Shown in pieces: positions 1 to 64,000 of a stretch of 64,000 nucleotides of DNA. The stretch lies in assembly GCF_965233445.1 (NCBI RefSeq), contig NZ_OZ247491.1; one strand, given 5' to 3'. Under the pieces are notes generated by a model. The model was not told where the DNA came from. It did no database searches and worked only from the letters and a program-made list of their open reading frames with translations. Source of the DNA: Hoeflea sp. (lineage in GTDB: Bacteria > Pseudomonadota > Alphaproteobacteria > Rhizobiales > Rhizobiaceae). Position 1 is the first letter of the stretch. The number at the start of each line of letters is the position of its first letter. The position numbers and the translations under genes are program-made.

Positions 1-327
1 AATGATCTTCCCAATGTGATCTCGCAGGTGCATGCAGCCCTTGGCGGCGCCACCACACCGGTCGAGGAAACTGTCGAGAAGCCGAAGCCGGCCGTTCCTG
101 TTCGCCGCTCGATCCAGAACGATTATCTCATCTGCCTCGAGGACGGTCAGAAGTTCAAGTCGCTCAAGCGTCACCTGATGACCCATTACGGTCTGACGCC
201 GGAGCAGTACCGCGAAAAGTGGGATCTGCCCGCCGACTACCCGATGGTCGCCCCCTCCTATGCCGAGGCACGCTCGCGTCTGGCCAAGGAAATGGGTCTC
301 GGCCAGAAGCGCAAGCGCGGCAAGTAA
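1..327 (+). CDS. mucR: MucR/Ros family transcriptional regulator (5' end lies outside the window)
   Basis: The frame is open from base 1. [14 protein letters not shown]... and [44 protein letters not shown] match the Ros/MucR zinc-finger DNA-binding core. Confidence 0.85.
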
Positions 328-454
328 TCCGCGACTGCGCGCCCGATGCCGGGCGTGCGGCTGAGGTCTTGCGGTTCGATCGTCAACCCCGAACCGCCAT
401 GGCCCGCCGGACAGACCCACGGGCGATGCGCATCGAGCATTCATACTGCTTCAA

Positions 455-490
455 AAACCGTGGCCTTCGAACCGGTCACGGTTTTTTGTT
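455..490 (+). terminator. Rho-independent terminator candidate after mucR
   Basis: Stem aaccgtg/cacggtt followed by a TTTTTGTTT tract downstream of the mucR stop. Confidence 0.5.
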
Positions 491-725
491 TGTAGCCACG
501 TCACCTGGGGGCTGCATCCTGCCCCGGAACATCTCCTCGCCGGCAACCGGACCTGCCTGATACCGGCTCCTTGCCGAATTCGTGAGGAAAAAAATCCTCT
601 ATTTTCGGCCCGTCAATCCAAAAAACGCCGGAAAAACAACGTGAGGCTGTGGCCGGTGGGTGGCTGCACGTCCGCATGATCTGCATATCATGTAAGAAAA
701 TATTCCTATCAAAGGAGATTTTCGC

Positions 726-1346
726 ATGACCAGCTCAACCGCCAAGCCCGACGCCCCGTACAGGACCGCGTCCAGATCCTCGAGACCCGGCATGAAAGCT
801 GCTGCCGGGCAGGACCTCGAGGCAGGGGGGAACATGTCATCGCAGCTCTCCGGCGGCTCTGGGGTCACGGCCGATGTGCAGGACCTGGCGCTCGCCATCC
901 TTTCAGGGCCCCATCGTCTGACGGCCGCCCAGCTGATCGCCCGCCAGGGCAGCGCAGGCCGGCATGCCGCGCCAGACGCGGTTGCCGCGGTCGGTCTGTC
1001 GGGATTGGCCCAGGCCATCGACATCATGCGGTGCACGGTTGTGCTGAGGCTGGTGAGTGAACTGTTCGATGTGGCGACCGACGCAGGCGTGCCTGAAGGC
1101 GTGGCGCGCCGCAGGCCTCTGTGCCACATGCGCCAGATCGCGATGTATCTCAGCCATGTGGTGCTGTCCGTGCCCTATCAGACCATCGGGCGGAGCTTTG
1201 GCCGCGATCGCAGCACGGTGGTTCATGCCTGCGCGGTGGTCGAGGATCGTCGCGACGATCCCGGCTACGATCTTTTTGTCGAGCGTTGCGAGCGCTGCGT
1301 CAACGCGGTCTTCGCACCGGTCGGGTTCTCTCATGAAGACCGCTGA
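726..1346 (+). CDS. DnaA domain-IV-like helix-turn-helix protein (not full-length DnaA)
   Basis: SD aaaggag lies upstream of the ATG. The C-terminal RQIAMYLSHVVLSVPYQTIGRSFGRDRSTVVHACAVVEDRRDD resembles the DnaA C-terminal DNA-binding domain. Confidence 0.65.
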   Translation: MTSSTAKPDAPYRTASRSSRPGMKAAAGQDLEAGGNMSSQLSGGSGVTADVQDLALAILSGPHRLTAAQLIARQGSAGRHAAPDAVAAVGLSGLAQAIDIMRCTVVLRLVSELFDVATDAGVPEGVARRRPLCHMRQIAMYLSHVVLSVPYQTIGRSFGRDRSTVVHACAVVEDRRDDPGYDLFVERCERCVNAVFAPVGFSHEDR

Positions 1347-2187
1347 GATGCGCGCGCTTCGCAAGGCGCTGTCCGGCATGATCGGCTTTCTGGCGCGCGG
1401 TGTTGCCGAGACCGCCGGGCCCGGGACCGGACAGGGCGGGGCAGGCGGAAGTGGAACCGGTGGGCACCTTTCGGAGATCGAGCTCGTGAGGACCGATGGA
1501 GCGCGGCGCAAGGTGTCCGCGGTTGTTCTCAACGCGGCATTGGCGCGAGGGCTTGTGTCCTGCACGACCGCGCCCGCTTCCGGTTCGAAGGACCCTGTTC
1601 GCAGCTATGCGTTGACGGGCGCCGGGAGCGCGGCGCTGAGGCGGATGCTCGCAGATCCCGACAGCGCCTTTCAGCAACAGCATCGCAGGCTCCGCGTCCG
1701 AAGCGATACGGAGCACGGTTCGGTTGCCGTCAATGATCTGGAATCACCACTTGCGGCGCTGGCAAGGATCAAGGGCAGGGACGGGGACCCGTTTCTTGCG
1801 CCGGATCTGGTGGAGGCGGGCGAACGGCTGCGCGCCGATTTCACCCGTGGCCATCTCATGCCGTCGATCGGCCAAAGCTGGGAGCCGGTGCGTGCGGGCA
1901 GAACGGCCGGCGATCGATCCGGTCTGAACGATCTCACCGATGCCGCGCTGTCCGCCCGTCGCCGGGTGGAGAATGCCATTGCCGTGCTTGGCCCTGATCT
2001 CTCCGGCGTGGCGCTCGACGCCTGTTGTTTCCTGAAGAGATTGTCGCAGATCGAACGTGAGCGGCAGTGGCCGGCGCGCTCGGCCAAGCTGATGCTGCGA
2101 ACCGCGCTTGCCGCGCTCGCCAGGCATTATGCCGAGCCAGGCCGGAAGCCCGTCACGCGGCGCGCGCCGCCGCCGCATGCGCCTTGA
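1333..2187 (+). CDS. DUF6456-like protein, start overlaps the preceding gene
   Basis: ATG at 1333 overlaps the upstream stop by 14 nt. The C-terminal GPDLSGVALDACCFLKRLSQIERERQWPARSAKLMLRTALAALARHY is typical of the partner of the DnaA_C-like gene in alphaproteobacteria. The DUF number is from memory. Confidence 0.55.
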   Translation: MKTAEMRALRKALSGMIGFLARGVAETAGPGTGQGGAGGSGTGGHLSEIELVRTDGARRKVSAVVLNAALARGLVSCTTAPASGSKDPVRSYALTGAGSAALRRMLADPDSAFQQQHRRLRVRSDTEHGSVAVNDLESPLAALARIKGRDGDPFLAPDLVEAGERLRADFTRGHLMPSIGQSWEPVRAGRTAGDRSGLNDLTDAALSARRRVENAIAVLGPDLSGVALDACCFLKRLSQIERERQWPARSAKLMLRTALAALARHYAEPGRKPVTRRAPPPHAP

Positions 2188-2578
2188 TCCGCATGACCAT
2201 CGAGCGCAGTCCGTTGGCCCTTTGCGGCGAGAGATGTTCGCCAAGGCCCAACTGGGAGAGCAGCGCGCCTTCGTCGAAACTCTCCACCTCCGAAGCCTTG
2301 TGACCGGAGGTGGCGGCAAGCACCACGCCCACCAGCCCGCGCACGATATGCGCATCGGAATCGCCCCGGAAGACCATCACCGGATCGCCGCCTTCACCCG
2401 GCTCGGTCGAGGCGACGAGCCACACCTGGCTGGCGCAGCCCTTGACCTTGTTGTGTTCGGTCCGGTCCTCTTCCGGCAGGTCCGGCAAGGCCTTGCCGAT
2501 CTCGATGAGATAGCGGTAGCGGTCTTCCCAGTCGTCAAGATACTCGAAGTCGTCAATGATGGTTTGAAGCGATGCCAT
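2153..2578 (-). CDS. sufE: SufE family cysteine desulfuration protein
   Basis: MASLQTIIDDFEYLDDWEDRYRYLIEIG... and KVKGCASQVWL (active Cys motif). The start is taken at the internal ATG at 2578. Confidence 0.85.
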   Translation of the reverse strand: MASLQTIIDDFEYLDDWEDRYRYLIEIGKALPDLPEEDRTEHNKVKGCASQVWLVASTEPGEGGDPVMVFRGDSDAHIVRGLVGVVLAATSGHKASEVESFDEGALLSQLGLGEHLSPQRANGLRSMVMRIKAHAAAARAA

Positions 2579-2738
2579 GTCAGTGTCCTGTAACTGAAGC
2601 CGTATATAGGCGGAATCACCCAAAAATACACCCGCCAATGACGTCTCCCCGGCCGCGCCGCTTGCAATTCTGCGCAATCTGGGGCCCGTTCACCGCCGAC
2701 TGTCCGGGCGCAGCCCGAGAATTGGGGAGGTCATCGAA

Positions 2739-3635
2739 TTGCAGTATCCGTTCACAACCGTCGACGTGTTCACGACGCGCCGGTTCGGCGGCAATCCGCT
2801 CGCGGTCGTTCTGGAGGCCGACACGCTGGACGACACTGAGATGCAGGCGATTGCGCGCGAGTTCAACTACTCCGAAACCACCTTCGTGATGCGGCCCGTG
2901 GACGAGCGCCACACCGCCAAGGTCCGCATCTTCACGCCGGCCTGCGAGGTCCCGTTTGCAGGCCATCCCAATGTCGGCACAGCCCACGTGCTTGCCACCC
3001 GCGCCGGCGCCAGGGAAAGGCCCGAAGGTTTCGTCTTCGAGGAGGAGGCCGGACTGGTGCCTGTTTCGATAGGTTGGGACGGCGACCGGGTGCGGATTGC
3101 CGAACTGACCGCGCCTGTCTCGCTTTCGACCGGATCGCGCTTTGATGCCGAGGCGGTCGCTGCCGGCCTCTCGCTTGATGCTGCCGCGATCCGTGTGGAC
3201 TGCCACCCGCCATTGATCGTATCTGTGGGCCTGCCGTTTCTTGTAGTCGAGATCGCGAGTCGCGCAGCGCTCGCCGCGGCCAAGGTCGATATCGGCGCGC
3301 TGTCGCGGCTGTTGCCCGCCGAAGGCGCGGACGCCATCTATCTTTATTGCCGCGAACTCCGCGAGGACGATGGCGATGTCGATTTCACTGCGCGGATGTT
3401 CGCCCCGTGGGACGGCGTTGCAGAAGACCCCGCCACGGGCAGCGCCACCGGAGCCGCCTGTTCGCTGGTCGCGAGCCTCTCGCCACAGCCCCAATCGCCG
3501 CGACGGTTCTCCGTGGCCCAGGGCGTCGACATGAAGCGTCCGAGCCGTCTTGAGATCCGCACCGGCGAGCCGGACGGACGGGTGCGGATCGGCGGAAGCT
3601 GCGTGCCCGTTCTGAGCGGCTTCATCGAAGTCTGA
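2739..3635 (+). CDS. PhzF family isomerase-like protein
   Basis: N-terminal FTTVDVFTTRRFGGNPLAVV and central ETTFV motifs are typical of the PhzF family. Length is 298 aa. Confidence 0.8.
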   Translation: MQYPFTTVDVFTTRRFGGNPLAVVLEADTLDDTEMQAIAREFNYSETTFVMRPVDERHTAKVRIFTPACEVPFAGHPNVGTAHVLATRAGARERPEGFVFEEEAGLVPVSIGWDGDRVRIAELTAPVSLSTGSRFDAEAVAAGLSLDAAAIRVDCHPPLIVSVGLPFLVVEIASRAALAAAKVDIGALSRLLPAEGADAIYLYCRELREDDGDVDFTARMFAPWDGVAEDPATGSATGAACSLVASLSPQPQSPRRFSVAQGVDMKRPSRLEIRTGEPDGRVRIGGSCVPVLSGFIEV

Positions 3636-3650
3636 GCGCTTTCCGCCGTC

Positions 3651-3885
3651 GGGCCCAAAAAAGAAAACGCCGCCTGCGAGGAAGGGCTGTTGCCGGCTGC
3701 CCGGCCCCTCAGGGCCAGAAAAAAAAGCGCCGCCGGGAGGAAGGGCCGTTCCCGGCTGCCCGGCCCCTCGGGGCCAGAAAAAGAAAGCGCCGCCGGGAGG
3801 AAGGGCCGTTCCCGGCTGCCCGGCCCCTCAGGGCCAGAAAAAGAAAGCGCCGCCGGGAGGAAGGGCTGTTCCCGGCGGCGGCGCG
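3651..3885. repeat. About 60-bp tandem repeat, about 4 copies, ending in a terminator hairpin
   Basis: Copies begin at 3651, 3712, 3771 and 3831 (GGGCCAGAAAAAGAAAGCGCCGCCGGGAGGAAGGGCCGTTCCCGGCTGCCCGGCCCCTCA). The last copy forms the perfect hairpin GCGCCGCCGGGA...TCCCGGCGGCGGCGC. Confidence 0.9.
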
Positions 3886-3978
3886 TCAAACGCGACTTGA
3901 GTTGGCAGTTGTAAGCATCATGCGTCTTCGGGCGGGTGTTCATGTCCTCGCCGCCCGTGGCGAGGGCAGGCTGTCTAT

Positions 3979-4320
3979 CTAGTTGGTGGCGGTCTCGCCG
4001 GCATCGTCGGGCAGGGAGCCCGTCACGATGCCGTCTTCGGCGCCGGCAAACTTGGAATCGAGGAATTCGTAGGCGATGCGCGCGCCTTCCCTGGCGCGGA
4101 TGCCGAGCGCGGCAAAGGTCTCGCCGCCGGTCTCGCAGACTTCCGGCTTGCGCACGCAGATCTGGCGGATGTCGTCAAACGCCTCCATGGCGGCAGCCAT
4201 GCTCTGGCCCACTTCGAGCGGCGGCGCGTTCTCGAGTGCATCGCGGGATTCGCCGCTGAACAGCGGCAAGGCGATCAGCACAAGTGAAAACCAGAAACTT
4301 CCCTTGATCAGAAACCACAT
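3979..4320 (-). CDS. Small membrane-anchored protein (DUF5330-like)
   Basis: N-terminal TM segment MWFLIKGSFWFSLVLIALPLF. On the minus strand the hairpin plus T-tract in the last 60-bp repeat copy lies just downstream. The DUF number is from memory. Confidence 0.5.
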   Translation of the reverse strand: MWFLIKGSFWFSLVLIALPLFSGESRDALENAPPLEVGQSMAAAMEAFDDIRQICVRKPEVCETGGETFAALGIRAREGARIAYEFLDSKFAGAEDGIVTGSLPDDAGETATN

Positions 4321-4717
4321 TGTTGAGCCCTTCCTGTTGTCCGCCATTCAACGGCGGCGTGCCCGGTTTGTCCCGAACTTGAACAGCACATTGCCGGAAA
4401 TCCTTCAAAGCCGGCTTGAAACCGGTGTGCGTTTTTGAGCCAAATTTGTCGAAAATTTTAATGATCCCGCTTTTGCGCCGTTCCGGACGCGTCTTGTTCA
4501 CCGCTCTCGTCGATGCGTCCTGCAAAGTCTGTGAACGGTGCGCCAACCGTTCCTTAACCATGATCGCCAAAGCCGGGCGAAATTGCGGTCAAGGAGGCCG
4601 AATTCTGGGCTCACAGCGCCCTCCGGGGCGGCTCTTTATTCTTTCCTTAAGCCGCCACTGACAGAATTGCTCAAACAAGAAACAACTGCGGCGCGTACGG
4701 ATTCGGCAGTGAAAACA

Positions 4718-6628
4718 ATGGAAATTCACTTTGACAGGGTGGTTGAGGCAGGACGGCAGATCGCCGGGTCCTGGCTTGAGTCCACGGATGCGGCAGGCGC
4801 CGCCCATCAGCGCCGGGTTGCCTTCATGGCATCGTGCCTGTCGGGCGCGATCCTGGCGCCGATGATCCTGTTCCCCGCCCTTGCCGCAAGCTTTGAATGG
4901 TCCCATGCGCTGGCGATCGCGTTCTGCGTTGCCGCGCTTCCCGTGGCCGTCGCCAGCATCCTGGCGGCAACCGGAAGTCTGCGTCTTGCCGCAGGCCTGG
5001 CACTCGGCGGCGCTTCGGTGACTCTACTGGCCCTGCCGGCCCTGAGCGGCGGGTTTTCATCCCCGCTGTTGCCGCTGATAGCGCTTCTGCCTCTGGAAGC
5101 TGCCGCGCTGTCCAGGTCGCGGGCAGGGCTTGCCGCCGGACTGGTCAGCGCCCTGGCCGTGTTGCTTGCGATTGCCGCGATCGATGGGTTTTCTTCCGGT
5201 CCGGCACTCTCCGGCAGCGGAGGCCTGGCGGCAGTTGCGTCATTGATGCTCTACGGGCTCTTGCGCGGCGGATTTCACGCTTTCGGCGCCGGATCGACCG
5301 GCGTTTCCGGCAACACGGAAGCCGCCGTCAGGGACATGCCGGGCGCGAACCCGACCCACCACGCCTCTGCCTTGCAGCCGAAGCCGGCTGATATGGACAG
5401 TGCCGCGATCCTCAACCGCATGCCGGGCCTGATCACCCGTCACAATGCGCAGGGCGATGTGGTCGGCATCTGGGGCGAAGACAGCGCCGATATTCTGTCG
5501 CGCATCGGGGAGATCGAGCGCAGGGGCTTCGTCAACCGCATTCACGTGGCCGACCGGATCGCCTTTCTCGATGCGTTTGATGCGCTGCGGCGTGGCGAGA
5601 CGCGCCGCCGCGAAGTCGAAATCCGGTTCGAACGGAGCGACGTTGCGGGCGTGTTTGTCCACGCCGCCGTTTCGCTGTCTGCCGAGCGCGCGCCGGACGG
5701 AACATTTGCCGGCGCACTGGTGCAGAGCAGGGACATCTCGAATCGTGTCGCCGGCCAGTTGAAGGCCGCGGCAGACGCCGAGGAGGCTGAAACCGCCAAC
5801 GCCGCCAAGACCCGCTTTCTGGCCGCCGTCAGCCACGAGCTGCGCACCCCGCTCAACGCCATCATCGGCTTTTCGGACATTCTCGCGCGCGAGTATTTCG
5901 GCGCCTTCAGCAATGACCGCCAGCGCGAATATGTCGAGCTTATCCACCAGTCCGGCGAGCACCTTCTCGCCGTGGTCAACACCATGCTCGACATGTCCAA
6001 GATCGAATCCGGACGCTACGAGGTCTTCGTCGAGTCCTTCCCGCTGTGCGAAGTTGTCGACGGCTGCGACGCCATGCTCAAGCTTCAGGCCTCAAAGCGC
6101 GGTGTCGCGCTGACCCGCAGGCTTGCACCCGGCGTGGGCGATGTCGTTGCCGACCGTCGTGCGATCCAGCAGATCCTCATCAACCTGGTCGGCAACGCGA
6201 TCAAGTTCACCGAAGAGGGCGGCGTCATCAATGTCGACGCGGAAATTCGCGGCGGCGACCTGGTGCTCAGCGTCAGCGACACCGGTGTGGGAATTCCCGC
6301 CGGGAAGCTCGCGCATATCGGCCAGCCCTTTGTGCAGGCGCAGAGCGGGCTCTCGCGCACTTACGAGGGCACGGGCCTCGGCCTGTCGCTGGTCAAGGGC
6401 CTCGTCGATCTTCACGGCGGCGACTTCGCCATCGAGAGCCGGGAAGGGCACGGCACCGTCGTGACGATCACGATCCCGGTCGATGGCTCGCGCGCCAATT
6501 CACACGTCTCCGCGGACGAGGCCGATGCCGGCGCCCCGGTGGCGTTCCCGCCGGTTCTGCCGAGGGCGGACCGGTCGCAGGACCAAAGCAGGAAAGAGAC
6601 CCATGCCAAGACAGCGCTCAGCGCCTGA
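4718..6628 (+). CDS. Membrane PAS-domain sensor histidine kinase (PleC/DivJ/PdhS-type HisKA-HATPase)
   Basis: H-box SHELRTPLNAIIGFSDIL, N-box LINLVGNAIKFT and G-boxes DTGVGI / GTGLGLS. Hydrophobic N-terminal half. Start chosen at the ATG at 4718. Confidence 0.8.
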   Translation: MEIHFDRVVEAGRQIAGSWLESTDAAGAAHQRRVAFMASCLSGAILAPMILFPALAASFEWSHALAIAFCVAALPVAVASILAATGSLRLAAGLALGGASVTLLALPALSGGFSSPLLPLIALLPLEAAALSRSRAGLAAGLVSALAVLLAIAAIDGFSSGPALSGSGGLAAVASLMLYGLLRGGFHAFGAGSTGVSGNTEAAVRDMPGANPTHHASALQPKPADMDSAAILNRMPGLITRHNAQGDVVGIWGEDSADILSRIGEIERRGFVNRIHVADRIAFLDAFDALRRGETRRREVEIRFERSDVAGVFVHAAVSLSAERAPDGTFAGALVQSRDISNRVAGQLKAAADAEEAETANAAKTRFLAAVSHELRTPLNAIIGFSDILAREYFGAFSNDRQREYVELIHQSGEHLLAVVNTMLDMSKIESGRYEVFVESFPLCEVVDGCDAMLKLQASKRGVALTRRLAPGVGDVVADRRAIQQILINLVGNAIKFTEEGGVINVDAEIRGGDLVLSVSDTGVGIPAGKLAHIGQPFVQAQSGLSRTYEGTGLGLSLVKGLVDLHGGDFAIESREGHGTVVTITIPVDGSRANSHVSADEADAGAPVAFPPVLPRADRSQDQSRKETHAKTALSA

Positions 6629-7643
6629 TTTGTATGATGCGGACCAGTTCGAAGGCGGCGGCGTGCTCGGCGCCCTCGGGCGCATGGTTTCCGCCCATCC
6701 GTCGCTTGCAGGCGGCACGGTCGCCTTCACGGTGATCTTCAGCTTCATCGCCTCCAATGCGCTGTGGAGCCAGCCCGGCCGCCATCCCGCTCCCATCCTC
6801 AAGACCAGAGACGTGGCCGGACCCGCCGCGCGCGCGCTCACCGAAGCGCCCGCAGCGCCTGCAACGCCGGCGCTTGATGCCGCCGTGCCGATGTTCGGGG
6901 ATGTTCCGGCGCGCACTGTCAGGACGTTCCGAATCGAGCGCAGCGACGACACACCGACGGCTTCGATCCCGGTGCCGAACCCGACACCGGTGACACTGTC
7001 TTCTCCTGCCGCCCGTCCGGATGCGCGGGCTTCGGCGCCAGCCCCGGCTCCGGTGGCAGCGGCTGAACCTCAGCCCGTACCCAGGGCCGATCCGGTTCTG
7101 GTGCGCATGCAGGAAATCCTCGCCCGCAAGGGGCTCTATTCCGGCGAGATTGACGGTCTCATGGGGCCGAAATCCGCCGCAGCGATCCGCGCCTGGGAGA
7201 AAGCCAACGGCTATGTGCAGACCGGCGAGGCAAGCCCCGGCCTGCTGGCGGTGATGCAGACACCGGTGCAGGTTCCCGAACCCGCTCCGGTTCAGGTCCA
7301 GAGCCCGCCCGCAGCCGTGCCGGCGCCGCCGGTGGAAACCGCGGCACTCGACGCCGTGCCGGTTCCCAGACCCCAGTCGCAGCCCGTGACAGTGCCTGCC
7401 GCGGGAATCGAATCCGCAGCCCCGCCGGAATCGGCGCCGGTGTTTCCGGAAGCCAGCGAACTTGTTCGAAAGATCCAGTCGGGGCTGTCCAACATCGCCT
7501 ATGCCGACATTGCCGTTGACGGCGTGCCCGGCGCTCAGACCAAATCCGCCATCAGGGCGTTTGAAAAGCACTACCGGCTGCCCGTGACCGGAGAGCCCAA
7601 CCAGGCGGTTCTGGACAAGCTCCTGGAAATCGGCGCGCTTTGA
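6603..7643 (+). CDS. Membrane-anchored protein with two peptidoglycan-binding (PG_binding_1-like) repeats
   Basis: The repeats are LYSGEIDGLMGPKSAAAIRAWEKANGYVQTGE and DIAVDGVPGAQTKSAIRAFEKHYRLPVTGE. There is an N-terminal TM segment and a Pro/Ala-rich linker. Confidence 0.7.
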   Translation: MPRQRSAPDLYDADQFEGGGVLGALGRMVSAHPSLAGGTVAFTVIFSFIASNALWSQPGRHPAPILKTRDVAGPAARALTEAPAAPATPALDAAVPMFGDVPARTVRTFRIERSDDTPTASIPVPNPTPVTLSSPAARPDARASAPAPAPVAAAEPQPVPRADPVLVRMQEILARKGLYSGEIDGLMGPKSAAAIRAWEKANGYVQTGEASPGLLAVMQTPVQVPEPAPVQVQSPPAAVPAPPVETAALDAVPVPRPQSQPVTVPAAGIESAAPPESAPVFPEASELVRKIQSGLSNIAYADIAVDGVPGAQTKSAIRAFEKHYRLPVTGEPNQAVLDKLLEIGAL

Positions 7644-7722
7644 CGGCGGCGCACGGTCATCCCGGTTCAGCGCAAGAGGCCGACGGCCATGCCCGGTCTC
7701 CCTGCTCCGTGAGGGTGGGGAC

Positions 7723-8064
7723 ATGAGGCTGAAAGCCGGTATTTTTGTCGCGGCCCTGGTTCGCCGCGTGTTCTCAGATGGCGGCATGGCGGCCATCGAG
7801 CGGCGCGGTGCGGAGGAGGCCGGCGCGATCCTCGTCCGCATCCGGCATCGCGATGGTCTCGAAAGTCTGGCAGCGCCAGCGCCCCAGACCGCCTTTGACA
7901 CCGCCAAGCCCGACGCCCGTCTCTTCGAGTGGCGCAAGCTCCGTGTCGAGGGGCGCGTCGTCGACGAGGCCATTGCCGGCGAAGCCCGATTCGACCCGGA
8001 CATCTGGGTGGTGGAGCTCGAGACAGACAGTCCCGAGACCTACCTGGACATCGCAACATCCTGA
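7723..8064 (+). CDS. DUF1491 family protein
   Basis: MRLKAGIFVAALVRRVFSDGGMAAIERRGAEEAGAILV is characteristic of this small alphaproteobacterial family (from memory). Confidence 0.6.
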   Translation: MRLKAGIFVAALVRRVFSDGGMAAIERRGAEEAGAILVRIRHRDGLESLAAPAPQTAFDTAKPDARLFEWRKLRVEGRVVDEAIAGEARFDPDIWVVELETDSPETYLDIATS

Positions 8065-8162
8065 AAGAAGAACGCAATCCCGGCGGATGTTCCCGCCGGT
8101 CGGCGGCAAAGCCGGCTGAGCGAAGCTGACGAGTGTCTTCCGGCGTATCGAAGCGTCAGCGC

Positions 8163-9395
8163 CTAGCCGGTCTTGCGGTTCATGCTCGTGCGAATTGCCT
8201 CGCGCGTCGCCCTGCTCTCCGGCGGGTCGCGGCGCACCGGCTTGTCGTCGGCGAGGGCGGGGACATGGACCGCTTCGCCCGAGGTGTACCGGTCCGCCCG
8301 CCGCCATGCGGACAGCCGCTCGGTGCAGATGTTCGGGTCGAGATCGTTGATCAGGTCGCTTGCCTGCGTGTGGCGCTTGGACGGCGCGGACAGATGCGGG
8401 AAAAAGCTTTCGAGCGCAGCCCGGGTCGTCGTTTCGGGGGTGCCGAGCGCGATCAGCGCCGTTGCAAGCTGGCGTCCGGACAGATCCATCATGATGCGTT
8501 CGGCAAGCGCGTAGCTCGTGTCCATGGCGTCGGCGAGTGCCGTGGCAAACCAGCTTTCGTGATCCGGCTTCGCAAAGCGCGCCAGCTGATTGAGCCTGGC
8601 GTCGGCAAGCCGCTTCATGGTGGCGGCAGATGCCCGGGGGCGGTCCTTTTTCGGTGCGGGCGTTTGGTCCCGGGCAATCCGCTTGACGTGATCGACAAGG
8701 CTTTCGCCCTTGTGGCGAACCGGGCTCGAGGGCCGGTTCAGCGGAGCGGCGGGGGCCGGCGACGGTGCGTGCAGTGCGAGCGCGCGGAGCTGCTCGCGCA
8801 ATTGTTCGCTGGGGTCGAGCGGCGGCGTCTCGACCGTCCGGCGTTCGGCATTGGTGACGCGCTCGATCCGGCTTTCGAACTTCCGGGAGGTCTGCTTGGC
8901 CGGATCCGGGATCAGGCCGCGAAGAACCAGCAGCCCCTCGACGGACGGGTCTTCGAGCGCCCGCAAGGCCGAAATCGCCTGCGGCGACAGGTCCGACCGC
9001 CGCGCCGCGGCGCGCGCATGCGGTGCGCCATTCCTTGCAACCGCTCTTGTCAGCGCGGTTTCCTTCAGGCCCGGATAATGGGCAATGAAGGGTGCCGCGA
9101 CTTCGATCGGCTGATTGACGAGGATTTCGGCGACGTCATCGGGCACGCGCGGCAGCCGCGAAAGGGCAGCAGCCGCCGTCCGGCGGGTATGCGGCGAGGC
9201 GGCCTCGAACATCGGCAGAAACAGTTTGGAAAACCGCGCCAGATCCTGGCGGCTGGGGCGGTCGAGATACTCGAGGCCGCTGATTGCGGCCATCAGGACC
9301 GCATCCTTGCGATGGGTCGATTCGGGCCGCTCGAGATCACGGAAACTGTCGGACACGGGAACACCTGACTGGTACGCTACAGAAACTTTGCTCAA
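8163..9395 (-). CDS. DUF2336 domain protein
   Basis: 410-aa ORF with coding-like composition. Its size and repeat-like helical content fit DUF2336. The opposite-strand ORF 8133-9368 looks like a GC shadow. Confidence 0.55.
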   Translation of the reverse strand: MSKVSVAYQSGVPVSDSFRDLERPESTHRKDAVLMAAISGLEYLDRPSRQDLARFSKLFLPMFEAASPHTRRTAAAALSRLPRVPDDVAEILVNQPIEVAAPFIAHYPGLKETALTRAVARNGAPHARAAARRSDLSPQAISALRALEDPSVEGLLVLRGLIPDPAKQTSRKFESRIERVTNAERRTVETPPLDPSEQLREQLRALALHAPSPAPAAPLNRPSSPVRHKGESLVDHVKRIARDQTPAPKKDRPRASAATMKRLADARLNQLARFAKPDHESWFATALADAMDTSYALAERIMMDLSGRQLATALIALGTPETTTRAALESFFPHLSAPSKRHTQASDLINDLDPNICTERLSAWRRADRYTSGEAVHVPALADDKPVRRDPPESRATREAIRTSMNRKTG

Positions 9396-9505
9396 CTTAT
9401 CGCCAAACCGTTAGCAAGCTGTTAACCAAAGTTGGGCTTGATGACTGGCAAGCAAGGAGAAGACTGTCGAGCGTATTTCCTGTTCCACGATGTTGGAGAG
9501 AAGAA

Positions 9506-9736
9506 ATGGCGACAATACTGGCCTTTGAAGAGGCAAGATCGAAGTCAGAAAACGGCAAGCGAAGATCTTCGGAACGACCGAGAGGTCCGGCGAAGATCCT
9601 GATGTTTACCGGCGTTCGCCGCGAACCGCTCAAGGCGGGGAGTAACATTCCGGAGGCGAGCCGACACCAGCCGATGTTCGATGATCCGCTGCCCGGCAAA
9701 CCAGCGCGCCGCAAGCGCCGCAGCAAGAACGGCTGA
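9506..9736 (+). CDS. Hypothetical small basic protein
   Basis: GGAGAG SD lies 7 nt upstream of the ATG at 9506. No recognisable domain. Confidence 0.35.
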   Translation: MATILAFEEARSKSENGKRRSSERPRGPAKILMFTGVRREPLKAGSNIPEASRHQPMFDDPLPGKPARRKRRSKNG

Positions 9737-9751
9737 AGCGCGAACCGTGCC

Positions 9752-10363
9752 CTAACGGGCGGCGATACCCGCGGCTGCACCGGCCAGCAGACCGGACGAG
9801 CAGCGGTTGACGGCCCGAAGCGCACGCGGGCTTGCAAACAGCATCCGCGCCCTTGCGGCCAGAAACACCCACAAGAGATCGATCATGATCAGGACGGCCA
9901 GCATGGTTGCCGTCAGCTCGAACCATCCCGTCAGCGTAAGGCGGCTGAGATCGACGATTGTCGGCAGAAGCGCCAGGTAGAAAACCATGATCTTCGGGTT
10001 TCCGAGCGTGACGGCGAGCCCCGCCGCAAACAGCCGCAGCGCGGAGCCGCGATCCGGCAGCGCTTCCGTCGAAACATGGACCGGAGCGTGCCACATTTTC
10101 CATGCCAGATAGACGAGATAAAGAACGCCAGCCCATTTCAACACCATGAAAACGGCGTTGAAACTCTGTGCCAGGGCGGCAAGGCCGAACACCGCAAATG
10201 TGAGCCAGATGGCTTCCCCGATCCACATGGCAGCCAGGAACGGCAGGACATCGGCCGGCCCGCGGGCAATCACTCGCGCAACCAGCGCTGCGATGCTGGG
10301 ACCGGGCGATCCGGCTGCGACAAACAATGCGCCGGCAAACACCAGCAAGGCTCCGATTTCCAT
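9752..10363 (-). CDS. LysE family amino-acid exporter
   Basis: MEIGALLVFAGALFVAAGSPGPS... is a typical LysE/RhtB N-terminus. About 6 TM segments, 203 aa. Confidence 0.8.
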   Translation of the reverse strand: MEIGALLVFAGALFVAAGSPGPSIAALVARVIARGPADVLPFLAAMWIGEAIWLTFAVFGLAALAQSFNAVFMVLKWAGVLYLVYLAWKMWHAPVHVSTEALPDRGSALRLFAAGLAVTLGNPKIMVFYLALLPTIVDLSRLTLTGWFELTATMLAVLIMIDLLWVFLAARARMLFASPRALRAVNRCSSGLLAGAAAGIAAR

Positions 10364-10410
10364 CTTGGGTCTCCCTGACCGGACCGATTATGCCTTTGAA
10401 TCGAGACCGC

Positions 10411-10935
10411 TCAAGACATTTGTTCGGCGGGATGATCTGCTCCGGCGCCGGCTGAGAAGCCGAGCAGGGCGATCCCGCACATCAGCACGGCCAATCCGCT
10501 TGCCAGGGTGCGGACGATGTTCCAGAACTGCCAGCGCCCGGAATAGTCCTGCCAGATGTCCGCTCCGTTCCCCATGGCCGCCGAGGGATCGACAGCCGCA
10601 AGGGCCTGGTTCATGGGCACGTTGAACATGGCGGTCACACCGATGCCGCCGATCACATAGATCGCGGCCGCGACGGCAAGAAAGCGGGCCGGACCGGTTT
10701 GAGAGGCGCGCCAGGCGGCGATCGATGCCGCAACGAGAACAACCGGCGTCAGGAAGAAGGCCGGGAAAAAGACCGGGTTCCGCACCGATACATTCATGGC
10801 CTGCATCGCCTCGATGGCCTGGACGGGCTGGAGCGTGTCCAGCCCCCAGATGGTGGAACAGATCCAGGCGTAGAAGAAGCCGAAGATCGCCGCCGTCATC
10901 ATCAGCGCCAGAAGCGCGAGACTGCGCGCGGCCAT
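10411..10935 (-). CDS. DUF1772 (anthrone oxygenase-like) membrane protein
   Basis: Four-TM 174-aa protein with FGFFYAWICS near the N-terminus. Family assignment is from memory. Confidence 0.5.
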   Translation of the reverse strand: MAARSLALLALMMTAAIFGFFYAWICSTIWGLDTLQPVQAIEAMQAMNVSVRNPVFFPAFFLTPVVLVAASIAAWRASQTGPARFLAVAAAIYVIGGIGVTAMFNVPMNQALAAVDPSAAMGNGADIWQDYSGRWQFWNIVRTLASGLAVLMCGIALLGFSAGAGADHPAEQMS

Positions 10936-11342
10936 CAGGATTTCGCTCCCTCGCCGGCAGCCTTGCGGATCGAGCGGCCCCGCAGCAACAGGTTTGCGAT
11001 CAGGATCAGGGATGCAGCCTGACCGCCGAGGACCGCGGGCCAGATCAGCGCGAACTGGGCATCGACATATTTCTGCGGGCCGAACGACAAGAGCGCCATC
11101 AGGGCCGCGAGGCCTCCGGCCCAGCAGCCGGCCCGGCTCGATCCCGGCCCCAGGATCAGGGCTGCTGCCGCCACAGACAGCGCCACACCGAGAAACGGGG
11201 CGATGCCGAACAGGGGGATTGCCTCGGGCGGGTGCGGGGGCACGCCGGCATAGAGTGCCGCAAGCATGACCGATTGCAGGATGATCAAGCTCGCAACGGC
11301 GGCGGAGGGGATACGGTCAGCGGATTTCATGGCAGTCTCCAT
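10935..11342 (-). CDS. Hypothetical integral membrane protein
   Basis: 135 aa and highly hydrophobic. The stop overlaps the start of the downstream gene. Divergent from the tetR gene. Confidence 0.5.
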   Translation of the reverse strand: METAMKSADRIPSAAVASLIILQSVMLAALYAGVPPHPPEAIPLFGIAPFLGVALSVAAAALILGPGSSRAGCWAGGLAALMALLSFGPQKYVDAQFALIWPAVLGGQAASLILIANLLLRGRSIRKAAGEGAKS

Positions 11343-11360
11343 AAGCGTAATTGTGTGTAC

Positions 11361-11402
11361 GGTTGACCAAATCCGTAATTGAGTTTACGGATTTGGTCAA
11401 CC
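11361..11402. promoter_or_regulatory. Perfect 18-bp inverted repeat, candidate TetR operator in a divergent promoter
   Basis: GGTTGACCAAATCCGTAA-6 nt-TTACGGATTTGGTCAACC lies between the membrane-protein operon (minus strand) and tetR (plus strand). Confidence 0.6.
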
Positions 11403-11432
11403 GGCTTTTTCAACGGAACGAGGAGTGTGACG

Positions 11433-12035
11433 ATGCGTGAGGACACACGCGCGGCCCGCCAGGCCCAGATCGAGCAGGCCGCCTATGAGGTGCTGGAGGA
11501 GAAGGGCTACGCCGCCACCTCCATGCTCGCCATTGCCAGACGGGCGCGCGCATCCAACGAGACGCTCTACAACTGGTATGGCGACAAGACCGGCCTTTTC
11601 CGCGCCCTGGTGGTCCGGAACGCCGATGCGGTGCGGCATATGCTGGAAGCAGCCCTTGCACAGGATGCGCCGCCGCTTTCAACGCTTGAGGCTTTGGGTC
11701 CCGAATTGCTGGCGCTGCTGACAAGTTCGCGCGCCGTGCAGCTCAACCGAGCGGCGGCGGCCGATCCTACGGGGGACCTGGGTGCGCTGCTTTCGGAACG
11801 GGGCCGCGATGCCGTGGCGCCGCTGATTGGCGCCGTGCTTGAACGCGCGCGCGCGGCCGGGCTCGTCGACTACGAAACGACCGGGGAGGCGGTCGGTCTC
11901 TATCTCGATCTCCTGGTTGGCGATCTGCAGATCCGCCGGGTGATCGGCCGCGCTCCCCAGCCCGATGAGGCCGCGATTGCCGAAAGGGCGCGCCGTGCGC
12001 TCGACCGGTTTCTGGTTCTCATGCGGCCCGGCTGA
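11433..12035 (+). CDS. TetR family transcriptional regulator
   Basis: HTH segment GYAATSMLAIARRARASNETLYNWYGDKTGLF. Start at the ATG at 11433. Confidence 0.85.
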   Translation: MREDTRAARQAQIEQAAYEVLEEKGYAATSMLAIARRARASNETLYNWYGDKTGLFRALVVRNADAVRHMLEAALAQDAPPLSTLEALGPELLALLTSSRAVQLNRAAAADPTGDLGALLSERGRDAVAPLIGAVLERARAAGLVDYETTGEAVGLYLDLLVGDLQIRRVIGRAPQPDEAAIAERARRALDRFLVLMRPG

Positions 12036-12058
12036 AACGCGGTGCGCGAGCCTGCCGG

Positions 12059-12613
12059 TCAGGCCGGGTCGATGCTGAAGGGGGCGCAGGAAGCGCCTGA
12101 GACAAAGTCCCGCGCCGCGGGCTCCTGGCTGGGGGCGGGCGCGATCGCGCGCAGCGCCACGAAGCCTTCCGGATCGGAGAGTTCCACCAGCACCGCGCGT
12201 TCCAACGCCTCAGGCATCACCCTGCGCAACTGCAGCATCTGCGGTCGGGTGACGAAGACGATGTCGACATTGACCCCGATCGAGGAGCGGTCGTTCATCG
12301 AATAGGTCTCGTCGGAAGACGTGTCGTAGGCAACGACGGTCCAGAGGGGCACATCGCCGGACGTCAGCACCCGCACCGGACGGTCGCTGATGTCGAACCT
12401 GCAGACCGCTGTGCGGACATGCGGATCCTCGTTGTAGAGCCCGGTGTCATTGGGCACGTTGGCGAGCGGGAAGAAACGGTTCTCCACGCCGAGCGACTGA
12501 ACCCGGCTCCAGGCGTCCGTTCCGGTGCGGCGCGGCATCTCGAGTATGGTGATGATGTGGATCAGCGCCGCGCCGACCAGACCTATGAGAATGGCCAGTA
12601 GAAGACTACGCAT
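12059..12613 (-). CDS. Membrane-anchored DUF1254-like protein
   Basis: N-terminal TM helix. Paired and overlapping with the next gene, as in the Rhizobiales DUF1214/DUF1254 pairs. Assignment is from memory. Confidence 0.45.
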   Translation of the reverse strand: MRSLLLAILIGLVGAALIHIITILEMPRRTGTDAWSRVQSLGVENRFFPLANVPNDTGLYNEDPHVRTAVCRFDISDRPVRVLTSGDVPLWTVVAYDTSSDETYSMNDRSSIGVNVDIVFVTRPQMLQLRRVMPEALERAVLVELSDPEGFVALRAIAPAPSQEPAARDFVSGASCAPFSIDPA

Positions 12614-13193
12614 CGCGGCATCCGGTCTGCCGGATCACCGGCATGTCGAGTTCCACCAGACCGGCGCTGCCGGCGGTCGGCGTGTCGATCAAGGTGAGCA
12701 CGAAGGAGACGCCGTTTTCGGTGTCGAGCCGGATCCAGTTGCCGGATCTCGCATCGGCCGAAAGCGCGATCCGGAAGGTCCCGTCCGCATCCCGCAGGGT
12801 GTTCCACGAGGTCAGGCTCGCGGGAAACTGCTCGGGCGCTGAGAGCGGGACGCCGTCCGCGTCGGTGATCCGCAAGGTCCAGAAGCGCGCCGGCGGCGTC
12901 AATCCGGAGATCTCGTAGCTGCATCGCCCGGAAAGCCTGGCGCCGTCCTGGTCGGTGCTTGCGGTGAACACCAGACCCTCGGCCCGGCCGAGCAGGATCT
13001 TGCCGTCGCCGGCGCGGTGTGCGCGCGCGAACGGGTCGGCCTTTTCGGTCTGAAGTTCCGGATAGGCGACCCATGGTCCGAGGCTGATGGCGCCGAAGCC
13101 CGATGTCGCCTTGAGCGTCACCGATGCCGACCAGACGCCGCCGCCGAAGGCGATGACAAGCGAAACCAGAACCAGGAGGGGAAGGCGAAACAC
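12606..13193 (-). CDS. Membrane-anchored DUF1214-like protein
   Basis: N-terminal TM helix and an 8-nt overlap with the downstream gene. Assignment is from memory. Confidence 0.45.
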   Translation of the reverse strand: MFRLPLLVLVSLVIAFGGGVWSASVTLKATSGFGAISLGPWVAYPELQTEKADPFARAHRAGDGKILLGRAEGLVFTASTDQDGARLSGRCSYEISGLTPPARFWTLRITDADGVPLSAPEQFPASLTSWNTLRDADGTFRIALSADARSGNWIRLDTENGVSFVLTLIDTPTAGSAGLVELDMPVIRQTGCRDA

Positions 13194-13397
13194 GGGCGGG
13201 GACGTCCTCGCTCAGAGCAGCGGCGCGGCTTGAAGGCCGGCTTGCGCTGCCCGGCCGGAGCCGGAAATCGGGTCGCGCAGCCATTTTCCGGGCGCTGCCG
13301 TCTCCGCCGGTGCGCCCTTCAAGTGCTTGAAATCATGCATTTCGCCGAGCACCCCAGTAATCCCGCCAAAGTGCGACATGACTTATCACTGTTCCGG

Positions 13398-15578
13398 TCA
13401 GTTGGGAACCTGTTCAACGCCCGTGCCTGCCGCGGCCAGACGCTCGGGTTCGCTGAGCGGCTCGGCGGTCTCGAACGCTTCGACGAGCCCGCGCAGGATG
13501 CGGGTGGATTCGCGGCTGAGCGTCCGCGACCGCTGCAGCGATGGCAGCGCGTTGCCGTTGGCGTCGGTCGCCGCCGACGCCACGCGGGCACCGGTGGCTG
13601 CCTCGGGGAAGGGGTTTTCGACGCCCGGAAGGGCCCGGAGTTCGATCTCCTGGTGGGCGTAGTCCATCAGCCGCTTGAAGGTCATGGCCGGCAGCGAGCC
13701 GCCGGTCATCCGGTTGGACGAGGTGTAATCGTCATTGCCGTACCAGACGGCGGCTGCGAAATTGCCGGTGAAGCCGCAGAACCAGGCGTCGCGATAGGCC
13801 TGGGTGGTGCCGGTCTTGCCGCCGGTGAGAACGCCGTCGACCGCCGCGCGCCGCGCGGTGCCGACGTAGGGAACGCGGGTCAGCATCTGGTTCATGTAGG
13901 CCGCCGCCTGCTCGGTGAGCACGCGCTTGGGCGCCGGTTCGTCGCGCTGGAAGTCGTAGAGCACCTCGCCGTCATAGGAGAGGATCTGCGCAATCCCGTG
14001 ACGCTGCGATTCGAGCCCGCCGGCCATGAACACCGAATAGGCCGTCGCCTGGTCAAGCACGGTGACCTCGGAGGTGCCGATCGGGATCGTGACATCGCGG
14101 CGGATCGGCGTCTGGACGCCGAATTTCTTGGCCATTTCCATGATCTGGCCGATCGCGTCCTCGCCCAGCTTGTCGCGGGCGAGCCGCACCGGAATGGTGT
14201 TGATCGACCGCGCCAGCGCGTTCTTCATGAGAACCCGGCCCGAATAGCCGCCGGAATAGTTGCCCGGCCGCCAGTTGCCCCAGGCAATCGGCGCATCGAC
14301 GATCGTCGTCTCGGGCGTCATGCCCTTTTCCATGGCGAGCGAGTAGGTGTAGATCTTGAACGAGGAGCCCGGCTGCCTGAGCGCGCGCGACGCGCGGTTG
14401 AACTGGCTGTCGCCATAGTCGCGCCCGCCGACCATGGCGCGCACGCCGCCGCCATGCTCGATGAGCACGAGCGCCGCCTGCGACGCGCGATAGCGTTCGC
14501 CATACTGCCTGAGAGTGGTTTCCACCGCCGCTTCCGCGGCCTCCTGCAGCCCGATGTCGATGGTGGTGCGAACGATCAGCGAGTGATCCTCGAACCCCGC
14601 GGCGATCCGCTGCACCTCCTCGAAGGCCCAGTCGAGGAAGTAGTCGGGCGCATCCGCCGTGCCCCGGTCGATCACGTTGGCCGGATTGCGCCGCGCGCCG
14701 ATCACCTGGCCCTCGGTCATCAGGTCGCCCTGGACGAGATTGGACAGAACCTCGTTGGCCCGCGCCCTGGCCGCCGGCAGGTTGATGTGCGGCGCGTAGC
14801 GGGCAGGGGCCTTGAACAGCCCGGCCAGCATGGCCGCCTCGGCGATCGAGACCTCGGTGATGTTCTTGCCGAAATAGAACTGCGCCGCCGCAGCCGCGCC
14901 GAAGGTTCCGCCGCCCATGTAGGCGCGGTCGAGATAGAGCCTGAGAATCTCGGTCTTGGGCAGGTTGGCCTCGAGCCAGAAGGCCAGGAACGCCTCCTTG
15001 ACCTTGCGCTCGATGGTCCGCTCATTGGTCAGGAACAGGTTCTTGGCGAGCTGCTGGGTGATGGTCGAGCCGCCCTGGACCACGGAATTGGCCTTGACGT
15101 TTTCGGTCATGGCGCGGGCGAGGCCGAGCAGGTCGATGCCGAAATGCTCGAAGAACCGGCGGTCCTCGGTGGCGAGCACCGCCTTGATGAAGTGATCCGG
15201 CAACTGGTCTACGGGGACCGAATCCTCGTGGATGACGCCGCGCCGGCCGATCTCGTTGCCGTAGCGGTCGAGGAAGGTGACGGCGAAATCGTCGCGCGTG
15301 CGCCAGTTTCCCGATGTCTCCTCGAAGGCCGGCAGCGCCAGCGCCAGCAGCAGCACGAATCCGGCCGTGCCCGCGTTCATGCCTTCGCCGGCAATCTCGA
15401 ACACGGCCTTCCAGACGCCGCGCGTGCGGAAGCGGCGGAAGAAGATGGTGATCTCCTCCCAGATCTCGCCTGCGCGGAAACCGGCATTCCACATCGACGA
15501 ATCGATCCAGGAATCGATGCGAAGCAGGATGTTTGAGCGCTTGCGCGGCCGGTTTTCCTGATTGAACGGGTCTTGCAC
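13398..15578 (-). CDS. Class A penicillin-binding protein (glycosyltransferase/transpeptidase, PBP1A family)
   Basis: GT51 motif ATEDRRFFEHFGID, and transpeptidase motifs SSFK and KTGTT. Confidence 0.9.
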   Translation of the reverse strand: MQDPFNQENRPRKRSNILLRIDSWIDSSMWNAGFRAGEIWEEITIFFRRFRTRGVWKAVFEIAGEGMNAGTAGFVLLLALALPAFEETSGNWRTRDDFAVTFLDRYGNEIGRRGVIHEDSVPVDQLPDHFIKAVLATEDRRFFEHFGIDLLGLARAMTENVKANSVVQGGSTITQQLAKNLFLTNERTIERKVKEAFLAFWLEANLPKTEILRLYLDRAYMGGGTFGAAAAAQFYFGKNITEVSIAEAAMLAGLFKAPARYAPHINLPAARARANEVLSNLVQGDLMTEGQVIGARRNPANVIDRGTADAPDYFLDWAFEEVQRIAAGFEDHSLIVRTTIDIGLQEAAEAAVETTLRQYGERYRASQAALVLIEHGGGVRAMVGGRDYGDSQFNRASRALRQPGSSFKIYTYSLAMEKGMTPETTIVDAPIAWGNWRPGNYSGGYSGRVLMKNALARSINTIPVRLARDKLGEDAIGQIMEMAKKFGVQTPIRRDVTIPIGTSEVTVLDQATAYSVFMAGGLESQRHGIAQILSYDGEVLYDFQRDEPAPKRVLTEQAAAYMNQMLTRVPYVGTARRAAVDGVLTGGKTGTTQAYRDAWFCGFTGNFAAAVWYGNDDYTSSNRMTGGSLPAMTFKRLMDYAHQEIELRALPGVENPFPEAATGARVASAATDANGNALPSLQRSRTLSRESTRILRGLVEAFETAEPLSEPERLAAAGTGVEQVPN

Positions 15579-15821
15579 GGGTCTTGATCCATTGCGGGCG
15601 GTGGAGTTTCACCGCGGTTAGGGGGCTGCCAGCGCGCGGCCATGCCGTCGGCTGCTGCAGTATTTACCCCCTTGCGCTATGCTTTTGGCCGATTTTCAGT
15701 CAAAGGACAAGACTTGAGCGCTTCCGGACAGGCCTCCGGGGGCATGAAATTATCGTGAGCCTGCATATATACGGTGGCGACGCGCCTGCATCGGGCGCGG
15801 GTCCGGAAGGAACATCAAATC

Positions 15822-16274
15822 ATGGTCGCAAAGCCGTTCTGGCAAACCAAGACGCTCGACGAGATGACGACCGCGGAATGGGAGAGCCTGTGCGACGGCT
15901 GCGGCCGCTGCTGTCTGAACAAGCTCGAGGACTGGGACACCGGCGAAATCGCCTGGACCAGCATCGCCTGCCGGCTGCTCGACGGGCATACCTGCCGCTG
16001 CAAGGACTATGACAACCGCCAGGCCACCGTGCCCGACTGCATCGGCCTGACGCCCGCGCAGGTGGACACGATCACCTGGCTGCCGCCCACCTGCGGCTAT
16101 CGCCTGGTGCGCGAGGGGCGCGACCTCTACTGGTGGCACCACCTGGTCTCCGGCGATCCCGAAACCGTGCATCAGGCCGGCGTCTCCGTGCGCGGCCGGA
16201 CCGAAAGCGAGGAGGGGATCGATGTCGAGGATTTCGAGGACTACCTGGTGGACTGGCCGGGCGAGGAGGTCTGA
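15822..16274 (+). CDS. ycgN: YcgN family cysteine-cluster protein (UPF0260)
   Basis: [32 protein letters not shown]...CRCKDY. Confidence 0.85.
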
Positions 16275-16460
16275 CCCGCTCACAGGGGCACGGCGCTGCC
16301 GCCGGCCTTGATCCGGTGCGGGCCGCGGCCGGCCCGGAAAGGTGAGGGCAGGCACTCCGGGTTCATGAAAATCCGGCATTAGCATTTTTTTAACAAAGGC
16401 CGGGAACCGATCCCGCGTTCAGAAGTTAACGGGGCGTATTGCAAAACAGAGGACTGCCCC

Positions 16461-16622
16461 ATGCTTCAATGGATTTTGATACTGCTTATCGTCGCCGCGG
16501 TTGCCGGCCTTTTGGGCTTCGGCAAACTCTCCGGCCTGGCGCTGACTGGCGCGAAGCTGCTGATCGCCATCGTGCTGATCATCTTCCTGCTCGCCGTTCT
16601 CGGCATCGTGGCCATAGCGTAG
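16461..16622 (+). CDS. DUF1328 (UPF0391) small membrane protein, 53 aa
   Basis: Hand translation gives MLQWILILLIVAAVAGLLGFGKLSGLALTGAKLLIAIVLIIFLLAVLGIVAIA. It is below the ORF-track length cut-off. Confidence 0.7.
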   Translation: MLQWILILLIVAAVAGLLGFGKLSGLALTGAKLLIAIVLIIFLLAVLGIVAIA

Positions 16623-16682
16623 CGACACAACGAATTTTCAGACCTCCCCCATCCCCCCCGCGCGTCCCCCAACGCGTAACCT

Positions 16683-16714
16683 GCCGCCGAAGATTTTTCT
16701 TCGGCGGCTTTTTT
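16683..16714 (+). terminator. Rho-independent terminator
   Basis: GCCGCCGAAGA-TTTT-TCTTCGGCGGC followed by TTTTTT. It marks the left edge of the AT-richer island. Confidence 0.8.
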
Positions 16715-16816
16715 ATGTGGTGTGGGGATGGAGCGTGGGTAGAGCGGGTGGAATGTTCAAGGAACGCGCATTGTGGTATCTTTGACCAAAACCTGCGGAA
16801 ATCGACCGGAGCCGGC

Positions 16817-17065
16817 ATGCAACGCACATATTTCGTCAGGGCTGTGTGGGATGAAGAAGCGGAAGTGTTCGTTTCCGAAAGCGATATTATCGGCCTGCAC
16901 ATCGAAGCGGAAACCGTGGACGAATTCGAGGCCATGTTGCGAGATGTCGCGACCGATCTGGTGATCGCCAACCACATAAGCCCGGAACAACTGGAAACCA
17001 CGCCATTACGCGAGTTGATCCCGACAATCGTGTGGGAACGGCCCGGACCAGAAATGGCCGCCTGA
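16817..17065 (+). CDS. hicB: HicB-like antitoxin (DUF1902 type)
   Basis: YFVRAVWDEEAEVFVSESDIIGLHIEAETVDEFEAMLRDV is DUF1902/HicB-like. It lies immediately upstream of hicA with a 1-nt gap. Confidence 0.7.
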   Translation: MQRTYFVRAVWDEEAEVFVSESDIIGLHIEAETVDEFEAMLRDVATDLVIANHISPEQLETTPLRELIPTIVWERPGPEMAA

Positions 17066-17066
17066 A

Positions 17067-17264
17067 TTGGCGCCCGGCTTCTATCGCCAAGTTTGCGAGG
17101 AACTGACCCGGGCAGGTTTTGCGTATCTCTCCAATGCAAAGGGATCCCACGAGAAGTGGCGGAACCCCGAGACCGGTAGACTGGTACTTGTGCCGCGCAA
17201 TCTCAAAAGCCGCCACACGGCAAATGCGATCATGAAATCGGCGGGCGTGGAAAAGAAGCTCTGA
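17067..17264 (+). CDS. hicA: HicA family mRNA interferase toxin
   Basis: GFAYLSNAKGSHEKWRNPETGRLVLVPRNLKSRHTANAIMKSAGV is the HicA/YcfA signature. TTG start. Confidence 0.8.
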   Translation: MAPGFYRQVCEELTRAGFAYLSNAKGSHEKWRNPETGRLVLVPRNLKSRHTANAIMKSAGVEKKL

Positions 17265-17333
17265 TTGCTCGCCAAGTGGCCCCTCACAATTATGCCCAAA
17301 CCAGGATTCCCGCTTCAGTTGCCGAATAAGTCT

Positions 17334-17430
17334 CAAGGTTTCAGACCGTGAATACGCCGACATGCTGCTTGAAGCCATCTGTGGCAAGCGCCTGACCTAT
17401 CGGAGGATTGGTAAAGCCAATTGCGCCTAA
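17334..17430 (+). pseudogene. 3' remnant (about 32 codons) of an IS1595-family transposase gene
   Basis: It translates to ...ADMLLEAICGKRLTYRRIGKANCA*. This aligns at the nucleotide level with the 3' end of the intact copy at 24797-24896. Confidence 0.8.
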
Positions 17431-17670
17431 ACAAAAGGCGCGAAAGCTTCTCCACAAGCGCAAGAAACGCAACCTGTGATTCCCCGGGAATGCTCACGCA
17501 ACCCACTTGCATACTCCAGAACATTAGGAGAACGTGAAAGGCGACCGATTCGCACTCGGTCGCCTTCGTTCAAACAAGCCATGGGACGGCTCGCATGAAA
17601 CACAATCAGATTTTGAATCCTCCCGCGATTCTCGTCAAGCGTCCTGCGGCCAAATGCAGGAGACTTTAAG

Positions 17671-17961
17671 ATGGCCAAGCGCGCCCAAATCAAATGCATC
17701 AACAAAAACGACCGTTACAATCCATACGAACGGATCACGCACGTTGGAGGGCATGTCACTTCACAGTGGAAGATCACACTAGACGACGCAATCGCCAGGA
17801 TCGAGAACGGCGAATGGGAATTTTTTGTCGGCGGTGGTGGGCTTCTCACTCCAGAAGTGAATGTTATCGTCGCGGAGAGCCCGCATGGGAACAAGTACCT
17901 GAAGACTGAAGCGGATGATCGGGAGCCGAACAACCTTCTGAGTCTTCCCGAATGCCCATGA
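17671..17961 (+). CDS. DUF3892 domain protein
   Basis: NKNDRYNPYERITHVGG...WKITLDDAIARIENGEWEFFV...YLKTEADDREPNNLLSLPEC. AGGAG SD upstream. Confidence 0.75.
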   Translation: MAKRAQIKCINKNDRYNPYERITHVGGHVTSQWKITLDDAIARIENGEWEFFVGGGGLLTPEVNVIVAESPHGNKYLKTEADDREPNNLLSLPECP

Positions 17962-17994
17962 TCATCAAGTAGGACGCTCGAATGACTGTAGGCT

Positions 17995-18222
17995 CTAAAC
18001 CCATTCTAAAGCTTGTTGGGCGACGTACAGTTCGGCGTCGCGCCCTCGGCCGGAGACGAGCGTGGTACGAATGCGGTCAATCTCTCTTTGAATGAAACTC
18101 ATTGACTCTTCCTTCTTCGGCTTACCGTCCCTCCCGGTCTTCGGATCGGGAGGGGTTTTCAACAGGTGGCGCAAAACGTCGTCGCCCTTTTCCTGGTCTG
18201 TTTTCTTACTGGTGTCTGACAT
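17995..18222 (-). CDS. Small K/R-rich protein with LRHLLKTPPDPK motif ('TPP' family, U0 copy)
   Basis: The shared motif KGD(D/E)VLR(H/R)LLKTPPDP also occurs in the 25146-25316 copy. Related motifs are in 19764-19949 and 22629-22781. The start could be 18222 or 18279. Confidence 0.45.
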   Translation of the reverse strand: MSDTSKKTDQEKGDDVLRHLLKTPPDPKTGRDGKPKKEESMSFIQREIDRIRTTLVSGRGRDAELYVAQQALEWV

Positions 18223-18832
18223 GAGCAAAACTCTATCGGAGATTGACGGTATAAAGTTGGCATTGGGCGATATGTGCATTGCATGGGCGCACTTGGAGGA
18301 TGACTACTTCACGTTGGCGCTTTACCAATTTGAGTCATTCGACAGCGAAATCTCTCAAGCGCTTCAATCAGTATTAGACATCAGGGACATGGCGGCGCTT
18401 CAGAAAAATACTGCGCTAGCAAGGCCCAGAAACATCATCACTGATCACCTGATTTGCCTCGCTGACCAAATTGACAAAGAGCTTAGGCCTGTCAGAAACC
18501 GCTTTATCCACGACCCAATTTTTAAATTCAATGACTCCTACGAATTCGTAGACCGTACAGCCCGGATAAGAAAGCCTCAGGCGTTTAAGATCGAAATAAC
18601 TTTCCAGAATTGCTCGCCCGCGTCTAGCGAACGAATTGAAGCATTCACAAAGTGCATTCGCTGCGCACACGAATACGCGGGTGAGATTTTTGGCATTTTG
18701 GAATGCATGGATGACGCTGCAAAGTGGGGGCTGCCTCTTGGCGATCAAGAAGCGCGGGTACTCCGCGCAAACTTGGCCGAGGCCATCGCGGCGTACAAAG
18801 AAATGACCAAATCTCCAGAACCCAAAGAGTAA
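18221..18832 (+). CDS. HEPN-like protein (R-x4-H motif), U0 effector
   Basis: IAWAHLEDD helix and VRNRFIHDP (R-NRFI-H). It has the same architecture as the 25315-25932 protein. An alternative start at Met18 (18272) is possible. Confidence 0.5.
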   Translation: MSKTLSEIDGIKLALGDMCIAWAHLEDDYFTLALYQFESFDSEISQALQSVLDIRDMAALQKNTALARPRNIITDHLICLADQIDKELRPVRNRFIHDPIFKFNDSYEFVDRTARIRKPQAFKIEITFQNCSPASSERIEAFTKCIRCAHEYAGEIFGILECMDDAAKWGLPLGDQEARVLRANLAEAIAAYKEMTKSPEPKE

Positions 18833-18933
18833 TCGTCCGGCGCTACCCACCTCGACAATTCTCTCACGCCCGCCTCAATCATCTCAGGCGTAATCTCAAT
18901 CTCTTCTGTCCTTGTCTCGTCTGCGTCCGTCAT
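18745..18933 (-). CDS. Small protein with EIEITPEMIEAG motif (U0 copy)
   Basis: GGAGAG SD upstream of the ATG at 18933. The EIEITPEMIEAG motif is shared with 19047-19259 and 21295-21564. The 3' end overlaps the effector gene convergently. Confidence 0.5.
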   Translation of the reverse strand: MTDADETRTEEIEITPEMIEAGVRELSRWVAPDDYSLGSGDLVISLYAAMASAKFARSTRAS

Positions 18934-19008
18934 AGGAAACTCTCCGTTTCCTTGACGCACCTACCGGCCTTTCACGCAGGGGAATCATGCCTTTCTGATT
19001 ATGGTACG

Positions 19009-19050
19009 TAAAGTAGATAAATAGGAAAATAATCCTAATTATATACGTGA
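19009..19050. repeat. Junction palindrome P1 (degenerate copy)
   Basis: TAAAGTAGATAAATAGGA-AAATAA-TCCTAATTATATACGTGA, with 4 mismatches to the consensus palindrome. Confidence 0.85.
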
Positions 19051-19259
19051 CAAAAGTGACCGATTCGGATAAACCATCTGGCGACAGGCCGGCAAACGAG
19101 ATTGAAGTTACCCCGGAGATGATCGAGGCGGGGGCGTTGTCTATGTCTGGTTATGATCCTGATTTCGACACGCTAGAGTCGATATCCCTTGAAATCTTCC
19201 GAGCAATGATCGTTGCTAGTCCAAAGGGATTTGTGGTTGATGTTCATCTTCTAGATTGA
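19047..19259 (+). CDS. Small protein with EIEVTPEMIEAG motif (U1 copy)
   Basis: Family motif plus ...LEIFRAM. GTG start with no obvious SD, so the start is uncertain. Confidence 0.4.
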   Translation: MTKVTDSDKPSGDRPANEIEVTPEMIEAGALSMSGYDPDFDTLESISLEIFRAMIVASPKGFVVDVHLLD

Positions 19260-19707
19260 AAAGCTCCGGACGCAAGGTGCACATGATCCCAGTTCGGTAA
19301 AGCTGTGCGGTCGCAACAAAACGATCCCTCGGCGCGAGAAGGGCGCGCCCCTGAAATCTAGGTTCTTGATGTCTATCAAGGAGGGTCAAGTGTTTGCATG
19401 TGTCGGCCACTTCGTTGGTGGCAAAGCTTATTGGTTTTCGCGAATGCGCGAATGTATTTCGGATGTGACGTATCAAGCTCAAGTCGTGCCTAGCCTGCTT
19501 ACCTATGAGGCCTAATGCATAGGCTAAATTGATCTTCGCGGAAAAGGTAGAAATAGGGCTATCTCCTATGAATATTTCACCTATTTCGGATTGAGTCAGC
19601 GGGACCATTTTTGACAAAATGAACTCTTTTAGATCATCTTCCAGGTGGGTCGATACGATGATTGCGGCGGCACGATCATCTGAGCGATCCAAATGCGACG
19701 GCTGCAT
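19216..19707 (-). CDS. HEPN-like protein (MtlR/DUF4145-like, IRNTFAH motif), U1 effector
   Basis: STHLEDDLKEFI..., STFSAKINLAYALGLIGKQARHDLSLIRHIRNTFAHS (R-x4-H). The ORF is open up to a GTG at 19848, so the start is uncertain. Confidence 0.5.
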   Translation of the reverse strand: MQPSHLDRSDDRAAAIIVSTHLEDDLKEFILSKMVPLTQSEIGEIFIGDSPISTFSAKINLAYALGLIGKQARHDLSLIRHIRNTFAHSRKPISFATNEVADTCKHLTLLDRHQEPRFQGRALLAPRDRFVATAQLYRTGIMCTLRPELFNLEDEHQPQIPLD

Positions 19708-19763
19708 AAGAGCATCAGCTACACTAGGCCGCTCTCGGCTAAGCCGCTTTAAGTTGGAGAGAT

Positions 19764-19949
19764 ATGTTGGATCACGAGACAAAGACGGCCCCCAATGAAA
19801 CGGAAAAGCGCCGCGATGACGCCTTGCGCCGCGCACTATCGACGCCACCGAAACCTAAACGGGAATCAAGCAAGGCGAAAGACGAGTCCAGTGACACCAA
19901 AAGAGCTAAACGACAGGATAAGGGCGTTCACCCATCGCGCGGGAACTGA
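19764..19949 (+). CDS. Small K/R-rich protein with ALRRALSTPPKPK motif ('TPP' family, U1 copy)
   Basis: Motif family member, divergent from the U1 effector. Confidence 0.4.
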   Translation: MLDHETKTAPNETEKRRDDALRRALSTPPKPKRESSKAKDESSDTKRAKRQDKGVHPSRGN

Positions 19950-20158
19950 GATTTCTCAAGAAGCCGGATCATGGCTTCGAGGGACTGACCATAATCACCC
20001 TGACGTTCTTCGTCAGACAGATCAGCGGCAACGTCCAACAGGTAGTCAATCAACTTCTCACGATTGATGACGCCCTGGTCAATTAGGGCCGCAATAACGG
20101 CCATGTTTGCGAAAAGCAGGCCGTATACTGGGCCCATATCTCTAAGGGGTTCCCTCAT
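19928..20158 (-). CDS. Hypothetical 76-aa protein (variable slot of U1)
   Basis: AAGGAAG SD 7 nt upstream of the ATG at 20158. No recognisable domain. Confidence 0.45.
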   Translation of the reverse strand: MREPLRDMGPVYGLLFANMAVIAALIDQGVINREKLIDYLLDVAADLSDEERQGDYGQSLEAMIRLLEKSQFPRDG

Positions 20159-20205
20159 CGCGACTCTTCCTTTTTCGAATCGCTAGGAGCTTACGCGCTT
20201 TCTGC

Positions 20206-21195
20206 TTAGGCGTAACTGGCTTGACCAGTTTGATTATAGGTCAACCGCTTGCCAGATGCGCCACGGATCGCATCTTCGGCCCGTTCACGGTCTGAAATTT
20301 TGAGCGCGGTACGGCGGTTATAGCGGAAATCGAATTCTGCCAGATAGCGGTGCAGGTGAGCCTCGCCGCAATGCTGATAGATACCGATCATGCCGCGCTT
20401 GAAGATGGAGAACACGTTCTCAATCGTGTTTGAGTGCACAACGGCATCGCCCTCACGGCGGGCATATTCCTTCGCGGAATGCCTGACAGTGCGGTGTGTA
20501 GCGTATTCCTCACCGGTCGCTGTGTAGAGGCGTGACTCGTCGGTGTAGAGGTTGGACTTGCGGTCAACGTTGCGGACCAGAACATCGCGGAGAATGTCCT
20601 TGGTGGCGTTCTGCACGAGGAACATGCGGGACTTGCCGCCACGCTCGACCAGACCGACAACGATACGCTTGTCCGCACCACCCGCCTTGCCCGACTTCGT
20701 AGGCTTGGCAATGCGGCCACGGGAAAGCTGACGAGGAGTTTCACGCTTACCGATGTAGGTTTCATCGGCTTCAACGGTCTTGCCTTCACCGCCAAGAGGA
20801 CCAGACGAGGCAACGTCCTCTTTCATGGCTTCGCGGATACGGTGAGCCATGAACCAAGCAGTCTTGTAGGTGACGCCAAGCATACGGTGTAGCTGGTGAG
20901 CGGACATGCCCTTCTTGGATGCTGCGAACAGGTGAAAAGCGAATACCCACTTCGACAGCGGAACCTTTGACCGCTCCATGACGGACCCCACGGTGACGGT
21001 GAACTGACCGCCACACTCATTGCAGTAGTAGAGGCCCTTACGGTGCGTCTGCTTCTTGCCTTCGACTTTCGCAATCTTGGACGCGTCAATGTTGCCGCAA
21101 TGCGGGCAGTTCGGGCCGTGGGGCCAACGAATAGCCTCAAGGTGCTCACGGGCTGCGTCTTCGTCGTGAAAGATAGGATCGTTGAAAGCGGTCAT
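20206..21195 (-). CDS. IS1595-family (ISXO2-like) DDE transposase with N-terminal zinc ribbon
   Basis: CPHCGN...YYCNECGGQF zinc ribbon. DDE-type residues lie in VEADETYIG, LYTDESRLY and HSNTIENVFS. AAGGAG SD upstream of the ATG at 21195. Confidence 0.85.
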   Translation of the reverse strand: MTAFNDPIFHDEDAAREHLEAIRWPHGPNCPHCGNIDASKIAKVEGKKQTHRKGLYYCNECGGQFTVTVGSVMERSKVPLSKWVFAFHLFAASKKGMSAHQLHRMLGVTYKTAWFMAHRIREAMKEDVASSGPLGGEGKTVEADETYIGKRETPRQLSRGRIAKPTKSGKAGGADKRIVVGLVERGGKSRMFLVQNATKDILRDVLVRNVDRKSNLYTDESRLYTATGEEYATHRTVRHSAKEYARREGDAVVHSNTIENVFSIFKRGMIGIYQHCGEAHLHRYLAEFDFRYNRRTALKISDRERAEDAIRGASGKRLTYNQTGQASYA

Positions 21196-21239
21196 TGGTT
21201 TAACTCCTTGACCTCTTTTCGCAAATGGCCCTACTTTTG

Positions 21240-21281
21240 TCAAGTATATAATTAGGAAAATAATCCTAATTATATACTTGA
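21240..21281. repeat. Junction palindrome P2 (perfect 42 bp)
   Basis: TCAAGTATATAATTAGGA-AAATAA-TCCTAATTATATACTTGA. Confidence 0.95.
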
Positions 21282-21294
21282 GAAAGCAAAAATC

Positions 21295-21564
21295 GTGACG
21301 TATGATTCGGGCCGACAGGCCGGCACGGAAAAGACCGAGGAAATTGAGATTACGCCGGAGATGATTCAGGCGGGGCTTTCGGCGTGGTCGGAGTGCGAAG
21401 CTATGCGCGTTGAACGGAGCGCCACTTTGAAGCTGATCTTTTGTAGGATGTGGCTTTTAATGGAGAGGAGCCCCGTTCTTTCTGATGACGAACCAGAAGG
21501 CTTTGAGGAATATGAGGCTAAAATCATTGCGGCTTGGAAAGCCGATGGCTACATCAAGGTCTGA
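21295..21564 (+). CDS. Small protein with EIEITPEMIQAG motif (U2 copy)
   Basis: Family motif. GTG start. The 3' end overlaps the 358-aa gene by 11 nt, convergently. Confidence 0.4.
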   Translation: MTYDSGRQAGTEKTEEIEITPEMIQAGLSAWSECEAMRVERSATLKLIFCRMWLLMERSPVLSDDEPEGFEEYEAKIIAAWKADGYIKV

Positions 21565-22630
21565 ATGTTTTTTCAAAGTCTGCGATAATTGCTGCGCTCA
21601 TACGGAGTAGCTGAGTGAGGGTTTTTACCACGTCGGAGCCGCCAAATGGGCGAAATCCGGTAGGGAATTTCGCTGCCGTTCCACCGGCTAATCGGCTCAA
21701 TTTATGCATCGGCTCCGAGCCTTTCCGGGCATAAAGTCTTGTACCCTCTTGAATAGGTATTATGACTTGAGGACCTAAGTATCCAATGCTTGGGGTGGGA
21801 GTGGATTGATCCAATTCTAGATAAGATTCAATAGATTTTACGACATCCAACTCATGATGGGAAACTACATAAGTAGGCAGGATGATTTTATGTTTGTCCG
21901 TAATATCAAGATCATGAAGGCCTCTAAGCTCCAAATTTCCATCGACCGAAACAGGGCGTAATTCCCTGATTTTTTGTACCATTTTTTTATTTAGTTTTTT
22001 GCAGTGGTCGTCAGCGAGAATCTTTTCCAGATGAGACATATCTTTCGCAAACGGCATTTTTAACTGTTTTGAGCTTTGGTTAGAAAGCCGCGCCAAATCT
22101 CCTATCAATATATCTAATGAGCTACGCAGATTGTGAGCTATGTCGCCGATTATTAAAGGGATCAACCCTGGTGCGGGCCCTCGAAAAGTTGCCCGCCACT
22201 CTATGGTATTGTCATCATAAGGGCCCACTTCAACTGGAATTATGGTGAGCCGTTCCCCGTATCGCCAGATCTCCTCAACAAGTTGCTCCAACAAGAGGTG
22301 AGCCCTCATAAGCTTCATATTCGGACCGACAAACGGCTTTACATTGCCACTGGAGTCAGTCTCAGGCGTCGGCATCCAAGAATGAATGAACATTTCCGGC
22401 GGGTTGCCCAATTCAGCAAACCGTGCCCTTCTAGACAGCTCTGATATTTCCCAAGATGCAAACGATAGCTGGTCGCTATCAAATTCAAAATATGACATCG
22501 TCTTGGTCTTAGATAGAAGTCCGAAGTAAACTTTGAGACCTTCTTCAGTATGGGCTACACAGTACCGGTGAAACTTTTCGACCGGTATCGCTTTTGAGAA
22601 TTCATCTAGTGGGTTAGATTCTGATTCCAT
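21554..22630 (-). CDS. Hypothetical 358-aa protein, U2 effector slot (no confident domain)
   Basis: Long ORF in the most AT-rich stretch of the window. Motifs IGDIAHNLRSSLDIL and LHDLDITDKHKII were noted but not assigned to a family. Confidence 0.6.
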   Translation of the reverse strand: MESESNPLDEFSKAIPVEKFHRYCVAHTEEGLKVYFGLLSKTKTMSYFEFDSDQLSFASWEISELSRRARFAELGNPPEMFIHSWMPTPETDSSGNVKPFVGPNMKLMRAHLLLEQLVEEIWRYGERLTIIPVEVGPYDDNTIEWRATFRGPAPGLIPLIIGDIAHNLRSSLDILIGDLARLSNQSSKQLKMPFAKDMSHLEKILADDHCKKLNKKMVQKIRELRPVSVDGNLELRGLHDLDITDKHKIILPTYVVSHHELDVVKSIESYLELDQSTPTPSIGYLGPQVIIPIQEGTRLYARKGSEPMHKLSRLAGGTAAKFPTGFRPFGGSDVVKTLTQLLRMSAAIIADFEKTFRP

Positions 22631-22781
22631 GCACAACACCGACGATCAAAAGTTCAATGAAACCCTCAAGCGGATGCTAAAGACGCCGCCGAAGCCGCAC
22701 GATAGCGACAACGGGAAGTCGAGTCACACGGAAAAAGCGAAGCCAACTAAAGCTTCGCCTTCCGTTTCCTCAAAGCGATGA
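22629..22781 (+). CDS. Small K/R-rich protein with LKRMLKTPPKPH motif ('TPP' family, U2 copy), 50 aa
   Basis: Hand translation gives MHNTDDQKFNETLKRMLKTPPKPHDSDNGKSSHTEKAKPTKASPSVSSKR. Its ATG shares CATG with the 358-aa gene start. Confidence 0.4.
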   Translation: MHNTDDQKFNETLKRMLKTPPKPHDSDNGKSSHTEKAKPTKASPSVSSKR

Positions 22782-22798
22782 CTCGTCTGATTTTTTGC

Positions 22799-23779
22799 TT
22801 AGGCGTAATTGGCTTCACCAATCCGCCGATAAGTCAGACGTTTGCCGTTGATGCGTGAAAGCAAATCGTCGTGTCGTTCGGTATCTGAGACCTTGAGCGC
22901 GGTACGACGGTTATAACGGAAATCGAACTCTGCCAGATAGCGGTGCAAGTGGGCTTCGCCGCAGTGCTGGTAAACGCCAACCATGCCGCGCTTGAAGATG
23001 GAGAACACGTTCTCAATTGTGTTTGAGTGCACGACTGCATCGCCCTCACGGCGGGCATATTCCTTCGCGGAATGCCTGATAGTGCGGTGAGTAGCGTATT
23101 CCTCACCGGTCGTGGTGTAGAGGCGCGACTCGTCGGTGTAGAGGTTGGACTTGCGGTCAACGTTGCGGACCAGAACATCGCGGAGAATGTCCTTGGTGGC
23201 GTTCTGCACGAGGAACATGCGGGACTTGCCGCCACGCTCCACAAGGCCCACGACGATACGCTTATCAGCACCACCGGCCTTGCCCGACTTGGTAGGCTTG
23301 GCAATGCGGCCACGGGAAAGTTGGCGAGGGGTTTCGCGCTTACCGATGTAGGTTTCATCGGCTTCAACGGTTTTGCCTTCGCCACCAAGAGGACCAGACG
23401 AGGCAACGTCCTCTTTCATTGCTTCGCGGATACGGTGAGCCATAAACCAAGCGGTCTTGTAGGTGACGCCAAGCATACGGTGCAGCTGGTGAGCGGACAT
23501 GCCCTTCTTGGATGAAGTCATCAAGAAAGTGGCGAGAAGCCATTTATTCAGCGCGATCTTAGAGCGTTCAAACACGGTGCCGACGGTAACGGAGAACTGC
23601 TTACGGCATTCCATGCAGTTGTAGAGGCCGGGGCGGTGAGCCTTGCCCTTCATCTCTGTGATGCGGGTCTGGTCGCAGTTGCCGCAATGAGGGCAAACAG
23701 GACCATTCGGCCACTGCATAGCCTCAAGATGTTCGCGGGCTGCGTCTTTGTCGGTGAAGATTTTGTCGTCAAGTTTCAT
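22799..23779 (-). CDS. IS1595-family (ISXO2-like) DDE transposase with N-terminal zinc ribbon
   Basis: Same domain motifs as 20206-21195. The central segment of about 125 aa is identical at the protein level. SD ACGGAG upstream. Confidence 0.85.
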   Translation of the reverse strand: MKLDDKIFTDKDAAREHLEAMQWPNGPVCPHCGNCDQTRITEMKGKAHRPGLYNCMECRKQFSVTVGTVFERSKIALNKWLLATFLMTSSKKGMSAHQLHRMLGVTYKTAWFMAHRIREAMKEDVASSGPLGGEGKTVEADETYIGKRETPRQLSRGRIAKPTKSGKAGGADKRIVVGLVERGGKSRMFLVQNATKDILRDVLVRNVDRKSNLYTDESRLYTTTGEEYATHRTIRHSAKEYARREGDAVVHSNTIENVFSIFKRGMVGVYQHCGEAHLHRYLAEFDFRYNRRTALKVSDTERHDDLLSRINGKRLTYRRIGEANYA

Positions 23780-23825
23780 AGGCTTCGCTCCGTTGTCCTT
23801 TTATAGGAAATCGGATCGTGCTTTG

Positions 23826-23867
23826 TCAAGTATATAATTAGGAAAATAATCCTAATTATATACTTGA
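23826..23867. repeat. Junction palindrome P3 (perfect 42 bp, 44 bp with the flanking G/C)
   Basis: Same sequence as P2. It lies between two divergent transposase genes. Confidence 0.95.
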
Positions 23868-23912
23868 CGTACCAGATCGGATTTGGCATAAAGGACTCAA
23901 GGAGTTAAGCCA

Positions 23913-24896
23913 ATGTTCGACCTGACCAACGAGATTTACCACGACGCCGACAAGGCCCGCGAGCATCTGGAAGCTATCCAGTGGCCGCACGGTCCTATCT
24001 GCCCGCATTGTGGCAACTGCGATCAGACGCGCATTACCAAGCTTGAAGGCGCTTCAACCCGTCCCGGCGTGTACAAGTGCAATGAATGCCGCAAGCCCTT
24101 CTCGGTCACTGTCGGCACTGTGTTTGAGCGCTCCAAGATCGGCCTGCACAAATGGGTTCTGGCAACGCACCTTCTGGCTTCATCCAAGAAGGGCATGTCC
24201 GCACACCAGCTGCACCGTATGCTTGGCGTCACCTACAAGACCGCTTGGTTTATGGCTCACCGTATCCGCGAAGCCATGAAAGAGGACGTTGCCTCGTCTG
24301 GTCCTCTTGGCGGCGAAGGCAAAACCGTTGAAGCCGACGAAACCTACATCGGAAAGCGCGAAACCCCTCGTCAGCTTTCCCGTGGCCGCATTGCCAAGCC
24401 TACGAAGTCGGGCAAGGCGGGCGGTGCGGACAAGCGTATCGTTGTCGGTCTGGTCGAGCGTGGCGGCAAGTCCCGCATGTTCCTCGTGCAGAACGCCACC
24501 AAGGACATTCTCCGCGATGTTCTGGTCCGCAACGCTGACCGCAATTCCAACCTCTACACCGACGAGTCGCGCCTCTACACCTCAGTTGGTGAGGAATACG
24601 CTACGCACCGCACTGTGAAGCATTCCCGCAAGGAATATGCCCGCCGTGAGGGCGATGCCGTGATTCACTCCAATACGATTGAAGGCGTCTTCTCAATCTT
24701 CAAGCGTGGCATGATCGGTATCTATCAGCATTGCGGCGAAGCTCACCTTCACCGCTACCTTGCTGAATTTGATTTCCGCTATAACCGCCGCTCGGCTCTC
24801 AAGGTTTCCGACCGTGAGCGCGCCGACATGCTGCTTGAAGCCATTCGCGGCAAGCGCCTGACCTATCGGCGGATTGGTGAAGCCAGTTACGCCTAA
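23913..24896 (+). CDS. IS1595-family (ISXO2-like) DDE transposase with N-terminal zinc ribbon
   Basis: CPHCGN...YKCNECRKPF, then VEADETYIG, LYTDESRLY and HSNTIEGVFS. AAGGAG SD upstream. Confidence 0.85.
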   Translation: MFDLTNEIYHDADKAREHLEAIQWPHGPICPHCGNCDQTRITKLEGASTRPGVYKCNECRKPFSVTVGTVFERSKIGLHKWVLATHLLASSKKGMSAHQLHRMLGVTYKTAWFMAHRIREAMKEDVASSGPLGGEGKTVEADETYIGKRETPRQLSRGRIAKPTKSGKAGGADKRIVVGLVERGGKSRMFLVQNATKDILRDVLVRNADRNSNLYTDESRLYTSVGEEYATHRTVKHSRKEYARREGDAVIHSNTIEGVFSIFKRGMIGIYQHCGEAHLHRYLAEFDFRYNRRSALKVSDRERADMLLEAIRGKRLTYRRIGEASYA

Positions 24897-25028
24897 GCAG
24901 AAGGCGCGAGCTATTCTCAGAAAACGCAAAAAGCGCTAGCTTATTTGCGGTTGTTGATTCGCCTCAGCCACACCTCTCAGGGTTATGCCTTAAGCCGGGC
25001 CACTGCCCGAGAAAGGAGGTGAGAGCGA

Positions 25029-25139
25029 ATGTCCAAGGCAACCAAAATCGGTCGAAGCGCGGTTACGGGGCGCTTTACAACGGTGAAAACCGCAGTGAAG
25101 CATCCCCGTACCCACATCGTGGAGACCCGTAAAAAGTAA
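25029..25139 (+). CDS. 36-aa protein MSKATKIGRSAVTGRFTTVKTAVKHPRTHIVETRKK (variable slot of U3)
   Basis: Very strong SD GAAAGGAGG 8 nt upstream. The S-A-x-TGRF...HP-x-T pattern resembles a widespread small-protein family (from memory). It is below the ORF-track cut-off. Confidence 0.5.
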   Translation: MSKATKIGRSAVTGRFTTVKTAVKHPRTHIVETRKK

Positions 25140-25145
25140 GCCAGC

Positions 25146-25316
25146 CTAGCTGTCTTCTTCCGGGCGGTGTTTCTGTGCAGGAGTGCCGCCCGGTTTCGTT
25201 TTCTGACCTGAATCGCTTGTGCGAGACTTGTGCCCCGGATCAGGCGGGGTTTTCAACAGGCGGCGCAATACCTCGTCGCCCTTTTCCTGGTCTTTGCTCA
25301 TGGATGATTCTGACAT
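25146..25316 (-). CDS. Small K/R-rich protein with VLRRLLKTPPDPG motif ('TPP' family, U3 copy), 56 aa
   Basis: Hand translation gives MSESSMSKDQEKGDEVLRRLLKTPPDPGHKSRTSDSGQKTKPGGTPAQKHRPEEDS. An in-frame TGA two codons upstream fixes the ORF's 5' limit. Confidence 0.45.
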   Translation of the reverse strand: MSESSMSKDQEKGDEVLRRLLKTPPDPGHKSRTSDSGQKTKPGGTPAQKHRPEEDS

Positions 25317-25932
25317 GCCTCAGCCCTTGTCTAAAGTCTGTCCCAATTGCTCGTACAGCATCGGCGCGACTGGTGCACCCGCGTTGCCCAGCCGCCCAGA
25401 ATTGGCAGCCCTTGCAATGGAGTCGATAGCCTCATGGTCGCACGTCGAAGCTGAATTGCTTAGAGTTTATATCCAGCTAATGGGAGGGAAAGATGACCGA
25501 GCGACCGTCGCTTACCTATCCCTTGAAACCCAAGGCGCAAAAACAAACGTCATATCTGCTGTTGCCAAATCCTTCTTGGGGAAAGACGAACTCTCGGTTC
25601 TTAACGCAATTCTGCGATTAGCAAAGACGAACCAAAAGCATAGGGACAAATTAGCGCATTGGATTTGGGGAATATGCCCGGATCTGCCAGACGCCATCCT
25701 TTTGGCAAACCCGAAAAACATGAAATCCGGTTACCCCGACCCCTCAGAGGTGTTCGTTTACAAAGCGAAAGATTTCACCCAAATCATTGAAGCAAACAAA
25801 CGGCTTGCCTCACTAGCAGGGGGACTCATACTCGCGCTTTTTCCCCCTTCTGATTGGCCACACAAGCTCTCACCACTTGAGTTGCTATGTAAGGCACCTG
25901 AGCTTCGAGAAATCCTAAGTCATCAGGCTTAG
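25315..25932 (+). CDS. HEPN-like protein (R-x4-H motif), U3 effector
   Basis: IASWSHVEAE helix and HRDKLAHWIWG (R-DKLA-H). An alternative start at Met35 (25417) is possible. Confidence 0.5.
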   Translation: MPQPLSKVCPNCSYSIGATGAPALPSRPELAALAMESIASWSHVEAELLRVYIQLMGGKDDRATVAYLSLETQGAKTNVISAVAKSFLGKDELSVLNAILRLAKTNQKHRDKLAHWIWGICPDLPDAILLANPKNMKSGYPDPSEVFVYKAKDFTQIIEANKRLASLAGGLILALFPPSDWPHKLSPLELLCKAPELREILSHQA

Positions 25933-26014
25933 CAAATTCGATCTCTCGACGGAGAATCGACTCAACGGCCTTAACCAGACCGCCAAACCCGTCTTTCTCG
26001 TCTGTCGTCGTCAT
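25826..26014 (-). CDS. Small protein in the EIEIT-gene position of U3 (motif not conserved)
   Basis: The 5' UTR, SD and first codons are nearly identical to the 18745-18933 copy. The body has diverged. The 3' end overlaps the effector gene by 107 nt. Confidence 0.35.
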   Translation of the reverse strand: MTTTDEKDGFGGLVKAVESILRREIEFAKPDDLGFLEAQVPYIATQVVRACVANQKGEKARV

Positions 26015-26089
26015 AGGAAACTCTCCGTTTCCTTGACGCACCTACCGGCCTGTCACGCCGCCGAATCATGCCTTTTCGATTCTGGTACG

Positions 26090-26120
26090 TCAAGTATATA
26101 ATTAGGAAAATAATCCTTGA
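26090..26120. repeat. Junction palindrome P4 (left arm + spacer + truncated right arm), right edge of the island
   Basis: TCAAGTATATAATTAGGA-AAATAA-TCC then TTGACGG. The right arm looks like the consensus with 11 internal nt missing. Confidence 0.85.
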
Positions 26121-26501
26121 CGGCGTCACGGTCCTTTGGTAGGGTTATGTCATCGTCACAGAGTTGCGCCGGTGGGGCGGCGGTTCAGCCGTCCGTTTGA
26201 CGGTTCGGGGCTTGGGCTTCGAACCGGAAGGATCGGTGGAATTGATCCGGGGTGCCCGGTCTTGCGGGTTGATCCGTGGCAGGGTCCGCGAGAGACGAAA
26301 ACATGATGGAAATGCGCCAAGCGCCTCTGGTTCGTCCAGGGCGCTTTTTTGTTGGCCGAAAGCCGGCGCGTCCGGTGCGGCGACTGGGTGTTGAACCGCG
26401 TCGGATGGCCGCGCACTGGCTGCCGGTTATCGCTTGCCCGTGACCGGCGCGGCTGGGGCCGAGCGTCCGGCCGGACGGGCCAATTGAAACGAGGATTGAC
26501 C

Positions 26502-27218
26502 ATGACCGAAAGCCTCAATGCGGCCTCGCACGGCGGGGTGTGTCTGGAAGCTTCATTTCCGGTGCCCGGCGGCGGGATGGTTCCGGCGCAAGAGGCCGTG
26601 CTGATCGACCGGCTGATCGATCTGCTTCTGGCGGTCGAGCCGTTCGAGGTGAAGCAGGGCGATACCGGGCGGTGTGCCGAGGGAGAGGGCGGCGAGGATG
26701 CGCCGTCCGGATGTGCGGCGGACACAGCCCCGCCGGAGATGGATGCGCCAGGGCCAGCGACCGGCAGCAACGACACGAGCGCAACCGGCGACATCATGGC
26801 GAAGCCTTCGGCCGAAAGCACGCGGGCGATGCTGGGCCGGATGCGCGCCGTGCTCGACCGTGAGGCGGCGCGGCTGGGCGAGGACGGGCTGGAAGGCAAG
26901 GCAGCGGTCGACCAGGTGGCGCTGATCGCCCGCACGCTCGAGAAGATCGACCAGATGGAACGGCTGATTGCCGAGGACTCGCACCGGGCCTCCGGCGAGC
27001 GCCTGAGCGGCGAGGAGCGCGAACAGATGCGCCGGACCGTGCGGCAGCTCATCCTGTCAGCCGCCGAACGGATGGTGGCGGAACGCGCCGCCCAAGTTGC
27101 GCCCGATGGCGCGGCGGCTGGCGATGGCGATGCGGCGGAAGGCGGAGCAGGTGAGGTGATGGAGTCTTCCGACCCGGCAGACGCCGGGCCGCTGGATCCC
27201 GGATCTTGTCCGGGATGA
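26502..27218 (+). CDS. Hypothetical acidic protein at the head of the GTA cluster (position of RcGTA g1)
   Basis: First ORF of the cluster on the correct strand. No motif recognised. Function is inferred from position only. Confidence 0.35.
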   Translation: MTESLNAASHGGVCLEASFPVPGGGMVPAQEAVLIDRLIDLLLAVEPFEVKQGDTGRCAEGEGGEDAPSGCAADTAPPEMDAPGPATGSNDTSATGDIMAKPSAESTRAMLGRMRAVLDREAARLGEDGLEGKAAVDQVALIARTLEKIDQMERLIAEDSHRASGERLSGEEREQMRRTVRQLILSAAERMVAERAAQVAPDGAAAGDGDAAEGGAGEVMESSDPADAGPLDPGSCPG

Positions 27219-27553
27219 CGGAGGCAGGATGGCCGTGAGCTCACCACGGACCCGTGCGGTGACGCGGCGGGCAGGGTGCTTTCGGCACGGCTGGGTTTCT
27301 TGAACGGATAGCGAAAGGGTGCGGCATGAGCCTGCGGTCGATGACGATGGCGCTCAGGGGCACTGTCTGGGCAGACCCTGTGCCCGGGTTCTGCGTTCCG
27401 GTCCGAAACCTGCTGGCGTGCGGGCAGGTTCTTGCGCCAAGGATTGCGGAGCATGTGCCTGTCGGCGCCACGGAAAGAGGCAGCGGGGATACGGCATCGC
27501 TGTCCTGCCCGAATGCAATGAAAAACAAGGGCTTCGGCAGCTGTCATGATTCA

Positions 27554-28870
27554 ATGTCGCAGTCCGGCGGGCCGGGCGCTGCGGCAGGCGTGCCGGATCT
27601 GCTTGCCCACCATGTCGGGCGGTTCGACGACCGGGCGCTTTTTGCCAGTGCCCATGACTGGCAGCTCCTGGCGCGGCCCGAGCAATTGCCGCCCGAAGGC
27701 GACTGGCGCACCTGGCTGCTGATGGGCGGGCGCGGCTCCGGCAAGACCCGGGCCGGAGCCGAGTGGGTGCATGCGATTGCCACCGGCGATCTGCCGGGGC
27801 TCGGTCCGGACGGGCGCATCGCGCTGGTGGCCGAAACCTTCGGCGATGCGCGCGAGGTGATGATCGACAATGTGTCGGGCATTCTCGGCGTGGCGCGCAC
27901 CGAACGGCCCGCCTTCGAGGCGACGCGGCGCAGGCTGGTCTGGCCCTCGGGCGCGGTGGCGCAGATGTTCTCCTCGGAAGATCCCGAGAGCCTGCGCGGG
28001 CCGCAATTCTCGCTCGCCTGGTGCGACGAGCTGGGCAAGTGGCGCCATGCCCGCGAGACCTGGGACATGCTGCAATTCGGCCTGAGGCTCGGCTCGTCGC
28101 CGCGCCAGATGGTGACGACCACCCCGCGGGCGACGCCGCTGATGCTGTCGCTGGTGAAGGACGCCACCACGCGGATGACGCGGATCAGGACCGCCGACAA
28201 TGCGGCGAACCTGGCGGGCGGCTTCATCGAGACGGTTCGCGCACGCTATGGCGGCACGCGGCTCGGACGGCAGGAGCTCGACGGCGAACTGATTGCCGAC
28301 CGCGAGGACGGGCTGTGGCGGCGCGACCAGATCGAGGCGCTGACGGTGCGGGGTCACGGCCCGCTGTCGCGCATCGTGGTGGCGGTCGACCCGCCGGCCT
28401 CGGGGGAGGCGAAGCACTCCTGCTGCGGCATCGTGGCGGTCGGGCTTGACGGCGATGGCCGCGCGGTGGTGCTGGCGGACGGGTCGGTGGAGGGCGCGAG
28501 CCCCTCGGGATGGGCGGAAGCCACGGCACGGCTCTACCGGCGCTTCGACGCCGATTGCGTGGTGGCCGAGATCAACCAGGGCGGCGACATGGTGACGAGC
28601 GTGCTCAGGACGGTGGAGCCGACGCTGCCGGTCAGGACCGTGCGCGCGACGCGTGGCAAGTGGCTGCGCGCCGAGCCGGTGGCCGCGCTCTACGAGCAGG
28701 GCCGGGTGGTCCATGCCGGGCACTTCGCGGCGCTGGAGGACCAGATGTGCGATTTCGGGCCGGACGGTCTCAGTTCCGGGCGGTCTCCGGACCGGCTCGA
28801 CGCGCTGGTCTGGGCGCTGACCGAATTGCTGCTGGCACGCAGGAGCGAGCCGCAGGTGCGGCATTTGTGA
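27554..28870 (+). CDS. GTA/phage terminase large subunit
   Basis: Walker A LLMGGRGSGKTRAGAEW. Size and position match RcGTA g2. Start chosen at the ATG at 27554. Confidence 0.85.
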   Translation: MSQSGGPGAAAGVPDLLAHHVGRFDDRALFASAHDWQLLARPEQLPPEGDWRTWLLMGGRGSGKTRAGAEWVHAIATGDLPGLGPDGRIALVAETFGDAREVMIDNVSGILGVARTERPAFEATRRRLVWPSGAVAQMFSSEDPESLRGPQFSLAWCDELGKWRHARETWDMLQFGLRLGSSPRQMVTTTPRATPLMLSLVKDATTRMTRIRTADNAANLAGGFIETVRARYGGTRLGRQELDGELIADREDGLWRRDQIEALTVRGHGPLSRIVVAVDPPASGEAKHSCCGIVAVGLDGDGRAVVLADGSVEGASPSGWAEATARLYRRFDADCVVAEINQGGDMVTSVLRTVEPTLPVRTVRATRGKWLRAEPVAALYEQGRVVHAGHFAALEDQMCDFGPDGLSSGRSPDRLDALVWALTELLLARRSEPQVRHL

Positions 28871-28956
28871 ACGCGACCCAAGGGGGGCGTCATGCCGGAC
28901 TTGAGAGAGACAAGCGAAGCGACGTCGTAGCTCCGGCGTGACGGAGAGGATTTTCA

Positions 28957-28986
28957 CCCCGCCGGGTCGCCTCGGCGGGGTTTTTG
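28957..28986 (+). terminator. Hairpin + T-tract between terminase and portal genes
   Basis: CCCCGCCG-GGTCGCCT-CGGCGGGG followed by TTTTTG. Confidence 0.45.
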
Positions 28987-29014
28987 ATTCCGGACCTTTG
29001 AAGGGATGTGAGAC

Positions 29015-30208
29015 ATGGCATTCGGATTGAAGCTTCCCTGGAGCAGAGCGGATCGGACCCGTGCCACGGTTCCCGTGCCTCCGGCCACCAAGAGCTGGCT
29101 GCCGGGCGCGCTGGCGGCCCTTTCGGGCGGGGAGGGTGCGCAATGGAGCGGCCGCTCCTATGCCGCGATGGCGCGCGAGGGCTTCATGAAGAACCCGGTC
29201 GCCCACCGCGCAATCCGCATGATCGCCGAGGCCGCGGCGTCCGTCCCCTGGGTTGTGTTCGACGGCGCCCGCGAGCAGGACCGGCATCCGGTGCTGGATC
29301 TTCTGAACCGGCCCGATCCGGCGGGCGCGGGCAACGTGTTCTTCGAAGCGCTTTACGGGCATCTCACGCTTTCGGGCAATGCCTGGATCAATCCTGTCGG
29401 CACCGGCGGGCGTCTGGCCGGGCTGCAACTGCTGAGGCCCGACCGGATGCGGGTGATCGAGGGACCCGACGGCTGGCCGGTCGCCTATGAGCACCAGTCG
29501 GGCGCGCGGCGGCAGAGGTTCGCGGCCCAGCCCGTGGAGGGGCCGGGGCTGCTGCACCTCAAGCTGTTTCATCCGCTCGACGATCATCTCGGTTTCGCAC
29601 CGCTCGAGGCGGCGCTGATGGCACTCGACCTGCACAATGCGGCGATGGGCTGGAACAAGGCGCTGCTCGACAATTCCGCCCGGCCCTCCGGCGCGCTGGT
29701 CTACCAGCCGAAGGAGGGCGGCAACCTGACGCCGGAACAGTACCAGCGGCTGAAAGCCGAACTGGAGGACGGCTACCAGGGGGCGCGCCGCGCCGGCCGC
29801 CCGATGCTGCTCGAGGGCGGGCTCGACTGGAAGGCCATGGGGCTGACGCCGCGCGACATGGATTTCGTCGAGGCCAGGAACGGGGCCGCCCGCGACATCG
29901 CGCTCGCTCTGGGGGTGCCGCCGATGCTCCTGGGCATCCCCGGCGACCTGACCTATGCCAATTACCAGGAGGCGAACCGCGCCTTCTGCCGGCTCACCGT
30001 GCTGCCGCTGGTGGCGCGCACGGCGCAGGCGCTGACCGCCTGGCTGCAGCCGGTCTACGGCGCGGGACTGAAAGTCGACTATGACGCCGACCGGCTGCCG
30101 GGACTTTCCTCCGAGCGCGATGCGCTGTGGGCGCGGCTCGGCGAAGCCGATTTCCTGAGCGATGAAGAGAAGCGGGAAGCTGTTGGATATCAAAGTGTTG
30201 CGGGATGA
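29015..30208 (+). CDS. Phage portal protein, HK97 family (RcGTA g3-like)
   Basis: 397 aa, with motifs such as NPVAHRAIRMIAEAAASVPW and GVPPMLLGIPGD. Confidence 0.85.
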   Translation: MAFGLKLPWSRADRTRATVPVPPATKSWLPGALAALSGGEGAQWSGRSYAAMAREGFMKNPVAHRAIRMIAEAAASVPWVVFDGAREQDRHPVLDLLNRPDPAGAGNVFFEALYGHLTLSGNAWINPVGTGGRLAGLQLLRPDRMRVIEGPDGWPVAYEHQSGARRQRFAAQPVEGPGLLHLKLFHPLDDHLGFAPLEAALMALDLHNAAMGWNKALLDNSARPSGALVYQPKEGGNLTPEQYQRLKAELEDGYQGARRAGRPMLLEGGLDWKAMGLTPRDMDFVEARNGAARDIALALGVPPMLLGIPGDLTYANYQEANRAFCRLTVLPLVARTAQALTAWLQPVYGAGLKVDYDADRLPGLSSERDALWARLGEADFLSDEEKREAVGYQSVAG

Positions 30209-30281
30209 ACCGGATTCAGACCGGCAGCAAGTTGAATCAGAATCTGAGCCCGTTCGTCCGAAGAATTCCGGAGGAAGACCG

Positions 30282-30602
30282 ATGCAGATCCTGGGACCGG
30301 ACCCTTCGCTGTTTGCCGCCCGCGTGGCCGGCGCCGTGTGCGGGGCGCTGGTCTCGCTCGCCTACATGATGCCCCGGGGCGCCCGCGAAGCGGCTGCACG
30401 CGCCGTGGTCGGGATCGCCTCCGGGCTGGTGTTCGGCGGTCCGGCGGGCGTGGCGCTGAGTGAGCGCATGGGCGTGACCGAACTGCTCACGCCCGACGAG
30501 ACCGTGCTGATGGGCTCGGCGGCTGCGAGCCTTGCGGCCTGGTGGGTGCTGGGCGTGCTCACCCGGGTCGCCGACCGGGCAGGGCGCGGACCCGGCGCCT
30601 GA
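30282..30602 (+). CDS. Small membrane protein (DUF6107-like, RcGTA g3.5 position)
   Basis: Hydrophobic 106-aa ORF between the portal and protease genes. Confidence 0.5.
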   Translation: MQILGPDPSLFAARVAGAVCGALVSLAYMMPRGAREAAARAVVGIASGLVFGGPAGVALSERMGVTELLTPDETVLMGSAAASLAAWWVLGVLTRVADRAGRGPGA

Positions 30603-30678
30603 ATTGTCCGGTCGGCACTGCCTTCCAACGCTGCCCCGCCGGCGCTGGCGAGAATTCGACATCAACAAGGACACCACC

Positions 30679-31371
30679 ATGACAACGGACTGGAGCGCAT
30701 CCGGCCGGCAGCGAAAGCGCGTCGACCTGGCACTGGAAGATGTAAGCGGCGACGGCAGCTTTTCGGGCTATGCCAGCCTGTTCGGAGCCATCGATCTCGG
30801 CCGCGACGTGATCGAACCCGGCGCCTTCGCAGCCTCGCTGAGGCGGCGGGGCCCGAGCGATGTCCGCATGCTCTACCAGCATGATCCCGATCAGCCGATC
30901 GGCCGCTGGCTGGCGATCCGCGAGGATGACCGCGGCCTGCACGTCGAAGGCAAGCTTTCGCTCGGAGTGGCGCGCGCCCGCGAAGTGCACGAACTGATGA
31001 GATCCGGCGCGCTCGACGGGCTATCGATCGGGTTTCAGACCCTGCGCGCGCGCAACGAGGCGAAGGCCGGCATCCGGCGGATCCTCAGTGCCGATCTCTG
31101 GGAGATCTCGGTGGTCACCTTTCCCATGCAGCCCGGAGCCCGGGTGACGGCGGTGAAGACCGCGCCGGGCATCATCGCCCCGACCAAGCGCGAACTCGAA
31201 CGCCGGCTCACGCGGGATGCGGGGCTGACACGACGCCAGGCGCGCGGGCTGATCGCCCGCGGACACGCAGCCCTTTCGGAACGGCGGGATGCCGGGCCCG
31301 AAGATCTCAAGCGGCTGGAGACGCGGCTGCGAGACTTGACCCGGTCGCTCACCCCGGCGGCCGGACCCTGA
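30679..31371 (+). CDS. HK97 family prohead protease (g4-like)
   Basis: GYASLFGAIDLGRDVIEPGAF, YQHDPDQPIGRW and LSIGF motifs. Confidence 0.85.
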   Translation: MTTDWSASGRQRKRVDLALEDVSGDGSFSGYASLFGAIDLGRDVIEPGAFAASLRRRGPSDVRMLYQHDPDQPIGRWLAIREDDRGLHVEGKLSLGVARAREVHELMRSGALDGLSIGFQTLRARNEAKAGIRRILSADLWEISVVTFPMQPGARVTAVKTAPGIIAPTKRELERRLTRDAGLTRRQARGLIARGHAALSERRDAGPEDLKRLETRLRDLTRSLTPAAGP

Positions 31372-31398
31372 CGGGCCGCAAGGCCGTCCCGATACCGA

Positions 31399-31473
31399 GA
31401 CATCCGACCCCAAGAAATCCGACCCCAAGAAATCCGACCCCATGAAATCTGACACCATGAAATCTGAAAGGAC
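31399..31473. repeat. 15-bp tandem repeat x5 immediately upstream of the capsid gene
   Basis: The copies are GACATCCGACCCCAA, GAAATCCGACCCCAA, GAAATCCGACCCCAT, GAAATCTGACACCAT and GAAATCTGAAAGGAC. Confidence 0.9.
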
Positions 31474-31480
31474 CAGACGA

Positions 31481-32725
31481 ATGACCATCCAGACCAGACC
31501 GCTGCAGGCGCCCGAACGCAAATCCGTCGACGCCGACGTGGCCGAAGCCTTCGAGAGCTTCATGACGGCCTTCGAGGAGTACAAGCATCACAACGACCAG
31601 CGCATCGCCGACATCGAACGCCGTGGCAGCGCCGATGTCCTGACCGAGGAAAAGATGGCCCGCATCGACCGCTCGCTCGATGAGCAGAAGCAGGCGCTCG
31701 ACCGGCTGATGGTCAAGCAGGCGCGGCCAGGCCTTGGCGGGACCGGAGGCCGCGAGGCGTCCGCTGTGCGCCAGGCGTTCGATGCCTATGTGCGGCGCGG
31801 CGACGAGGCGGCGCTGCGCCAGGGCGAGCTGAAGGCCATGTCTGTCGGCAGCGATCCTGATGGCGGATACCTGGTCCCGGACGAACTCGACACCGAGATC
31901 GGCCGAAGGCTCTCCGAACTCTCGCCGGTGCGCTCGATTGCAACGGTCCGCCAGGTCTCGGGCGCCGTGCTGAAGAAGCCCTTTGCACTTGATGGCATGG
32001 CGACCGGCTGGGTTGGCGAGACCGACGCACGGCCGCAGACTTCGACGCCGCAGCTTGCCGAACTCCAGTTTCCGACCATGGAGCTTTACGCCATGCCGGC
32101 CGCCACCGCCTCGCTGATCGAGGATTCTGCGCTCGACATAGAAGGCTGGATCGCGGCCGAGGTGGAGGCGGCCTTTGCCGAGCAGGAGGGCGCGGCCTTC
32201 GTAAATGGCGACGGGGTAAACAAGCCGCGCGGCTTCCTCGACTACCCGAGCGTTGATGATGCGACGTGGAGCTGGGGCAATCTCGGCCACATCGCCACCG
32301 GGGCAGCCGGCGGCTTCGGCGCGGAACCCTCGGATCGGTTGATCGAGCTGATCTATGCGCTGAAGGCCGGGCACAGGCAGAACGGGCGGTTCGTGATGAA
32401 CCGCAAGACCCAGAGCCAGATCCGCAAGTTCAAGGACGCAGACGGCAACTATCTCTGGATGCCGCCGGCGGGCGCCGGACAGCAGGCCTCGATGATGGGC
32501 TTCCCCGTGGTCGAGGCCGAGGACATGCCCGACATCGCCGACGGATCAGCCTCCATCGCCTTCGGCGACTTCCGCCGCGGCTATCTGGTGGTTGACCGGA
32601 CCGGCGTCCGTATCCTGCGCGATCCCTATTCGGCCAAGCCCTATGTGCTGTTCTACACCACCAAGCGCGTCGGCGGCGGGGTGCAGAACTTCGAGGCCAT
32701 CAAGCTGATGAAGTTTGCAGCCTAG
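31481..32725 (+). CDS. Phage major capsid protein, HK97 family (g5-like)
   Basis: N-terminal scaffolding-like coiled region and an HK97 fold-type C-terminus. In-frame ATGs at 31442 and 31457 are alternative starts. Confidence 0.85.
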   Translation: MTIQTRPLQAPERKSVDADVAEAFESFMTAFEEYKHHNDQRIADIERRGSADVLTEEKMARIDRSLDEQKQALDRLMVKQARPGLGGTGGREASAVRQAFDAYVRRGDEAALRQGELKAMSVGSDPDGGYLVPDELDTEIGRRLSELSPVRSIATVRQVSGAVLKKPFALDGMATGWVGETDARPQTSTPQLAELQFPTMELYAMPAATASLIEDSALDIEGWIAAEVEAAFAEQEGAAFVNGDGVNKPRGFLDYPSVDDATWSWGNLGHIATGAAGGFGAEPSDRLIELIYALKAGHRQNGRFVMNRKTQSQIRKFKDADGNYLWMPPAGAGQQASMMGFPVVEAEDMPDIADGSASIAFGDFRRGYLVVDRTGVRILRDPYSAKPYVLFYTTKRVGGGVQNFEAIKLMKFAA

Positions 32726-32821
32726 ACCACCGTCTCGCGAATTTCATCACGGCGGTCCCGCCCCGTTGCCTCCCCGGCGGCGGGACCGCCCCTTTCTGAA
32801 TTCTCTCCGCCGGAGACTGCG

Positions 32822-33388
32822 ATGACCCTGATTGAGACCGAGCCGCCGCTGGCGGAGCCGGTGACGCTTGCCGATCTGAAGGCCCACATGCGCATCGACC
32901 TCGACGACGAGGATGCGCTTCTGGACAGCCTGATCCGCGTCGCCCGCGCCCATCTCGAGGCCGTGACCGGAACCGCACTGATGCCGCGCGGGCTGAGGCT
33001 GATCCTGGACGACTGGCCCGAGGGGCCGGTGATCGAGCTTCTGAGAACGCCGGTGCAATCCATTGATGCGATTCGTGTTTACGACATCGACGGCACCCCG
33101 CATGAAGTCGCCGCGGACGGGTGGCTGCTCGACGCCACGGCCCGGCCCGCGCGGTTGGCGGTCAGGGAGCGGCTGCGGCCCGGCCAGCCGATCAACGGCG
33201 TCGAGATCGAATTCACCGCGGGCTTTGCTTCCGCCAACGAGATACCGCCCGAACTGGTCCGGGCAATCCTGCTGCACGCCGCATATCTTTACGAATTCCG
33301 AGGCGCGGTGTCGGCGGACATGCAACCCGCGGCCATCCCGGCAGGTTACGAGCGCCTGATCGGGCCCTGGATGCGGAGGGCCCTGTGA
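32822..33388 (+). CDS. Head-tail connector (gp6-like adaptor, g6-like)
   Basis: Size and position fit. LADLKAHMRIDLDDEDALLDSLIRVARAHLE is a typical gp6-like N-terminus. Confidence 0.75.
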   Translation: MTLIETEPPLAEPVTLADLKAHMRIDLDDEDALLDSLIRVARAHLEAVTGTALMPRGLRLILDDWPEGPVIELLRTPVQSIDAIRVYDIDGTPHEVAADGWLLDATARPARLAVRERLRPGQPINGVEIEFTAGFASANEIPPELVRAILLHAAYLYEFRGAVSADMQPAAIPAGYERLIGPWMRRAL

Positions 33389-33723
33389 TGGCCGAAATGC
33401 GGCTCGACCCGGGCCGCCTGAGCGCGCGGCTCAGGCTTGAGGCCCCTGCGGATGAGGACGATGGCCAAGGCGGCGTAAATGGTGGATGGACCACAGTCGC
33501 CGACCTGTGGGGCCGGGTGGAACCGTTGCGCGCCACGCCGCGCGAGGAGGCCGGGGCGGTGATCGCGCCGGTCAGTCACCGGGTCACGATCCGATACCGG
33601 CAGGATGTGGGCCACCAGATGCGCTTCGTCTTTCGCGGTCGTTCGCTCCTGGTGCACGCGGTCCGCGATTCCGACGAGAGCCGCCGCTATCTGATCTGCG
33701 ATTGCGAGGAGACCCGACCATGA
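33388..33723 (+). CDS. Head-tail adaptor / head closure protein (g7-like)
   Basis: The ATG overlaps the upstream TGA (ATGA). 111 aa in the expected position. Confidence 0.7.
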   Translation: MAEMRLDPGRLSARLRLEAPADEDDGQGGVNGGWTTVADLWGRVEPLRATPREEAGAVIAPVSHRVTIRYRQDVGHQMRFVFRGRSLLVHAVRDSDESRRYLICDCEETRP

Positions 33724-34118
33724 GCGCCAATGCGTTGCAGCAAGCGGTCTACGAAAGACTGTCCGGAGATCCCGCAGTCTTGGCCATCACCGGAGTTGGC
33801 CGGGTCTTCGACCGCCGCATCACCCGGGCAGAGCCGCCGTACCTGGTGCTCGGCGAGATGGTGTCGAGCGACTATTCGACCGGTGACGGGCCTGGAACCG
33901 AGCACCGCTTGGAGATCGAGGCATGGACCGGCCAGAACGGTCGCAGGGAGGCCGTCGAACTGGCCGACGCCGTGCGCTCCGCCCTTCACGAGGCAGACCT
34001 CGCCCTCGATGGCGCGACGCTCATCAATCTTCGGCATGAACGGACGGTCAGCCGCCGCGCGCCGAAAAGCGCGCTGCATGTGGCGCGGCTGAGGTTCCGC
34101 GCGGTGAGCGAACCGTAA
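33720..34118 (+). CDS. DUF3168 tail terminator-like protein (g8-like)
   Basis: Overlapping start, 132 aa, with LQQAVYERLSGDPAV. Confidence 0.7.
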   Translation: MSANALQQAVYERLSGDPAVLAITGVGRVFDRRITRAEPPYLVLGEMVSSDYSTGDGPGTEHRLEIEAWTGQNGRREAVELADAVRSALHEADLALDGATLINLRHERTVSRRAPKSALHVARLRFRAVSEP

Positions 34119-34157
34119 CCCGACGCCGCTCCCACCAGCACAGGAAAGGACACTGCC

Positions 34158-34565
34158 ATGACCGCTCGCAAGGGCAAGGATCTGCTTATCAAGATCGACG
34201 ACGGCGGAAGCTTCGTCACCGTCGCCGGGCTGCGCGCCCGCCGGCTCGCCTTCAATGCCGAAAGTGTCGACATCACCGACGCGGAATCGTCGGGCCGCTG
34301 GCGCGAATTGCTGGGCGGCGCGGGCGTGCAGCGCGCAGCACTTTCGGGCGGCGGTCTGTTCAAGGATCAGACGAGCGACGCCCTGGCGCGCAGCGTCTTC
34401 TTCGCCTCCGAGATCCGCGACTGGCAGGTGGTCATTCCCGAATTCGGAACTGTCACCGGGCCCTTCCAGATCGTCGCGCTCGAATATGCAGGCCGCCACG
34501 ATGGCGAGATGACCTTCGAGATCGCCATGGAATCGGCCGGCGAGCTCCAGTTTGCGGCGGTCTGA
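34158..34565 (+). CDS. Major tail protein, TP901-1 family (g9-like)
   Basis: 135 aa, beginning MTARKGKDLLIKIDDGGSFVTVAGLR. Confidence 0.8.
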   Translation: MTARKGKDLLIKIDDGGSFVTVAGLRARRLAFNAESVDITDAESSGRWRELLGGAGVQRAALSGGGLFKDQTSDALARSVFFASEIRDWQVVIPEFGTVTGPFQIVALEYAGRHDGEMTFEIAMESAGELQFAAV

Positions 34566-34568
34566 GCG

Positions 34569-34982
34569 ATGCGCGTCCATCCCAACAGGCACCGCGGCGA
34601 GATTGTCGCCCGTCTCGATGGCGAGAGCCGCATCCTGTGCCTGACGCTTGGCGCGCTGGCGGAACTGGAAAGCGCCTTTGGCGTGGACGATCTCGCAGGC
34701 CTGGCCGGGCGCTTCGAGCGCGGACGCCTCTCCGCCGGCGATATCATCCGGATCGTCGGCGCCGGGCTGCGCGGCGCTGGCAACATCGCAAGCGATGAAG
34801 ACGTGGCCGAGATGTCAGCCGAAGGCGGGGTGGCCGGGTTCGCGGCGATTGCCACCGAGTTGCTTTGGGCCACCTTCGGCGATGCGGCAGAAGGGCAATC
34901 AGCCCCGCAGATGGCGAAGGACACGGACACAGATCGTCAGGACAGCACAAACCCTGGCGATGCGCAGGCGGCATCGCGGTGA
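34569..34982 (+). CDS. GTA tail assembly chaperone (g10-like)
   Basis: HPNRHRGEIVARLDGESRILCLTLGALAELE is typical of the 'gene transfer agent family protein'. Confidence 0.7.
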   Translation: MRVHPNRHRGEIVARLDGESRILCLTLGALAELESAFGVDDLAGLAGRFERGRLSAGDIIRIVGAGLRGAGNIASDEDVAEMSAEGGVAGFAAIATELLWATFGDAAEGQSAPQMAKDTDTDRQDSTNPGDAQAASR

Positions 34983-35281
34983 CGAAAAAGGAACAGGCGT
35001 CGTTTCCCTGGGCGTCCGTCATCCGCTTCGGCCTCGGCCGCCTGCGGCTTGCGCCCGAGACGTTCTGGGCGCTGAGCCTGCCCGAACTTATCGCGCTGAT
35101 CGGTCCGGAGGTCGGTCCCGGGTTCGCCACCCGCAAGGACCTCGAAAACCTGATGGCGGGGTTCCCGGACCGGGTCGGCCCACCTTCGGCAGAAAGCGCG
35201 TCCCGGCAGACGCACCAGAACCATCGGGGTTCCGATGCGACCCTTCCGCCCGCAAGACCCAGGAGCAAAGGCGATGACTGA
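34979..35281 (+). CDS. rcc01693-family protein (g10.1-like)
   Basis: The GTG start overlaps the upstream stop (GTGA). PWASVIRFGLGRLRLAPETFWALSLPEL. Confidence 0.6.
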   Translation: MTKKEQASFPWASVIRFGLGRLRLAPETFWALSLPELIALIGPEVGPGFATRKDLENLMAGFPDRVGPPSAESASRQTHQNHRGSDATLPPARPRSKGDD

Positions 35282-35858
35282 CGACCCCGATTTCGGCCCC
35301 GGCGGCGACTTCGATCTCGAAGGCGCCGAACGGGCGCTTGATGAACTCACCCGCAAGGCCAACGCCTTCGGCGGGGCGCTGTCGACGGCGCTCAAGCAGG
35401 CGACGGTGGACGGGCGAAGCCTCGACGATGTCCTGCGGGGTCTCGGCAACCGGATGATCGGCATTGCCCTCGATACAGGCATGCGGCCGCTCGAGGGCTT
35501 GATCAGCCAGTCGATTGCGGGTCTGACCGGCAACCTCTCAAGGATCATGCCTTTCGCCAAGGGCGGAGTGCCGGGCAGGGTGCAGGCCTTTGCTGATGGC
35601 GGGGTGGTCGGCGGTCCGATGCTTTTTCCGATGCCCGGCAACGGCACGGGTCTGATGGGAGAGGCCGGGGCGGAAGCCATCCTGCCGCTCAAGCGCGGAC
35701 CCGATGGGCGGCTGGGCGTCGCGTCGGGCCGTTCAGCGCCGCCGGTGCAGGTGACGTTCAACGTGACCACGCACGACGCGGCGAGCTTCGCCAAATCGGA
35801 AACCCAGGTCACCGCCATGCTGGCGCGTGCTGTCAGCCGCGGCCGCCGCGGACTCTGA
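35274..35858 (+). CDS. Short tail tape measure protein (g11-like)
   Basis: Position, Gly-rich core and GEAGAEAILPLKRGPDGRLGV motif. Confidence 0.7.
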   Translation: MTDDPDFGPGGDFDLEGAERALDELTRKANAFGGALSTALKQATVDGRSLDDVLRGLGNRMIGIALDTGMRPLEGLISQSIAGLTGNLSRIMPFAKGGVPGRVQAFADGGVVGGPMLFPMPGNGTGLMGEAGAEAILPLKRGPDGRLGVASGRSAPPVQVTFNVTTHDAASFAKSETQVTAMLARAVSRGRRGL

Positions 35859-35889
35859 TCTCGGTTATGGCCGACAATACGGGAGAACC

Positions 35890-36534
35890 ATGATGACTGA
35901 CGGCTTTCACGAGGTCCGGCTGCCTCTGCGCCTGTCGCTGGGTGCAAGCGGCGGGCCGGGACGGCGCACCGACATTGTCGCCCTGTCGAACGGCGGGGAA
36001 ACCCGCAACGCGCGATGGGCGGAGTCCCGGCGACGATACGACGTCGGCACCGGGTTGCGGGGCCTCGACGACCTGTACCAGCTGATCGAGTTCTTCGAGG
36101 CGCGGCGCGGTCAGCTCCACGGTTTCCGGTTCCGCGATCCGGTCGATCATCTGTCCGCGGGGCATGGCCAGGCTGTGAGCGCCTTCGACCAGGTAATTGG
36201 AGAGGGGGATGGCGTTCGCACGCTTTTCGATCTGACCAAGACCTACGCCGATGCCGGGGGCTCGACGTCCCGACGGATAGAAAAACCCGTGGAGGGCAGC
36301 GTTCAGGTCGCCATCGATGGCGTGACGCTCGAACCTGGCGATTTCACGGTGGATGCGCAAGCAGGCGTGGTAACCATCGCTGCCGCGCTCACACCCCCGC
36401 CCGGTGTGCCGGTCACCGCCGGTTACGAGTTCGATATCCCCGTACGATTTGACACCGACCGGATCGAGATCTCGCTGGCCGCCTTTCGCGCCGGATCCGT
36501 TCCCGCGGTCCCGCTCGTGGAGATACGGCCATGA
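35890..36534 (+). CDS. DUF2460 distal tail protein (g12-like)
   Basis: FHEVRLPLRLSLGASGGPGRRTDIV and HGFRFRDPVDH. Confidence 0.75.
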   Translation: MMTDGFHEVRLPLRLSLGASGGPGRRTDIVALSNGGETRNARWAESRRRYDVGTGLRGLDDLYQLIEFFEARRGQLHGFRFRDPVDHLSAGHGQAVSAFDQVIGEGDGVRTLFDLTKTYADAGGSTSRRIEKPVEGSVQVAIDGVTLEPGDFTVDAQAGVVTIAAALTPPPGVPVTAGYEFDIPVRFDTDRIEISLAAFRAGSVPAVPLVEIRP

Positions 36535-37421
36535 GGGACATTCCCGAAGCTCTCGGCGCGCATCTTGCCCGCACCGCCACCACCGTCTGCCACGCCTGGC
36601 GGCTCACGCGAACCGACGGACAGGTGATGGGGTTCACCGAACACGACCATGATCTTGAATTCGACGGAACCGTGTTCTCGGCAGCCACCGGGTTTCGCGG
36701 CTCGGAGGTCGAGACCGGGCTCGGGCTCGAAGCGGATGCTGCCGATGTGGCGGGGGCGTTTTCGGACGCGGCGATCAATGCCGACGATCTGGCTCTCGGG
36801 CGCTATGACGGCGCGCGGGTGGAAACCTTCCTGGTGAATTGGCAATCGCCTTCCCAGCATGTTCTGCTTTCCACCCGGGAACTTGGCGAGGTGACAAGCG
36901 CCGGGCCGGCCTTCCGTGTCGAATTGCGCAGCCTTGCCGCAAGGCTCGACCAGCCGACGGGTCGCCTTTACGCCCGGCGCTGCGATGCGGATCTGGGCGA
37001 CGGGCGCTGCGGCGTCGACTTGACCTTGCCGCCCTACAGGCTCGCGGGGTCGGTCGTGCAGGTGGTGGATGAGGTGACACTGATTGTCACCGGCCTCGAT
37101 GACCGTCCGCCGGACTGGTTTTCCGGCGGCCGGTTGCATTTCGTCTCGGGCCTGCTCACCGGTGTTTCCGCCGATATCGCCAGCCACGATCCGGACCCGG
37201 CAGGGACGCGGATCTCGCTCTGGGCGCCGCTTGCCCGCAGGCCTCAGCCGGGCGACGCGCTCGAGGTGACGGCGGGGTGCGACAAGGCGTTTCAAACCTG
37301 TTCCGCAAAGTTCGCCAATACGCTCAATTTTCAGGGCTTTCCGCACCTTCCCGGAAGCGATTTCGCCTATGGCTACGCCGATGACGACACCGTGCATGAT
37401 GGCAGGCCGATCGTGCCATGA
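36531..37421 (+). CDS. DUF2163 hub protein (g13-like)
   Basis: TTVCHAWRLTRTDGQVMGFTEHDHDLEFDG. Confidence 0.75.
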   Translation: MRDIPEALGAHLARTATTVCHAWRLTRTDGQVMGFTEHDHDLEFDGTVFSAATGFRGSEVETGLGLEADAADVAGAFSDAAINADDLALGRYDGARVETFLVNWQSPSQHVLLSTRELGEVTSAGPAFRVELRSLAARLDQPTGRLYARRCDADLGDGRCGVDLTLPPYRLAGSVVQVVDEVTLIVTGLDDRPPDWFSGGRLHFVSGLLTGVSADIASHDPDPAGTRISLWAPLARRPQPGDALEVTAGCDKAFQTCSAKFANTLNFQGFPHLPGSDFAYGYADDDTVHDGRPIVP

Positions 37422-37879
37422 ACGGCCTGGATGTGGACGAACACCATCGCGCAAGAATCGTAGAAACGGCGCGGAGCTGGATCGGCACGCCCTACAGGCA
37501 TCAGGCCTGTCGGAAAGGCGTCGGGTGCGATTGCCTGGGGCTCGTCCGCGCCATCTATCAGGAGGCAACCGGACGGCCGGCGGAACAGCCCGCGCCCTAT
37601 CAGCCCGACTGGGCAGAGCGGACCGGCACCGATCGCCTGATTGAAGCCGCGCTGCGGCATTGCGGTGAGCCAGTGCCTTTCACCCTTGCGCGTGCCGGTG
37701 ACCTCGTTCTCTTCCGGTGGCGTGCGGGCGTGGCGGCAAAACATGCAGGCATCCTCACCGGTCCCGATCACTTCGTTCATGCCTACGAGGCGGCGGGGGT
37801 GATCGAGAGCGCGCTGGTGTTCTCGTGGCGACGGCGGATCGCCGCGATCCACCGGATTCCATGCCCGATCCCATACTGA
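37418..37879 (+). CDS. NlpC/P60 family cell-wall peptidase (g14-like)
   Basis: WIGTPYRHQACRKGVGCDCLGLVRAIY contains the catalytic Cys context. Confidence 0.8.
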   Translation: MNGLDVDEHHRARIVETARSWIGTPYRHQACRKGVGCDCLGLVRAIYQEATGRPAEQPAPYQPDWAERTGTDRLIEAALRHCGEPVPFTLARAGDLVLFRWRAGVAAKHAGILTGPDHFVHAYEAAGVIESALVFSWRRRIAAIHRIPCPIPY

Positions 37880-37894
37880 AAGCGAGGCCTCGAC

Positions 37895-40800
37895 ATGGCA
37901 ACAATCCTGCTCCAGGTGGCGGGCGCAGCACTTGGCGGCATCTTCGGGCCGGTCGGAACAGCCATCGGCTCGGCGATCGGCGCAACCGTTGGCGGCATGC
38001 TCGATTCAAGCCTCCTCAGTTCCAACCGCACCATACGCGGACGCGGGCTGAGCGGCGCACGCATTCCCTCCGCCGATGAGGGCGCACCGGTGCTCAAGGT
38101 CCACGGAACCATGAGGATTGCCGGAACGCTGATCTGGGCGACACGCTTTGAAGAAACCGTGACGCGGCAGCGTCAGGGCGGCAAGGGACGCGGGCCGGTC
38201 ACCGAAACCTACAATTATCATGCCAATTTCGCGCTCGGGCTCTGCGAGGGTCCGATTGCCTCGATCCGCCGCGTGTGGGCCGACGGGCGCGAACTGGATC
38301 TCGAAACCCTCGACATGCGGATTTATCGCGGGACCGCGACGCAACTGCCCGATCCCCTGATCGAGGCCAAGCAGGGGACCGGTCGGGTGCCGGCCTGGCG
38401 CGGGCTCGCCTATGTGGTGTTCGAACGCCTGCCGCTCGACGGTTTCGGAAACCGGATACCGGCGTTTCAGTTCGAGGTGGTTCGTCCGGTTGGCACTCTG
38501 GAAGCCGCTATCGAGGCGGTGGCGCTGATCCCCGGATCGACGGAGCATGGCTACGCCACCACCCCGGTGCGTGAAACTGTCGGGGTGGGCGCGCAGCGTC
38601 TGATCAACCGCAACATGCGTCTGGCCGCCACCGACTGGAGCCAGTCGATCGACGAGTTGCAGGCGATCTGCCCCAACCTCAAATCCGTCGCGCTGGTCTG
38701 CGCCTGGTTCGGAGACGACCTCCGGGCAGGCCATTGCCGGTTTCGTCCGGGCGTCGAGGTGCGGCATCGGGCAGGTGAAACCAGACCCTGGAAAGTGGGT
38801 GGAGAAACCCGCGCCAGCGCCCATCTGGTCAGCACCAAGGACGGCGGTCCGGCCTATGGCGGCACACCCGACGACAGCTCCGTGATCGAGGCGATCACCG
38901 ACCTCAAGGCCCGCGGGCTGAAGGTGACGCTCTATCCCTTCGTGCTGATGGACATCCCCGCAGGCAACGAGCTTCCCGCACCCGATGGCGCCCCGGCGCA
39001 ACCTGCTTATCCCTGGCGGGGACGCATCACCGCCAGTCCCGCGCCTGGGTTGCCCGGGAGCCCAGACGGCACATTGGCAATGCGCGACGAGATCTCGGCG
39101 CTCTGCGGAGTGACGGAAATCACCGACATTGCTGTGGCGGGTGGCACGGTGAATTGGTCGGGCGGCGACGAGGACTATCGGCGCTTCGTGCTGCACCACG
39201 CAGCCCTGGCCAAGGCGGCTGGAGGCGTGAACGGCTTTGTCATCGGCTCCGAGATGAGAGGACTGACCCGGTTGCGCGACGGTGAGGGCAATTTTCCTTT
39301 TGTCGATGAACTGATCGGCCTCGCCGTCGACGTCCGATCCGTCGTGGGGCCGGAAACGACACTGACCTATGCCGCGGACTGGACCGAGTATGCGGGTCAT
39401 CGCCCCGATGACAGCTCTGGCGATGTGCATTTCAACCTCGATCCGCTCTGGGCCCATCCGGAGATCGGGGCGATCGGCATCGACAACTACATGCCGCTTT
39501 CCGACTGGCGCGACACGGACGTGATGGCGGGCAATCCGGACGGCGCACGCTTTGCAAACGATGCCCGCGCAATGGGCGCGGCCATCGAGGGCGGTGAGGG
39601 CTACGACTGGTACTATGCCGACAAGCCGGGGCGGGATCAGCGCGAACGGCTGCCGATTTCCGATGGCCTGGCCGGCAAGGACTGGATCTACCGGATCAAG
39701 GACTTGCGCGGATGGTGGGAAAACCCGCATCACGATCGCATCGGCGGGGTGGAAGCGGCAACGCCAAGCCCCTGGGTTCCGCGCTCCAAGCCGTTCTGGT
39801 TCACTGAACTGGGCTGCCCGGCCGTCGACAAGGGTGCGAACCAGCCGAACGTCTTTCCCGATCCCAAATCGTCCGAAAGCGCTCTTCCCTGGTATTCGAG
39901 CGGCGGCCGCGATGATCTCGCGCAGCGTGCATTCATGGATGCGCATCTTCGGCACTGGTCGGGTGCGGAAAACGCCGACGCGATGGTCATCCGCGACCAT
40001 ATCTATCTGTGGAGTTGGGATGCGCGGCCGTTTCCGGCATTTCCGCTGACGGGAACGGTCTGGTCCGACGGACAAAACTGGCGCACCGGGCACTGGCTCA
40101 ATGGCCGGCTTGGAACCCTGGCGGTGCGCGATCTGATTTCGGTGGTGCTTGAGGAGGCGGGTTTTGACGAGTTCGATGTCGAGCGCGTCGACGGCGTGCT
40201 CACCGGCCATGTGATTTCCAACCCGCTGTCGCCGCGGTCCGTGCTTGCGCCGCTGATGGAGGCCTTCTGCATCGATGTGCACGAGGGCCCCGGCGGCCTG
40301 GTGTTCGCCTCGCGGCTGGGGGCAGCGTCGGCGCCAGCCGGGATTTCGGTGGTGGCCGAACCTGACGAGGGAGCCTTGTTCGAGGAAACCCGCGGCGAAA
40401 TCTCCGAGTTCGCCAACGAGGCCATGCTTCTTTTCGCCGACCCGTTGTCGGACCACGCCGCGGCTTCGGTCCGCTCGCGAAGGCTCGAAGGAGAGACGTT
40501 GCGCCAGCGCGACCTGACGCTGAGCATCGCCGTCGAACCGGGGCTCGCACGAGCAGCAGCCGACCGGTGGCTTCAGGACCACCGGCTGCAAAGGCGCCGG
40601 CTCAGATTCGCGCTGCCGCCCCAGAAGGCAGAACTTCAGCCAGGGGACGTTGTGCGCTTCGACCACGAAGATGCGCCTAAGGGGCGCTTCCGCGTGCTCC
40701 GCATCGAGGATGGCGAGCAGCGTCGCGTCGAAGCCGTTGCCCATGCGGGAGCGCTTGCCGCGACTGCCGACTGGACGCTGCCGTCAGACGGGCAGGGCGA

Positions 40801-41743
40801 CAGCAACGCCCACTTCGCCCCCGAAATCGAGTTCATCGATCTCCCAGTCCTTTCAGGCAATGACGAGACGGCCTGGGCGCGGGCCGCCGGGCTTGCCACG
40901 CCATGGCGGCGGGTCGCGCTTTCGAGTTCGCCGGAAGCCGAAGGCTACGTGCCGCGGATCGTGCTGGATGCGCCCTCGAAACTGGGGACTTTGACCGCGG
41001 CTCTGCCTCCAGGAGGGTGCGAAGGGCGCATCGACCGGCGCCATTCAATCGAGCTCGACCTTGCCTTTGGCGGTCTTTCCACCGTGAGCCGGCTGGCGCT
41101 GCTCAACGGCGCCAATGCCGCCGCGATCCGATCCGATTCAGGTGCTTGGGAAGTCGTGCAGTTCGAGCGCGCCGAGGAAATTGCACTCGGACGCTGGCGG
41201 CTCTCGCATCTTCTCCGCGGGCAGGGCGGCACCGACGATGCCATGCGCGCAGGCGCAAGCCCGGGCGCGCGGTTCGTGCTTCTCGACAGTGCTGTGCTGC
41301 CGCTTGGTCTTGCGCTCGAGGAGGCGGGTCGCGCTCTCAACTGGATTGCCGAGCCTGCGGGCGGAGCGGCGGATGGTGCAAGTCCGAAGGTCTTTGCGGG
41401 CGGCGAACGCGCGCTGATGCCGCTGTCGCCGGTTCATTTGCGCGCAAGGCGTGAGGCTGCCGGTGTCAGGTTCGAATGGACCCGACGGGGCCGGCTACAG
41501 GCGGACAGCTGGGCGCCTGCGGAAATCGCCGATGACGAGGGGTTCGAGCGTTACCGCGCCGAAATTCTTGCGGGTGGTCAGTCGGTCCGAACCATCGAGG
41601 CCGAGGTTCCGAGCTGGCTCTACGCGGAGGCCGAGGAGATGGCCGATTTCGGGGTTCCGCAGAATGAACTGACACTGCGGGTTATGCAGGTCGGAAAACG
41701 CATCCCCTGGGGCGTCGCCCGCGTGGCCACCCTACGGATCTGA
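37895..41743 (+). CDS. GTA host-specificity / baseplate megatron protein (g15-like)
   Basis: 1282-aa terminal gene of the cluster, with an N-terminal Gly-rich TM-like segment. Confidence 0.8.
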   Translation: MATILLQVAGAALGGIFGPVGTAIGSAIGATVGGMLDSSLLSSNRTIRGRGLSGARIPSADEGAPVLKVHGTMRIAGTLIWATRFEETVTRQRQGGKGRGPVTETYNYHANFALGLCEGPIASIRRVWADGRELDLETLDMRIYRGTATQLPDPLIEAKQGTGRVPAWRGLAYVVFERLPLDGFGNRIPAFQFEVVRPVGTLEAAIEAVALIPGSTEHGYATTPVRETVGVGAQRLINRNMRLAATDWSQSIDELQAICPNLKSVALVCAWFGDDLRAGHCRFRPGVEVRHRAGETRPWKVGGETRASAHLVSTKDGGPAYGGTPDDSSVIEAITDLKARGLKVTLYPFVLMDIPAGNELPAPDGAPAQPAYPWRGRITASPAPGLPGSPDGTLAMRDEISALCGVTEITDIAVAGGTVNWSGGDEDYRRFVLHHAALAKAAGGVNGFVIGSEMRGLTRLRDGEGNFPFVDELIGLAVDVRSVVGPETTLTYAADWTEYAGHRPDDSSGDVHFNLDPLWAHPEIGAIGIDNYMPLSDWRDTDVMAGNPDGARFANDARAMGAAIEGGEGYDWYYADKPGRDQRERLPISDGLAGKDWIYRIKDLRGWWENPHHDRIGGVEAATPSPWVPRSKPFWFTELGCPAVDKGANQPNVFPDPKSSESALPWYSSGGRDDLAQRAFMDAHLRHWSGAENADAMVIRDHIYLWSWDARPFPAFPLTGTVWSDGQNWRTGHWLNGRLGTLAVRDLISVVLEEAGFDEFDVERVDGVLTGHVISNPLSPRSVLAPLMEAFCIDVHEGPGGLVFASRLGAASAPAGISVVAEPDEGALFEETRGEISEFANEAMLLFADPLSDHAAASVRSRRLEGETLRQRDLTLSIAVEPGLARAAADRWLQDHRLQRRRLRFALPPQKAELQPGDVVRFDHEDAPKGRFRVLRIEDGEQRRVEAVAHAGALAATADWTLPSDGQGDSNAHFAPEIEFIDLPVLSGNDETAWARAAGLATPWRRVALSSSPEAEGYVPRIVLDAPSKLGTLTAALPPGGCEGRIDRRHSIELDLAFGGLSTVSRLALLNGANAAAIRSDSGAWEVVQFERAEEIALGRWRLSHLLRGQGGTDDAMRAGASPGARFVLLDSAVLPLGLALEEAGRALNWIAEPAGGAADGASPKVFAGGERALMPLSPVHLRARREAAGVRFEWTRRGRLQADSWAPAEIADDEGFERYRAEILAGGQSVRTIEAEVPSWLYAEAEEMADFGVPQNELTLRVMQVGKRIPWGVARVATLRI

Positions 41744-41763
41744 TTTCAAACCGGGAAAGGACA

Positions 41764-41976
41764 ATGACCATGGACACAACAAAGCCCTGGTGGCAATCCA
41801 AGACCCTGTGGGGCGCGCTGGTGACGCTCGGTGCGGCAGCACTCGGTCTTGCCGGGATCGATCTCGCCGACAGTGAACGCGAGGCGCTCACCGAGATGAT
41901 GACCTCGCTCGGTGCCGCCATCGGCGGGCTGCTCGCCATCATCGGACGGATTTCGGCCCGTTCGCGGATCGGCTGA
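41764..41976 (+). CDS. Small two-TM membrane protein (holin-like position)
   Basis: AAAGGA SD upstream. WWQSKTLWGALVTLGAAALGLAG and AAIGGLLAIIG are hydrophobic segments. The function is a guess. Confidence 0.45.
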   Translation: MTMDTTKPWWQSKTLWGALVTLGAAALGLAGIDLADSEREALTEMMTSLGAAIGGLLAIIGRISARSRIG

Positions 41977-42053
41977 ACGAAAGCGCAAACGCGCCAAATG
42001 AGAGTTTCCATTCATTTGCCGTTCAGGCAGGATCCTGTATCAATTCGGCCAGG

Positions 42054-42362
42054 ATGAAATGCGAACCCCCTTTTAGGCTGACCATGACAGCGAATCTTCT
42101 CAGTGTTGCCTTGATAGCCGCGCAGACGGCATTGGCTCCGGCTCAGGCTGCCGATATGCGGACGCCGGACGGTACCGCCGTTGTCGCTGCAGCCGCCGAT
42201 TGCTCGGGTGCCGCGGCCCAGGTCGTGAGCCAGACCGGCGGCCAGTTGCTCTCGGCAGCGTCTCAAAACCAGGGCGGCCAAACCGTCTGCGTCATTACAG
42301 TACTCGTTCCCGGCAACGGGTCCGAGCGGCCGAAGAAAGTCACCGTCTCCGTACCGCAATGA
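42054..42362 (+). CDS. Small secreted protein upstream of feuPQ-like genes (FeuN-like by position)
   Basis: Signal peptide ...ALAPAQAAD. It lies immediately upstream of the RR/HK pair. The start could be 42054 or 42084. Confidence 0.4.
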   Translation: MKCEPPFRLTMTANLLSVALIAAQTALAPAQAADMRTPDGTAVVAAAADCSGAAAQVVSQTGGQLLSAASQNQGGQTVCVITVLVPGNGSERPKKVTVSVPQ

Positions 42363-42494
42363 TGCCGGCCGGAAACATGCGGCGGCATCAGGGGCTTACA
42401 TTGCCGGCTGCCGGATGCGATGGGATAAAGAACGCGCCGGGTCACACCGGCTTTTGCAAGGATGCATGTCGCTGCAGCGAGGGGAGCGGGCCCG

Positions 42495-43184
42495 ATGCGA
42501 ATTCTGATTGTCGAGGATGACAAGGACCTTAACCGGCAGCTTGCCGAGGCGCTCGAGGAGCAGTCCTATGTTGTCGATCGCGCCTATGACGGCGAGGAGG
42601 GCCATTTTCTCGGCGATACCGAGCCCTACGACGCCGTGATCCTCGATATAGGCCTGCCGGAGATGGACGGTGTCACGGTGCTCGAGAAATGGCGAGCGGC
42701 CGACCGGGCAATGCCGGTGCTCATCCTGACGGCCCGCGACCGATGGAGCGACAAGGTGGCCGGCATCGATGCAGGCGCCGACGATTACGTCACCAAGCCG
42801 TTTCATGTCGAGGAAGTGCTCGCGCGCATCCGTGCCCTGATCCGCCGCGCCTCGGGTCATGCGTCCTCCGAAATTACCTGCGGACCGGTGCGGCTCGACA
42901 CCAAGGCTTCCAAGGCCAGCGTTGACGGCGTGACGCTCAAACTGACCAGTCACGAGTTCCGGCTTCTGTCCTACCTGATGCACCACATGGACCAGGTGGT
43001 GTCGCGCACGGAACTGGTCGAACACATGTACGATCAGGACTTCGACCGCGATTCCAACACGATCGAGGTTTTCGTCGGCCGTTTGAGAAAGAAGATCGGG
43101 GTGGATCTGATCGAAACCGTCCGCGGTCTCGGGTACCGGATGACCCGGCCGGAAGGTGACGGCGCAGGCAATGCTACGGGATGA
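42495..43184 (+). CDS. OmpR-family response regulator (FeuP-like by synteny with cycHJKL)
   Basis: MRILIVEDD..., receiver Asp context VILDIGLPEMDG, and a winged-helix C-terminus. Confidence 0.85.
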   Translation: MRILIVEDDKDLNRQLAEALEEQSYVVDRAYDGEEGHFLGDTEPYDAVILDIGLPEMDGVTVLEKWRAADRAMPVLILTARDRWSDKVAGIDAGADDYVTKPFHVEEVLARIRALIRRASGHASSEITCGPVRLDTKASKASVDGVTLKLTSHEFRLLSYLMHHMDQVVSRTELVEHMYDQDFDRDSNTIEVFVGRLRKKIGVDLIETVRGLGYRMTRPEGDGAGNATG

Positions 43185-44566
43185 CACGCGGCTCGCTTAC
43201 CGCAAGGGTCCTGTTGCTGGCCACTGTGTGGGCGGTCATCGCGCTTGTGGCCATTGCAGTGGTGATCTCGCAACTCTACCGCAACGGGTCAGAACGCGCT
43301 TTTGCGGAATTGCTGCGCGCGCAGCTCAACAGCGTCATCAACGCGGTCTCGATTGACCCGGACGGGCGGCTTGCCGGCCGCCCGGAACTGGGCGATCTGG
43401 TGTTCGAACAGCCGGGCAGCGGCTGGATCTGGCTGGTGGAGCCGCTCGCAGGCACGGAAGGCCCCAGGCTCGCTTCGGTCTCGATCGGCGATGGCGCGCT
43501 GAACGTGCCACCCCTTGCCGAAATTCCCTTCGACGACCGTTACTTGCGGTTCTATCCGTCCCGCGACAGCTTCGGCAATGCCTTGACAGTTGCCGAAACC
43601 GAGGTCGAACTCGACAGTGACGGCCGGGCGGCGCGGTTTCGGGTTGCAGGCAATCGCGCCGTTCTCAACGCTGAAATCGACGCGTTTTCGCGCAATCTCT
43701 ATTTGGCGCTGGCGCTGTTCGGGATCGGCAGCCTGCTGGTCAATGCGGTGGCGATCCTGATCGGGCTCAGGCCGCTTGACCACGCGCGACAGGCGCTCGG
43801 GCGCATTCGCGCAGGCGAGGCCGACCAGCTCGACGGGGCCTTTCCGCGCGAGATTGCGCCTTTGGCAGGCGAGATCAATGCCCTGATCGACACCAACCGC
43901 CGCGTCGTCGAGCGGGCGCGAATGCAGGTCGGCAATCTGGCACATTCGCTCAAGACGCCGATTGCGGTGCTGATCAACGAGGCGCGCGACATGACCCCGG
44001 CGCATGCGGCTCTGGTGCGCGCGCAGGCCGACACGATGCAGGCACAGGTGCAGACCTATCTCGACCGGGCCCGCATTGCCGCCCAACGCGGCAGCGTTCT
44101 TGCGCGCACCGAAGCCGCGCCGGTGATCGACAGGCTGGTGCGGGTCATGGCGAAACTCAATCCGAATCTTGAGATATCCGCCGATATCGAGCCGCGATCC
44201 GCGCTGCTTGCGGTGGAAAGCCAGGATCTTGAAGAGGCTCTGGGAAACCTGATCGAAAACGCCGCCAAGTTTGCCAGGAACCGCATCACCGTCCGGCTGC
44301 GGCCCATGCGTGATCCGGACGGAAGCGGGCGACGGTTCTTCCGTATCGAGATCGAGGATGATGGTCCCGGACTTGATGAGGCTGAAATGGCTGAGGCGGT
44401 CAAGCGCGGTCGCCGCCTCGACGAGACCAAACCGGGAACCGGTCTGGGACTGTCGATCGTCAACGAAATCGCCACCGAGTACCAGGGCGAATTCGCACTG
44501 GCGCGGGCTGGCTCGGGTGGATTGTCGGCGCGCCTGACATTGCCTGGCCTTGGAACCGAGCCGTGA
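43181..44566 (+). CDS. Sensor histidine kinase (FeuQ-like by synteny)
   Basis: HAMP region, H-box AHSLKTPIAVL, and G-boxes DDGPGL / GTGLGLSIV. Confidence 0.85.
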   Translation: MTRGSLTARVLLLATVWAVIALVAIAVVISQLYRNGSERAFAELLRAQLNSVINAVSIDPDGRLAGRPELGDLVFEQPGSGWIWLVEPLAGTEGPRLASVSIGDGALNVPPLAEIPFDDRYLRFYPSRDSFGNALTVAETEVELDSDGRAARFRVAGNRAVLNAEIDAFSRNLYLALALFGIGSLLVNAVAILIGLRPLDHARQALGRIRAGEADQLDGAFPREIAPLAGEINALIDTNRRVVERARMQVGNLAHSLKTPIAVLINEARDMTPAHAALVRAQADTMQAQVQTYLDRARIAAQRGSVLARTEAAPVIDRLVRVMAKLNPNLEISADIEPRSALLAVESQDLEEALGNLIENAAKFARNRITVRLRPMRDPDGSGRRFFRIEIEDDGPGLDEAEMAEAVKRGRRLDETKPGTGLGLSIVNEIATEYQGEFALARAGSGGLSARLTLPGLGTEP

Positions 44567-44687
44567 GCAATCGGTCACGCGCGAAGGAACCGGACATGCA
44601 GGCTTTTCGTTGCATGGGTATATGGCCACAATGCGGCCACAGCTGCGCGGCAATAGTGTGTCTGCAAACCGGTTTGGTGAGTTGACG

Positions 44688-45182
44688 ATGGTGCGCAAAC
44701 CAGAAGGAAACACGGCGATGGGCAATCTGGCGAGAACTCATGTGAGCCTGACGGGTGCGCTTGCGCTGGCAGTGCTGCTTTCGGGCTGTACCGGGTCGGG
44801 TGGCGTGAAGCCGCTGTCGTTCGGCCCGGTTTCTGCCCCGGTATCGGCCAACCCCCAGCCGGCCGGAAGCGATGCTATTCTCGGGGCTCTCAACGGCGGA
44901 ATCCTGCCCCCTCAAGCGGCCTCGACTTTGTCGCGCGCGGATCGTCTCAGATCGCTGGAAGCCGAGTACCAGGCGCTTGAAAAGACTCCCGGCGGCCAGA
45001 CCGTTGCCTGGAAGGCGCCGGTCGGCCGGACATCGGGCGAGGTCACTGCCGGCACACCCTACCAGGTTGGCCAGCAGAATTGCCGGCAGTACACCCATAA
45101 CGCGCAGATCAACGGGACGCCGGTGACCGGACAGGGCGCAGCCTGCCGCAATCCCGATGGCAGCTGGACACCGCTGAGCTAG
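44688..45182 (+). CDS. Lipoprotein, RT0821/Lpp0805-type surface protein
   Basis: Lipobox LLSGC. C-terminal QNCRQY...GAACRNPDGSW. The start could be 44688 or 44718. Confidence 0.6.
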   Translation: MVRKPEGNTAMGNLARTHVSLTGALALAVLLSGCTGSGGVKPLSFGPVSAPVSANPQPAGSDAILGALNGGILPPQAASTLSRADRLRSLEAEYQALEKTPGGQTVAWKAPVGRTSGEVTAGTPYQVGQQNCRQYTHNAQINGTPVTGQGAACRNPDGSWTPLS

Positions 45183-45345
45183 CCGGCGGTGCGGTATGCC
45201 AGATCTGCGGCGGAGACCTTTGATCCCGCATGATCAGGGCGCTGCCGCACCGGTATGGCTGAAAATGACGCGACCAAACGCCCCATCATTGCCCGCACGA
45301 CCGATTGCAGTTGGAAAACATGCAATGCTCGGATATTGAAGCACC

Positions 45346-46980
45346 ATGTTATTTTGGGTAATCGCAGCCGTCATGACCGCTCTCGTCACCCTCGCCCTGA
45401 TCGGGCCGGTGATGCGCAGCCGCAAGTCCACTTCAGAGGCCCCGGAACTCCATGACATGGAGGTCTACCGCGATCAGCTCGCCGAGGTTGACCGCGATCT
45501 CTCCGACGGACTTATCGACGCTGCCCAGGCCGAGGTTGCGCGCACCGAGATCTCACGTCGGCTGCTCGCGGCGTCGCGCAAGAGCAAGACCGCCGGACCC
45601 TCAGAAGTGAAAAATTCCGGCCTTCGCCGCGCTGCTGCGATCGCTGTCGCGGTGTTCATGCCCGTTGTCGCGGTAACGGCCTATCTCGAACTCGGCCGGC
45701 CCGACCTGCCGCAATTGCCGTTGTCAGCCCGTCTGCAGGCTGATCCGGAAAACACGGACGTCGCCATGCTGGTGTCGCGGGCAGAGAGACACCTGGCTGA
45801 AAACCCGAATGACGGGCGCGGGTGGTCAGTGCTCGGGCCGATCTATGTGCGCCTCGGGCGATTTGACGATGCCGCGGAAGCCTTCCGCAACACGATAGCA
45901 CTTCTAGGACCGACACCCGAACGGCTGGCCAATCTGGGTGAAGCCCTGATTTCCGCCGGTGGAGGCCTCGTGACCGAGGAGGCCAAGCTGGCGTTTCAGA
46001 CCGCGCGCGAGCTCGACCCCAACGATCCGCGTCCGCAATTCTTCCTGGCGATGGGGCTCGCGCAGGCGGGCAAGCAGGCCGAAGCACGTGCGGCCTTTGA
46101 TGCAATGATTTCCTCCGCGCCGGAAGGCGCTCCGTGGATCGCGGCGGTGGAAGCCCAGATTGCAGCCCTCGACCGCCCGGCGGGAACAATTTCCGGTCCG
46201 GTCTCGGGGCCCGCTTCGGGCGGACAGGCCGGGGGCGCAGCAGCTCCGGGCAATCCAACTGCCGCCGACATTGCGGCAGCCAATGACATGAGCCCGGATG
46301 AGCGTCAGGCGATGGTCGCTAGCATGATCCAGAGCCTGGAAGCACGATTGGCGAGCGATCCGGACAATATCGATGGCTGGCTTCGTCTGGTCCGCTCGCA
46401 TGTGGTCATGGGCAACCGGGACAGGGCGCAGGCCGCGCTCGACAGGGCCTTTGCAGTCTTCGCAACCGAGAGTGCCGAGAAACAGTCGCTGAACGCGATC
46501 GCGCGCGAATTTGGCCTGGTGGCCACCTCGACACTGGGTGGCGTTCCCGTGGCGCCGGCGGGTCCCGGCGGTCAGACGGCTCTCGTCGATCCGAAGGTCA
46601 AACCTGCCACGCCGTTTATTCTCGATGGGGCACGGGCCGACCCGCCCGCGGGCACCGGGGCTGACACCGGCGGCGCTGCGGAACCGTCAAGGCCGACACG
46701 GGCCGACATTGCAGAAGCTGCCGCATTGTCGGACGCGGAACGCGGTGAAATGATCCGGGGAATGGTTGCCTCTCTTGACGCCAAGCTCACTGAAAATCCG
46801 GACAATCTCGAGGGCTGGCTGAGGCTTGTGCGGTCCTACGCAGTGCTTGGGGATACCTCGGCCGCAGCATCGGCGTTGCAACGGGCCCAGGCGGCGTTCC
46901 CGGAAGGCTCACAGGGCGGTCAGGCACTCGCAGAACTGGCCAGCGGGCTCGGAATCGCGGTGGAGATGGAGGATCAATGA
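45346..46980 (+). CDS. ccmI: Cytochrome c-type biogenesis protein CcmI (CycH), extended form
   Basis: N-terminal TM plus [19 protein letters not shown], followed by TPR-like repeats. It lies upstream of ccmEFH. Confidence 0.8.
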
Positions 46981-47468
46981 ACCGGAAGCAGAAGCGACTT
47001 TCGATCATAGCCGCAGGTGCGGTGTTCCTGGCAGGTGCGGCCGCACTTGTGACATCCGCCCTGCGCGAGCAGATCGTGTTTTTCAACTCCCCCACGGATG
47101 TGCTGGCGCAGCCATTGGCTCCGGGCACCCGGGTACGGCTCGGCGGACTGGTCGAGGAAGGTTCGGTCGAGCGCGGAGAAAATTCTGCCGTCACTTTCGC
47201 CGTGACCGACACCAGCGCTTCGGTGAAAGTGCGCTATGTGGGGATATTGCCCGATCTCTTCCGCGAAGGGCAGGGCGTGGTGACGGAAGGTGTTTTCTCG
47301 CCCGAGGAAGGCACGTTCCTGGCCGACACAGTGCTCGCGAAGCATGATGAGAATTACATGCCCAAGGAAGTCGCAGATGCGCTCAAGGCTCAGGGCGTCT
47401 GGCAGGAGGGCGACCCGGTGCCGGGTGTCGGGCAGGGCGGGACGCCGAACGAACCGCAGGGGAATTGA
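46977..47468 (+). CDS. ccmE: Heme chaperone CcmE
   Basis: [12 protein letters not shown] heme-binding His motif. Confidence 0.9.
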
Positions 47469-47505
47469 CCCGGCCGGGGCCACGCAGTGCAGGAGATAGA
47501 ACGTC

Positions 47506-49494
47506 ATGATCACTGAAATCGGCCATTTTGCACTTGTCCTGGCATTGGCGACCGCCCTGGTTCAGTCGGTGGCGCCTCTCGTCGGCGCACGCCGCCGCGA
47601 CACCGGGCTGATGGCGATCGGGCCGATGGCGGCAATAACCTCTCTCATGCTTGTGGCGATTTCGTTCCTGGCGCTGACCCATGCCTATGTCGTCTCGGAT
47701 TTCTCGGTGCAGAATGTGGTCGAGAACTCCCACTCCCTCAAGCCGATGCTCTACAAGATCACCGGGGTCTGGGGGAACCACGAGGGTTCCATGCTCCTGT
47801 GGATCCTGATCCTGGTGCTTTTTTCCGGCCTGGTGGCTCTGTTCGGGCGCAATCTGCCTGACACGCTGAAGGCCAATGTTCTGGCGGTTCAGGGCTGGAT
47901 CACGGTGGCGTTTCTGCTGTTCGTGCTGCTGACCTCGAACCCCTTCATCAGGCTGGATCCGGCCCCGGCGGAGGGCAATGACCTCAACCCGATCCTTCAG
48001 GATATCGGGCTCGCGATCCATCCGCCGCTGCTTTACCTTGGCTATGTCGGGTTTTCGATTTCCTTCGCATTCGCCATCGCCGCGCTCATCGAGGGCCGCA
48101 TCGATGCGGCCTGGGCGCGCTGGGTCCGGCCCTGGACGCTTGCGGCCTGGGTGTTCCTGACCGCAGGCATTTCAATGGGCAGTTACTGGGCCTATTACGA
48201 ACTCGGCTGGGGCGGCTGGTGGTTTTGGGATCCGGTCGAGAATGCATCCTTCATGCCCTGGCTCGTGGGCACCGCGCTGCTGCATTCCGCATTGGTGATG
48301 GAAAAGCGCGAGGCGTTGAAGATCTGGACGGTTCTGCTGGCGATCCTGACCTTCTCGTTCTCGCTGCTTGGCACGTTCCTTGTGCGGTCGGGCGTCCTCA
48401 CCTCGGTGCATGCCTTTGCCACCGATCCCACGCGTGGCGTCTTCATCCTGGGCATTCTGGTGGTGTTCATCGGCGGGGCGCTCGCGCTGTTCGGTCTCAG
48501 GGCCGCATCGCTGAAGGCCGGCGGGATGTTCGCGCCGATCTCGCGGGAAGGGGCGCTCGTCCTCAACAACCTGTTCCTGACCACCGCCGCCGCAACGGTT
48601 CTGATCGGTACGCTTTACCCGCTGCTGCTGGAATCGGTTACCGGAACGAAGATTTCCGTGGGGCCGCCCTTCTTCAACATGACCTTCGGACCTTTGATGA
48701 TCCCGCTGCTTCTGGCAGTGCCCTTCGGGCCCTTGCTGGCATGGAAACGGGGCGATCTGGCAGGTGCCGCGCAGCGGCTTTACTTCGCCGTCGGCGCCTC
48801 GCTTCTGGTCGCGCTGGCCGTGGTGTTCATGAGGACCGGAGCCCCGGTTCTTGCAGGCCTCGGCATCGGGCTCGGCGTCTATCTCATCCTCGGATCCCTG
48901 ACCGATCTCGCGCTGCGCTCGGGCATCGGCCGGGTCGGTGCAAGCGTGGCGTTCGCACGGCTTGCCGGGTTGCCGCGTTCGGCCTTCGGGGCCGCCTTCG
49001 CCCACATGGGTCTCGGGATCACGGTGATCGGCGTGGTTGCGGTCAGCGTGTTTTCCACCGAGACGGTGGTTGCGATGAAGCCCGGCGATACTGTCGAGGC
49101 CGGCGGCTACCAGGTCCGGTTCGAAGGCATCCGCGACTATGCCGGACCGAATTACACGTCCCAGTCCGGCGAATTCACCATTCTGAGCGGCGGCGTCGCG
49201 GTGGACCAGACGGCCTCGGCCAAACGCTTCTATGCCGCTCGCGGCATGCCCACGACGGAAGCGGGCATCCTGACCTTCGGCGCCAGCCAGCTCTACATCG
49301 CCCTCGGAGATGCCGAAGCCAATGGCGGTCTCGTTGTCCGGGTCTGGTGGAAGTCCTGGGTGACCTTCATCTGGTACGGCACGGTCCTGATGGTGATCGG
49401 CGGCGTGCTCTCGCTGCTCGACCGTCGTCTGCGCATCGGCGCGCCGAACAGGGCCAGGGCCCGCACCAAGACCGCAGCCGAGGCCGCGGCATGA
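47506..49494 (+). CDS. ccmF: Heme lyase CcmF
   Basis: [14 protein letters not shown] tryptophan-rich motif, 662 aa, polytopic. Confidence 0.9.
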
Positions 49495-50021
49495 CGCTTG
49501 CGGCACGAATTCAGGCCGTGAAGTCTGCAGCCGGCACGGCCGCGATGCGGCTGATGGCTGTGATGCTCCTTGCGTTGGCTCTCGTGTCTCCGGCTGCGGC
49601 GGTCAACCCGGACGAGGTGCTGGACGATCCGAGGCTCGAGCAGCGCGCCCGCGACCTCTCGCTCAATCTGAGGTGCCTGGTCTGCCAGAACCAGTCGATC
49701 GACGATTCCAACGCGGAGCTTGCGCGGGACCTTCGTCTTCTGGTGCGCGAGCGTCTGGAGGCCGGAGACAGCGACGAGGAGGTCATCGACTACATCGTCT
49801 CGCGTTACGGCGAGTTCGTCCTGCTGACGCCGCGCCTTTCGTTTCAGACAGTGCTTCTGTGGGGCGCACCGGTGCTGATCCTGCTGATTGGCGGTGGCAT
49901 CATGATGACCTACGCGCGCGGTCGCGGGAAGGCCACAGTCACGCCGGGAACAACGGTCCTGAGCGAGGCCGAGCAGGCCGAACTCGCGAAAGTGTTGGAA
50001 GACCGTGATCGCCGCTCCTGA
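49491..50021 (+). CDS. ccmH: Cytochrome c-type biogenesis protein CcmH (CycL)
   Basis: [16 protein letters not shown] motif. The ATG overlaps the ccmF stop. Confidence 0.9.
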
Positions 50022-50057
50022 TATGCATGCTCCTGACCAGGCAATAAGGAGCGCCTC

Positions 50058-51296
50058 ATGACCGCACACACCATCCGGGCCGAATTCGAAGGTCATTCTG
50101 GCGCGACCCTTTCCGCGAGGCTCGATCTTCCCGCAGGAGCGATACGGGCATGGGCGATCTTTGCCCATTGCTTCACCTGTTCGAAGGACACGCTTGCCGC
50201 CCGACGCATTTCCGGCGAGCTGGCCAAGGCGGGCATTGCGGTGATGCGGTTCGACTTCACCGGCCTTGGGTCGAGTGACGGTGAATTCGCCTCGACCAAT
50301 TTCTCATCCAACGTTGCGGACCTCAAAGCGGCCGCGGAATGGCTGGCGAAGCACTATTCGGCGCCCGCAATCCTGATCGGCCATTCCTTGGGTGGGGCAG
50401 CCGTTCTGGCCGTGGCCGGCGATCTGGCTTCGGTGAAGGCGGTGGCGACCCTGGGCGCGCCCTCCGAGGCGAGCCATGTGATCCACAATTTCGGCCAGCA
50501 TGTCGATGAGATTGCCGAGCAGGGGGAGGCGGAGGTCACTCTTGGCGGCCGCACCTTCAGGATCCAGCAGCAGTTCGTCGAGGATCTGAACGCCGCCGCG
50601 CTCACGGACCGGATCGGACGCATGAAAAAGGCGCTTCTGGTCCTGCACGCACCGCGTGACGAGGTGGTCGGCATCGACAACGCCAGCGCGATCTTCACCG
50701 CGGCCAAGCATCCCAAGAGCTTCGTCTCGCTCGATGGCGCCGATCATCTTCTTACAAATTCGGCTGATGCCAACTATGCCGCAGGCGTCATCGCCTCCTG
50801 GGCTGCGCGCTACCTTGCCGATGAGGCGCCCCGCAATGACCATCAGCCTGTGGAGCACGTGCTGGTCGGGGAGACCGGTCAGGGCCGGTTTCAGGTCTCC
50901 GTGCAGGCCGGGCCGCACAGGTTTCTCGCCGATGAGCCGGCCAGCGTCGGTGGCTCGGACACCGGTCCCACGCCTTACGATCTTGTTTCCGCGGGCCTTG
51001 GCGCCTGCACCGCGATGACGCTGAGAATGTATGCCCGCCACAAGAACATCGACCTCGGCCTTGTCAGTGTAGCCGTCAGCCACAGCAAGATCCACATGAA
51101 GGACTGCCTGGACTGCACCGACGAGCAGCGGGCGGGAAAGGGTCGGATCGACCGTTTCGAGCGCGTGATTTCGGTCGACGGCGGAGTGCCCGCGGAACTC
51201 GCCGACAAGATCCTGGAAATTGCCGACAAGTGCCCGGTCCACCGGACGCTGGAACATGATGCGAAAATCGCGACCCGGCTGGAGCAGGCCGGGTAG
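50058..51296 (+). CDS. Bifunctional alpha/beta hydrolase / OsmC family protein
   Basis: GHSLGG nucleophile elbow in the N-terminal half. OsmC-like C-terminal half (GLGACTAMTLRMYA, CPVHRTL). Confidence 0.8.
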   Translation: MTAHTIRAEFEGHSGATLSARLDLPAGAIRAWAIFAHCFTCSKDTLAARRISGELAKAGIAVMRFDFTGLGSSDGEFASTNFSSNVADLKAAAEWLAKHYSAPAILIGHSLGGAAVLAVAGDLASVKAVATLGAPSEASHVIHNFGQHVDEIAEQGEAEVTLGGRTFRIQQQFVEDLNAAALTDRIGRMKKALLVLHAPRDEVVGIDNASAIFTAAKHPKSFVSLDGADHLLTNSADANYAAGVIASWAARYLADEAPRNDHQPVEHVLVGETGQGRFQVSVQAGPHRFLADEPASVGGSDTGPTPYDLVSAGLGACTAMTLRMYARHKNIDLGLVSVAVSHSKIHMKDCLDCTDEQRAGKGRIDRFERVISVDGGVPAELADKILEIADKCPVHRTLEHDAKIATRLEQAG

Positions 51297-51531
51297 ACCG
51301 AACATCACGCGGCGGCTTCCGCAGCCTATTGTTGTTTCAGCAAGATCAAAGGCTTGAGCCAGGCCGAAGGCGCCTGCAGAGGCGCGGCCGCTGGCATTGT
51401 GGCGGCAACGGGGCGCCCAACATTACAAAGGTTTAATGAACCGGAAAGCTTGTCGTAAGCGAACACACCCTATGTGTCATTGCCAAGAGCCGGGCACCCG
51501 GCCTTGAGACAAGAACACAAGAGGATGAGAC

Positions 51532-53130
51532 ATGTCGCAATCCCCCCAGACCAACGAATCCACCAAGACCAGGACCCCGGGCAAGATGATCAAGGGCTTC
51601 CTGGGAACCACCGCGATTGCAGGCGTCGCCGCCGCGATGCTGGCGACCGGCCTTCCGGCTCCGGTGACTGGCGCATTTGCCGACGCCGTTCGCGTCGAGG
51701 CGCCGCAGGCTCCGAGCTTCGCAGATGTGGTTCAGGCCGTTTCTCCGGCCGTCGTCTCGGTTCGCGTGCAGGCCGAGGTCAAGCCGGTCTCCAATGACGG
51801 TCCGTTCAATTTCAACTTCAACGGCCGTAGCTTTGACGACCTTCCCGACGACCACCCGATGAAGCGCTTCTTCGATGAATTCAGCCGCGGCTTCGGCGGC
51901 GAGTCCGATCGCGATGACCGTCGTGCGGAGCGCGACCGGCGCGGCCCCGATGGCAAGCGGCGTCCCGGCCGGGTGCGCCCGGTCAGCCAGGGCTCCGGCT
52001 TCTTCATCTCCGAGGACGGCATGCTCGTGACCAACAACCACGTCGTCGAGAACGGCTCCGCCTTCACCGTGATCATGGATGACGGCACCGAACTCGATGC
52101 CAAGCTGGTCGGCCGCGACAGCCGTACAGATCTGGCCGTGCTCAAGGTCGAGGAAGCCCGCGAATTCACCTATGTCGACTTTGCCGATGACAGCAAGGTA
52201 CGCGTGGGTGACTGGGTCGTGGCCGTCGGCAACCCCTTCGGTCTCGGCGGCAGCGTGACCGCCGGCATCGTCTCGGCGCGTGGCCGTGACATCGGTGCAG
52301 GCCCCTACGACGACTTCATCCAGGTCGATGCAGCGGTCAACCGCGGCAACTCGGGCGGTCCGACCTTCAACCTCAACGGTGAAGTCATCGGCATCAACAC
52401 CGCGATTTTCTCGCCGTCGGGCGGCAATGTCGGCATTGCGTTTGCCATTCCCGCGTCAACGGCCCGCGCGGTGATCCGCGATCTGATCGACGACGGAACG
52501 GTCGAGCGCGGCTGGCTCGGTGTCCAGATCCAGCCGGTAACCGCCGACATCGCGGAATCGCTCGGTCTTGCCGAAGCGCAGGGCGCACTGGTCACGGAAC
52601 CGCAGTCTGACGCGCCGGCAGCAAAGGCCGGCATCGAAGCCGGTGACGTTGTCACCGCTGTCGATGGGGAAGCCGTTGAAGGTCCGCGTGAACTGGCGAA
52701 GAAGATCGCCGGCATCGAACCGGGCAAGACCACCGAAATCACCGTGTGGCGCAACGGCGAGAGCCAGACCATCGAGGTCGAGCTCGGCACGTTGCCCACG
52801 GAGACCGCGGCCCTGACCACCGATGATCAGGATGAACCCAGCGCTCCGCAGGCGGAAGCCACGCTGGACGACTTCGGCCTCACCGTGGTCCCCGCTGAAA
52901 ACGGCCGGGGCCTGCTGATCACCTCGGTCGCAGCCGACAGCGCTGCCGAAGAGCGTGGTTTGCGCGCCGGCGACGTGATCGTCGCGGTCAACAACCAGGA
53001 CGTCTCCGATGCCTCCGACGTGGTCGGCATCATCGACAGTGCAGCCAGCGACGGCCGCAAGGCGGCCTTGTTCCAGGTGGAAAACGAGAACCGTTCGCGC
53101 TTCGTCGCCCTGCCGATCGACCAGGGCTGA
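51532..53130 (+). CDS. degP: Do/DegP family periplasmic serine endoprotease
   Basis: Catalytic GNSGGP, His context VTNNHVV, and two PDZ-like segments. Confidence 0.9.
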   Translation: MSQSPQTNESTKTRTPGKMIKGFLGTTAIAGVAAAMLATGLPAPVTGAFADAVRVEAPQAPSFADVVQAVSPAVVSVRVQAEVKPVSNDGPFNFNFNGRSFDDLPDDHPMKRFFDEFSRGFGGESDRDDRRAERDRRGPDGKRRPGRVRPVSQGSGFFISEDGMLVTNNHVVENGSAFTVIMDDGTELDAKLVGRDSRTDLAVLKVEEAREFTYVDFADDSKVRVGDWVVAVGNPFGLGGSVTAGIVSARGRDIGAGPYDDFIQVDAAVNRGNSGGPTFNLNGEVIGINTAIFSPSGGNVGIAFAIPASTARAVIRDLIDDGTVERGWLGVQIQPVTADIAESLGLAEAQGALVTEPQSDAPAAKAGIEAGDVVTAVDGEAVEGPRELAKKIAGIEPGKTTEITVWRNGESQTIEVELGTLPTETAALTTDDQDEPSAPQAEATLDDFGLTVVPAENGRGLLITSVAADSAAEERGLRAGDVIVAVNNQDVSDASDVVGIIDSAASDGRKAALFQVENENRSRFVALPIDQG

Positions 53131-53394
53131 GCCCTGACACGAGATCCGGCGCGGACATGATCCGTGCCGGATGTTCCGGGCGCGATGCCGGTATCCCCCC
53201 CGATCAGGCGCGCCCGGAACATAGCCCAAGCGATCTGACCTCCCGCCGTCCCCCGGTGACCAGACGCAGGCAACAACGTCGGCAGGCCTGCCACCGCGCT
53301 TGCCTGCCGCACATTTTTTCAGCTGCCCGGTGCGCTTGACTTGACCCGATGCGCCGGGCATGCCCGGAAGGTCAGTGCTGTCAGGGCTCTCCTC

Positions 53395-54072
53395 ATGAAA
53401 ATACTCATCATCGAAGACGATCTCGAAACCGCGGCCTACCTCTCCCGCGCCTTCCGGGAGGCGGGCATCACGGTGGACCATGCGAGTGATGGCGATTCCG
53501 GTTTCTTTCTGGCCTCCGAAAACAGCTATGACGCCCTGGTGGTCGACCGCATGCTGCCCAAGCGGGACGGGCTCTCGATCATCAGCGAGTTGCGCCGCAA
53601 CGGCGACGATACCCCGGCTCTCATTCTGTCCGCCCTCGGCCAGGTCGACGACCGGGTCACCGGCCTGCGCGCCGGCGGCGATGATTATCTGACCAAGCCC
53701 TACGCTTTTTCCGAACTGCTGGCCCGTATCGAGATCCTGGGTCGCCGCAAGGGTGCGCGCGATCAGGAGACCACCTACCGGGTCGGCGATCTCGAACTCG
53801 ATCGCCTGAGCCACGAGGTGCGCCGTGCCGGTCAGCCGATCCCGCTGCAGCCACGCGAGTACCGTCTGCTGGAATATCTCATGAAGAACGCCGGGCAGGT
53901 GGTGACGCGCACCATGCTTCTCGAGCACGTCTGGGATTATCACTTCGACCCGCAGACCAACGTGATCGACGTTCATATCTCGCGGCTGAGATCGAAGATC
54001 GAAAAGGATTTCGGCGAGCCGCTGCTCAGGACCGTGCGCGGTGCGGGCTACATGATGAAGGCGGGTGGATGA
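53395..54072 (+). CDS. OmpR-family response regulator
   Basis: MKILIIEDD..., LVVDRMLPKRDG, and a winged-helix C-terminus. Confidence 0.85.
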   Translation: MKILIIEDDLETAAYLSRAFREAGITVDHASDGDSGFFLASENSYDALVVDRMLPKRDGLSIISELRRNGDDTPALILSALGQVDDRVTGLRAGGDDYLTKPYAFSELLARIEILGRRKGARDQETTYRVGDLELDRLSHEVRRAGQPIPLQPREYRLLEYLMKNAGQVVTRTMLLEHVWDYHFDPQTNVIDVHISRLRSKIEKDFGEPLLRTVRGAGYMMKAGG

Positions 54073-54079
54073 GCGCGCC

Positions 54080-55483
54080 ATGAGCCGTTTGCGTGCCATG
54101 TTGTCGACCACAGCCGTGCGGCTGTCGGCCCTTTATCTCGGCCTGTTCGCACTGTGCGCCGTGGCGCTGGTGTTCTATGTCACCTCGATTTCCGTCGGCA
54201 TGCAGCATGACCGGATCCAGAGGGTGATCGGCAGCGAGTTGCGCGTTGTGGCAGGCGCCTACCGCAACAATGGCATCACAGGTCTCGTCCGCGTGATCGA
54301 ACGCCGCGCCCGCCAGCCCGGCGCCAATCTGTACGCGATCGCCGCGCCGACCGGCGAACTGATCGCCGGCAACATCGCCGCGATCGCGCCCGGTGTGCTG
54401 GACAACGAGGGGTGGACAACCGCGCCGTTCCGCTATGAGCGCCTGGGTGAGAGCGCGGATGACGATCACCGCGCATTGGCGCAGATCGTGTTTCTTCCCA
54501 ACGGCATGCGGCTGATGGTCGGCCGCGACATCGGCGAGCGCGAACAGGTGCGCGGACTTGTCCGCCAGGCTCTGGTCACGGCGCTGGCGATCATGTTCGC
54601 CGGTGCGCTGGCGATCTGGTTTTTCGTCGGCCGCCGCGCTCTCAAGCGCATCGACCACATGTCCGAGGCCAGCAAGAAGATCATGGCGGGCGACCTGTCG
54701 CAGCGTCTGCCGGTCAACGGATCGGGCGACGAGTTCGACCGGTTGAGCCTGTCGCTCAATGCGATGCTCGGTCGCATCGAACGTTTGAACGAGGGCTTGA
54801 GGCAGGTCTCCGACAACATCGCCCATGATCTCAAGACGCCGCTCACACGGCTCAGGAACCGCGCCGAAGCGGCGCTCGCCGGTGGCGAGGACGCCGATAG
54901 CCACAGGCAGGCGCTCGAACAGATGATCGCGGACAGCGACCAGCTGATCCGTACGTTCAATGCGCTCCTGATGATCAGCCGCGTCGAGGCCGGGTCCTCG
55001 ACGGCGCAGATGAGCCTGGTCGACCTGTCCGGACTGGCACGCGATGCGGTTGAACTCTACGAGCCCGTTGCCGAAGACGCCGGCGTCCGCCTGAGAGCCG
55101 ACATCACGCCCGAACTGACCATCAACGGAAACCGGGAACTGCTGGCGCAATCGCTCTCGAACCTCATCGACAATGCGATCAAGTATGTCGGTGACGTTCC
55201 CGCGCCGGCCATCAAGGTCTCGCTTGTCCGTTCGGGCAACGAGCTCAGGCTTTCGGTGACCGACAATGGGCCCGGTGTCCCGGCCGATCGCCGCGAGGAT
55301 GTGGTCAAGCGCTTCGTGCGGCTCGACGAAAGCCGTTCAAAACCCGGTACCGGGCTCGGATTGAGCCTTGTTCAGGCTGTGGCGGCGCTGCATGGTGGGC
55401 GACTTGAACTCGAGGATGGCTCGACAGGCGCCGACTCCAGCCCGGGCTTGGCGGCGTCCATGGTCCTGCCAAGGGGAAAATGA
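54080..55483 (+). CDS. HAMP-domain sensor histidine kinase
   Basis: H-box AHDLKTPLTRL, N-box LSNLIDNAIKY, and G-boxes DNGPGV / GTGLGLS. Confidence 0.85.
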   Translation: MSRLRAMLSTTAVRLSALYLGLFALCAVALVFYVTSISVGMQHDRIQRVIGSELRVVAGAYRNNGITGLVRVIERRARQPGANLYAIAAPTGELIAGNIAAIAPGVLDNEGWTTAPFRYERLGESADDDHRALAQIVFLPNGMRLMVGRDIGEREQVRGLVRQALVTALAIMFAGALAIWFFVGRRALKRIDHMSEASKKIMAGDLSQRLPVNGSGDEFDRLSLSLNAMLGRIERLNEGLRQVSDNIAHDLKTPLTRLRNRAEAALAGGEDADSHRQALEQMIADSDQLIRTFNALLMISRVEAGSSTAQMSLVDLSGLARDAVELYEPVAEDAGVRLRADITPELTINGNRELLAQSLSNLIDNAIKYVGDVPAPAIKVSLVRSGNELRLSVTDNGPGVPADRREDVVKRFVRLDESRSKPGTGLGLSLVQAVAALHGGRLELEDGSTGADSSPGLAASMVLPRGK

Positions 55484-58400
55484 CCGATACACCATCGCAT
55501 CCAAGGCTGATCGATCTTGACCGCAATCCGATCGCCCCGCCTTCGGCGGCCGCAGCCAAGTCCGTTCTGGCCGATCTCAAGGGCCTCGTTGCGGACAGTC
55601 CTGAAATCGCCGAGTGCATCGCGCGCGACACCCCGGCACGCAGGTTCGTGACGGCGGCGCTGGCTCTTTCTCCCTATTTGCGCGACCTTGCACTGAGCGA
55701 TCCCGAAGCCCTCGGTCGCAGCCTGACCACACCGGTCGGAGATCTGGTTGTTGCGGAAATTGCAAAAGCCAGAGGCTGCTGGCGCCAGGCCGACGGCGCG
55801 CTTGCCGGCGAAGCCGAAGTGATGACGGCGCTTCGCCGCGCCAAGCGCCAGGTGGCGATGGCCGTCGCACTGGCTGACCTTGCCAGGGTCATCAGCTGTC
55901 ATGAGACCACCCGTTACCTCAGCGATCTGGCCGATGGCTGTCTGGGTGCGGCCTTCGACCACCTTCTGTCGACCGACCACGCCGCCGGCAAGTTCACCCT
56001 GCATGACCCCGACAATCCGGGGCAGGGCTCCGGCCTCGTCGTTCTGGGCATGGGCAAGCATGGCGCGGGCGAACTGAACTACTCGTCCGACATCGACATC
56101 GTCGTCTTCTTCGAAGCGGAAGCCGGCATCGTCCGCGATCCGCAGGAGGCGACCGACATCTTTGCCCGATTGGTTCGCCGGTTGGTCAGGATCATGCAGG
56201 AGCGGACCGGCGAGGGCTATGTGTTCCGGACGGATCTCAGGCTGAGACCCGATCCGGGCTCCACGCCGCTGGCCTTCCCGGTGGAGGCGGCGTTGAACTA
56301 CTACGAGAGCCGTGGTCAGAACTGGGAGCGTGCCGCCTTCATCAAGGCGCGACCGGTCGCAGGTGATCTCGCCGCCGGGGAGCGGTTCATCAAGGACCTG
56401 GTGCCTTTCGTCTTCCGCAAGTATCTCGATTTTGCCGCCATTTCCGACATTCACTCGATCAAGCGGCAGATCCATGCGCATCGCGGGTTCGGCGACATTG
56501 CGGTCAAGGGCCACAATGTGAAGCTTGGCCGCGGCGGCATTCGTGAAATCGAGTTTTTCGTCCAGACCCAGCAGCTGATCGCGGGCGGGCGCATGCCCAA
56601 GCTGCGGCTGCGCCGCACCGATGAAATGCTGGTGGCGCTGGCCCGCGCGCGCTGGATCGATCCTGCGACTGCGCGGACCATGGCCGAAAGCTACTGGTAT
56701 CTGCGCGACGTCGAACACCGCATACAGATGGTCCGCGACGAGCAGAGCCACACGCTGCCCGAAACCGAAGCCGAACTCGGCCGCATTGCCCTGATGATGG
56801 GTGAGCCGAACGCGAAGAGTTTCAGCAAGACCTATGCCGCCGTGCTCGTGCGGGTCGAGGAGTGCTACGCCGCGCTGTTCGAAAACGAAAACGGACTGTC
56901 GGGCGGAGTGGGCAACCTGGTCTTCACGGGAGAGGACGAGGATCCCGAAACGCTCAAGACCCTGTCGGAATTGGGGTTCGAGCGGCCCTCCGACATCGCA
57001 AGGATCATCCGGACCTGGCATTACGGTCGCTACCGGGCCACCCAGTCCGTCGAGGCGCGCGAACGCCTTACCGAACTCACGCCGGAACTCCTGCGTGTGT
57101 TTGGCGCAACGCGGCGTGCCGATGAAGCGTTGATCCGTTTCGACGCGTTCATTGCCGGGCTGCCGGCCGGCATCCAGCTGTTTTCTCTCATCGGCAACAA
57201 TCCGGGCCTGATGTCGCTGATGGTGACCATCATGGCCGCGGCGCCGAAGCTTGCGGACGTGATCGCGCGCAAGCCGCATGTGTTCGACGGAATGCTCGAT
57301 CCGGGGCTGATGGCCGAACTTCCGACCCGCAACTACCTTGCCGAGCGGCTGACCAGCTTCCTCGATGGTGCCAACGACTACGAGGAGGTGCTGGACCGGC
57401 TCAGGATCGTAGCCCTTGAGCAGAAGTTCCTGATCGGTGTGCGGCTTCTCACCGGCGCCATTGCACCCGAACGCGCCGCAAGAGCCTTCTCCCACCTGGC
57501 GGACCTGATCATCGGTGCCGCGCTCGACGCGGTGATAGCGGGCATGGAGGAGGCCCATGGCCGCTTGCCGGGCGGGCGTGTGGCGGTCTTGGGCATGGGC
57601 AAGCTGGGCAGCCGCGAACTCACCGCCGGTTCGGATGTCGATATCATCCTGCTTTACGATCACGATGCCGATGGCGACGAGTCGGATGGCGCCAGGCCGC
57701 TCGATCCGGCACGGTACTACGCGCGCATGACCCAGCGTTTGATCGCGGCCCTGTCCGCGCCGACCGCGGAAGGCATCCTCTACGAAGTCGATTTGCGCCT
57801 GCGGCCCTCAGGCAACAAGGGGCCCGTCGCTACCTCCGTGCGCGCCTTCCGGAAATACCAGACGGAAGACGCCTGGACCTGGGAGCACATGGCGCTGACG
57901 CGTGCACGGCCCGTGGCAGGGGACGAGAGCCTGTGTGCCGCCGCTCGCGACCTCATCGACGAAGTGCTGGCGCGGCCGCGCGACGGCGCGAAACTGCGCG
58001 CAGACCTTGTCGAGATGCGTGACCTCATCGAACAGGAAAAGCCGCCACGCGACATCTACGACGTCAAGCTCATCCCGGGCGGCCTGATCGACATCGAGTT
58101 CATCGCCCAGATGCTTTCGCTCGAGGCGCGCGCCGATGGCTGGCTGCCCGGTCCCGACGACGACGGCGAATCCGCCGATGACGAGGCGACAATGATCAGT
58201 CCGGCCTCTTCGGCCATGGAACCTGAATACAACCAATGCACCGGAACGGATGCAATCCTGGCACGGCTCGGACCGGACATCCTGGGCCTGGAAGACACCG
58301 AGACACTGCGGCGGGCCTTGGCGCTCTGGAGCGGGCATGCCCAGATCGTTCGGCTTTGCGCCGAGGGAGATTTTGCGCCGCGCGAGGCGCCTGCCGGGTT

Positions 58401-58512
58401 GATCGAACTGGTGCTTCGCGCGGGCGAGGCGCCGGACCTGAAGAGCCTTGAGGCCGACTTCAAGGCGACCTCAAGGAAGGTGCGCGCGTTGTTCAAGACG
58501 CTGACGTCCTGA
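55480..58512 (+). CDS. glnE: Bifunctional glutamine synthetase adenylyltransferase/adenylyl-removing enzyme
   Basis: About 1000 aa with two nucleotidyltransferase halves (GKHGAGELNYSSDIDIV and GKLGSRELTAGSDVDII). Confidence 0.9.
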   Translation: MTDTPSHPRLIDLDRNPIAPPSAAAAKSVLADLKGLVADSPEIAECIARDTPARRFVTAALALSPYLRDLALSDPEALGRSLTTPVGDLVVAEIAKARGCWRQADGALAGEAEVMTALRRAKRQVAMAVALADLARVISCHETTRYLSDLADGCLGAAFDHLLSTDHAAGKFTLHDPDNPGQGSGLVVLGMGKHGAGELNYSSDIDIVVFFEAEAGIVRDPQEATDIFARLVRRLVRIMQERTGEGYVFRTDLRLRPDPGSTPLAFPVEAALNYYESRGQNWERAAFIKARPVAGDLAAGERFIKDLVPFVFRKYLDFAAISDIHSIKRQIHAHRGFGDIAVKGHNVKLGRGGIREIEFFVQTQQLIAGGRMPKLRLRRTDEMLVALARARWIDPATARTMAESYWYLRDVEHRIQMVRDEQSHTLPETEAELGRIALMMGEPNAKSFSKTYAAVLVRVEECYAALFENENGLSGGVGNLVFTGEDEDPETLKTLSELGFERPSDIARIIRTWHYGRYRATQSVEARERLTELTPELLRVFGATRRADEALIRFDAFIAGLPAGIQLFSLIGNNPGLMSLMVTIMAAAPKLADVIARKPHVFDGMLDPGLMAELPTRNYLAERLTSFLDGANDYEEVLDRLRIVALEQKFLIGVRLLTGAIAPERAARAFSHLADLIIGAALDAVIAGMEEAHGRLPGGRVAVLGMGKLGSRELTAGSDVDIILLYDHDADGDESDGARPLDPARYYARMTQRLIAALSAPTAEGILYEVDLRLRPSGNKGPVATSVRAFRKYQTEDAWTWEHMALTRARPVAGDESLCAAARDLIDEVLARPRDGAKLRADLVEMRDLIEQEKPPRDIYDVKLIPGGLIDIEFIAQMLSLEARADGWLPGPDDDGESADDEATMISPASSAMEPEYNQCTGTDAILARLGPDILGLEDTETLRRALALWSGHAQIVRLCAEGDFAPREAPAGLIELVLRAGEAPDLKSLEADFKATSRKVRALFKTLTS

Positions 58513-58529
58513 CGCCGGAAAGCGCGGTC

Positions 58530-58700
58530 TTGTCAGACAAGCGCGAGCTGGCCGATGCAGTGGCCGAGGTCAACTCCGCGATCAACCACATGGACCGGAT
58601 GACCCGGCAGAATGCGGCAATGGTCGGGGAGACGAGCGCGGCAAGCCTCACCCTGAACCGGGAAAGCAACCAGCTTAGCGGAATGCTGCGCAAGGTCCGG
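58530..58700 (+). pseudogene. C-terminal fragment of a methyl-accepting chemotaxis protein
   Basis: VAEVNSAINHMDRMTRQNAAMVGETSAASLTLNRESNQLSGML matches only the MCP signalling-domain end. There is no upstream MCP body. Confidence 0.5.
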
Positions 58701-59366
58701 CATCGCTCGTCTCATCCGCACTCGACGGCGGCACAGCGCGCGAGCCTGACACTCGCGAGACATCCTCATGATCCCGCGCTTGCCCGGTGTGGCAGGCGCA
58801 GGATTTTCATTCGGTGGCGAGATGCCACCGCCAGCCAATCCGAAACAAGGTTAGAACCAGGGTCCCGAGTCCCATCGGCGCGTGGAGCCAGGGCCGCGTC
58901 GACCTGAGGCCGCATCCGCGGCACTTTCTGCCGGAAGGCCGTAGGCGAACAAGCAGACGACCCGGGCTCTTTCCGCTCCGGCGCGGTCATCAAGGCGCGC
59001 GCCACCGGAACGACGCTCCGCGGGGAGGCGCAGTCCCCGGGAGCGTGAAGATCTCTGGTCGGAGCTGATTGGCGAAAGGAAAACGTCAGCCGGCATCCTT
59101 TCAACATGTTTGCGATCCATGTAGCGTTTGCCGATTGCAGTGACGCCTTTGAAGGCAACCCTGACGTCAGTCAGCCTTCCGGCCTCCTTGTCGCTGTGTT
59201 TTGTCGGATCCGCAATTTGCCGTGCCGATCATAGCCGATGTTAATGCGAAGGATCGTCTGATGATGTACCTGCTGCTCAAATGTCAGCTTTGGCTGAAGG
59301 ATCCCGGTCAGATCTCCGGGGCTCGAGGCAATCAGTGTGCGATAAGCATTACATGGAAATGTTTAC

Positions 59367-59816
59367 ATGGCAACTAAAAAGCCGCTAACCCGGACAAGGG
59401 CGCTTGGGCGGGTGCTCAATTTCGCGGCCGGCGCATCGACGGCGATGTGTCAGGAGATGCTCTCCGAACATGGCCTGACGCTCGCGCAATGGGTGATCCT
59501 GTCGGCGTTATGGCGGCAGAACGGAATGCTGATCAACGAGATCGCCGACTACTCGGGCAACAACGCCCCTGCGGCGTCACGAATTGTCGACAGGATGGAG
59601 GAATCGGGGCTTGTCCGGCGTGTTCCCTCCGAGAGCGACAAGCGTGTCGTTCTCGTCTGTCTGACCGATCGGGGGCGCAGCTACGAGTACCTGAGCGATT
59701 TTTACGAGCAGGTGAATGCGAAACTGCTCAAGGGACTGAGCGAGGCGGAGGCCGATCAACTGTTCGAGCTTCTCGCAAGGGTCGACGCCAACGCGCGGGC
59801 GCGCGGGCCGGGCTGA
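59367..59816 (+). CDS. MarR family transcriptional regulator
   Basis: LTLAQWVILSALWRQNGMLINEIADYSGNNAPAASRIVDRMEESGLVRR. Confidence 0.85.
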   Translation: MATKKPLTRTRALGRVLNFAAGASTAMCQEMLSEHGLTLAQWVILSALWRQNGMLINEIADYSGNNAPAASRIVDRMEESGLVRRVPSESDKRVVLVCLTDRGRSYEYLSDFYEQVNAKLLKGLSEAEADQLFELLARVDANARARGPG

Positions 59817-60081
59817 TCGATCGGCGCCGATGTGCGCGGCGCGGTTTTGGGCTCATCGTGCGGGTACCGCCCGAGGCAACCCTCACCCGGTCGGCAGGTG
59901 ATGTTGCCGCTATCCATTGCGGTGCAACTCTGGCCCAATGGGGCGAGGGAACCTTTGCGCGGTCCGTGCGTTTGGAGAGTTCCTCCGATCATGATCGTAT
60001 AGGATCTGGGCGCGGCCGGTGAATCCGGCGGCGGACATTGCTTCCGACCTGCAACAGACTTCAAACCGATGGATCTCAGCC

Positions 60082-61137
60082 ATGCGCCGCTATGCCTGTC
60101 CAAACTGCTCCAATGAAGTGCATTTCCGCAACAGCGAGTGCGTCAATTGCCATTCGAGACTGGGCTATGTGCCCGCATGGGACCAGATGTTCTTTGCCGC
60201 GCCGGGCGATATCAAGTGGCATGACGGCGCGAGCGCCTACAAGGCATGTGCAAACCGGCAATCGATTCATTGCAACTGGCTGGTCGAGGACGAGGACCCC
60301 GAAGATTGTTGCCTGAGTTGCCGGCACACGCTGATCATCCCCGATCTCTCAGCGCCGGAAAATCGCGATCACTGGGCCTCGCTCGAGGAAGCCAAGCGCA
60401 GGCTTTTCTATTCGTTGGAGAAGTTCCGGCTGAAGGTGGGCGATCTGTCTGTCCAGCCGGACACCGCCTTGCGTTTTGAGTTCAAGGCCGACGTCCTGTC
60501 TGCGGACGGCAAGACCAAGCGGGTCCTCACGGGTCACGCCAACGGTCTGATCACCATCAATGTGGCAGAGGCCGACGATCCCACCCGGGAGAAATACCGC
60601 AAGGCAATGGGTGAGCCTTATCGCACCCTGATCGGTCATTTCCGTCACGAGGTTGGCCATTACTACTGGGATCATCTCGTTTCGAACACACCCAAGCTCG
60701 AGGCCTATCGCAAGATCTTCGGCGATGAACGCGAGGACTACGGCGAAGCGCTCAAGCGCCATTACGACCAAGGGGCGCCGAGTGGCTGGGAGGCCACGCA
60801 TGTGAGCTCCTATGCCTGCGCCCATTCCTGGGAGGATTTCGCCGAGACCTGGGCGCACTACTTCCATATCGTCGACGGACTGGAGACCGCTGGATGGTAC
60901 GGGCTGGATGGGCATACGCCCGATACCGGTCTCAATCGAACCCCGGGTGGCTGGTCTGATGCCGGACCCTACGGCGCCGCCGAATTCGAGCCCCTGATGC
61001 AGGCCTGGGTGCCGCTGACGGTGGCGATGAACGCCATGAACCGGTCAATCGGTCTTGGAGATTTCTATCCCTTCGTGCTTTCCGACACGATCTTTGCAAA
61101 GCTCGAATTCATCCACGGGCTCATCCACGACCGTTGA
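60082..61137 (+). CDS. Zinc-ribbon + putative zinc metallopeptidase family protein
   Basis: N-terminal CPNC...CVNC zinc ribbon and an HEVGHYYWD (HExxH) motif. Confidence 0.7.
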   Translation: MRRYACPNCSNEVHFRNSECVNCHSRLGYVPAWDQMFFAAPGDIKWHDGASAYKACANRQSIHCNWLVEDEDPEDCCLSCRHTLIIPDLSAPENRDHWASLEEAKRRLFYSLEKFRLKVGDLSVQPDTALRFEFKADVLSADGKTKRVLTGHANGLITINVAEADDPTREKYRKAMGEPYRTLIGHFRHEVGHYYWDHLVSNTPKLEAYRKIFGDEREDYGEALKRHYDQGAPSGWEATHVSSYACAHSWEDFAETWAHYFHIVDGLETAGWYGLDGHTPDTGLNRTPGGWSDAGPYGAAEFEPLMQAWVPLTVAMNAMNRSIGLGDFYPFVLSDTIFAKLEFIHGLIHDR

Positions 61138-61211
61138 GCACTGCCCGGTTTGCCACCGGCAAGATACGGCGCGAAATCGAACCTTGAGTGCGGCGCAGGG
61201 CAGGGGCGAAA

Positions 61212-63557
61212 CTACTCCGCGGCCAGCCTGCCGCCATCGGGACAGTCGAGTGGAAGACGGATGCTGACAATGGTTCCTTTGCCCTCGATCGAATGAACCC
61301 TCATCGATCCGCCGTGCAATTCCGCCAGGCTGCGCGAAATCGCCAGGCCGAGCCCCGAGCCTCCGGTTGATTTCGAGAACTGGTTCTGGACCTGCTCGAA
61401 GGGCTGGCCGATCCGCGAAAGAAGCTCTTTCGGAATGCCGATCCCGGTATCCCGTATGGTCAGCGTCGCAGCGCACGAGGTTTGCCGCGCCCGCACCAGG
61501 ATATGCCCTCCCGGCTCGGTGAATTTCACTGCATTTGACAGCAGGTTGAGCAGGATCTGCTTCATCGCCCGGCGGTCGGCATGGAGCGACAGGCTCGACG
61601 AGATGCGCTGCTGAACCTCAATGTCCTTTTGCTTGGCCTGGATCGCGACCAGCCGCAATGTCTCTTCCAGCAACGGTGCGAGATCGATTTTCTCGCAGTC
61701 GATCTGCATCTGGCCGGCTTCGATCTTGGCCATGTCGAGGATGTCGTTGATCACAGTGAGCAGGTGAATGCCGGAATTGTGGATGTCGTCGGCATATTCA
61801 CCGTACTTCTCCGATCCGAGCGGACCGAACATGCGCGCCTGCAGGACCTCCGAAAATCCGATGATCGCATTTAGGGGCGTTCTCAGTTCGTGGCTCATGT
61901 TGGCGAGGAATTCGGACTTGGCGCGGCTCGCGGCTTCGGCGCGCCTGGTCTCGATCTGGTAGTCGTGGTTCAGTTCGGATAGTTCGGCAGCCTTGCGCTT
62001 GAGTTCGTTCTGGGACGAGGTCAGATCGCCAATGGTCGCCATCAGCCGCTTTTCGCTTTCGCGCAGACGGTCCTGATTGCGCTTGAGCTGGGTGATGTCG
62101 GTGCCGACCGAAACCTGCCCGCCGTCGCGGGTCTGACGTTCATTGATCTGCAGCCAGCGACCGTCGCCAAGCTGGACCTCGAAGGTCTGCGCGGAGCCAG
62201 ACGCGCAGGGCGCGGCCAGCCGCCGTTCGACAACCGGACGCGTTGCCGCGCTCTCGACCACTTCGCGCGGCGTGCCCGGTGCGAGGATGTCTGCCGGAAG
62301 ACCGTGGATTTCCTGATAGTGCTTGTTCCAGAGCACCAGGGCGTCGTCCTTGTCCCACAGGACGAAGGCTTCGGAGGTGCTTTCGATGGCGTCGAACAGC
62401 CGCTGGTCGGCTTCGACCGTGCGCTGCTGCAGCCGGTGCTGTTCGGTCACGTCCATCGCGATGCCGATCAGGTGCGTTTCCGCCGATGTCGGATCCACAA
62501 CCTGCGCCCGCGCCCGCATCCACAGATAATGGCCGTCGGCATGGCGCATGCGGAACAGGTGGTCGACCTGCTTGATGTCGCCGGATGCCACCTTGCGGGC
62601 AATCTCGTACAGGTCGCCGTCATCGGGGTGGACCAGATGTGACGCCTCGCCAAAGGAAATGACGCTGTCGCGTGGCTTGAGCCCCAGGATCTCGTACATC
62701 GACCGCGACCAGTACAGCCGCCCGCGCGCCATGTCCCAGTCCCAAAGGCCGCATCGCCCGCGTGAGAGCGCCATGTCCACGCGGCGCTGGCTCTCGTTGT
62801 AGATGCCGTCAGCCTCCTGGGCGCGTCCGGCCTGGCTGAAATAGGCATAGAGAATGACCAGAAGAATGGAGGAGGTCGCAATGAACAGCGTCACATTCAC
62901 CGACACGGATTGCCGCCACGCCTCGTTCGGCCCCGATACGGGCGTCAGCGCCAACAGCGAACCGGCGCCTTCCGGCAGGCGGGCGAGCGCTGCCATGCTC
63001 TCTTCCCCGTCGAATTCGATCGATTGGACCCCGGCACGCTCGCCAAACAGCCAAAGCGGCGAGGCTTCGGAGATCAGGCTGGAAAGCCGTTTGCCCACCA
63101 GGTGATGCCCGCCCGCAGTCGCGGCGAAGACACGTTCGTCCGAGCCGATGACCAGAAGGTAACGGCCCTGGTTGTTGGGGATGGCGCCGAGGGCACGGTT
63201 GATCCTGGCTTCGGTCTCCCAGCGCTGCAGGCGGGTGACGGATCCGAGGTCGGTGGACAGGGCGGCCGATGCGGCGGCGAGCGACAGCGCCGTCATCTGT
63301 TCCGCGGCGAAGAGGAGGCGGTCCCTGTTGTCGGTGATGTTGAGGTAGCGTGCGGTCGCCACGACGATCAGGAAGGCGACGATGAGCACCGGAATGAGGC
63401 GTTTCAGGAAAGGTTCCGCACCGGCCAACTGACCGTAGGCGGGCTGTGCAAACAGCTTGGCGTGGCCGGACAATCCGTTCCCGCGCATCCCCTTCAGGTC
63501 CGTATTTTGAGCATGAAGCGACCGTTCGGCCGCAGGTACGAACTGCGCATCCGCCAT
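61212..63557 (-). CDS. PAS-domain cell-cycle-type sensor histidine kinase (PleC-like by synteny with glnE)
   Basis: H-box SHELRTPLNAIIGFSEVL, N-box LLNLLSNAVKFT, and G-boxes DTGIGI / GSGLGLAIS. Two PAS-like regions, 781 aa. Confidence 0.75.
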   Translation of the reverse strand: MADAQFVPAAERSLHAQNTDLKGMRGNGLSGHAKLFAQPAYGQLAGAEPFLKRLIPVLIVAFLIVVATARYLNITDNRDRLLFAAEQMTALSLAAASAALSTDLGSVTRLQRWETEARINRALGAIPNNQGRYLLVIGSDERVFAATAGGHHLVGKRLSSLISEASPLWLFGERAGVQSIEFDGEESMAALARLPEGAGSLLALTPVSGPNEAWRQSVSVNVTLFIATSSILLVILYAYFSQAGRAQEADGIYNESQRRVDMALSRGRCGLWDWDMARGRLYWSRSMYEILGLKPRDSVISFGEASHLVHPDDGDLYEIARKVASGDIKQVDHLFRMRHADGHYLWMRARAQVVDPTSAETHLIGIAMDVTEQHRLQQRTVEADQRLFDAIESTSEAFVLWDKDDALVLWNKHYQEIHGLPADILAPGTPREVVESAATRPVVERRLAAPCASGSAQTFEVQLGDGRWLQINERQTRDGGQVSVGTDITQLKRNQDRLRESEKRLMATIGDLTSSQNELKRKAAELSELNHDYQIETRRAEAASRAKSEFLANMSHELRTPLNAIIGFSEVLQARMFGPLGSEKYGEYADDIHNSGIHLLTVINDILDMAKIEAGQMQIDCEKIDLAPLLEETLRLVAIQAKQKDIEVQQRISSSLSLHADRRAMKQILLNLLSNAVKFTEPGGHILVRARQTSCAATLTIRDTGIGIPKELLSRIGQPFEQVQNQFSKSTGGSGLGLAISRSLAELHGGSMRVHSIEGKGTIVSIRLPLDCPDGGRLAAE

Positions 63558-63827
63558 AATTTCTGTATGTCCCCGTTGGGATCCGGACTACCGCATCTCC
63601 GAATCTAACCTAATGAATCAAAGGTGATTCGCCTTGTCCAGTCCCAAATGAAAGCATTTGTTAAGAAATTGAGATCACAGCGTTTTTGACGGAATCGAGT
63701 CGCCTGGTTGGTGGTCGCCCCGGCACCGAGGGCGCAAATCGAACCAAATCACCCCGCTCGCGGCTGCAAACGGGGTGATCCTTTTTACGTGGCGCAGGCT
63801 GCGCCGGTGGTCCTGTGTGCCGGTTCG

Positions 63828-64000
63828 TCAGCCCGCGAGCATGCGGTCGACGATGTCGCTGACATCGGCGGACAAATTGCCCGCATCACGAATGGACACC
63901 AGCGCCAGGCGCGCCTGATCCTGCCGGCCGGGCTCGAGCGACCGCCAGGACCGCATCGCGGTCAGCAGCCGTGCCGCCAGTTGCGGATTGCGCTTGTCGA
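63828..64000 (-). CDS. pepN: Aminopeptidase N C-terminus (3' partial; the rest lies outside the window)
   Basis: The reverse-strand frame reads ...KRNPQLAARLLTAMRSWRSLEPGRQDQARLALVSIRDAGNLSADVSDIVDRMLAG*, which resembles the PepN C-terminal region. Confidence 0.45.
   Translation of the reverse strand, partial: DKRNPQLAARLLTAMRSWRSLEPGRQDQARLALVSIRDAGNLSADVSDIVDRMLAG

Follow-up and report, generated by a model that had tools for sequence, protein, structure and literature searches.

Insertion sequences of the IS1595 family usually generate an 8-bp target duplication. Transporter ISs (tIS) have an IS-like structure in which passenger genes unrelated to transposition lie between the repeats (TnCentral preprint). 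Within the IS1595 family, passenger genes are attributed to the ISNwi1 subgroup (Siguier, Gagnevin & Chandler, 2009, as cited in PMC3129680).

We analyzed a 64-kb stretch of DNA, referred to as the window, which contains an island of abutting units that can be assigned to the tIS of the IS1595 family, an established category (Table 1). Our main reading, to which we give a probability of about 0.8, is that the locus is a pile-up of four independent tIS insertions, three of them intact (U1–U3) and one an old 5′-truncated stump (U0). As originally predicted, the island is AT-richer than its surroundings (GC ~47–57% versus 60–70% in the flanks) and lacks an integrase and tRNA: no integrase ORF was found in or near the island, nor the tyrosine recombinase with attI/attC expected of an integron, and no tRNA or Rfam family was found in the window. 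The junction between hicA and the transposase stump is kept at 85–97% identity in L083, L085 and L088. The U0 stump is old.

Table 1. Features of the island and its right flank, in window coordinates.
Feature	Position	Strand	Remarks
Island left part, HicB-like (DUF1902) and HicA toxin genes	16783–17304	+	adjoins truncated U0
hicA	17067–17264		island left part; Pfam labels taken from neighboring contigs L083, L085
U0, 5′-truncated putative tIS, GTACC-like class	17305–19025	+	degenerate right repeat, end at 19025
U0 transposase C-terminal stump	17305–17430	+	
U0 DUF3892	17671–17961	+	domain match
U0 KR	17995–18222	-	
U0 effector, family B	18221–18832	+	RNRFIH
U0 sm	18745–18960	-	
Target duplication copies, AAAATAAT, 8 bp	19026–19033, 21257–21264, 23843–23850, 26107–26114		
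U1, putative intact tIS, class AAAAG	19034–21256	-	
U1 sm	19047–19259	+	
U1 effector	19216–19848	-	start tentative; weak MtlR/DUF4145 match; RNTFAH
U1 KR	19764–19949	+	
U1 76-aa ORF	19928–20158	-	
U1 transposase	20206–21243	-	
U2, putative intact tIS, class AAAGC	21265–23842	-	
U2 sm	21295–21564	+	
U2 effector, family C, 358 aa	21554–22630	-	without R-x4-H
U2 KR	22629–22781	+	
U2 transposase	22799–23779	-	
U3, putative intact tIS, class GTACC	23851–26106	+	
U3 transposase	23913–24896	+	
U3 36-aa ORF, putative	25029–25139		
U3 KR	25146–25316	-	
U3 effector, family A	25315–25932	+	RDKLAH
U3 sm-like ORF	25826–26041	-	
Host flank and slot: CCT half-site, promoter-like elements, leader start	26115–26170	+	faces GTA cluster

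All three full-length transposases matched PF12762 DDE_Tnp_IS1595 (E = 2.5e-36 to 4.6e-35) and PF12760 Zn_ribbon_IS1595 (E ~1e-11 to 1e-13), and the score against NF033547 was 194 bits (cut-off 75). Residues D142, D217 and E257 fall in invariant stretches, and the −35 box of the transposase promoter (TTGAC) sits within the left repeat. U0 retains ~33–42 C-terminal codons of its transposase, ending ...SLKVSDREYADMLLEAICGKRLTYRRIGKANCA at the stop; it is 5′-truncated as predicted, with a remnant slightly longer than the 32 or so codons first counted.

The end sequence TCCTAATTATATACKTGA (≤ 3 mismatches) occurs seven times in the window, always within 19009–26107, whereas none was expected from 100 shuffles. 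The inverted repeats continue into unit-specific sequence for 25 nt with one mismatch in U1, ~24 nt with one mismatch in U2 and 27/27 nt in U3. Such extensions had been predicted, with lengths that are revised here for U1 (from 27 nt with two mismatches) and U2 (from 25 nt). The proposed division into three intact units and one truncated unit stands, but the duplication is 8 bp (A-AAATAA-T) and not the 6-bp AAATAA spacer first assumed. Its length is fixed by relatives with GGC tips (L055, L058, L066, L073, L076–L078 and L080), which are consistent with 8 bp but not with 10 bp; the element ends are therefore CCT...AGG. These ends look ISNwi1-like. The GGC-tip relatives' GGCGATTATATAC would fit the ISfinder consensus for ISNwi1 ends, ggnnatTAT, and in its conserved ATTAT part both the window ends CCTAATTATATAC and GGCGATTATATAC would fit.

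The comparison set comprised 80 related loci, among which the proposed search for units bounded by such inverted repeats recovered 68 with matched repeats. Inner-repeat class was identical at both ends in 65 of the 68. The N-terminal part of the transposase shared 0.72 identity within a class and 0.61 between classes, compared with 0.66 and 0.645 for the core; the inner-repeat class covaries with the N-terminal domain. The three window cores are mutual nearest neighbors (0.90–0.93 identity), closer to each other than to the core of any other genome, with dS of 0.27–0.40 versus > 1.2 for the N-terminal part. Outside the core the nearest relatives lie elsewhere: L001_7311 for U1, L001_9692 for U3, and L008, L019 and L026 for U2. 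This pattern suggests that co-resident transposases have a homogenized catalytic core, whereas their N-termini remain specific to the class and correspond to inner repeats that are class-specific as well, an arrangement that appears to be new.

Non-transposase genes occupy 1.0–2.6 kb within the repeats in 68/68 units. A three-gene cargo consisting of KR, a swappable effector and sm appears to be conserved across the clade and, as far as we can judge, has no precedent. KR is a small basic protein (core RDEvLRRMLKTPPKPH) found in 60 of the 68 units, and its codon positions vary as expected of a coding sequence; sm is a small acidic protein, EIEVTPEMIEAG, whose gene starts near the right repeat and points inward, and its motif also shows a coding signature. 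Both are encoded on the other strand from the effector; KR is divergent from it, with overlapping start codons, and sm is convergent. The gene layout that the original prediction had called identical in all units is as described, including DUF3892 in U0, except that in U3 the sm-like ORF has the shared N-terminus MRQGNGEFPMT but not the EIEITPEMIEAG motif. In class AAAAG units we found no convincing promoter or ribosome-binding site for sm, and its ORF starts within the repeat. Neither KR nor sm matched Pfam or NCBIfam, to which the cargo overall gave almost no matches, and ten island proteins gave no match to PADLOC defense models. Nor did we find in the cargo an adjacent co-transcribed pair of known families, as in type II toxin–antitoxin systems.

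The effectors mostly carry an R-[ND]-x3-H (HEPN-like) motif. Three window effectors had been proposed to be HEPN-like, and R-x4-H is present in U0, U1 and U3, as it is in many relatives' effectors; a database match to a HEPN-related family was obtained for U1 only, and is weak (Pfam MtlR/DUF4145, E = 1.4e-7; mannitol repressor, E = 8e-4). In family A, whose genes always adjoin an IS1595 transposase, RDKLAH/R-x4-H is invariant in 31 homologues. The motif is absent from the U2 effector and from several other effector families. Families are partly joined by profile comparison, with A, B and others linked at up to 98% probability (hhalign). The model of effector A is all-helical (pLDDT 94.6); its best PDB fold match was not significant (E = 0.2), the best E value in an effector profile search against PDB sequences was 0.05, and the model of effector C had no significant PDB fold match. 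We therefore use "HEPN-like" provisionally, on the strength of the R-x4-H motif and the profile links and not of a fold match. The cargo may consist of a toxin-like nuclease and small neutralizing or regulatory partners, and it could either make the element hard to lose or act as a defense-type cargo.

Stacking appears to follow from the choice of target. Flanks of the CCT-tip clade (75 ends) read A (83%), G (87%), G (96%) and A (89%), then six AT-rich bases, whereas those of the GGC-tip clade (46 ends) carried no information. In the window, TAGGA-N6-TCCT occurs at the junctions only. The target of the CCT-tip clade therefore seems to be (T)ATAGG-N8-CCTAT(A), which mimics a pair of tips set end to end; we believe this to be a new target preference. 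Besides the window, stacking is found in L001, L016 and L027, abutting second ends occur in L003, L008 and L015, and there are three further arrays in metagenomes; right–right, left–right and left–left junctions are all represented. From this anatomy we infer that an element with CCT tips and an 8-bp duplication would insert at a palindrome resembling two of its own tips back to back, and that each insertion would remake the target site (tip, duplication and flank) to the left and right of the incoming copy. The slot would therefore never close, and elements belonging to other specificity classes could go on landing in it in either orientation. Stacking would arise because insertion regenerates the tip-mimicking site. 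Stacked copies would then recombine. The transposase cores would become homogenized, class specificity would be retained in the N-terminal DNA-binding parts and in the inner repeats, and effector cassettes would be exchanged, with KR on one side and the sm/repeat segment on the other as conserved borders.

There are two recurrent chromosomal slots, both in GTA control regions and apparently not described before. Slot 1, where the window array sits, is bounded by pbp1A/ycgN/DUF1328 on one side and the GTA head on the other, and is immediately upstream of the −35 of a conserved GTA cluster promoter. The promoter-like element comprises TTGACG (26117–26122), 17 bp and TAGGGT (26140–26145), is conserved, as is the leader start, has a CCGTSACGG palindrome within its spacer, and reads to the GTA cluster (a g1-like ORF, then terminase from 27326; GTA genes were assigned by Pfam in the relative L082). 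Slot 2 is directly upstream of gafA, 20–150 nt before the gafA-like start codon; DUF6456 proteins are GafA homologues (PMC9638019).

That the two main slots are two separate GTA control regions raises a functional alternative: elements would be favored by selection at GafA-regulon promoters, or steered to them. There, the displacement of upstream activator sites and a supply of outward transcription would rewire or gate the activation of GTA genes, with effectors acting in GTA production, which lyses the producer. We consider this doubtful. GGC-tip relatives, which have no target motif, are also found at GTA places (L066 near TerL, L078 adjoining gafA), and among 35 IMG/VR contigs that contain the end sequence, a sample biased toward GTA-like regions, at least 12 have a GTA TerL 0.6–1.2 kb away. 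In Caulobacter, sites for the activator GafY and for IHF lie upstream of the −35 at both promoters (PMC11150451), and an immune system controlling GTA release has been described (PMC13236601). However, about half of the loci lie outside the two slots, no unit adjoins the gafA-like gene of the window (1057–2184), and both unit orientations face GTA genes, against a single fixed transcriptional coupling. More speculative still, and rather improbable, is that this tIS clade specializes in colonizing GafA-regulon promoters, those of the GTA structural cluster and of gafA itself, and builds an integron-like, transposase-made array of swappable nuclease cassettes, gating or exploiting GTA activation and lysis. 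If so, the array would sit where the cell commits to making GTAs.

We also asked how far the units could be a domesticated, immobile module, inherited vertically, whose palindromes serve a GTA-linked regulatory or defense locus as divergent promoter/operator sites. Slot 1 is occupied in many genera, all junctions lie between divergently read genes and contain promoter-like hexamers, and purifying selection on the window transposase cores is strong (dN/dS 0.05–0.11), as for a domesticated gene. Units of the window and L001 share 86–89% nucleotide identity, close to the 72–85% of the host flanks; the units must therefore also have been inherited vertically in place for a long time. Yet identical 8-mers flank nearly all units, as perfect duplications whose sequence differs from locus to locus, the two ends of a unit agree in repeat class, which covaries with the transposase N-terminus, and the units occupy at least 21 unrelated context clusters (16 singletons), with copies on a plasmid and next to a relaxase. 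Units do sit at conserved chromosomal positions, one half of the pattern that the original prediction had named as telling against transposition, but the repeats are present in every case. What occupies a given slot varies in repeat class, orientation and number, which indicates targeted insertion rather than immobility. The proposed search for an empty site was answered in part by L082, in which the orthologous position lacks the array (...ATATAGG-AAAATTAT-CCTTGACGCCGTGACGG): homology ends at window position 16782 and resumes at 26103, with flanks 84% identical. A decayed KR-like/HEPN-like relic lies alongside, so a never-occupied site was not seen. The immobile module is thus very unlikely, and the claim of discrete IS1595 units with passengers, as opposed to a duplicated promoter, is upheld by the matched repeats, the range of contexts and the L082 site. 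Copy number per genome looks low.

Least probable of all is local tandem duplication, or an IS dimer of one element, followed by divergence: the four junction spacers are identical (4/4), the cores are 90–93% identical, and the end-to-end junctions resemble those of IS30 and IS21 dimers, which are likewise abutted, but identical spacers are also predicted by repeated insertion at one regenerated site, and mixed orientations with all three junction types, cargos of different effector families, nearest relatives in other genomes outside the core and N-terminal dS > 1.2 against 0.3–0.4 in the core all speak against it.

The locus can be compared with several known systems. Tn3-family elements with toxin–antitoxin passengers (TnCentral use case) also carry toxin-type genes, HEPN included, near their transposition genes, with cargo plausibly tied to element persistence. 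They differ in transposase family and mechanism, and their cargos are recognizable type II pairs in operons, whereas the window units place the effector between two opposite-strand small genes, with back-to-back overlapping start codons and no match to known toxin–antitoxin families. Like integron cassette arrays, the island is a growing array at a fixed chromosomal position with one variable gene per unit and short palindromic boundaries; it is without integrase, attI or attC, and each unit has its own DDE transposase, inverted repeats and target duplications.

IS30 and IS21 insert beside their own inverted repeat, giving end–spacer–end junctions, and their palindromic hot-spot resembles the ends. 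The window array shares own-end targeting and abutted-end junctions, but it belongs to another family, its partners are diverged paralogues of different specificity classes rather than dimers of one IS, and a single copy of the 8-bp duplication forms its spacer. At attTn7, downstream of glmS, Tn7-like elements accumulate. They too use a neutral, site-specific "safe harbor" beside a conserved gene that stays usable, so that elements and relics accrete to an island; the window units are without a dedicated target-selector protein, targeting apparently being achieved by the transposase and a tip-like palindrome, and their harbor is the promoter-upstream position of GTA genes.

The closest likeness in kind is to the IS1595 tIS themselves: a transposase with zinc ribbon and DDE domain, short inverted repeats, an 8-bp duplication and passengers inside the repeats. 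The original prediction had regarded stacked cargo-bearing units as undescribed; IS1595 elements with passengers are already known as tIS, and it is the stacking that appears new. Compared with other IS1595 tIS, the window clade appears to differ in having one conserved three-gene cargo architecture, CCT tips, a strong palindromic, tip-mimicking target preference, recurrent end-to-end stacking, and recurrent slots at GTA control regions. The apparent novelty lies in the conservation of the cargo, the mimicry of the tips by the target, the stacking, and the link between slots and GTA genes.

The three complete transposase open reading frames in the island encode IS1595-type proteins with a zinc ribbon and a DDE domain, and the family-defining IS1595 features that were tested are present. 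U0 retains only the last 33–42 transposase codons. The original prediction described four abutting units with a common gene layout; this layout matches what we find, the DUF3892 gene in U0 is borne out, and its overall reading was essentially right: the finding is real. The island has a GC content of ~47–57%, compared with 60–70% in the genome.

Seven copies of the end sequence TCCTAATTATATACKTGA are present in the window, against a chance expectation of zero; they all fall between 19009 and 26107. Paired ends form inverted repeats that run on into unit-specific sequence. Across a comparison set of 80 loci encoding transposase relatives (L numbers denote such loci in other genomes), the repeat core xxxxAATTATATAC(T/G)TGAC bounds 68 units of 2.0–3.6 kb each. 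Every unit of the clade that comprises the window's elements and their near relatives (CCT-tip clade) is compatible with an 8-bp duplication. This length also fits more distant relatives with GGC tips, whose flanks are unrelated to their tips and for which 10 bp fails. The window elements therefore run CCT...AGG, with a single copy of AAAATAAT between neighbours. Eight bp is the usual duplication length of IS1595 elements. A 14-bp duplication (AGGA-N6-TCCT) is ruled out by four loci (L011, L016, L033 and L035), and duplications of 6 and 10 bp by the GGC-tip relatives.

Positions of the units and other features in the window (KR, small basic protein gene; GTA, gene transfer agent; L001_7311 and L001_9692, two units in locus L001)
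Feature	Position (strand)	Termini	Inverted repeat	Closest relatives of transposase N- and C-terminal segments
U0	right end 19025			
U1	19034-21256	CCT...AGG	25 nt, 1 mismatch	L001_7311
U2	21265-23842	CCT...AGG	~24 nt, 1 mismatch	L008/L019/L026
U3	23851-26106	CCT...AGG	27/27	L001_9692
KR/effector CATG overlap	18220-18223			
KR/effector CATG overlap	22628-22631			
KR/effector CATG overlap	25314-25317			
Hairpin within KR, U0	18165-18186 (+)			
Hairpin within KR, U3	25259-25280 (+)			
hicB/hicA pair	16800-17264			
DUF6456/GafA-like gene	1057-2184 (+)			
Promoter-like element before GTA cluster	26117-26170			
Outward promoter-like site	19053-19026 (-)			
Outward promoter-like site	21237-21264 (+)			
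Outward promoter-like site	23823-23850 (+)			

Outside the 8-bp duplication, which is AT-rich in the CCT-tip clade, the flank reads (T)ATAGG at the 75 CCT-tip ends, with A, G, G and A at positions −10 to −7 in 83, 87, 96 and 89%, respectively. The corresponding flank of the GGC-tip clade carries no information (46 ends). The CCT-tip preference implies a target of the form ATAGG-N8-CCTAT, a palindrome resembling two back-to-back CCT tips. Insertion into such a site would leave tip-AGG, 8 bp and CCT-flank on each side, so that the site would be regenerated twice, and this would predict arrays with one common 8-mer, mixed orientations and mixed classes. Arrays with a common 8-mer and mixed orientation and class are found in the window, L001, L016 and L027; abutting second ends also occur in L003, L008 and L015, and metagenomes contain three further arrays. 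It is from this anatomy that we infer the mechanism of stacking. The ATAGG flank might instead be the decayed repeat of an older element. This is possible at L082, a locus whose flanks resemble those of the window's island, and is ruled out at most loci, where conservation beyond the duplication is confined to TCCTAT. Heterotypic array neighbours were rejected as evidence for target immunity, the five available junctions giving no significant signal.

Several genomes have transposase fragments and other unit-like remnants immediately next to intact units (L017, 3984–4592; L024, 12834–13061; L008, 13021–13256; and the flanks of L004, L041, L066 and L080), so the slots collect relics as well as live copies. 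Outward promoter-like sites span the window junctions and read into the neighbouring unit, with a −35 TTGTCA in the AAAAG- or AAAGC-class repeat and a −10 AATAAT or TATTTT in the AT-rich duplication; these sites are consensus matches alone, with 10 found and 6.6 expected in the region.

When unit-like DNA was masked (the unmasked version chained loci via relic units), the flanks of 63 loci gave 21 context clusters (16 with a single locus), and two slots dominated: one at the head of the GTA cluster and one reaching from mucR to gafA. Slot 1 has the GTA head on one side and pbp1A/ycgN/DUF1328 (or other genes) on the other. Units fill it in the window and in L001–L006, L008, L009, L015, L018, L027, L028 and L066, and also in five Mesorhizobium loci with a common flank, in which a gene with a terminase N-domain is 1.7 kb away from the unit. 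The GTA-side flank is kept across genera as AGG-N8-CC-TTGACG, 17 bp, TAGGGT. Because TTGACG is conserved directly beyond the slot, the elements sit immediately upstream of a −35 box. The promoter-like element precedes the GTA cluster both in the window and in L082 (11215–11270). Its spacer contains the near-palindrome CCGT(C/G)ACGG (CCGTSACGG), and a leader of ~20 nt (CATCGTC..A.A.TTGCG) is conserved in 11 genera. Scans of the window for tRNA genes and Rfam families were negative, which argues against a tRNA-linked island and against a known RNA in the conserved leader. Both the GTA promoter and the gafYZ promoter of Caulobacter need a GafY site and an IHF site upstream, and a GafZ palindrome is placed between −35 and −10 (PMC11150451). 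The spacer palindrome of the window's GTA promoter recalls the position of this GafZ element, and insertion directly upstream of the −35 box would shift upstream sites of the GafY/IHF type kilobases away; here the tip-like sequences may instead keep what the promoter needs.

Slot 2 is flanked by mucR/ros and by a DUF6456 gene. Proteins with DUF6456 are homologous to GafA, the direct activator of GTA (PMC9638019), and in L014, L019, L030 and L097 the gafA-like start codon is ~20–30 nt from the element end. Occupants of both slots vary in class and orientation, which argues for repeated insertion, and GGC-tip relatives are found in these slots as well (L066, L078). The GTA TerL gene is 0.6–1.2 kb away in at least 12 of 35 IMG/VR contigs with the end sequence, a collection biased to such regions. 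A census of nearest flanking genes gave Terminase_6N six times, ROS_MUCR five times, PBP domains four times and DUF6456 three times; a handful of families appeared twice and the rest once.

Several observations accompany these slots. On its far side, the gafA slot is repeatedly bordered by a MucR/Ros regulator gene (L007, 8721–9272; L014, L019, L030, L031, L036, L039 and L062), and in the plasmid locus L081 such a gene (8797–9243) lies 2–3 kb from the plasmid-borne unit. Searched with a profile built on unit-flanking gafA-like genes from other genomes, the window shows a DUF6456/GafA-like gene 18 kb upstream of the island, with no adjoining unit. A third context is common to seven units (L011, L035, L037, L058, L059, L063 and L064); in L011, the unit is flanked by a DsbA-like gene and by a gene for an S24-peptidase repressor-like protein. 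A slot next to lexA was ruled out, as the S24 protein scores 25 bits against a lexA cut-off of 111.

The locus with flanks 84% identical to those of the window, L082, offers a near-empty version of slot 1: DUF1328 is followed by 873 bp and then by ...ATATAGG-AAAATTAT-CCTTGACGCCGTGACGG. Homology picks up at window position 26103, five bases before the U3 end of the original prediction. The 873 bp (10329–11201) contain a decayed KR-like ORF and an intact-looking R-x4-H ORF (10567–11081), with no transposase and no recognisable left repeat. The two ORFs indicate that the slot was previously occupied. The L082 slot thus holds a stranded cargo relic adjoining a still-intact target site. At the other end of the array, the junction between hicA and the U0 transposase stump is found at 85–97% identity in three other contigs, so the truncation of U0 is old. 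The hicB/hicA toxin–antitoxin pair lies inside the variable island and directly abuts the stump; it is present in L083, L085 and L088 and absent from L082.

By the inner part of their repeats, the units sort into about six classes (GTACC/T, AAAGC, AAAAG, ATAGC, AAAGT and GTAG), and both ends belong to the same class in 65/68 units. N-terminal identity of the transposases is 0.72 within a class and 0.61 between classes; the catalytic cores, at 0.66 within versus 0.645 between, are not more alike within a class. For the window transposases, the N- and C-terminal segments have their closest relatives in other genomes. The three cores are one another's closest relatives (0.90–0.93), with a dS of 0.27–0.40 as compared to > 1.2 at the N-terminus and a core dN/dS of 0.05–0.11. 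We read this as three classes that would have arrived independently, the shared core then being gene-converted under purifying selection.

Repeat position 15 is asymmetric in all units. On the transposase side it is T, which creates TTGAC (a −35 box); on the side of the small acidic protein gene (sm) it is usually G, which creates GTGAC (for example, window 19047 as against 21243). The sm ORF (MTKVT.../MTKQ...) of AAAAG- and AAAGC-class units starts at this GTG, within the repeat. Some units (L001_9692, L019, L035 and L123) have ~240 extra nt between the left repeat and the transposase start (~300 instead of ~64).

The units carry small conserved genes beside a variable effector. KR, with the core RDEvLRRMLKTPPKPH, is present in 60/68 units, always on the strand opposite to the transposase. 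Its third codon positions vary and its second positions do not, a pattern that marks a real gene and rules out a mere antisense of the effector 5′ region. A KR profile retrieved 971 clusters at 50% identity (from 1.84 billion representatives), nearly all of 40–70 residues; the few homologues with a source name are called "hypothetical protein". The start codons of KR and effector overlap back-to-back (CATG) in up to 39/54 units, a few of them perhaps spurious, whatever the effector family. The upstream region of each gene thus lies inside the other, and the two may be expressed as leaderless divergent transcripts. In both U0 and U3, the effector-sense strand has a conserved terminator-like hairpin with CTTTTCC after it, located within the KR coding region ~35–55 nt upstream of the effector start; it could attenuate read-through from the transposase gene. 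The sm gene is a small acidic ORF read inward from the right repeat in ~60 units; the EIEVTPEMIEAG profile matches 26 of these ORFs, others resemble divergent versions, and the motif has a coding signature.

The effectors comprise many families unrelated by BLAST. For the U1 effector, a domain search gave a weak MtlR/DUF4145 match. Profile comparison links family B (U0) to five other families at 84–98% probability and weakly to family A (U3), and R-[ND]-x3-H is common to all of these. Family A has only 35 homologues among 5.8 billion proteins; its gene adjoins an IS1595 transposase in both cases looked up, and its structure is modelled with confidence (pLDDT 94.6). In family C (U2), the motifs GD..HNLR..LD and N..L...H..D..DKH are invariant, and the model is moderate. 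Foldseek searches of the PDB with families A and C gave nothing below an E-value of 0.08 (RnlA at ~0.1 was not counted), and the best match of the family A profile among PDB sequences, "immunity factor for SPN" at E 0.05, was likewise not counted. PADLOC found no match among 10 island proteins, and Pfam and NCBIfam gave nothing usable for the small proteins or for most of the effectors, 10 effectors from other loci among them. Between U0 and U3, identity is 78% at the transposase end, 82% in the KR segment and 89% in the last 122 nt, and the effector is not common to them, which points to an effector cassette swapped between conserved segments. The most economical reading of the cargo, which drew no direct support from PADLOC, Pfam or NCBIfam, would be a toxin-like effector with small partners.

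We consider the recurrent occupation of two GTA control regions the main interest of these elements, alongside a self-regenerating target, a class system with a recombining core and conserved unannotated cargo. If correct, mobile elements recur exactly at two key GTA control regions in several alphaproteobacterial orders, and modulation or exploitation of GTA activation by transposons becomes testable. Cassette arrays could then be built without a site-specific recombinase, an end-mimicking target being regenerated with each insertion, and homologous exchange between stacked copies would shuffle effectors. There would be at least 5–6 orthogonal transposase/end pairs on one common catalytic core, usable to study how IS1595/Merlin-type transposases read ends and targets. 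The large unannotated cargo would comprise a small-protein family, with ~970 clusters at 50% identity, together with several R-x4-H effector families not yet characterised. Among the papers searched on IS1595 in connection with ISNwi1, HEPN proteins or GTAs, none describes conserved cargo of this kind, a tip-mimicking target, stacking or GTA-linked slots. By mechanism, the closest analogies we know of are the targeting of their own ends by IS30 and IS21 and the accretion of Tn7-like elements at attTn7; by cargo, the closest are Tn3-family transposons with toxin–antitoxin genes.

Follow-up and report, generated by a model that had tools for sequence, protein, structure and literature searches.

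Within the window, that is, the whole stretch of 64,000 nucleotides of Hoeflea sp. DNA that was analysed, positions 17305-26114 hold an array of insertion sequence (IS) units, of which U1 is decayed and U2-U4 are intact (2.2-2.6 kb). The units are stacked head-to-head and tail-to-tail, and each encodes a transposase and a divergent gene with a HEPN motif besides small ORFs. The features are as follows:

17305..19025, + strand: U1, decayed, 5'-truncated unit; its repeats D2, D4 and D5 match U4 at 78-89%
17305-17475: U1 transposase 3' remnant
17671-17961, + strand: U1 DUF3892 ORF (Pfam)
17995-18279, - strand: U1 TPP-motif small ORF
18092-18832, + strand: U1 HEPN-motif ORF, RNRFIH (RN...H motif)
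18745-18960, - strand: U1 small ORF
19009-19025: U1 right inverted repeat (IR), decayed, 3 mismatches
19026..19033, + strand: junction U1/U2, 8-bp target duplication copy AAAATAAT
19034..21256, - strand: U2, intact IS1595-family transporter IS, 2223 bp, with an IR pair (CCTAATTATATAC(G/T)TGACAAAAGT at both ends) and a perfect 8-bp duplication
20206-21195/21243, - strand: U2 transposase (Pfam PF12762 + PF12760)
19764-19949, + strand: U2 TPP-motif ORF
19216-19848, - strand: U2 MtlR/HEPN-like ORF (MtlR match)
19047-19259, + strand: U2 small EIEVTPEMIEAG ORF
21257..21264, + strand: junction U2/U3, duplication copy AAAATAAT, centre of the palindrome 21240-21281
21265..23842, - strand: U3, intact unit, 2578 bp, IRs ...CTTGA(G/C)AAAGCA
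22799-23779, - strand: U3 transposase
22629-22781, + strand: U3 TPP-motif ORF
21554-22639, - strand: U3 cargo ORF, 361 aa
21295-21564, + strand: U3 small EIEITPEMIQAG ORF
23843..23850, + strand: junction U3/U4, duplication copy AAAATAAT, centre of the palindrome 23826-23867
23851..26106, + strand: U4, intact unit, 2256 bp, both 25-nt IRs identical (CCTAATTATATACTTGACGTACCAG)
23913-24896, + strand: U4 transposase (NCBIfam NF033547)
25146-25316, - strand: U4 TPP-motif ORF
25219-25932, + strand: U4 HEPN-motif ORF, RDKLAH
25826-26041, - strand: U4 small ORF
26107..26114, + strand: rightmost duplication copy AAAATAAT, the original target core

U1 is truncated beside hicAB; the left end of the array is gone, and the full chain of duplications is unreadable here.

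All three transposases in the window revealed the Pfam domains DDE_Tnp_IS1595 (E about 1e-35) and Zn_ribbon_IS1595, the NCBIfam match to the IS1595 family transposase reached 194 bits against a cutoff of 75, and the closest named relatives are annotated as "IS1595 family transposase", one of them as "ISSpo8". The IRs are about 25 bp long, one pair per unit; their first 17-18 nt (CCTAATTATATACTTGAC) are common to the family, while the inner sequence differs from unit to unit and is the same at both ends of one unit. Judged by their substitutions, with a dS of about 0.57 and a dN/dS of 0.18-0.23, the three transposases are separate genes under constraint. A local origin, in which one element was tandemly amplified by duplication or homologous recombination and then inverted, the spacer being merely copied, would fit the central region of the transposase, whose protein sequence is the same in the three copies, and the non-transposase ends of U1 and U4, which are 89% identical. 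We consider this very unlikely in view of the synonymous divergence given above, cargo genes that vary between units and are unrelated in length and sequence, the matched extended IR pair that each unit has of its own, the three junction types in the window (S-S, T-S and T-T), and the orthologous site in other genomes, where one, two or more different units are found.

The initial annotation had described a perfect palindrome TCAAGTATATAATTAGGA-AAATAA-TCCTAATTATATACTTGA at 21240-21281 and 23826-23867, the second copy reaching 44 bp with G23825 and C23868, and a degenerate copy at 19009-19050. All of these were confirmed, the degenerate copy having three mismatches in its left arm and one in its right arm, and AAATAA does read on the + strand at all four junctions. 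With up to three mismatches allowed, the 18-nt arm is found seven times in the 64 kb as compared with none in 100 shuffles, and the folding energies of the two perfect palindromes as single-stranded DNA are -16.9 kcal/mol (z = -11) and -16.2 kcal/mol (z = -9). The division into 18-nt arms and a 6-bp AAATAA spacer, however, had to be replaced by one into IS ends that start with CCT, the repeat unit being an IS end of 17 nt or more, and the 8-bp AAAATAAT; the arms seemed to measure 18 nt and the spacer 6 nt because the outer A and T of the 8-bp spacer are complementary by chance. At 26090-26120 there is, as described, nothing but the left arm, AAATAA and TCC, but TCC (26114-26116) is not the stub of a right arm; its T is the final base of the duplicated 8 bp, and its CC is native and belongs to CCTTGAC. 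The proposal that terminal repeats of transposase-bearing units abut to form the palindromes was borne out. Each palindrome can be read as the right IR of one unit, the AAAATAAT duplication and the left IR of the next; they are the touching ends of different IS1595-family neighbours and no elements in their own right, and their symmetry is an automatic consequence of the IRs being inverted.

The length of the duplication follows from related loci: in the window and 80 genome loci, 57 units have perfect 8-bp direct repeats on their flanks, with many sequences represented among them, so that the 6-bp duplication proposed earlier is 8 bp in reality. The outer two bases are part of the duplication and not of the IR, as seen in CTTGTTTT, AATATTTA, CGGTGAGG and CAAAATTT, and locus L025 (GAG|CGGTGAGG|CTG) revealed that CCT belongs to the IS. 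Nor is AAATAA an invariant recognition sequence, since other genomes have different 8-mers at their solo units and arrays, for example AATTTAGT, AAAAAAGT, AATAATGT, AATAAAGT and CGGTGAGG. Solo units, which are the majority of the relatives, are flanked by unrelated duplications of a length other than 6 bp, and the claim in its literal form fails. Its core held: a spacer of constant sequence and orientation is the mark of repeated insertion into one target beside an existing end, and arrays in other loci repeat an 8-mer of their own (AAAAAAGT in L003, AATAATGT in L016, AATAAAGT in L027), with L001, L008 and L015 repeating AAAATAAT. In a few units the flanks do not match (L008 on its left side, L012 and L029), which implies later rearrangements.

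The same geometry could be expected if the palindromes were core sites of tyrosine or serine recombination, with inverted binding arms, an asymmetric crossover spacer of 6-8 bp and direct orientation throughout, and if the units were modules like those of pdif or integron cassettes. Inverted arms and a non-palindromic spacer that never changes its orientation are indeed present, as are small modules of genes from one site to the next; yet the units neither contain nor adjoin a recombinase gene, a DDE transposase is found in each of them, the unrelated perfect 8-bp direct repeats of the 57 units are a transposition footprint, and IS-free targets consist of the 8-bp core and short TAGG/CC flanks without the arms. 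This explanation is largely refuted, and we regard it as scarcely credible.

Our comparison supports a strong preference of this IS subgroup for a palindromic target, which in the aligned sites reads ATAGG|AAWWWWTT|CCTAT. Among 45 reconstructed sites, G(-1) is kept in 44, G(-2) and A(-3) in 37 each and C(+1) in 43, the independent events being fewer than the loci because some sites are orthologous across related genomes (the hot spot at the gene transfer agent (GTA) cluster and a second one in Mesorhizobium). The consensus is kept in 68 half-sites away from the GTA promoter, and 63 half-sites without a relic IS end display C (60/63), C (51/63), T (47/63) and A (44/63). In the window AGG-W8-CCT occurs five times versus zero expected, four of the five being the junctions. 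The preference is not absolute, as seen in L025, L042, L067 and GG-tipped relatives in other sequences, and by inspection TAGG-W8-CC is a poor match to the E. coli IHF consensus. The IS tips (CCTA...) resemble the flanks of the target, and the transposase itself may read these flanks as its own tips.

To the right of the array lies the native flank:

26115..26160, + strand: promoter-like CC-TTGACG-N17-TAGGGT...CATCGTC, conserved across genomes and metagenomes

Its spacer holds a palindrome of the CCGTNACGG type, and the sequence is conserved in 12 or more genome loci as well as in 67 distinct contigs from metagenomes. It lies upstream of an RcGTA-like cluster (identified by Pfam; terminase at 27326). 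The target in the window is native, a conserved motif that adjoins the -35 box of the putative RcGTA-like promoter on its upstream side. (A/T)TAGG-W8-C precedes CTTGAC in all 75 metagenome matches to the GTA promoter; an IS end is absent in 44 of its 67 distinct metagenome copies, and in 58 of 70 copies the 600 nt upstream lack any similarity to an IS. The window gene at 15774-16274 has an ortholog in L095 that ends 34 nt before CCTTGAC, leaving no space for an IS relic. Insertion orientation at the hot spot is random, and the host promoter probably works on after insertions.

Each IS end also carries an inward promoter-like sequence, as previously suggested, with TTGAC in 56 of 56 transposase ends and the A at position 2 of the -10 box (position 38) at a fixed 17-nt spacing in 48 of 56. 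The rhizobial consensus CTTGAC-N17-CTATAT of the initial annotation is that published for S. meliloti sigma-70 (PMC2873474). For U4 we predict:

23864..23892, + strand: inward promoter of the transposase, from sequence, at positions conserved across 56 units (-35 TTGACG 23864-23869, 17-nt spacer, -10 CATAAA 23887-23892)
26065..26093, - strand: inward promoter of the non-transposase end, TTGACG-17-CATGAT

The former is followed by the Shine-Dalgarno sequence AAGGAG and the ATG at 23913, the latter by a subterminal motif, GTGACAGGCCGG, that is conserved. Conservation among the relatives supports an inward promoter in either end; these promoters presumably fire, though some units have weak -10 hexamers (GAAAAG at the transposase end of U2).

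These promoters bear on the idea that the junction palindrome itself is under selection for a regulatory role. It would serve as a symmetric operator or as a promoter for both directions, recognised by the N-terminus of the transposase, by a small protein encoded in the units or by a host factor, and stacking would be maintained for co-regulation and not as a neutral by-product of how targets are chosen. Two divergent -35 boxes 30 bp apart over an AT-rich core, outward TTGTCA-16-AATAAT matches across IR and duplication in consensus scans, GANTC methylation motifs enriched in the IS ends and small conserved ORFs adjoining them would suit such a role. Against this, relatives are mostly solo and do not need the palindrome, its symmetry comes with the IRs, and the promoter consensus scan found 10 matches, barely above shuffled sequence (6.1 +/- 2.5). 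We regard selection for regulation as unlikely, albeit compatible with serial insertion as an extra layer.

Very probably, then, the palindromes are the ends of stacked transporter IS of the IS1595 type, serially inserted at one regenerated 8-bp target. The proposed course builds on demonstrated points, namely family identity, IR pairing, 8-bp duplications, target consensus, empty sites and arrays with other spacers. An element would insert into the 18-bp ATAGG|AAWWWWTT|CCTAT in either orientation, with staggered cuts 8 bp apart. With tips of the sequence CCTA... and a duplicated 8-bp core, one target would turn into two that are close to the consensus (native flank|core|IS tip), and TAGG-W8-CC would be rebuilt beside the GTA promoter. 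Subsequent insertions would hit exactly the same 8 bp, which would explain the identical, same-orientation spacers at all junctions; the array would exist because each insertion rebuilds a short palindromic target. As an inward promoter of the sigma-70 type would have its -35 box in each IR, one serving the transposase and the other the small-ORF end, a junction would place two divergent promoters back to back.

The element is of a known kind. [quoted passage not shown] With ISNwi1-like tIS (Siguier, Gagnevin & Chandler 2009, Res Microbiol 160:232), our units share a DDE transposase with an N-terminal zinc ribbon in a single ORF, 8-bp target duplications, short terminal IRs with ...ATTAT... 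and extra non-transposition genes inside the IRs. They differ in their CC(T) instead of GG tips, their strong palindromic target preference with stacks recurring at one chromosomal hot spot, and their cargo, mostly a fast-diverging HEPN-motif gene between two small antisense ORFs. GG is the consensus tip of both ISNwi1 and Merlin. In the searchable literature, we found no description of the palindromic target specificity, single-site recurrent stacks, CC(T) tips or HEPN cargo layout.

The precedent of IS30, IS911 and IS256 drawn earlier stands for the abutted IRs and their promoter elements, and the preferred palindromic site like the own ends is a further likeness, but it is an analogy only. 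In those systems the junctions join two ends of one element (dimer or circle) over spacers of 2-6 bp and act as reactive intermediates of transposition, and IS30 targets a palindromic site resembling or abutting its own ends ((IS30)2 IR-IR; Olasz et al.; Chandler lab). Here, in contrast, the transposase family is another one, the junctions join diverged elements, the spacer is an 8-bp duplication, and the junctions are evolutionarily stable, one member having decayed in place.

Tandem accretion at regenerated attachment sites is known for Tn7-like elements at attTn7-type sites (PMC11014353) and for casposons and integrated elements in archaea (PMC4046053, PMC6563490). As in those arrays, different family members were serially inserted at one conserved chromosomal site by a conserved gene with the duplicated target between them, but here by a one-gene DDE element, in both orientations and without a target-selector protein or Cas1. 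The GTA promoter of Caulobacter crescentus has a conserved palindrome in the spacer from -35 to -10, and its long leader holds a terminator-like hairpin (PMC11150451). The promoter in the window, with our target just ahead of the -35 box of the head-tail cluster, resembles it in both features, although its sequences cannot be aligned with the Caulobacter elements.

Symmetric target consensus sequences are also those of IS231A (GGG-N5-CCC) and IS10/Tn10 (NGCTNAGCN). G/C clamps around a short core at the staggered cuts and use in either orientation are common to these and to our target; in our case, however, the duplication does not include the clamps, which lie outside it, the AT-rich core measures 8 bp, and the clamp has the sequence of the IS tip, which is why the target is regenerated.

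The initial annotation described two perfect 42-bp palindromes (21240-21281 and 23826-23867, the latter lengthening to 44 bp), a degenerate copy (19009-19050) and a half copy (26090-26120), and reading of the sequence agreed with it to the base, with AAATAA on the + strand in all four junctions. At up to three mismatches the 18-nt arm has seven occurrences and is found nowhere else in the 64-kb window, and 100 shuffles yielded none. The palindrome parses as IR(...ATTAGG) + AAAATAAT + IR(CCTAAT...), that is, as terminal inverted repeats (IRs) of adjoining units on either side of an 8-bp target-site duplication. Real but ordinary, it needs no more than the usual architecture of transposons, with an IR on each side of a duplication: it is a by-product, made where IRs of stacked transporter ISs of the IS1595 family meet at their 8-bp duplication. 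Annotating it as an independent regulatory or recombination element is unwarranted. The sole Rfam match in 15500-28000, a plant miRNA on the palindrome, was spurious (30 bits versus a gathering score of 100 bits), and no known RNA family was found by Rfam in this region, including the 190-nt leader after the promoter-like sequence to the right of the array (the GTA promoter).

The ORF map and the repeat map of the window revealed four units, U1 to U4, each with 1.0-2.5 kb of non-transposase ORFs, while a transposase gene of 326-345 codons is present in three of them. The two ends of a unit are called T (transposase end) and S (small-ORF end), and the orientations (U1 >, U2 <, U3 <, U4 >) therefore give the junctions S-S, T-S and T-T.

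Features of the stacked units
17305-17475: transposase remnant of U1 (last ~170 nt); U1 lies left of 19025 and its IR is decayed
20272-20571, 22865-23164 and 24059-24826: central region of the transposase genes
Each unit, in addition to the transposase: small ORF carrying L-x-T-P-P-x-P
Transposase strand: ORF of 210-361 codons, one with an MtlR/HEPN-like match, several with Rx4H
S end, each unit: small ORF
18092-18832, 19216-19848 and 25219-25932: HEPN-motif cargo (passenger) ORFs; also cargo ORFs at the related loci L001-L079

All three transposase copies matched DDE_Tnp_IS1595 in Pfam (PF12762; E 2.5e-36 to 4.6e-35), together with an N-terminal Zn_ribbon_IS1595 (PF12760; E 1e-11 to 1e-13) within roughly the first 90 residues, and the NCBIfam model NF033547 of the IS1595 family scored 194 bits against a cutoff of 75. 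An N-terminal zinc ribbon is absent only in the IS1016 group of this family, whose usual duplication is 8 bp (PMC8101967), and passenger-carrying 'transporter ISs' were first defined in it, according to Siguier 2009 as cited in PMC3129680 and PMC11891212. The units display the catalytic domain, the zinc ribbon, the 8-bp duplication and IRs bounding the transposase, and they carry passenger genes inside the IRs. With the ISNwi1-type end consensus, ggnnatTAT, the unit ends CCTAATTAT share the ATTAT core, but their tips are CC instead of GG; ends of more distant relatives (L055-L078) have GGnnATTATATAC. No relevant paper on ISSpo8 was found in the searchable literature. A megablast search of the plasmid collection gave two weak partial matches only, and the elements are not known plasmid cargo.

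Inner parts of the extended IRs are unit-specific (...GACGTACC, ...GACAAAAG or ...GA(C/G)AAAGC) and matched at the two ends of a unit, the 25-nt ends of one window unit showing 0-2 differences, while IR positions 4-21 are near-invariant among 56 units. Since each unit has its own extended IR pair, the units are discrete transposons. Judged from their divergence (dS ~0.57, dN/dS 0.18-0.23), the three transposase genes are old copies evolving separately under purifying selection. The explanation of the array as local amplification of one element fails on this divergence, on the different cargo and on the unit-specific IRs. Over the central ~115 transposase codons the proteins are identical, with 11-20 synonymous and no non-synonymous differences, and local dS is 0.14-0.28 versus 0.57 gene-wide, which points to very strong constraint, to gene conversion among the stacked units, or to a combination of the two.

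A scan with the transposase alignment against one genome per species provided 80 related loci in Hoeflea, Chelativorans, Mesorhizobium, Aurantimonas, Devosia and many other alphaproteobacteria, belonging to an IS1595 branch with more than 8000 homologues at E <= 1e-30. Almost every transposase is bracketed by an IR pair 2.0-3.6 kb apart, and perfect 8-bp direct repeats, which vary by genome (AATTTAGT, AAAAAAGT, AATTTTTT, ACAAAATT, CGGTGAGG, CCTTTGGG and others), flank 57 units, U2, U3 and U4 included. In the duplications CTTGTTTT, AATATTTA and CAAAATTT the first base is not complementary to the last, so the outer A...T of the window 8-mer is part of the duplication rather than of the IR; CCT can be assigned to the IS tip because the GC-rich flank of L025 reads GAG|CGGTGAGG|CTG. 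A 14-bp duplication (AGG-N8-CCT) with shorter IRs was rejected, as the three bases outside the 8-mer are unrepeated in L025, L033, L035, L037 and L042. Further stacks were found at L001, L003, L008, L015, L016 and L027, and within a stack one 8-mer occupies all junctions, differing between stacks (AAAATAAT, AAAAAAGT, AATAATGT, AATAAAGT); this is the outcome of serial insertion into a single target. The core of the earlier proposal, repeated insertion beside an existing end, was thus right, while its 6-bp AAATAA target has to be replaced by the 8-bp duplication, and with such variation between stacks AAATAA cannot be recognised universally.

Two other explanations treat the palindrome as a functional site. 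A tyrosine-recombinase core site (dif/lox/attC-like) would go with a recombinase and with solo modules free of duplications; the ORF map of units and window and the Pfam scan contained no recombinase ORF, and the solo units do lie between 8-bp duplications, whose sequence varies, so that the recombination-site explanation fails. A junction selected as an operator keeps a small probability but is unnecessary, given that most relatives are solo.

What is new is a near site-specific, self-regenerating palindromic target together with a conserved hot spot at the GTA promoter. Empty sites, reconstructed by deleting units and one duplication copy, gave the consensus (T/A)ATAGG|AAWWWWTT|CCTAT for 45 C-tipped elements, with G(-1) in 44/45, G(-2) and A(-3) each in 37/45, C(+1) in 43/45 and C(+2) in 38/45. 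The consensus is kept in 34 sites away from the GTA promoter (68 half-sites), and 63 half-sites with flanks unlike any IS end keep it as well, so it is no artefact of relic ends. Decayed IS ends as the origin of the ATAGG flanks were therefore rejected for most sites, there being also no room for one at L095, though relic ends do apply at window U1, the far flank of L001, L004, L081/L112, L110 and L128. These elements thus show a palindromic target preference, and we infer that the transposase itself reads the target flanks. The IS tip CCTA(A)T resembles the target half-site CCTA(T), and after insertion each IS-flank junction again reads AGG|core|CCT. Units inserted at any one site point either way at random, which fits the symmetry of the target. 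AGG-W8-CCT (W8 being an 8-bp A/T core) occurs five times in the window, with none expected, and four of these are the junctions.

Unoccupied target-like site
585-598: fifth AGG-W8-CCT, GTGAGG AAAAAAAT CCTCTAT, unoccupied

This site sits between a MucR/Ros-like ORF (16-327, recognised by eye from the translation) and an ORF at 726-1346. The searchable literature yielded no description of IS1595 target specificity or palindromic targets. A large alphaproteobacterial IS1595 branch behaves as near site-specific for an 18-bp palindrome regenerated by its own tips, which provides a simple testable rule for the formation of IS 'trains' and a candidate safe harbour for insertions into genomes of the Rhizobiales type.

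The right flank of the array, CCTTGACGGCGTCACGG...TAGGGT...CATCGTC, is found again beside the elements of at least 12 genomes, which belong to several families.

Features right of the array
26115-26350: strongly conserved promoter-like sequence and leader, TAGG-W8-CC-TTGAC-(CCGTNACGG palindrome)-TAGGGT-CATCGTC
26325-26341: terminator-like hairpin, ~190 nt past the promoter-like sequence
27326-41743: RcGTA-like cluster, terminase to GTA_TIM tail protein

The downstream head-tail cluster is complete (terminase, portal, S78 protease, HK97 capsid, GTA-gp10, DUF2460, GTA_TIM and others). Scanning metagenomes with the GTA promoter alone gave 75 contigs (67 distinct), and (A/T)TAGG-W8-C stands directly upstream of CTTGAC in all 75. 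Among the 67, an intact IS end is found at this place in 6, a sequence differing from such an end by 3-8 mismatches in ~17 (several clear relics) and neither in 44; by BLAST, 58/70 show no IS similarity within 600 nt upstream. At L095 the ortholog of the window gene 15774-16274 ends 34 nt before CCTTGAC, reading ...TGA-N20-GATAGG AAAAAATT CCTTGAC. From this layout it follows that the TAGG-W8-CC motif is native and that 16275-26114 (small membrane ORF, hicAB, U1-U4) is accreted DNA. The duplication and the IS tip restore TAGG-W8-CC, and the conserved part upstream of the promoter is thereby rebuilt after insertion. A hot spot 8 bp from the GTA -35 box thus flags a short conserved motif upstream of this promoter. 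The 53-codon membrane ORF (16461-16622) and hicAB belong to the 9.8 kb accreted from the ycgN-like gene to the GTA promoter, and the hicB-like (DUF1902)/hicA pair (16817-17264) lies exactly where the transposase end of U1 is deleted. A second recurrent hot spot was seen in Mesorhizobium spp. (L021-L024, L046), where units abut the promoter-like CCTAT..ATTGCCC/TTGACC-N17-TACTAT with an 8-bp AT-rich core just upstream of the -35 box. In the Caulobacter GTA promoter an IHF element lies upstream of the -35 box, a GafZ palindrome separates the -35 and -10 boxes, and antitermination operates via a long leader (PMC11150451); the CCGTNACGG spacer palindrome and the hairpin at 26325-26341 are reminiscent of this layout. 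That TAGG-W8-CC is an IHF site, by the same analogy, is speculative, the match to WATCAANNNNTTR being poor by inspection.

Most of the variable cargo belongs to one hyper-divergent family marked by RN...H, a HEPN-like Rx4H motif present in 25 of the 57 longest cargo ORFs versus 1.4% of shuffles. Pfam gave only single scattered matches for these 57 (MtlR, SocA_Panacea, DUF4145 and DDE_3, the last from a nested IS), the MtlR match (Pfam/NCBIfam, 1.4e-7) being confined to the U2 cargo, and PADLOC found nothing on cargo or small ORFs. The HEPN-motif ORF is bordered by two small ORFs on the opposite strand, with L-x-T-P-P-x-P and E-I-E-I-T-P-E-M-I-E-A-G motifs, and the three may form a module for addiction, of toxin-antitoxin type, or for defence. 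These elements build the islands of HEPN-motif genes next to the GTA cluster.

Comparison of the unit ends supports the inward promoters predicted earlier. When 56 units are aligned from their tips inwards, every T end has TTGAC at positions 14-18, and A at position 38 (48/56), with A-rich positions 40-41, stands out of an otherwise variable region as the predicted -10 box at 17-nt spacing, in agreement with the published rhizobial consensus CTTGAC-N17-CTATAT (PMC2873474). A conserved AAGGAG and an ATG at about position 63 follow. The S end has the same -35 box and, in most units, TA at positions 37-38. Transcription is predicted to start about 7 nt past the -10 boxes, near 23899 (+) for the U4 transposase, 26058 (-) for the S end of U4, 21313 (+) for U3 and 26152 (+) for the GTA promoter. 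A generic promoter scan of the region gave just marginally more than the shuffled expectation.

Subterminal motifs in the window
19083-19093, 21315-21325 and 26047-26057 (- strand): GACAGGCCGG(C)
19062, 21304, 26067 and 26082 (- strand), 23894: examples of GANTC in unit ends

At the S end of 46/56 related units, and never at the T end, the invariant motif GACAGGCCGG(C) is found 50-55 nt from the tip. Downstream small ORFs read it in different frames, so it is conserved as DNA or RNA; it could serve as an operator where transcription starts, or else as a second site for binding. The motif methylated by CcrM, GANTC, was observed 22-50 nt from the tip in 41/56 S ends and 17/56 T ends (~8% expected), overlapping the spacer and -10 box of the predicted promoters. 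Dam-GATC sites confer replication-coupled control on IS10 and IS50, and by analogy GANTC may do so here.

A joint reading, to which we give a low probability, likens this IS1595 subgroup to integrons: it would be a self-propagating system of accretion that runs on an ordinary DDE transposase. The elements would home to the 18-bp palindrome as a conserved host promoter-upstream element, best exemplified next to the GTA -35 box, perhaps via the same protein-DNA contacts that organise their own ends, made either by the transposase as it recognises tips or by an architectural protein of the host common to both. Insertion would rebuild the element, with the host promoter surviving and two landing pads in place of one, and cassettes that bring their own promoters and differ in their HEPN-type toxin or defence gene would accumulate beside GTA genes, with CcrM methylation possibly tying expression from the ends to replication.

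The analogy to IS30-type junctions in the initial annotation does not fit the array. Junctions of IS30, IS911 and IS256 join two ends of the same element, as a circle or a tandem dimer, whereas the adjoining units of the window differ in cargo, transposase (dS ~0.57) and inner IR. In those systems the spacer is 2-6 bp, derives from donor flanks and is distinct from the duplication chain; in the window array, by contrast, it is exactly the 8-bp duplication, also at the outer edge beside native DNA.
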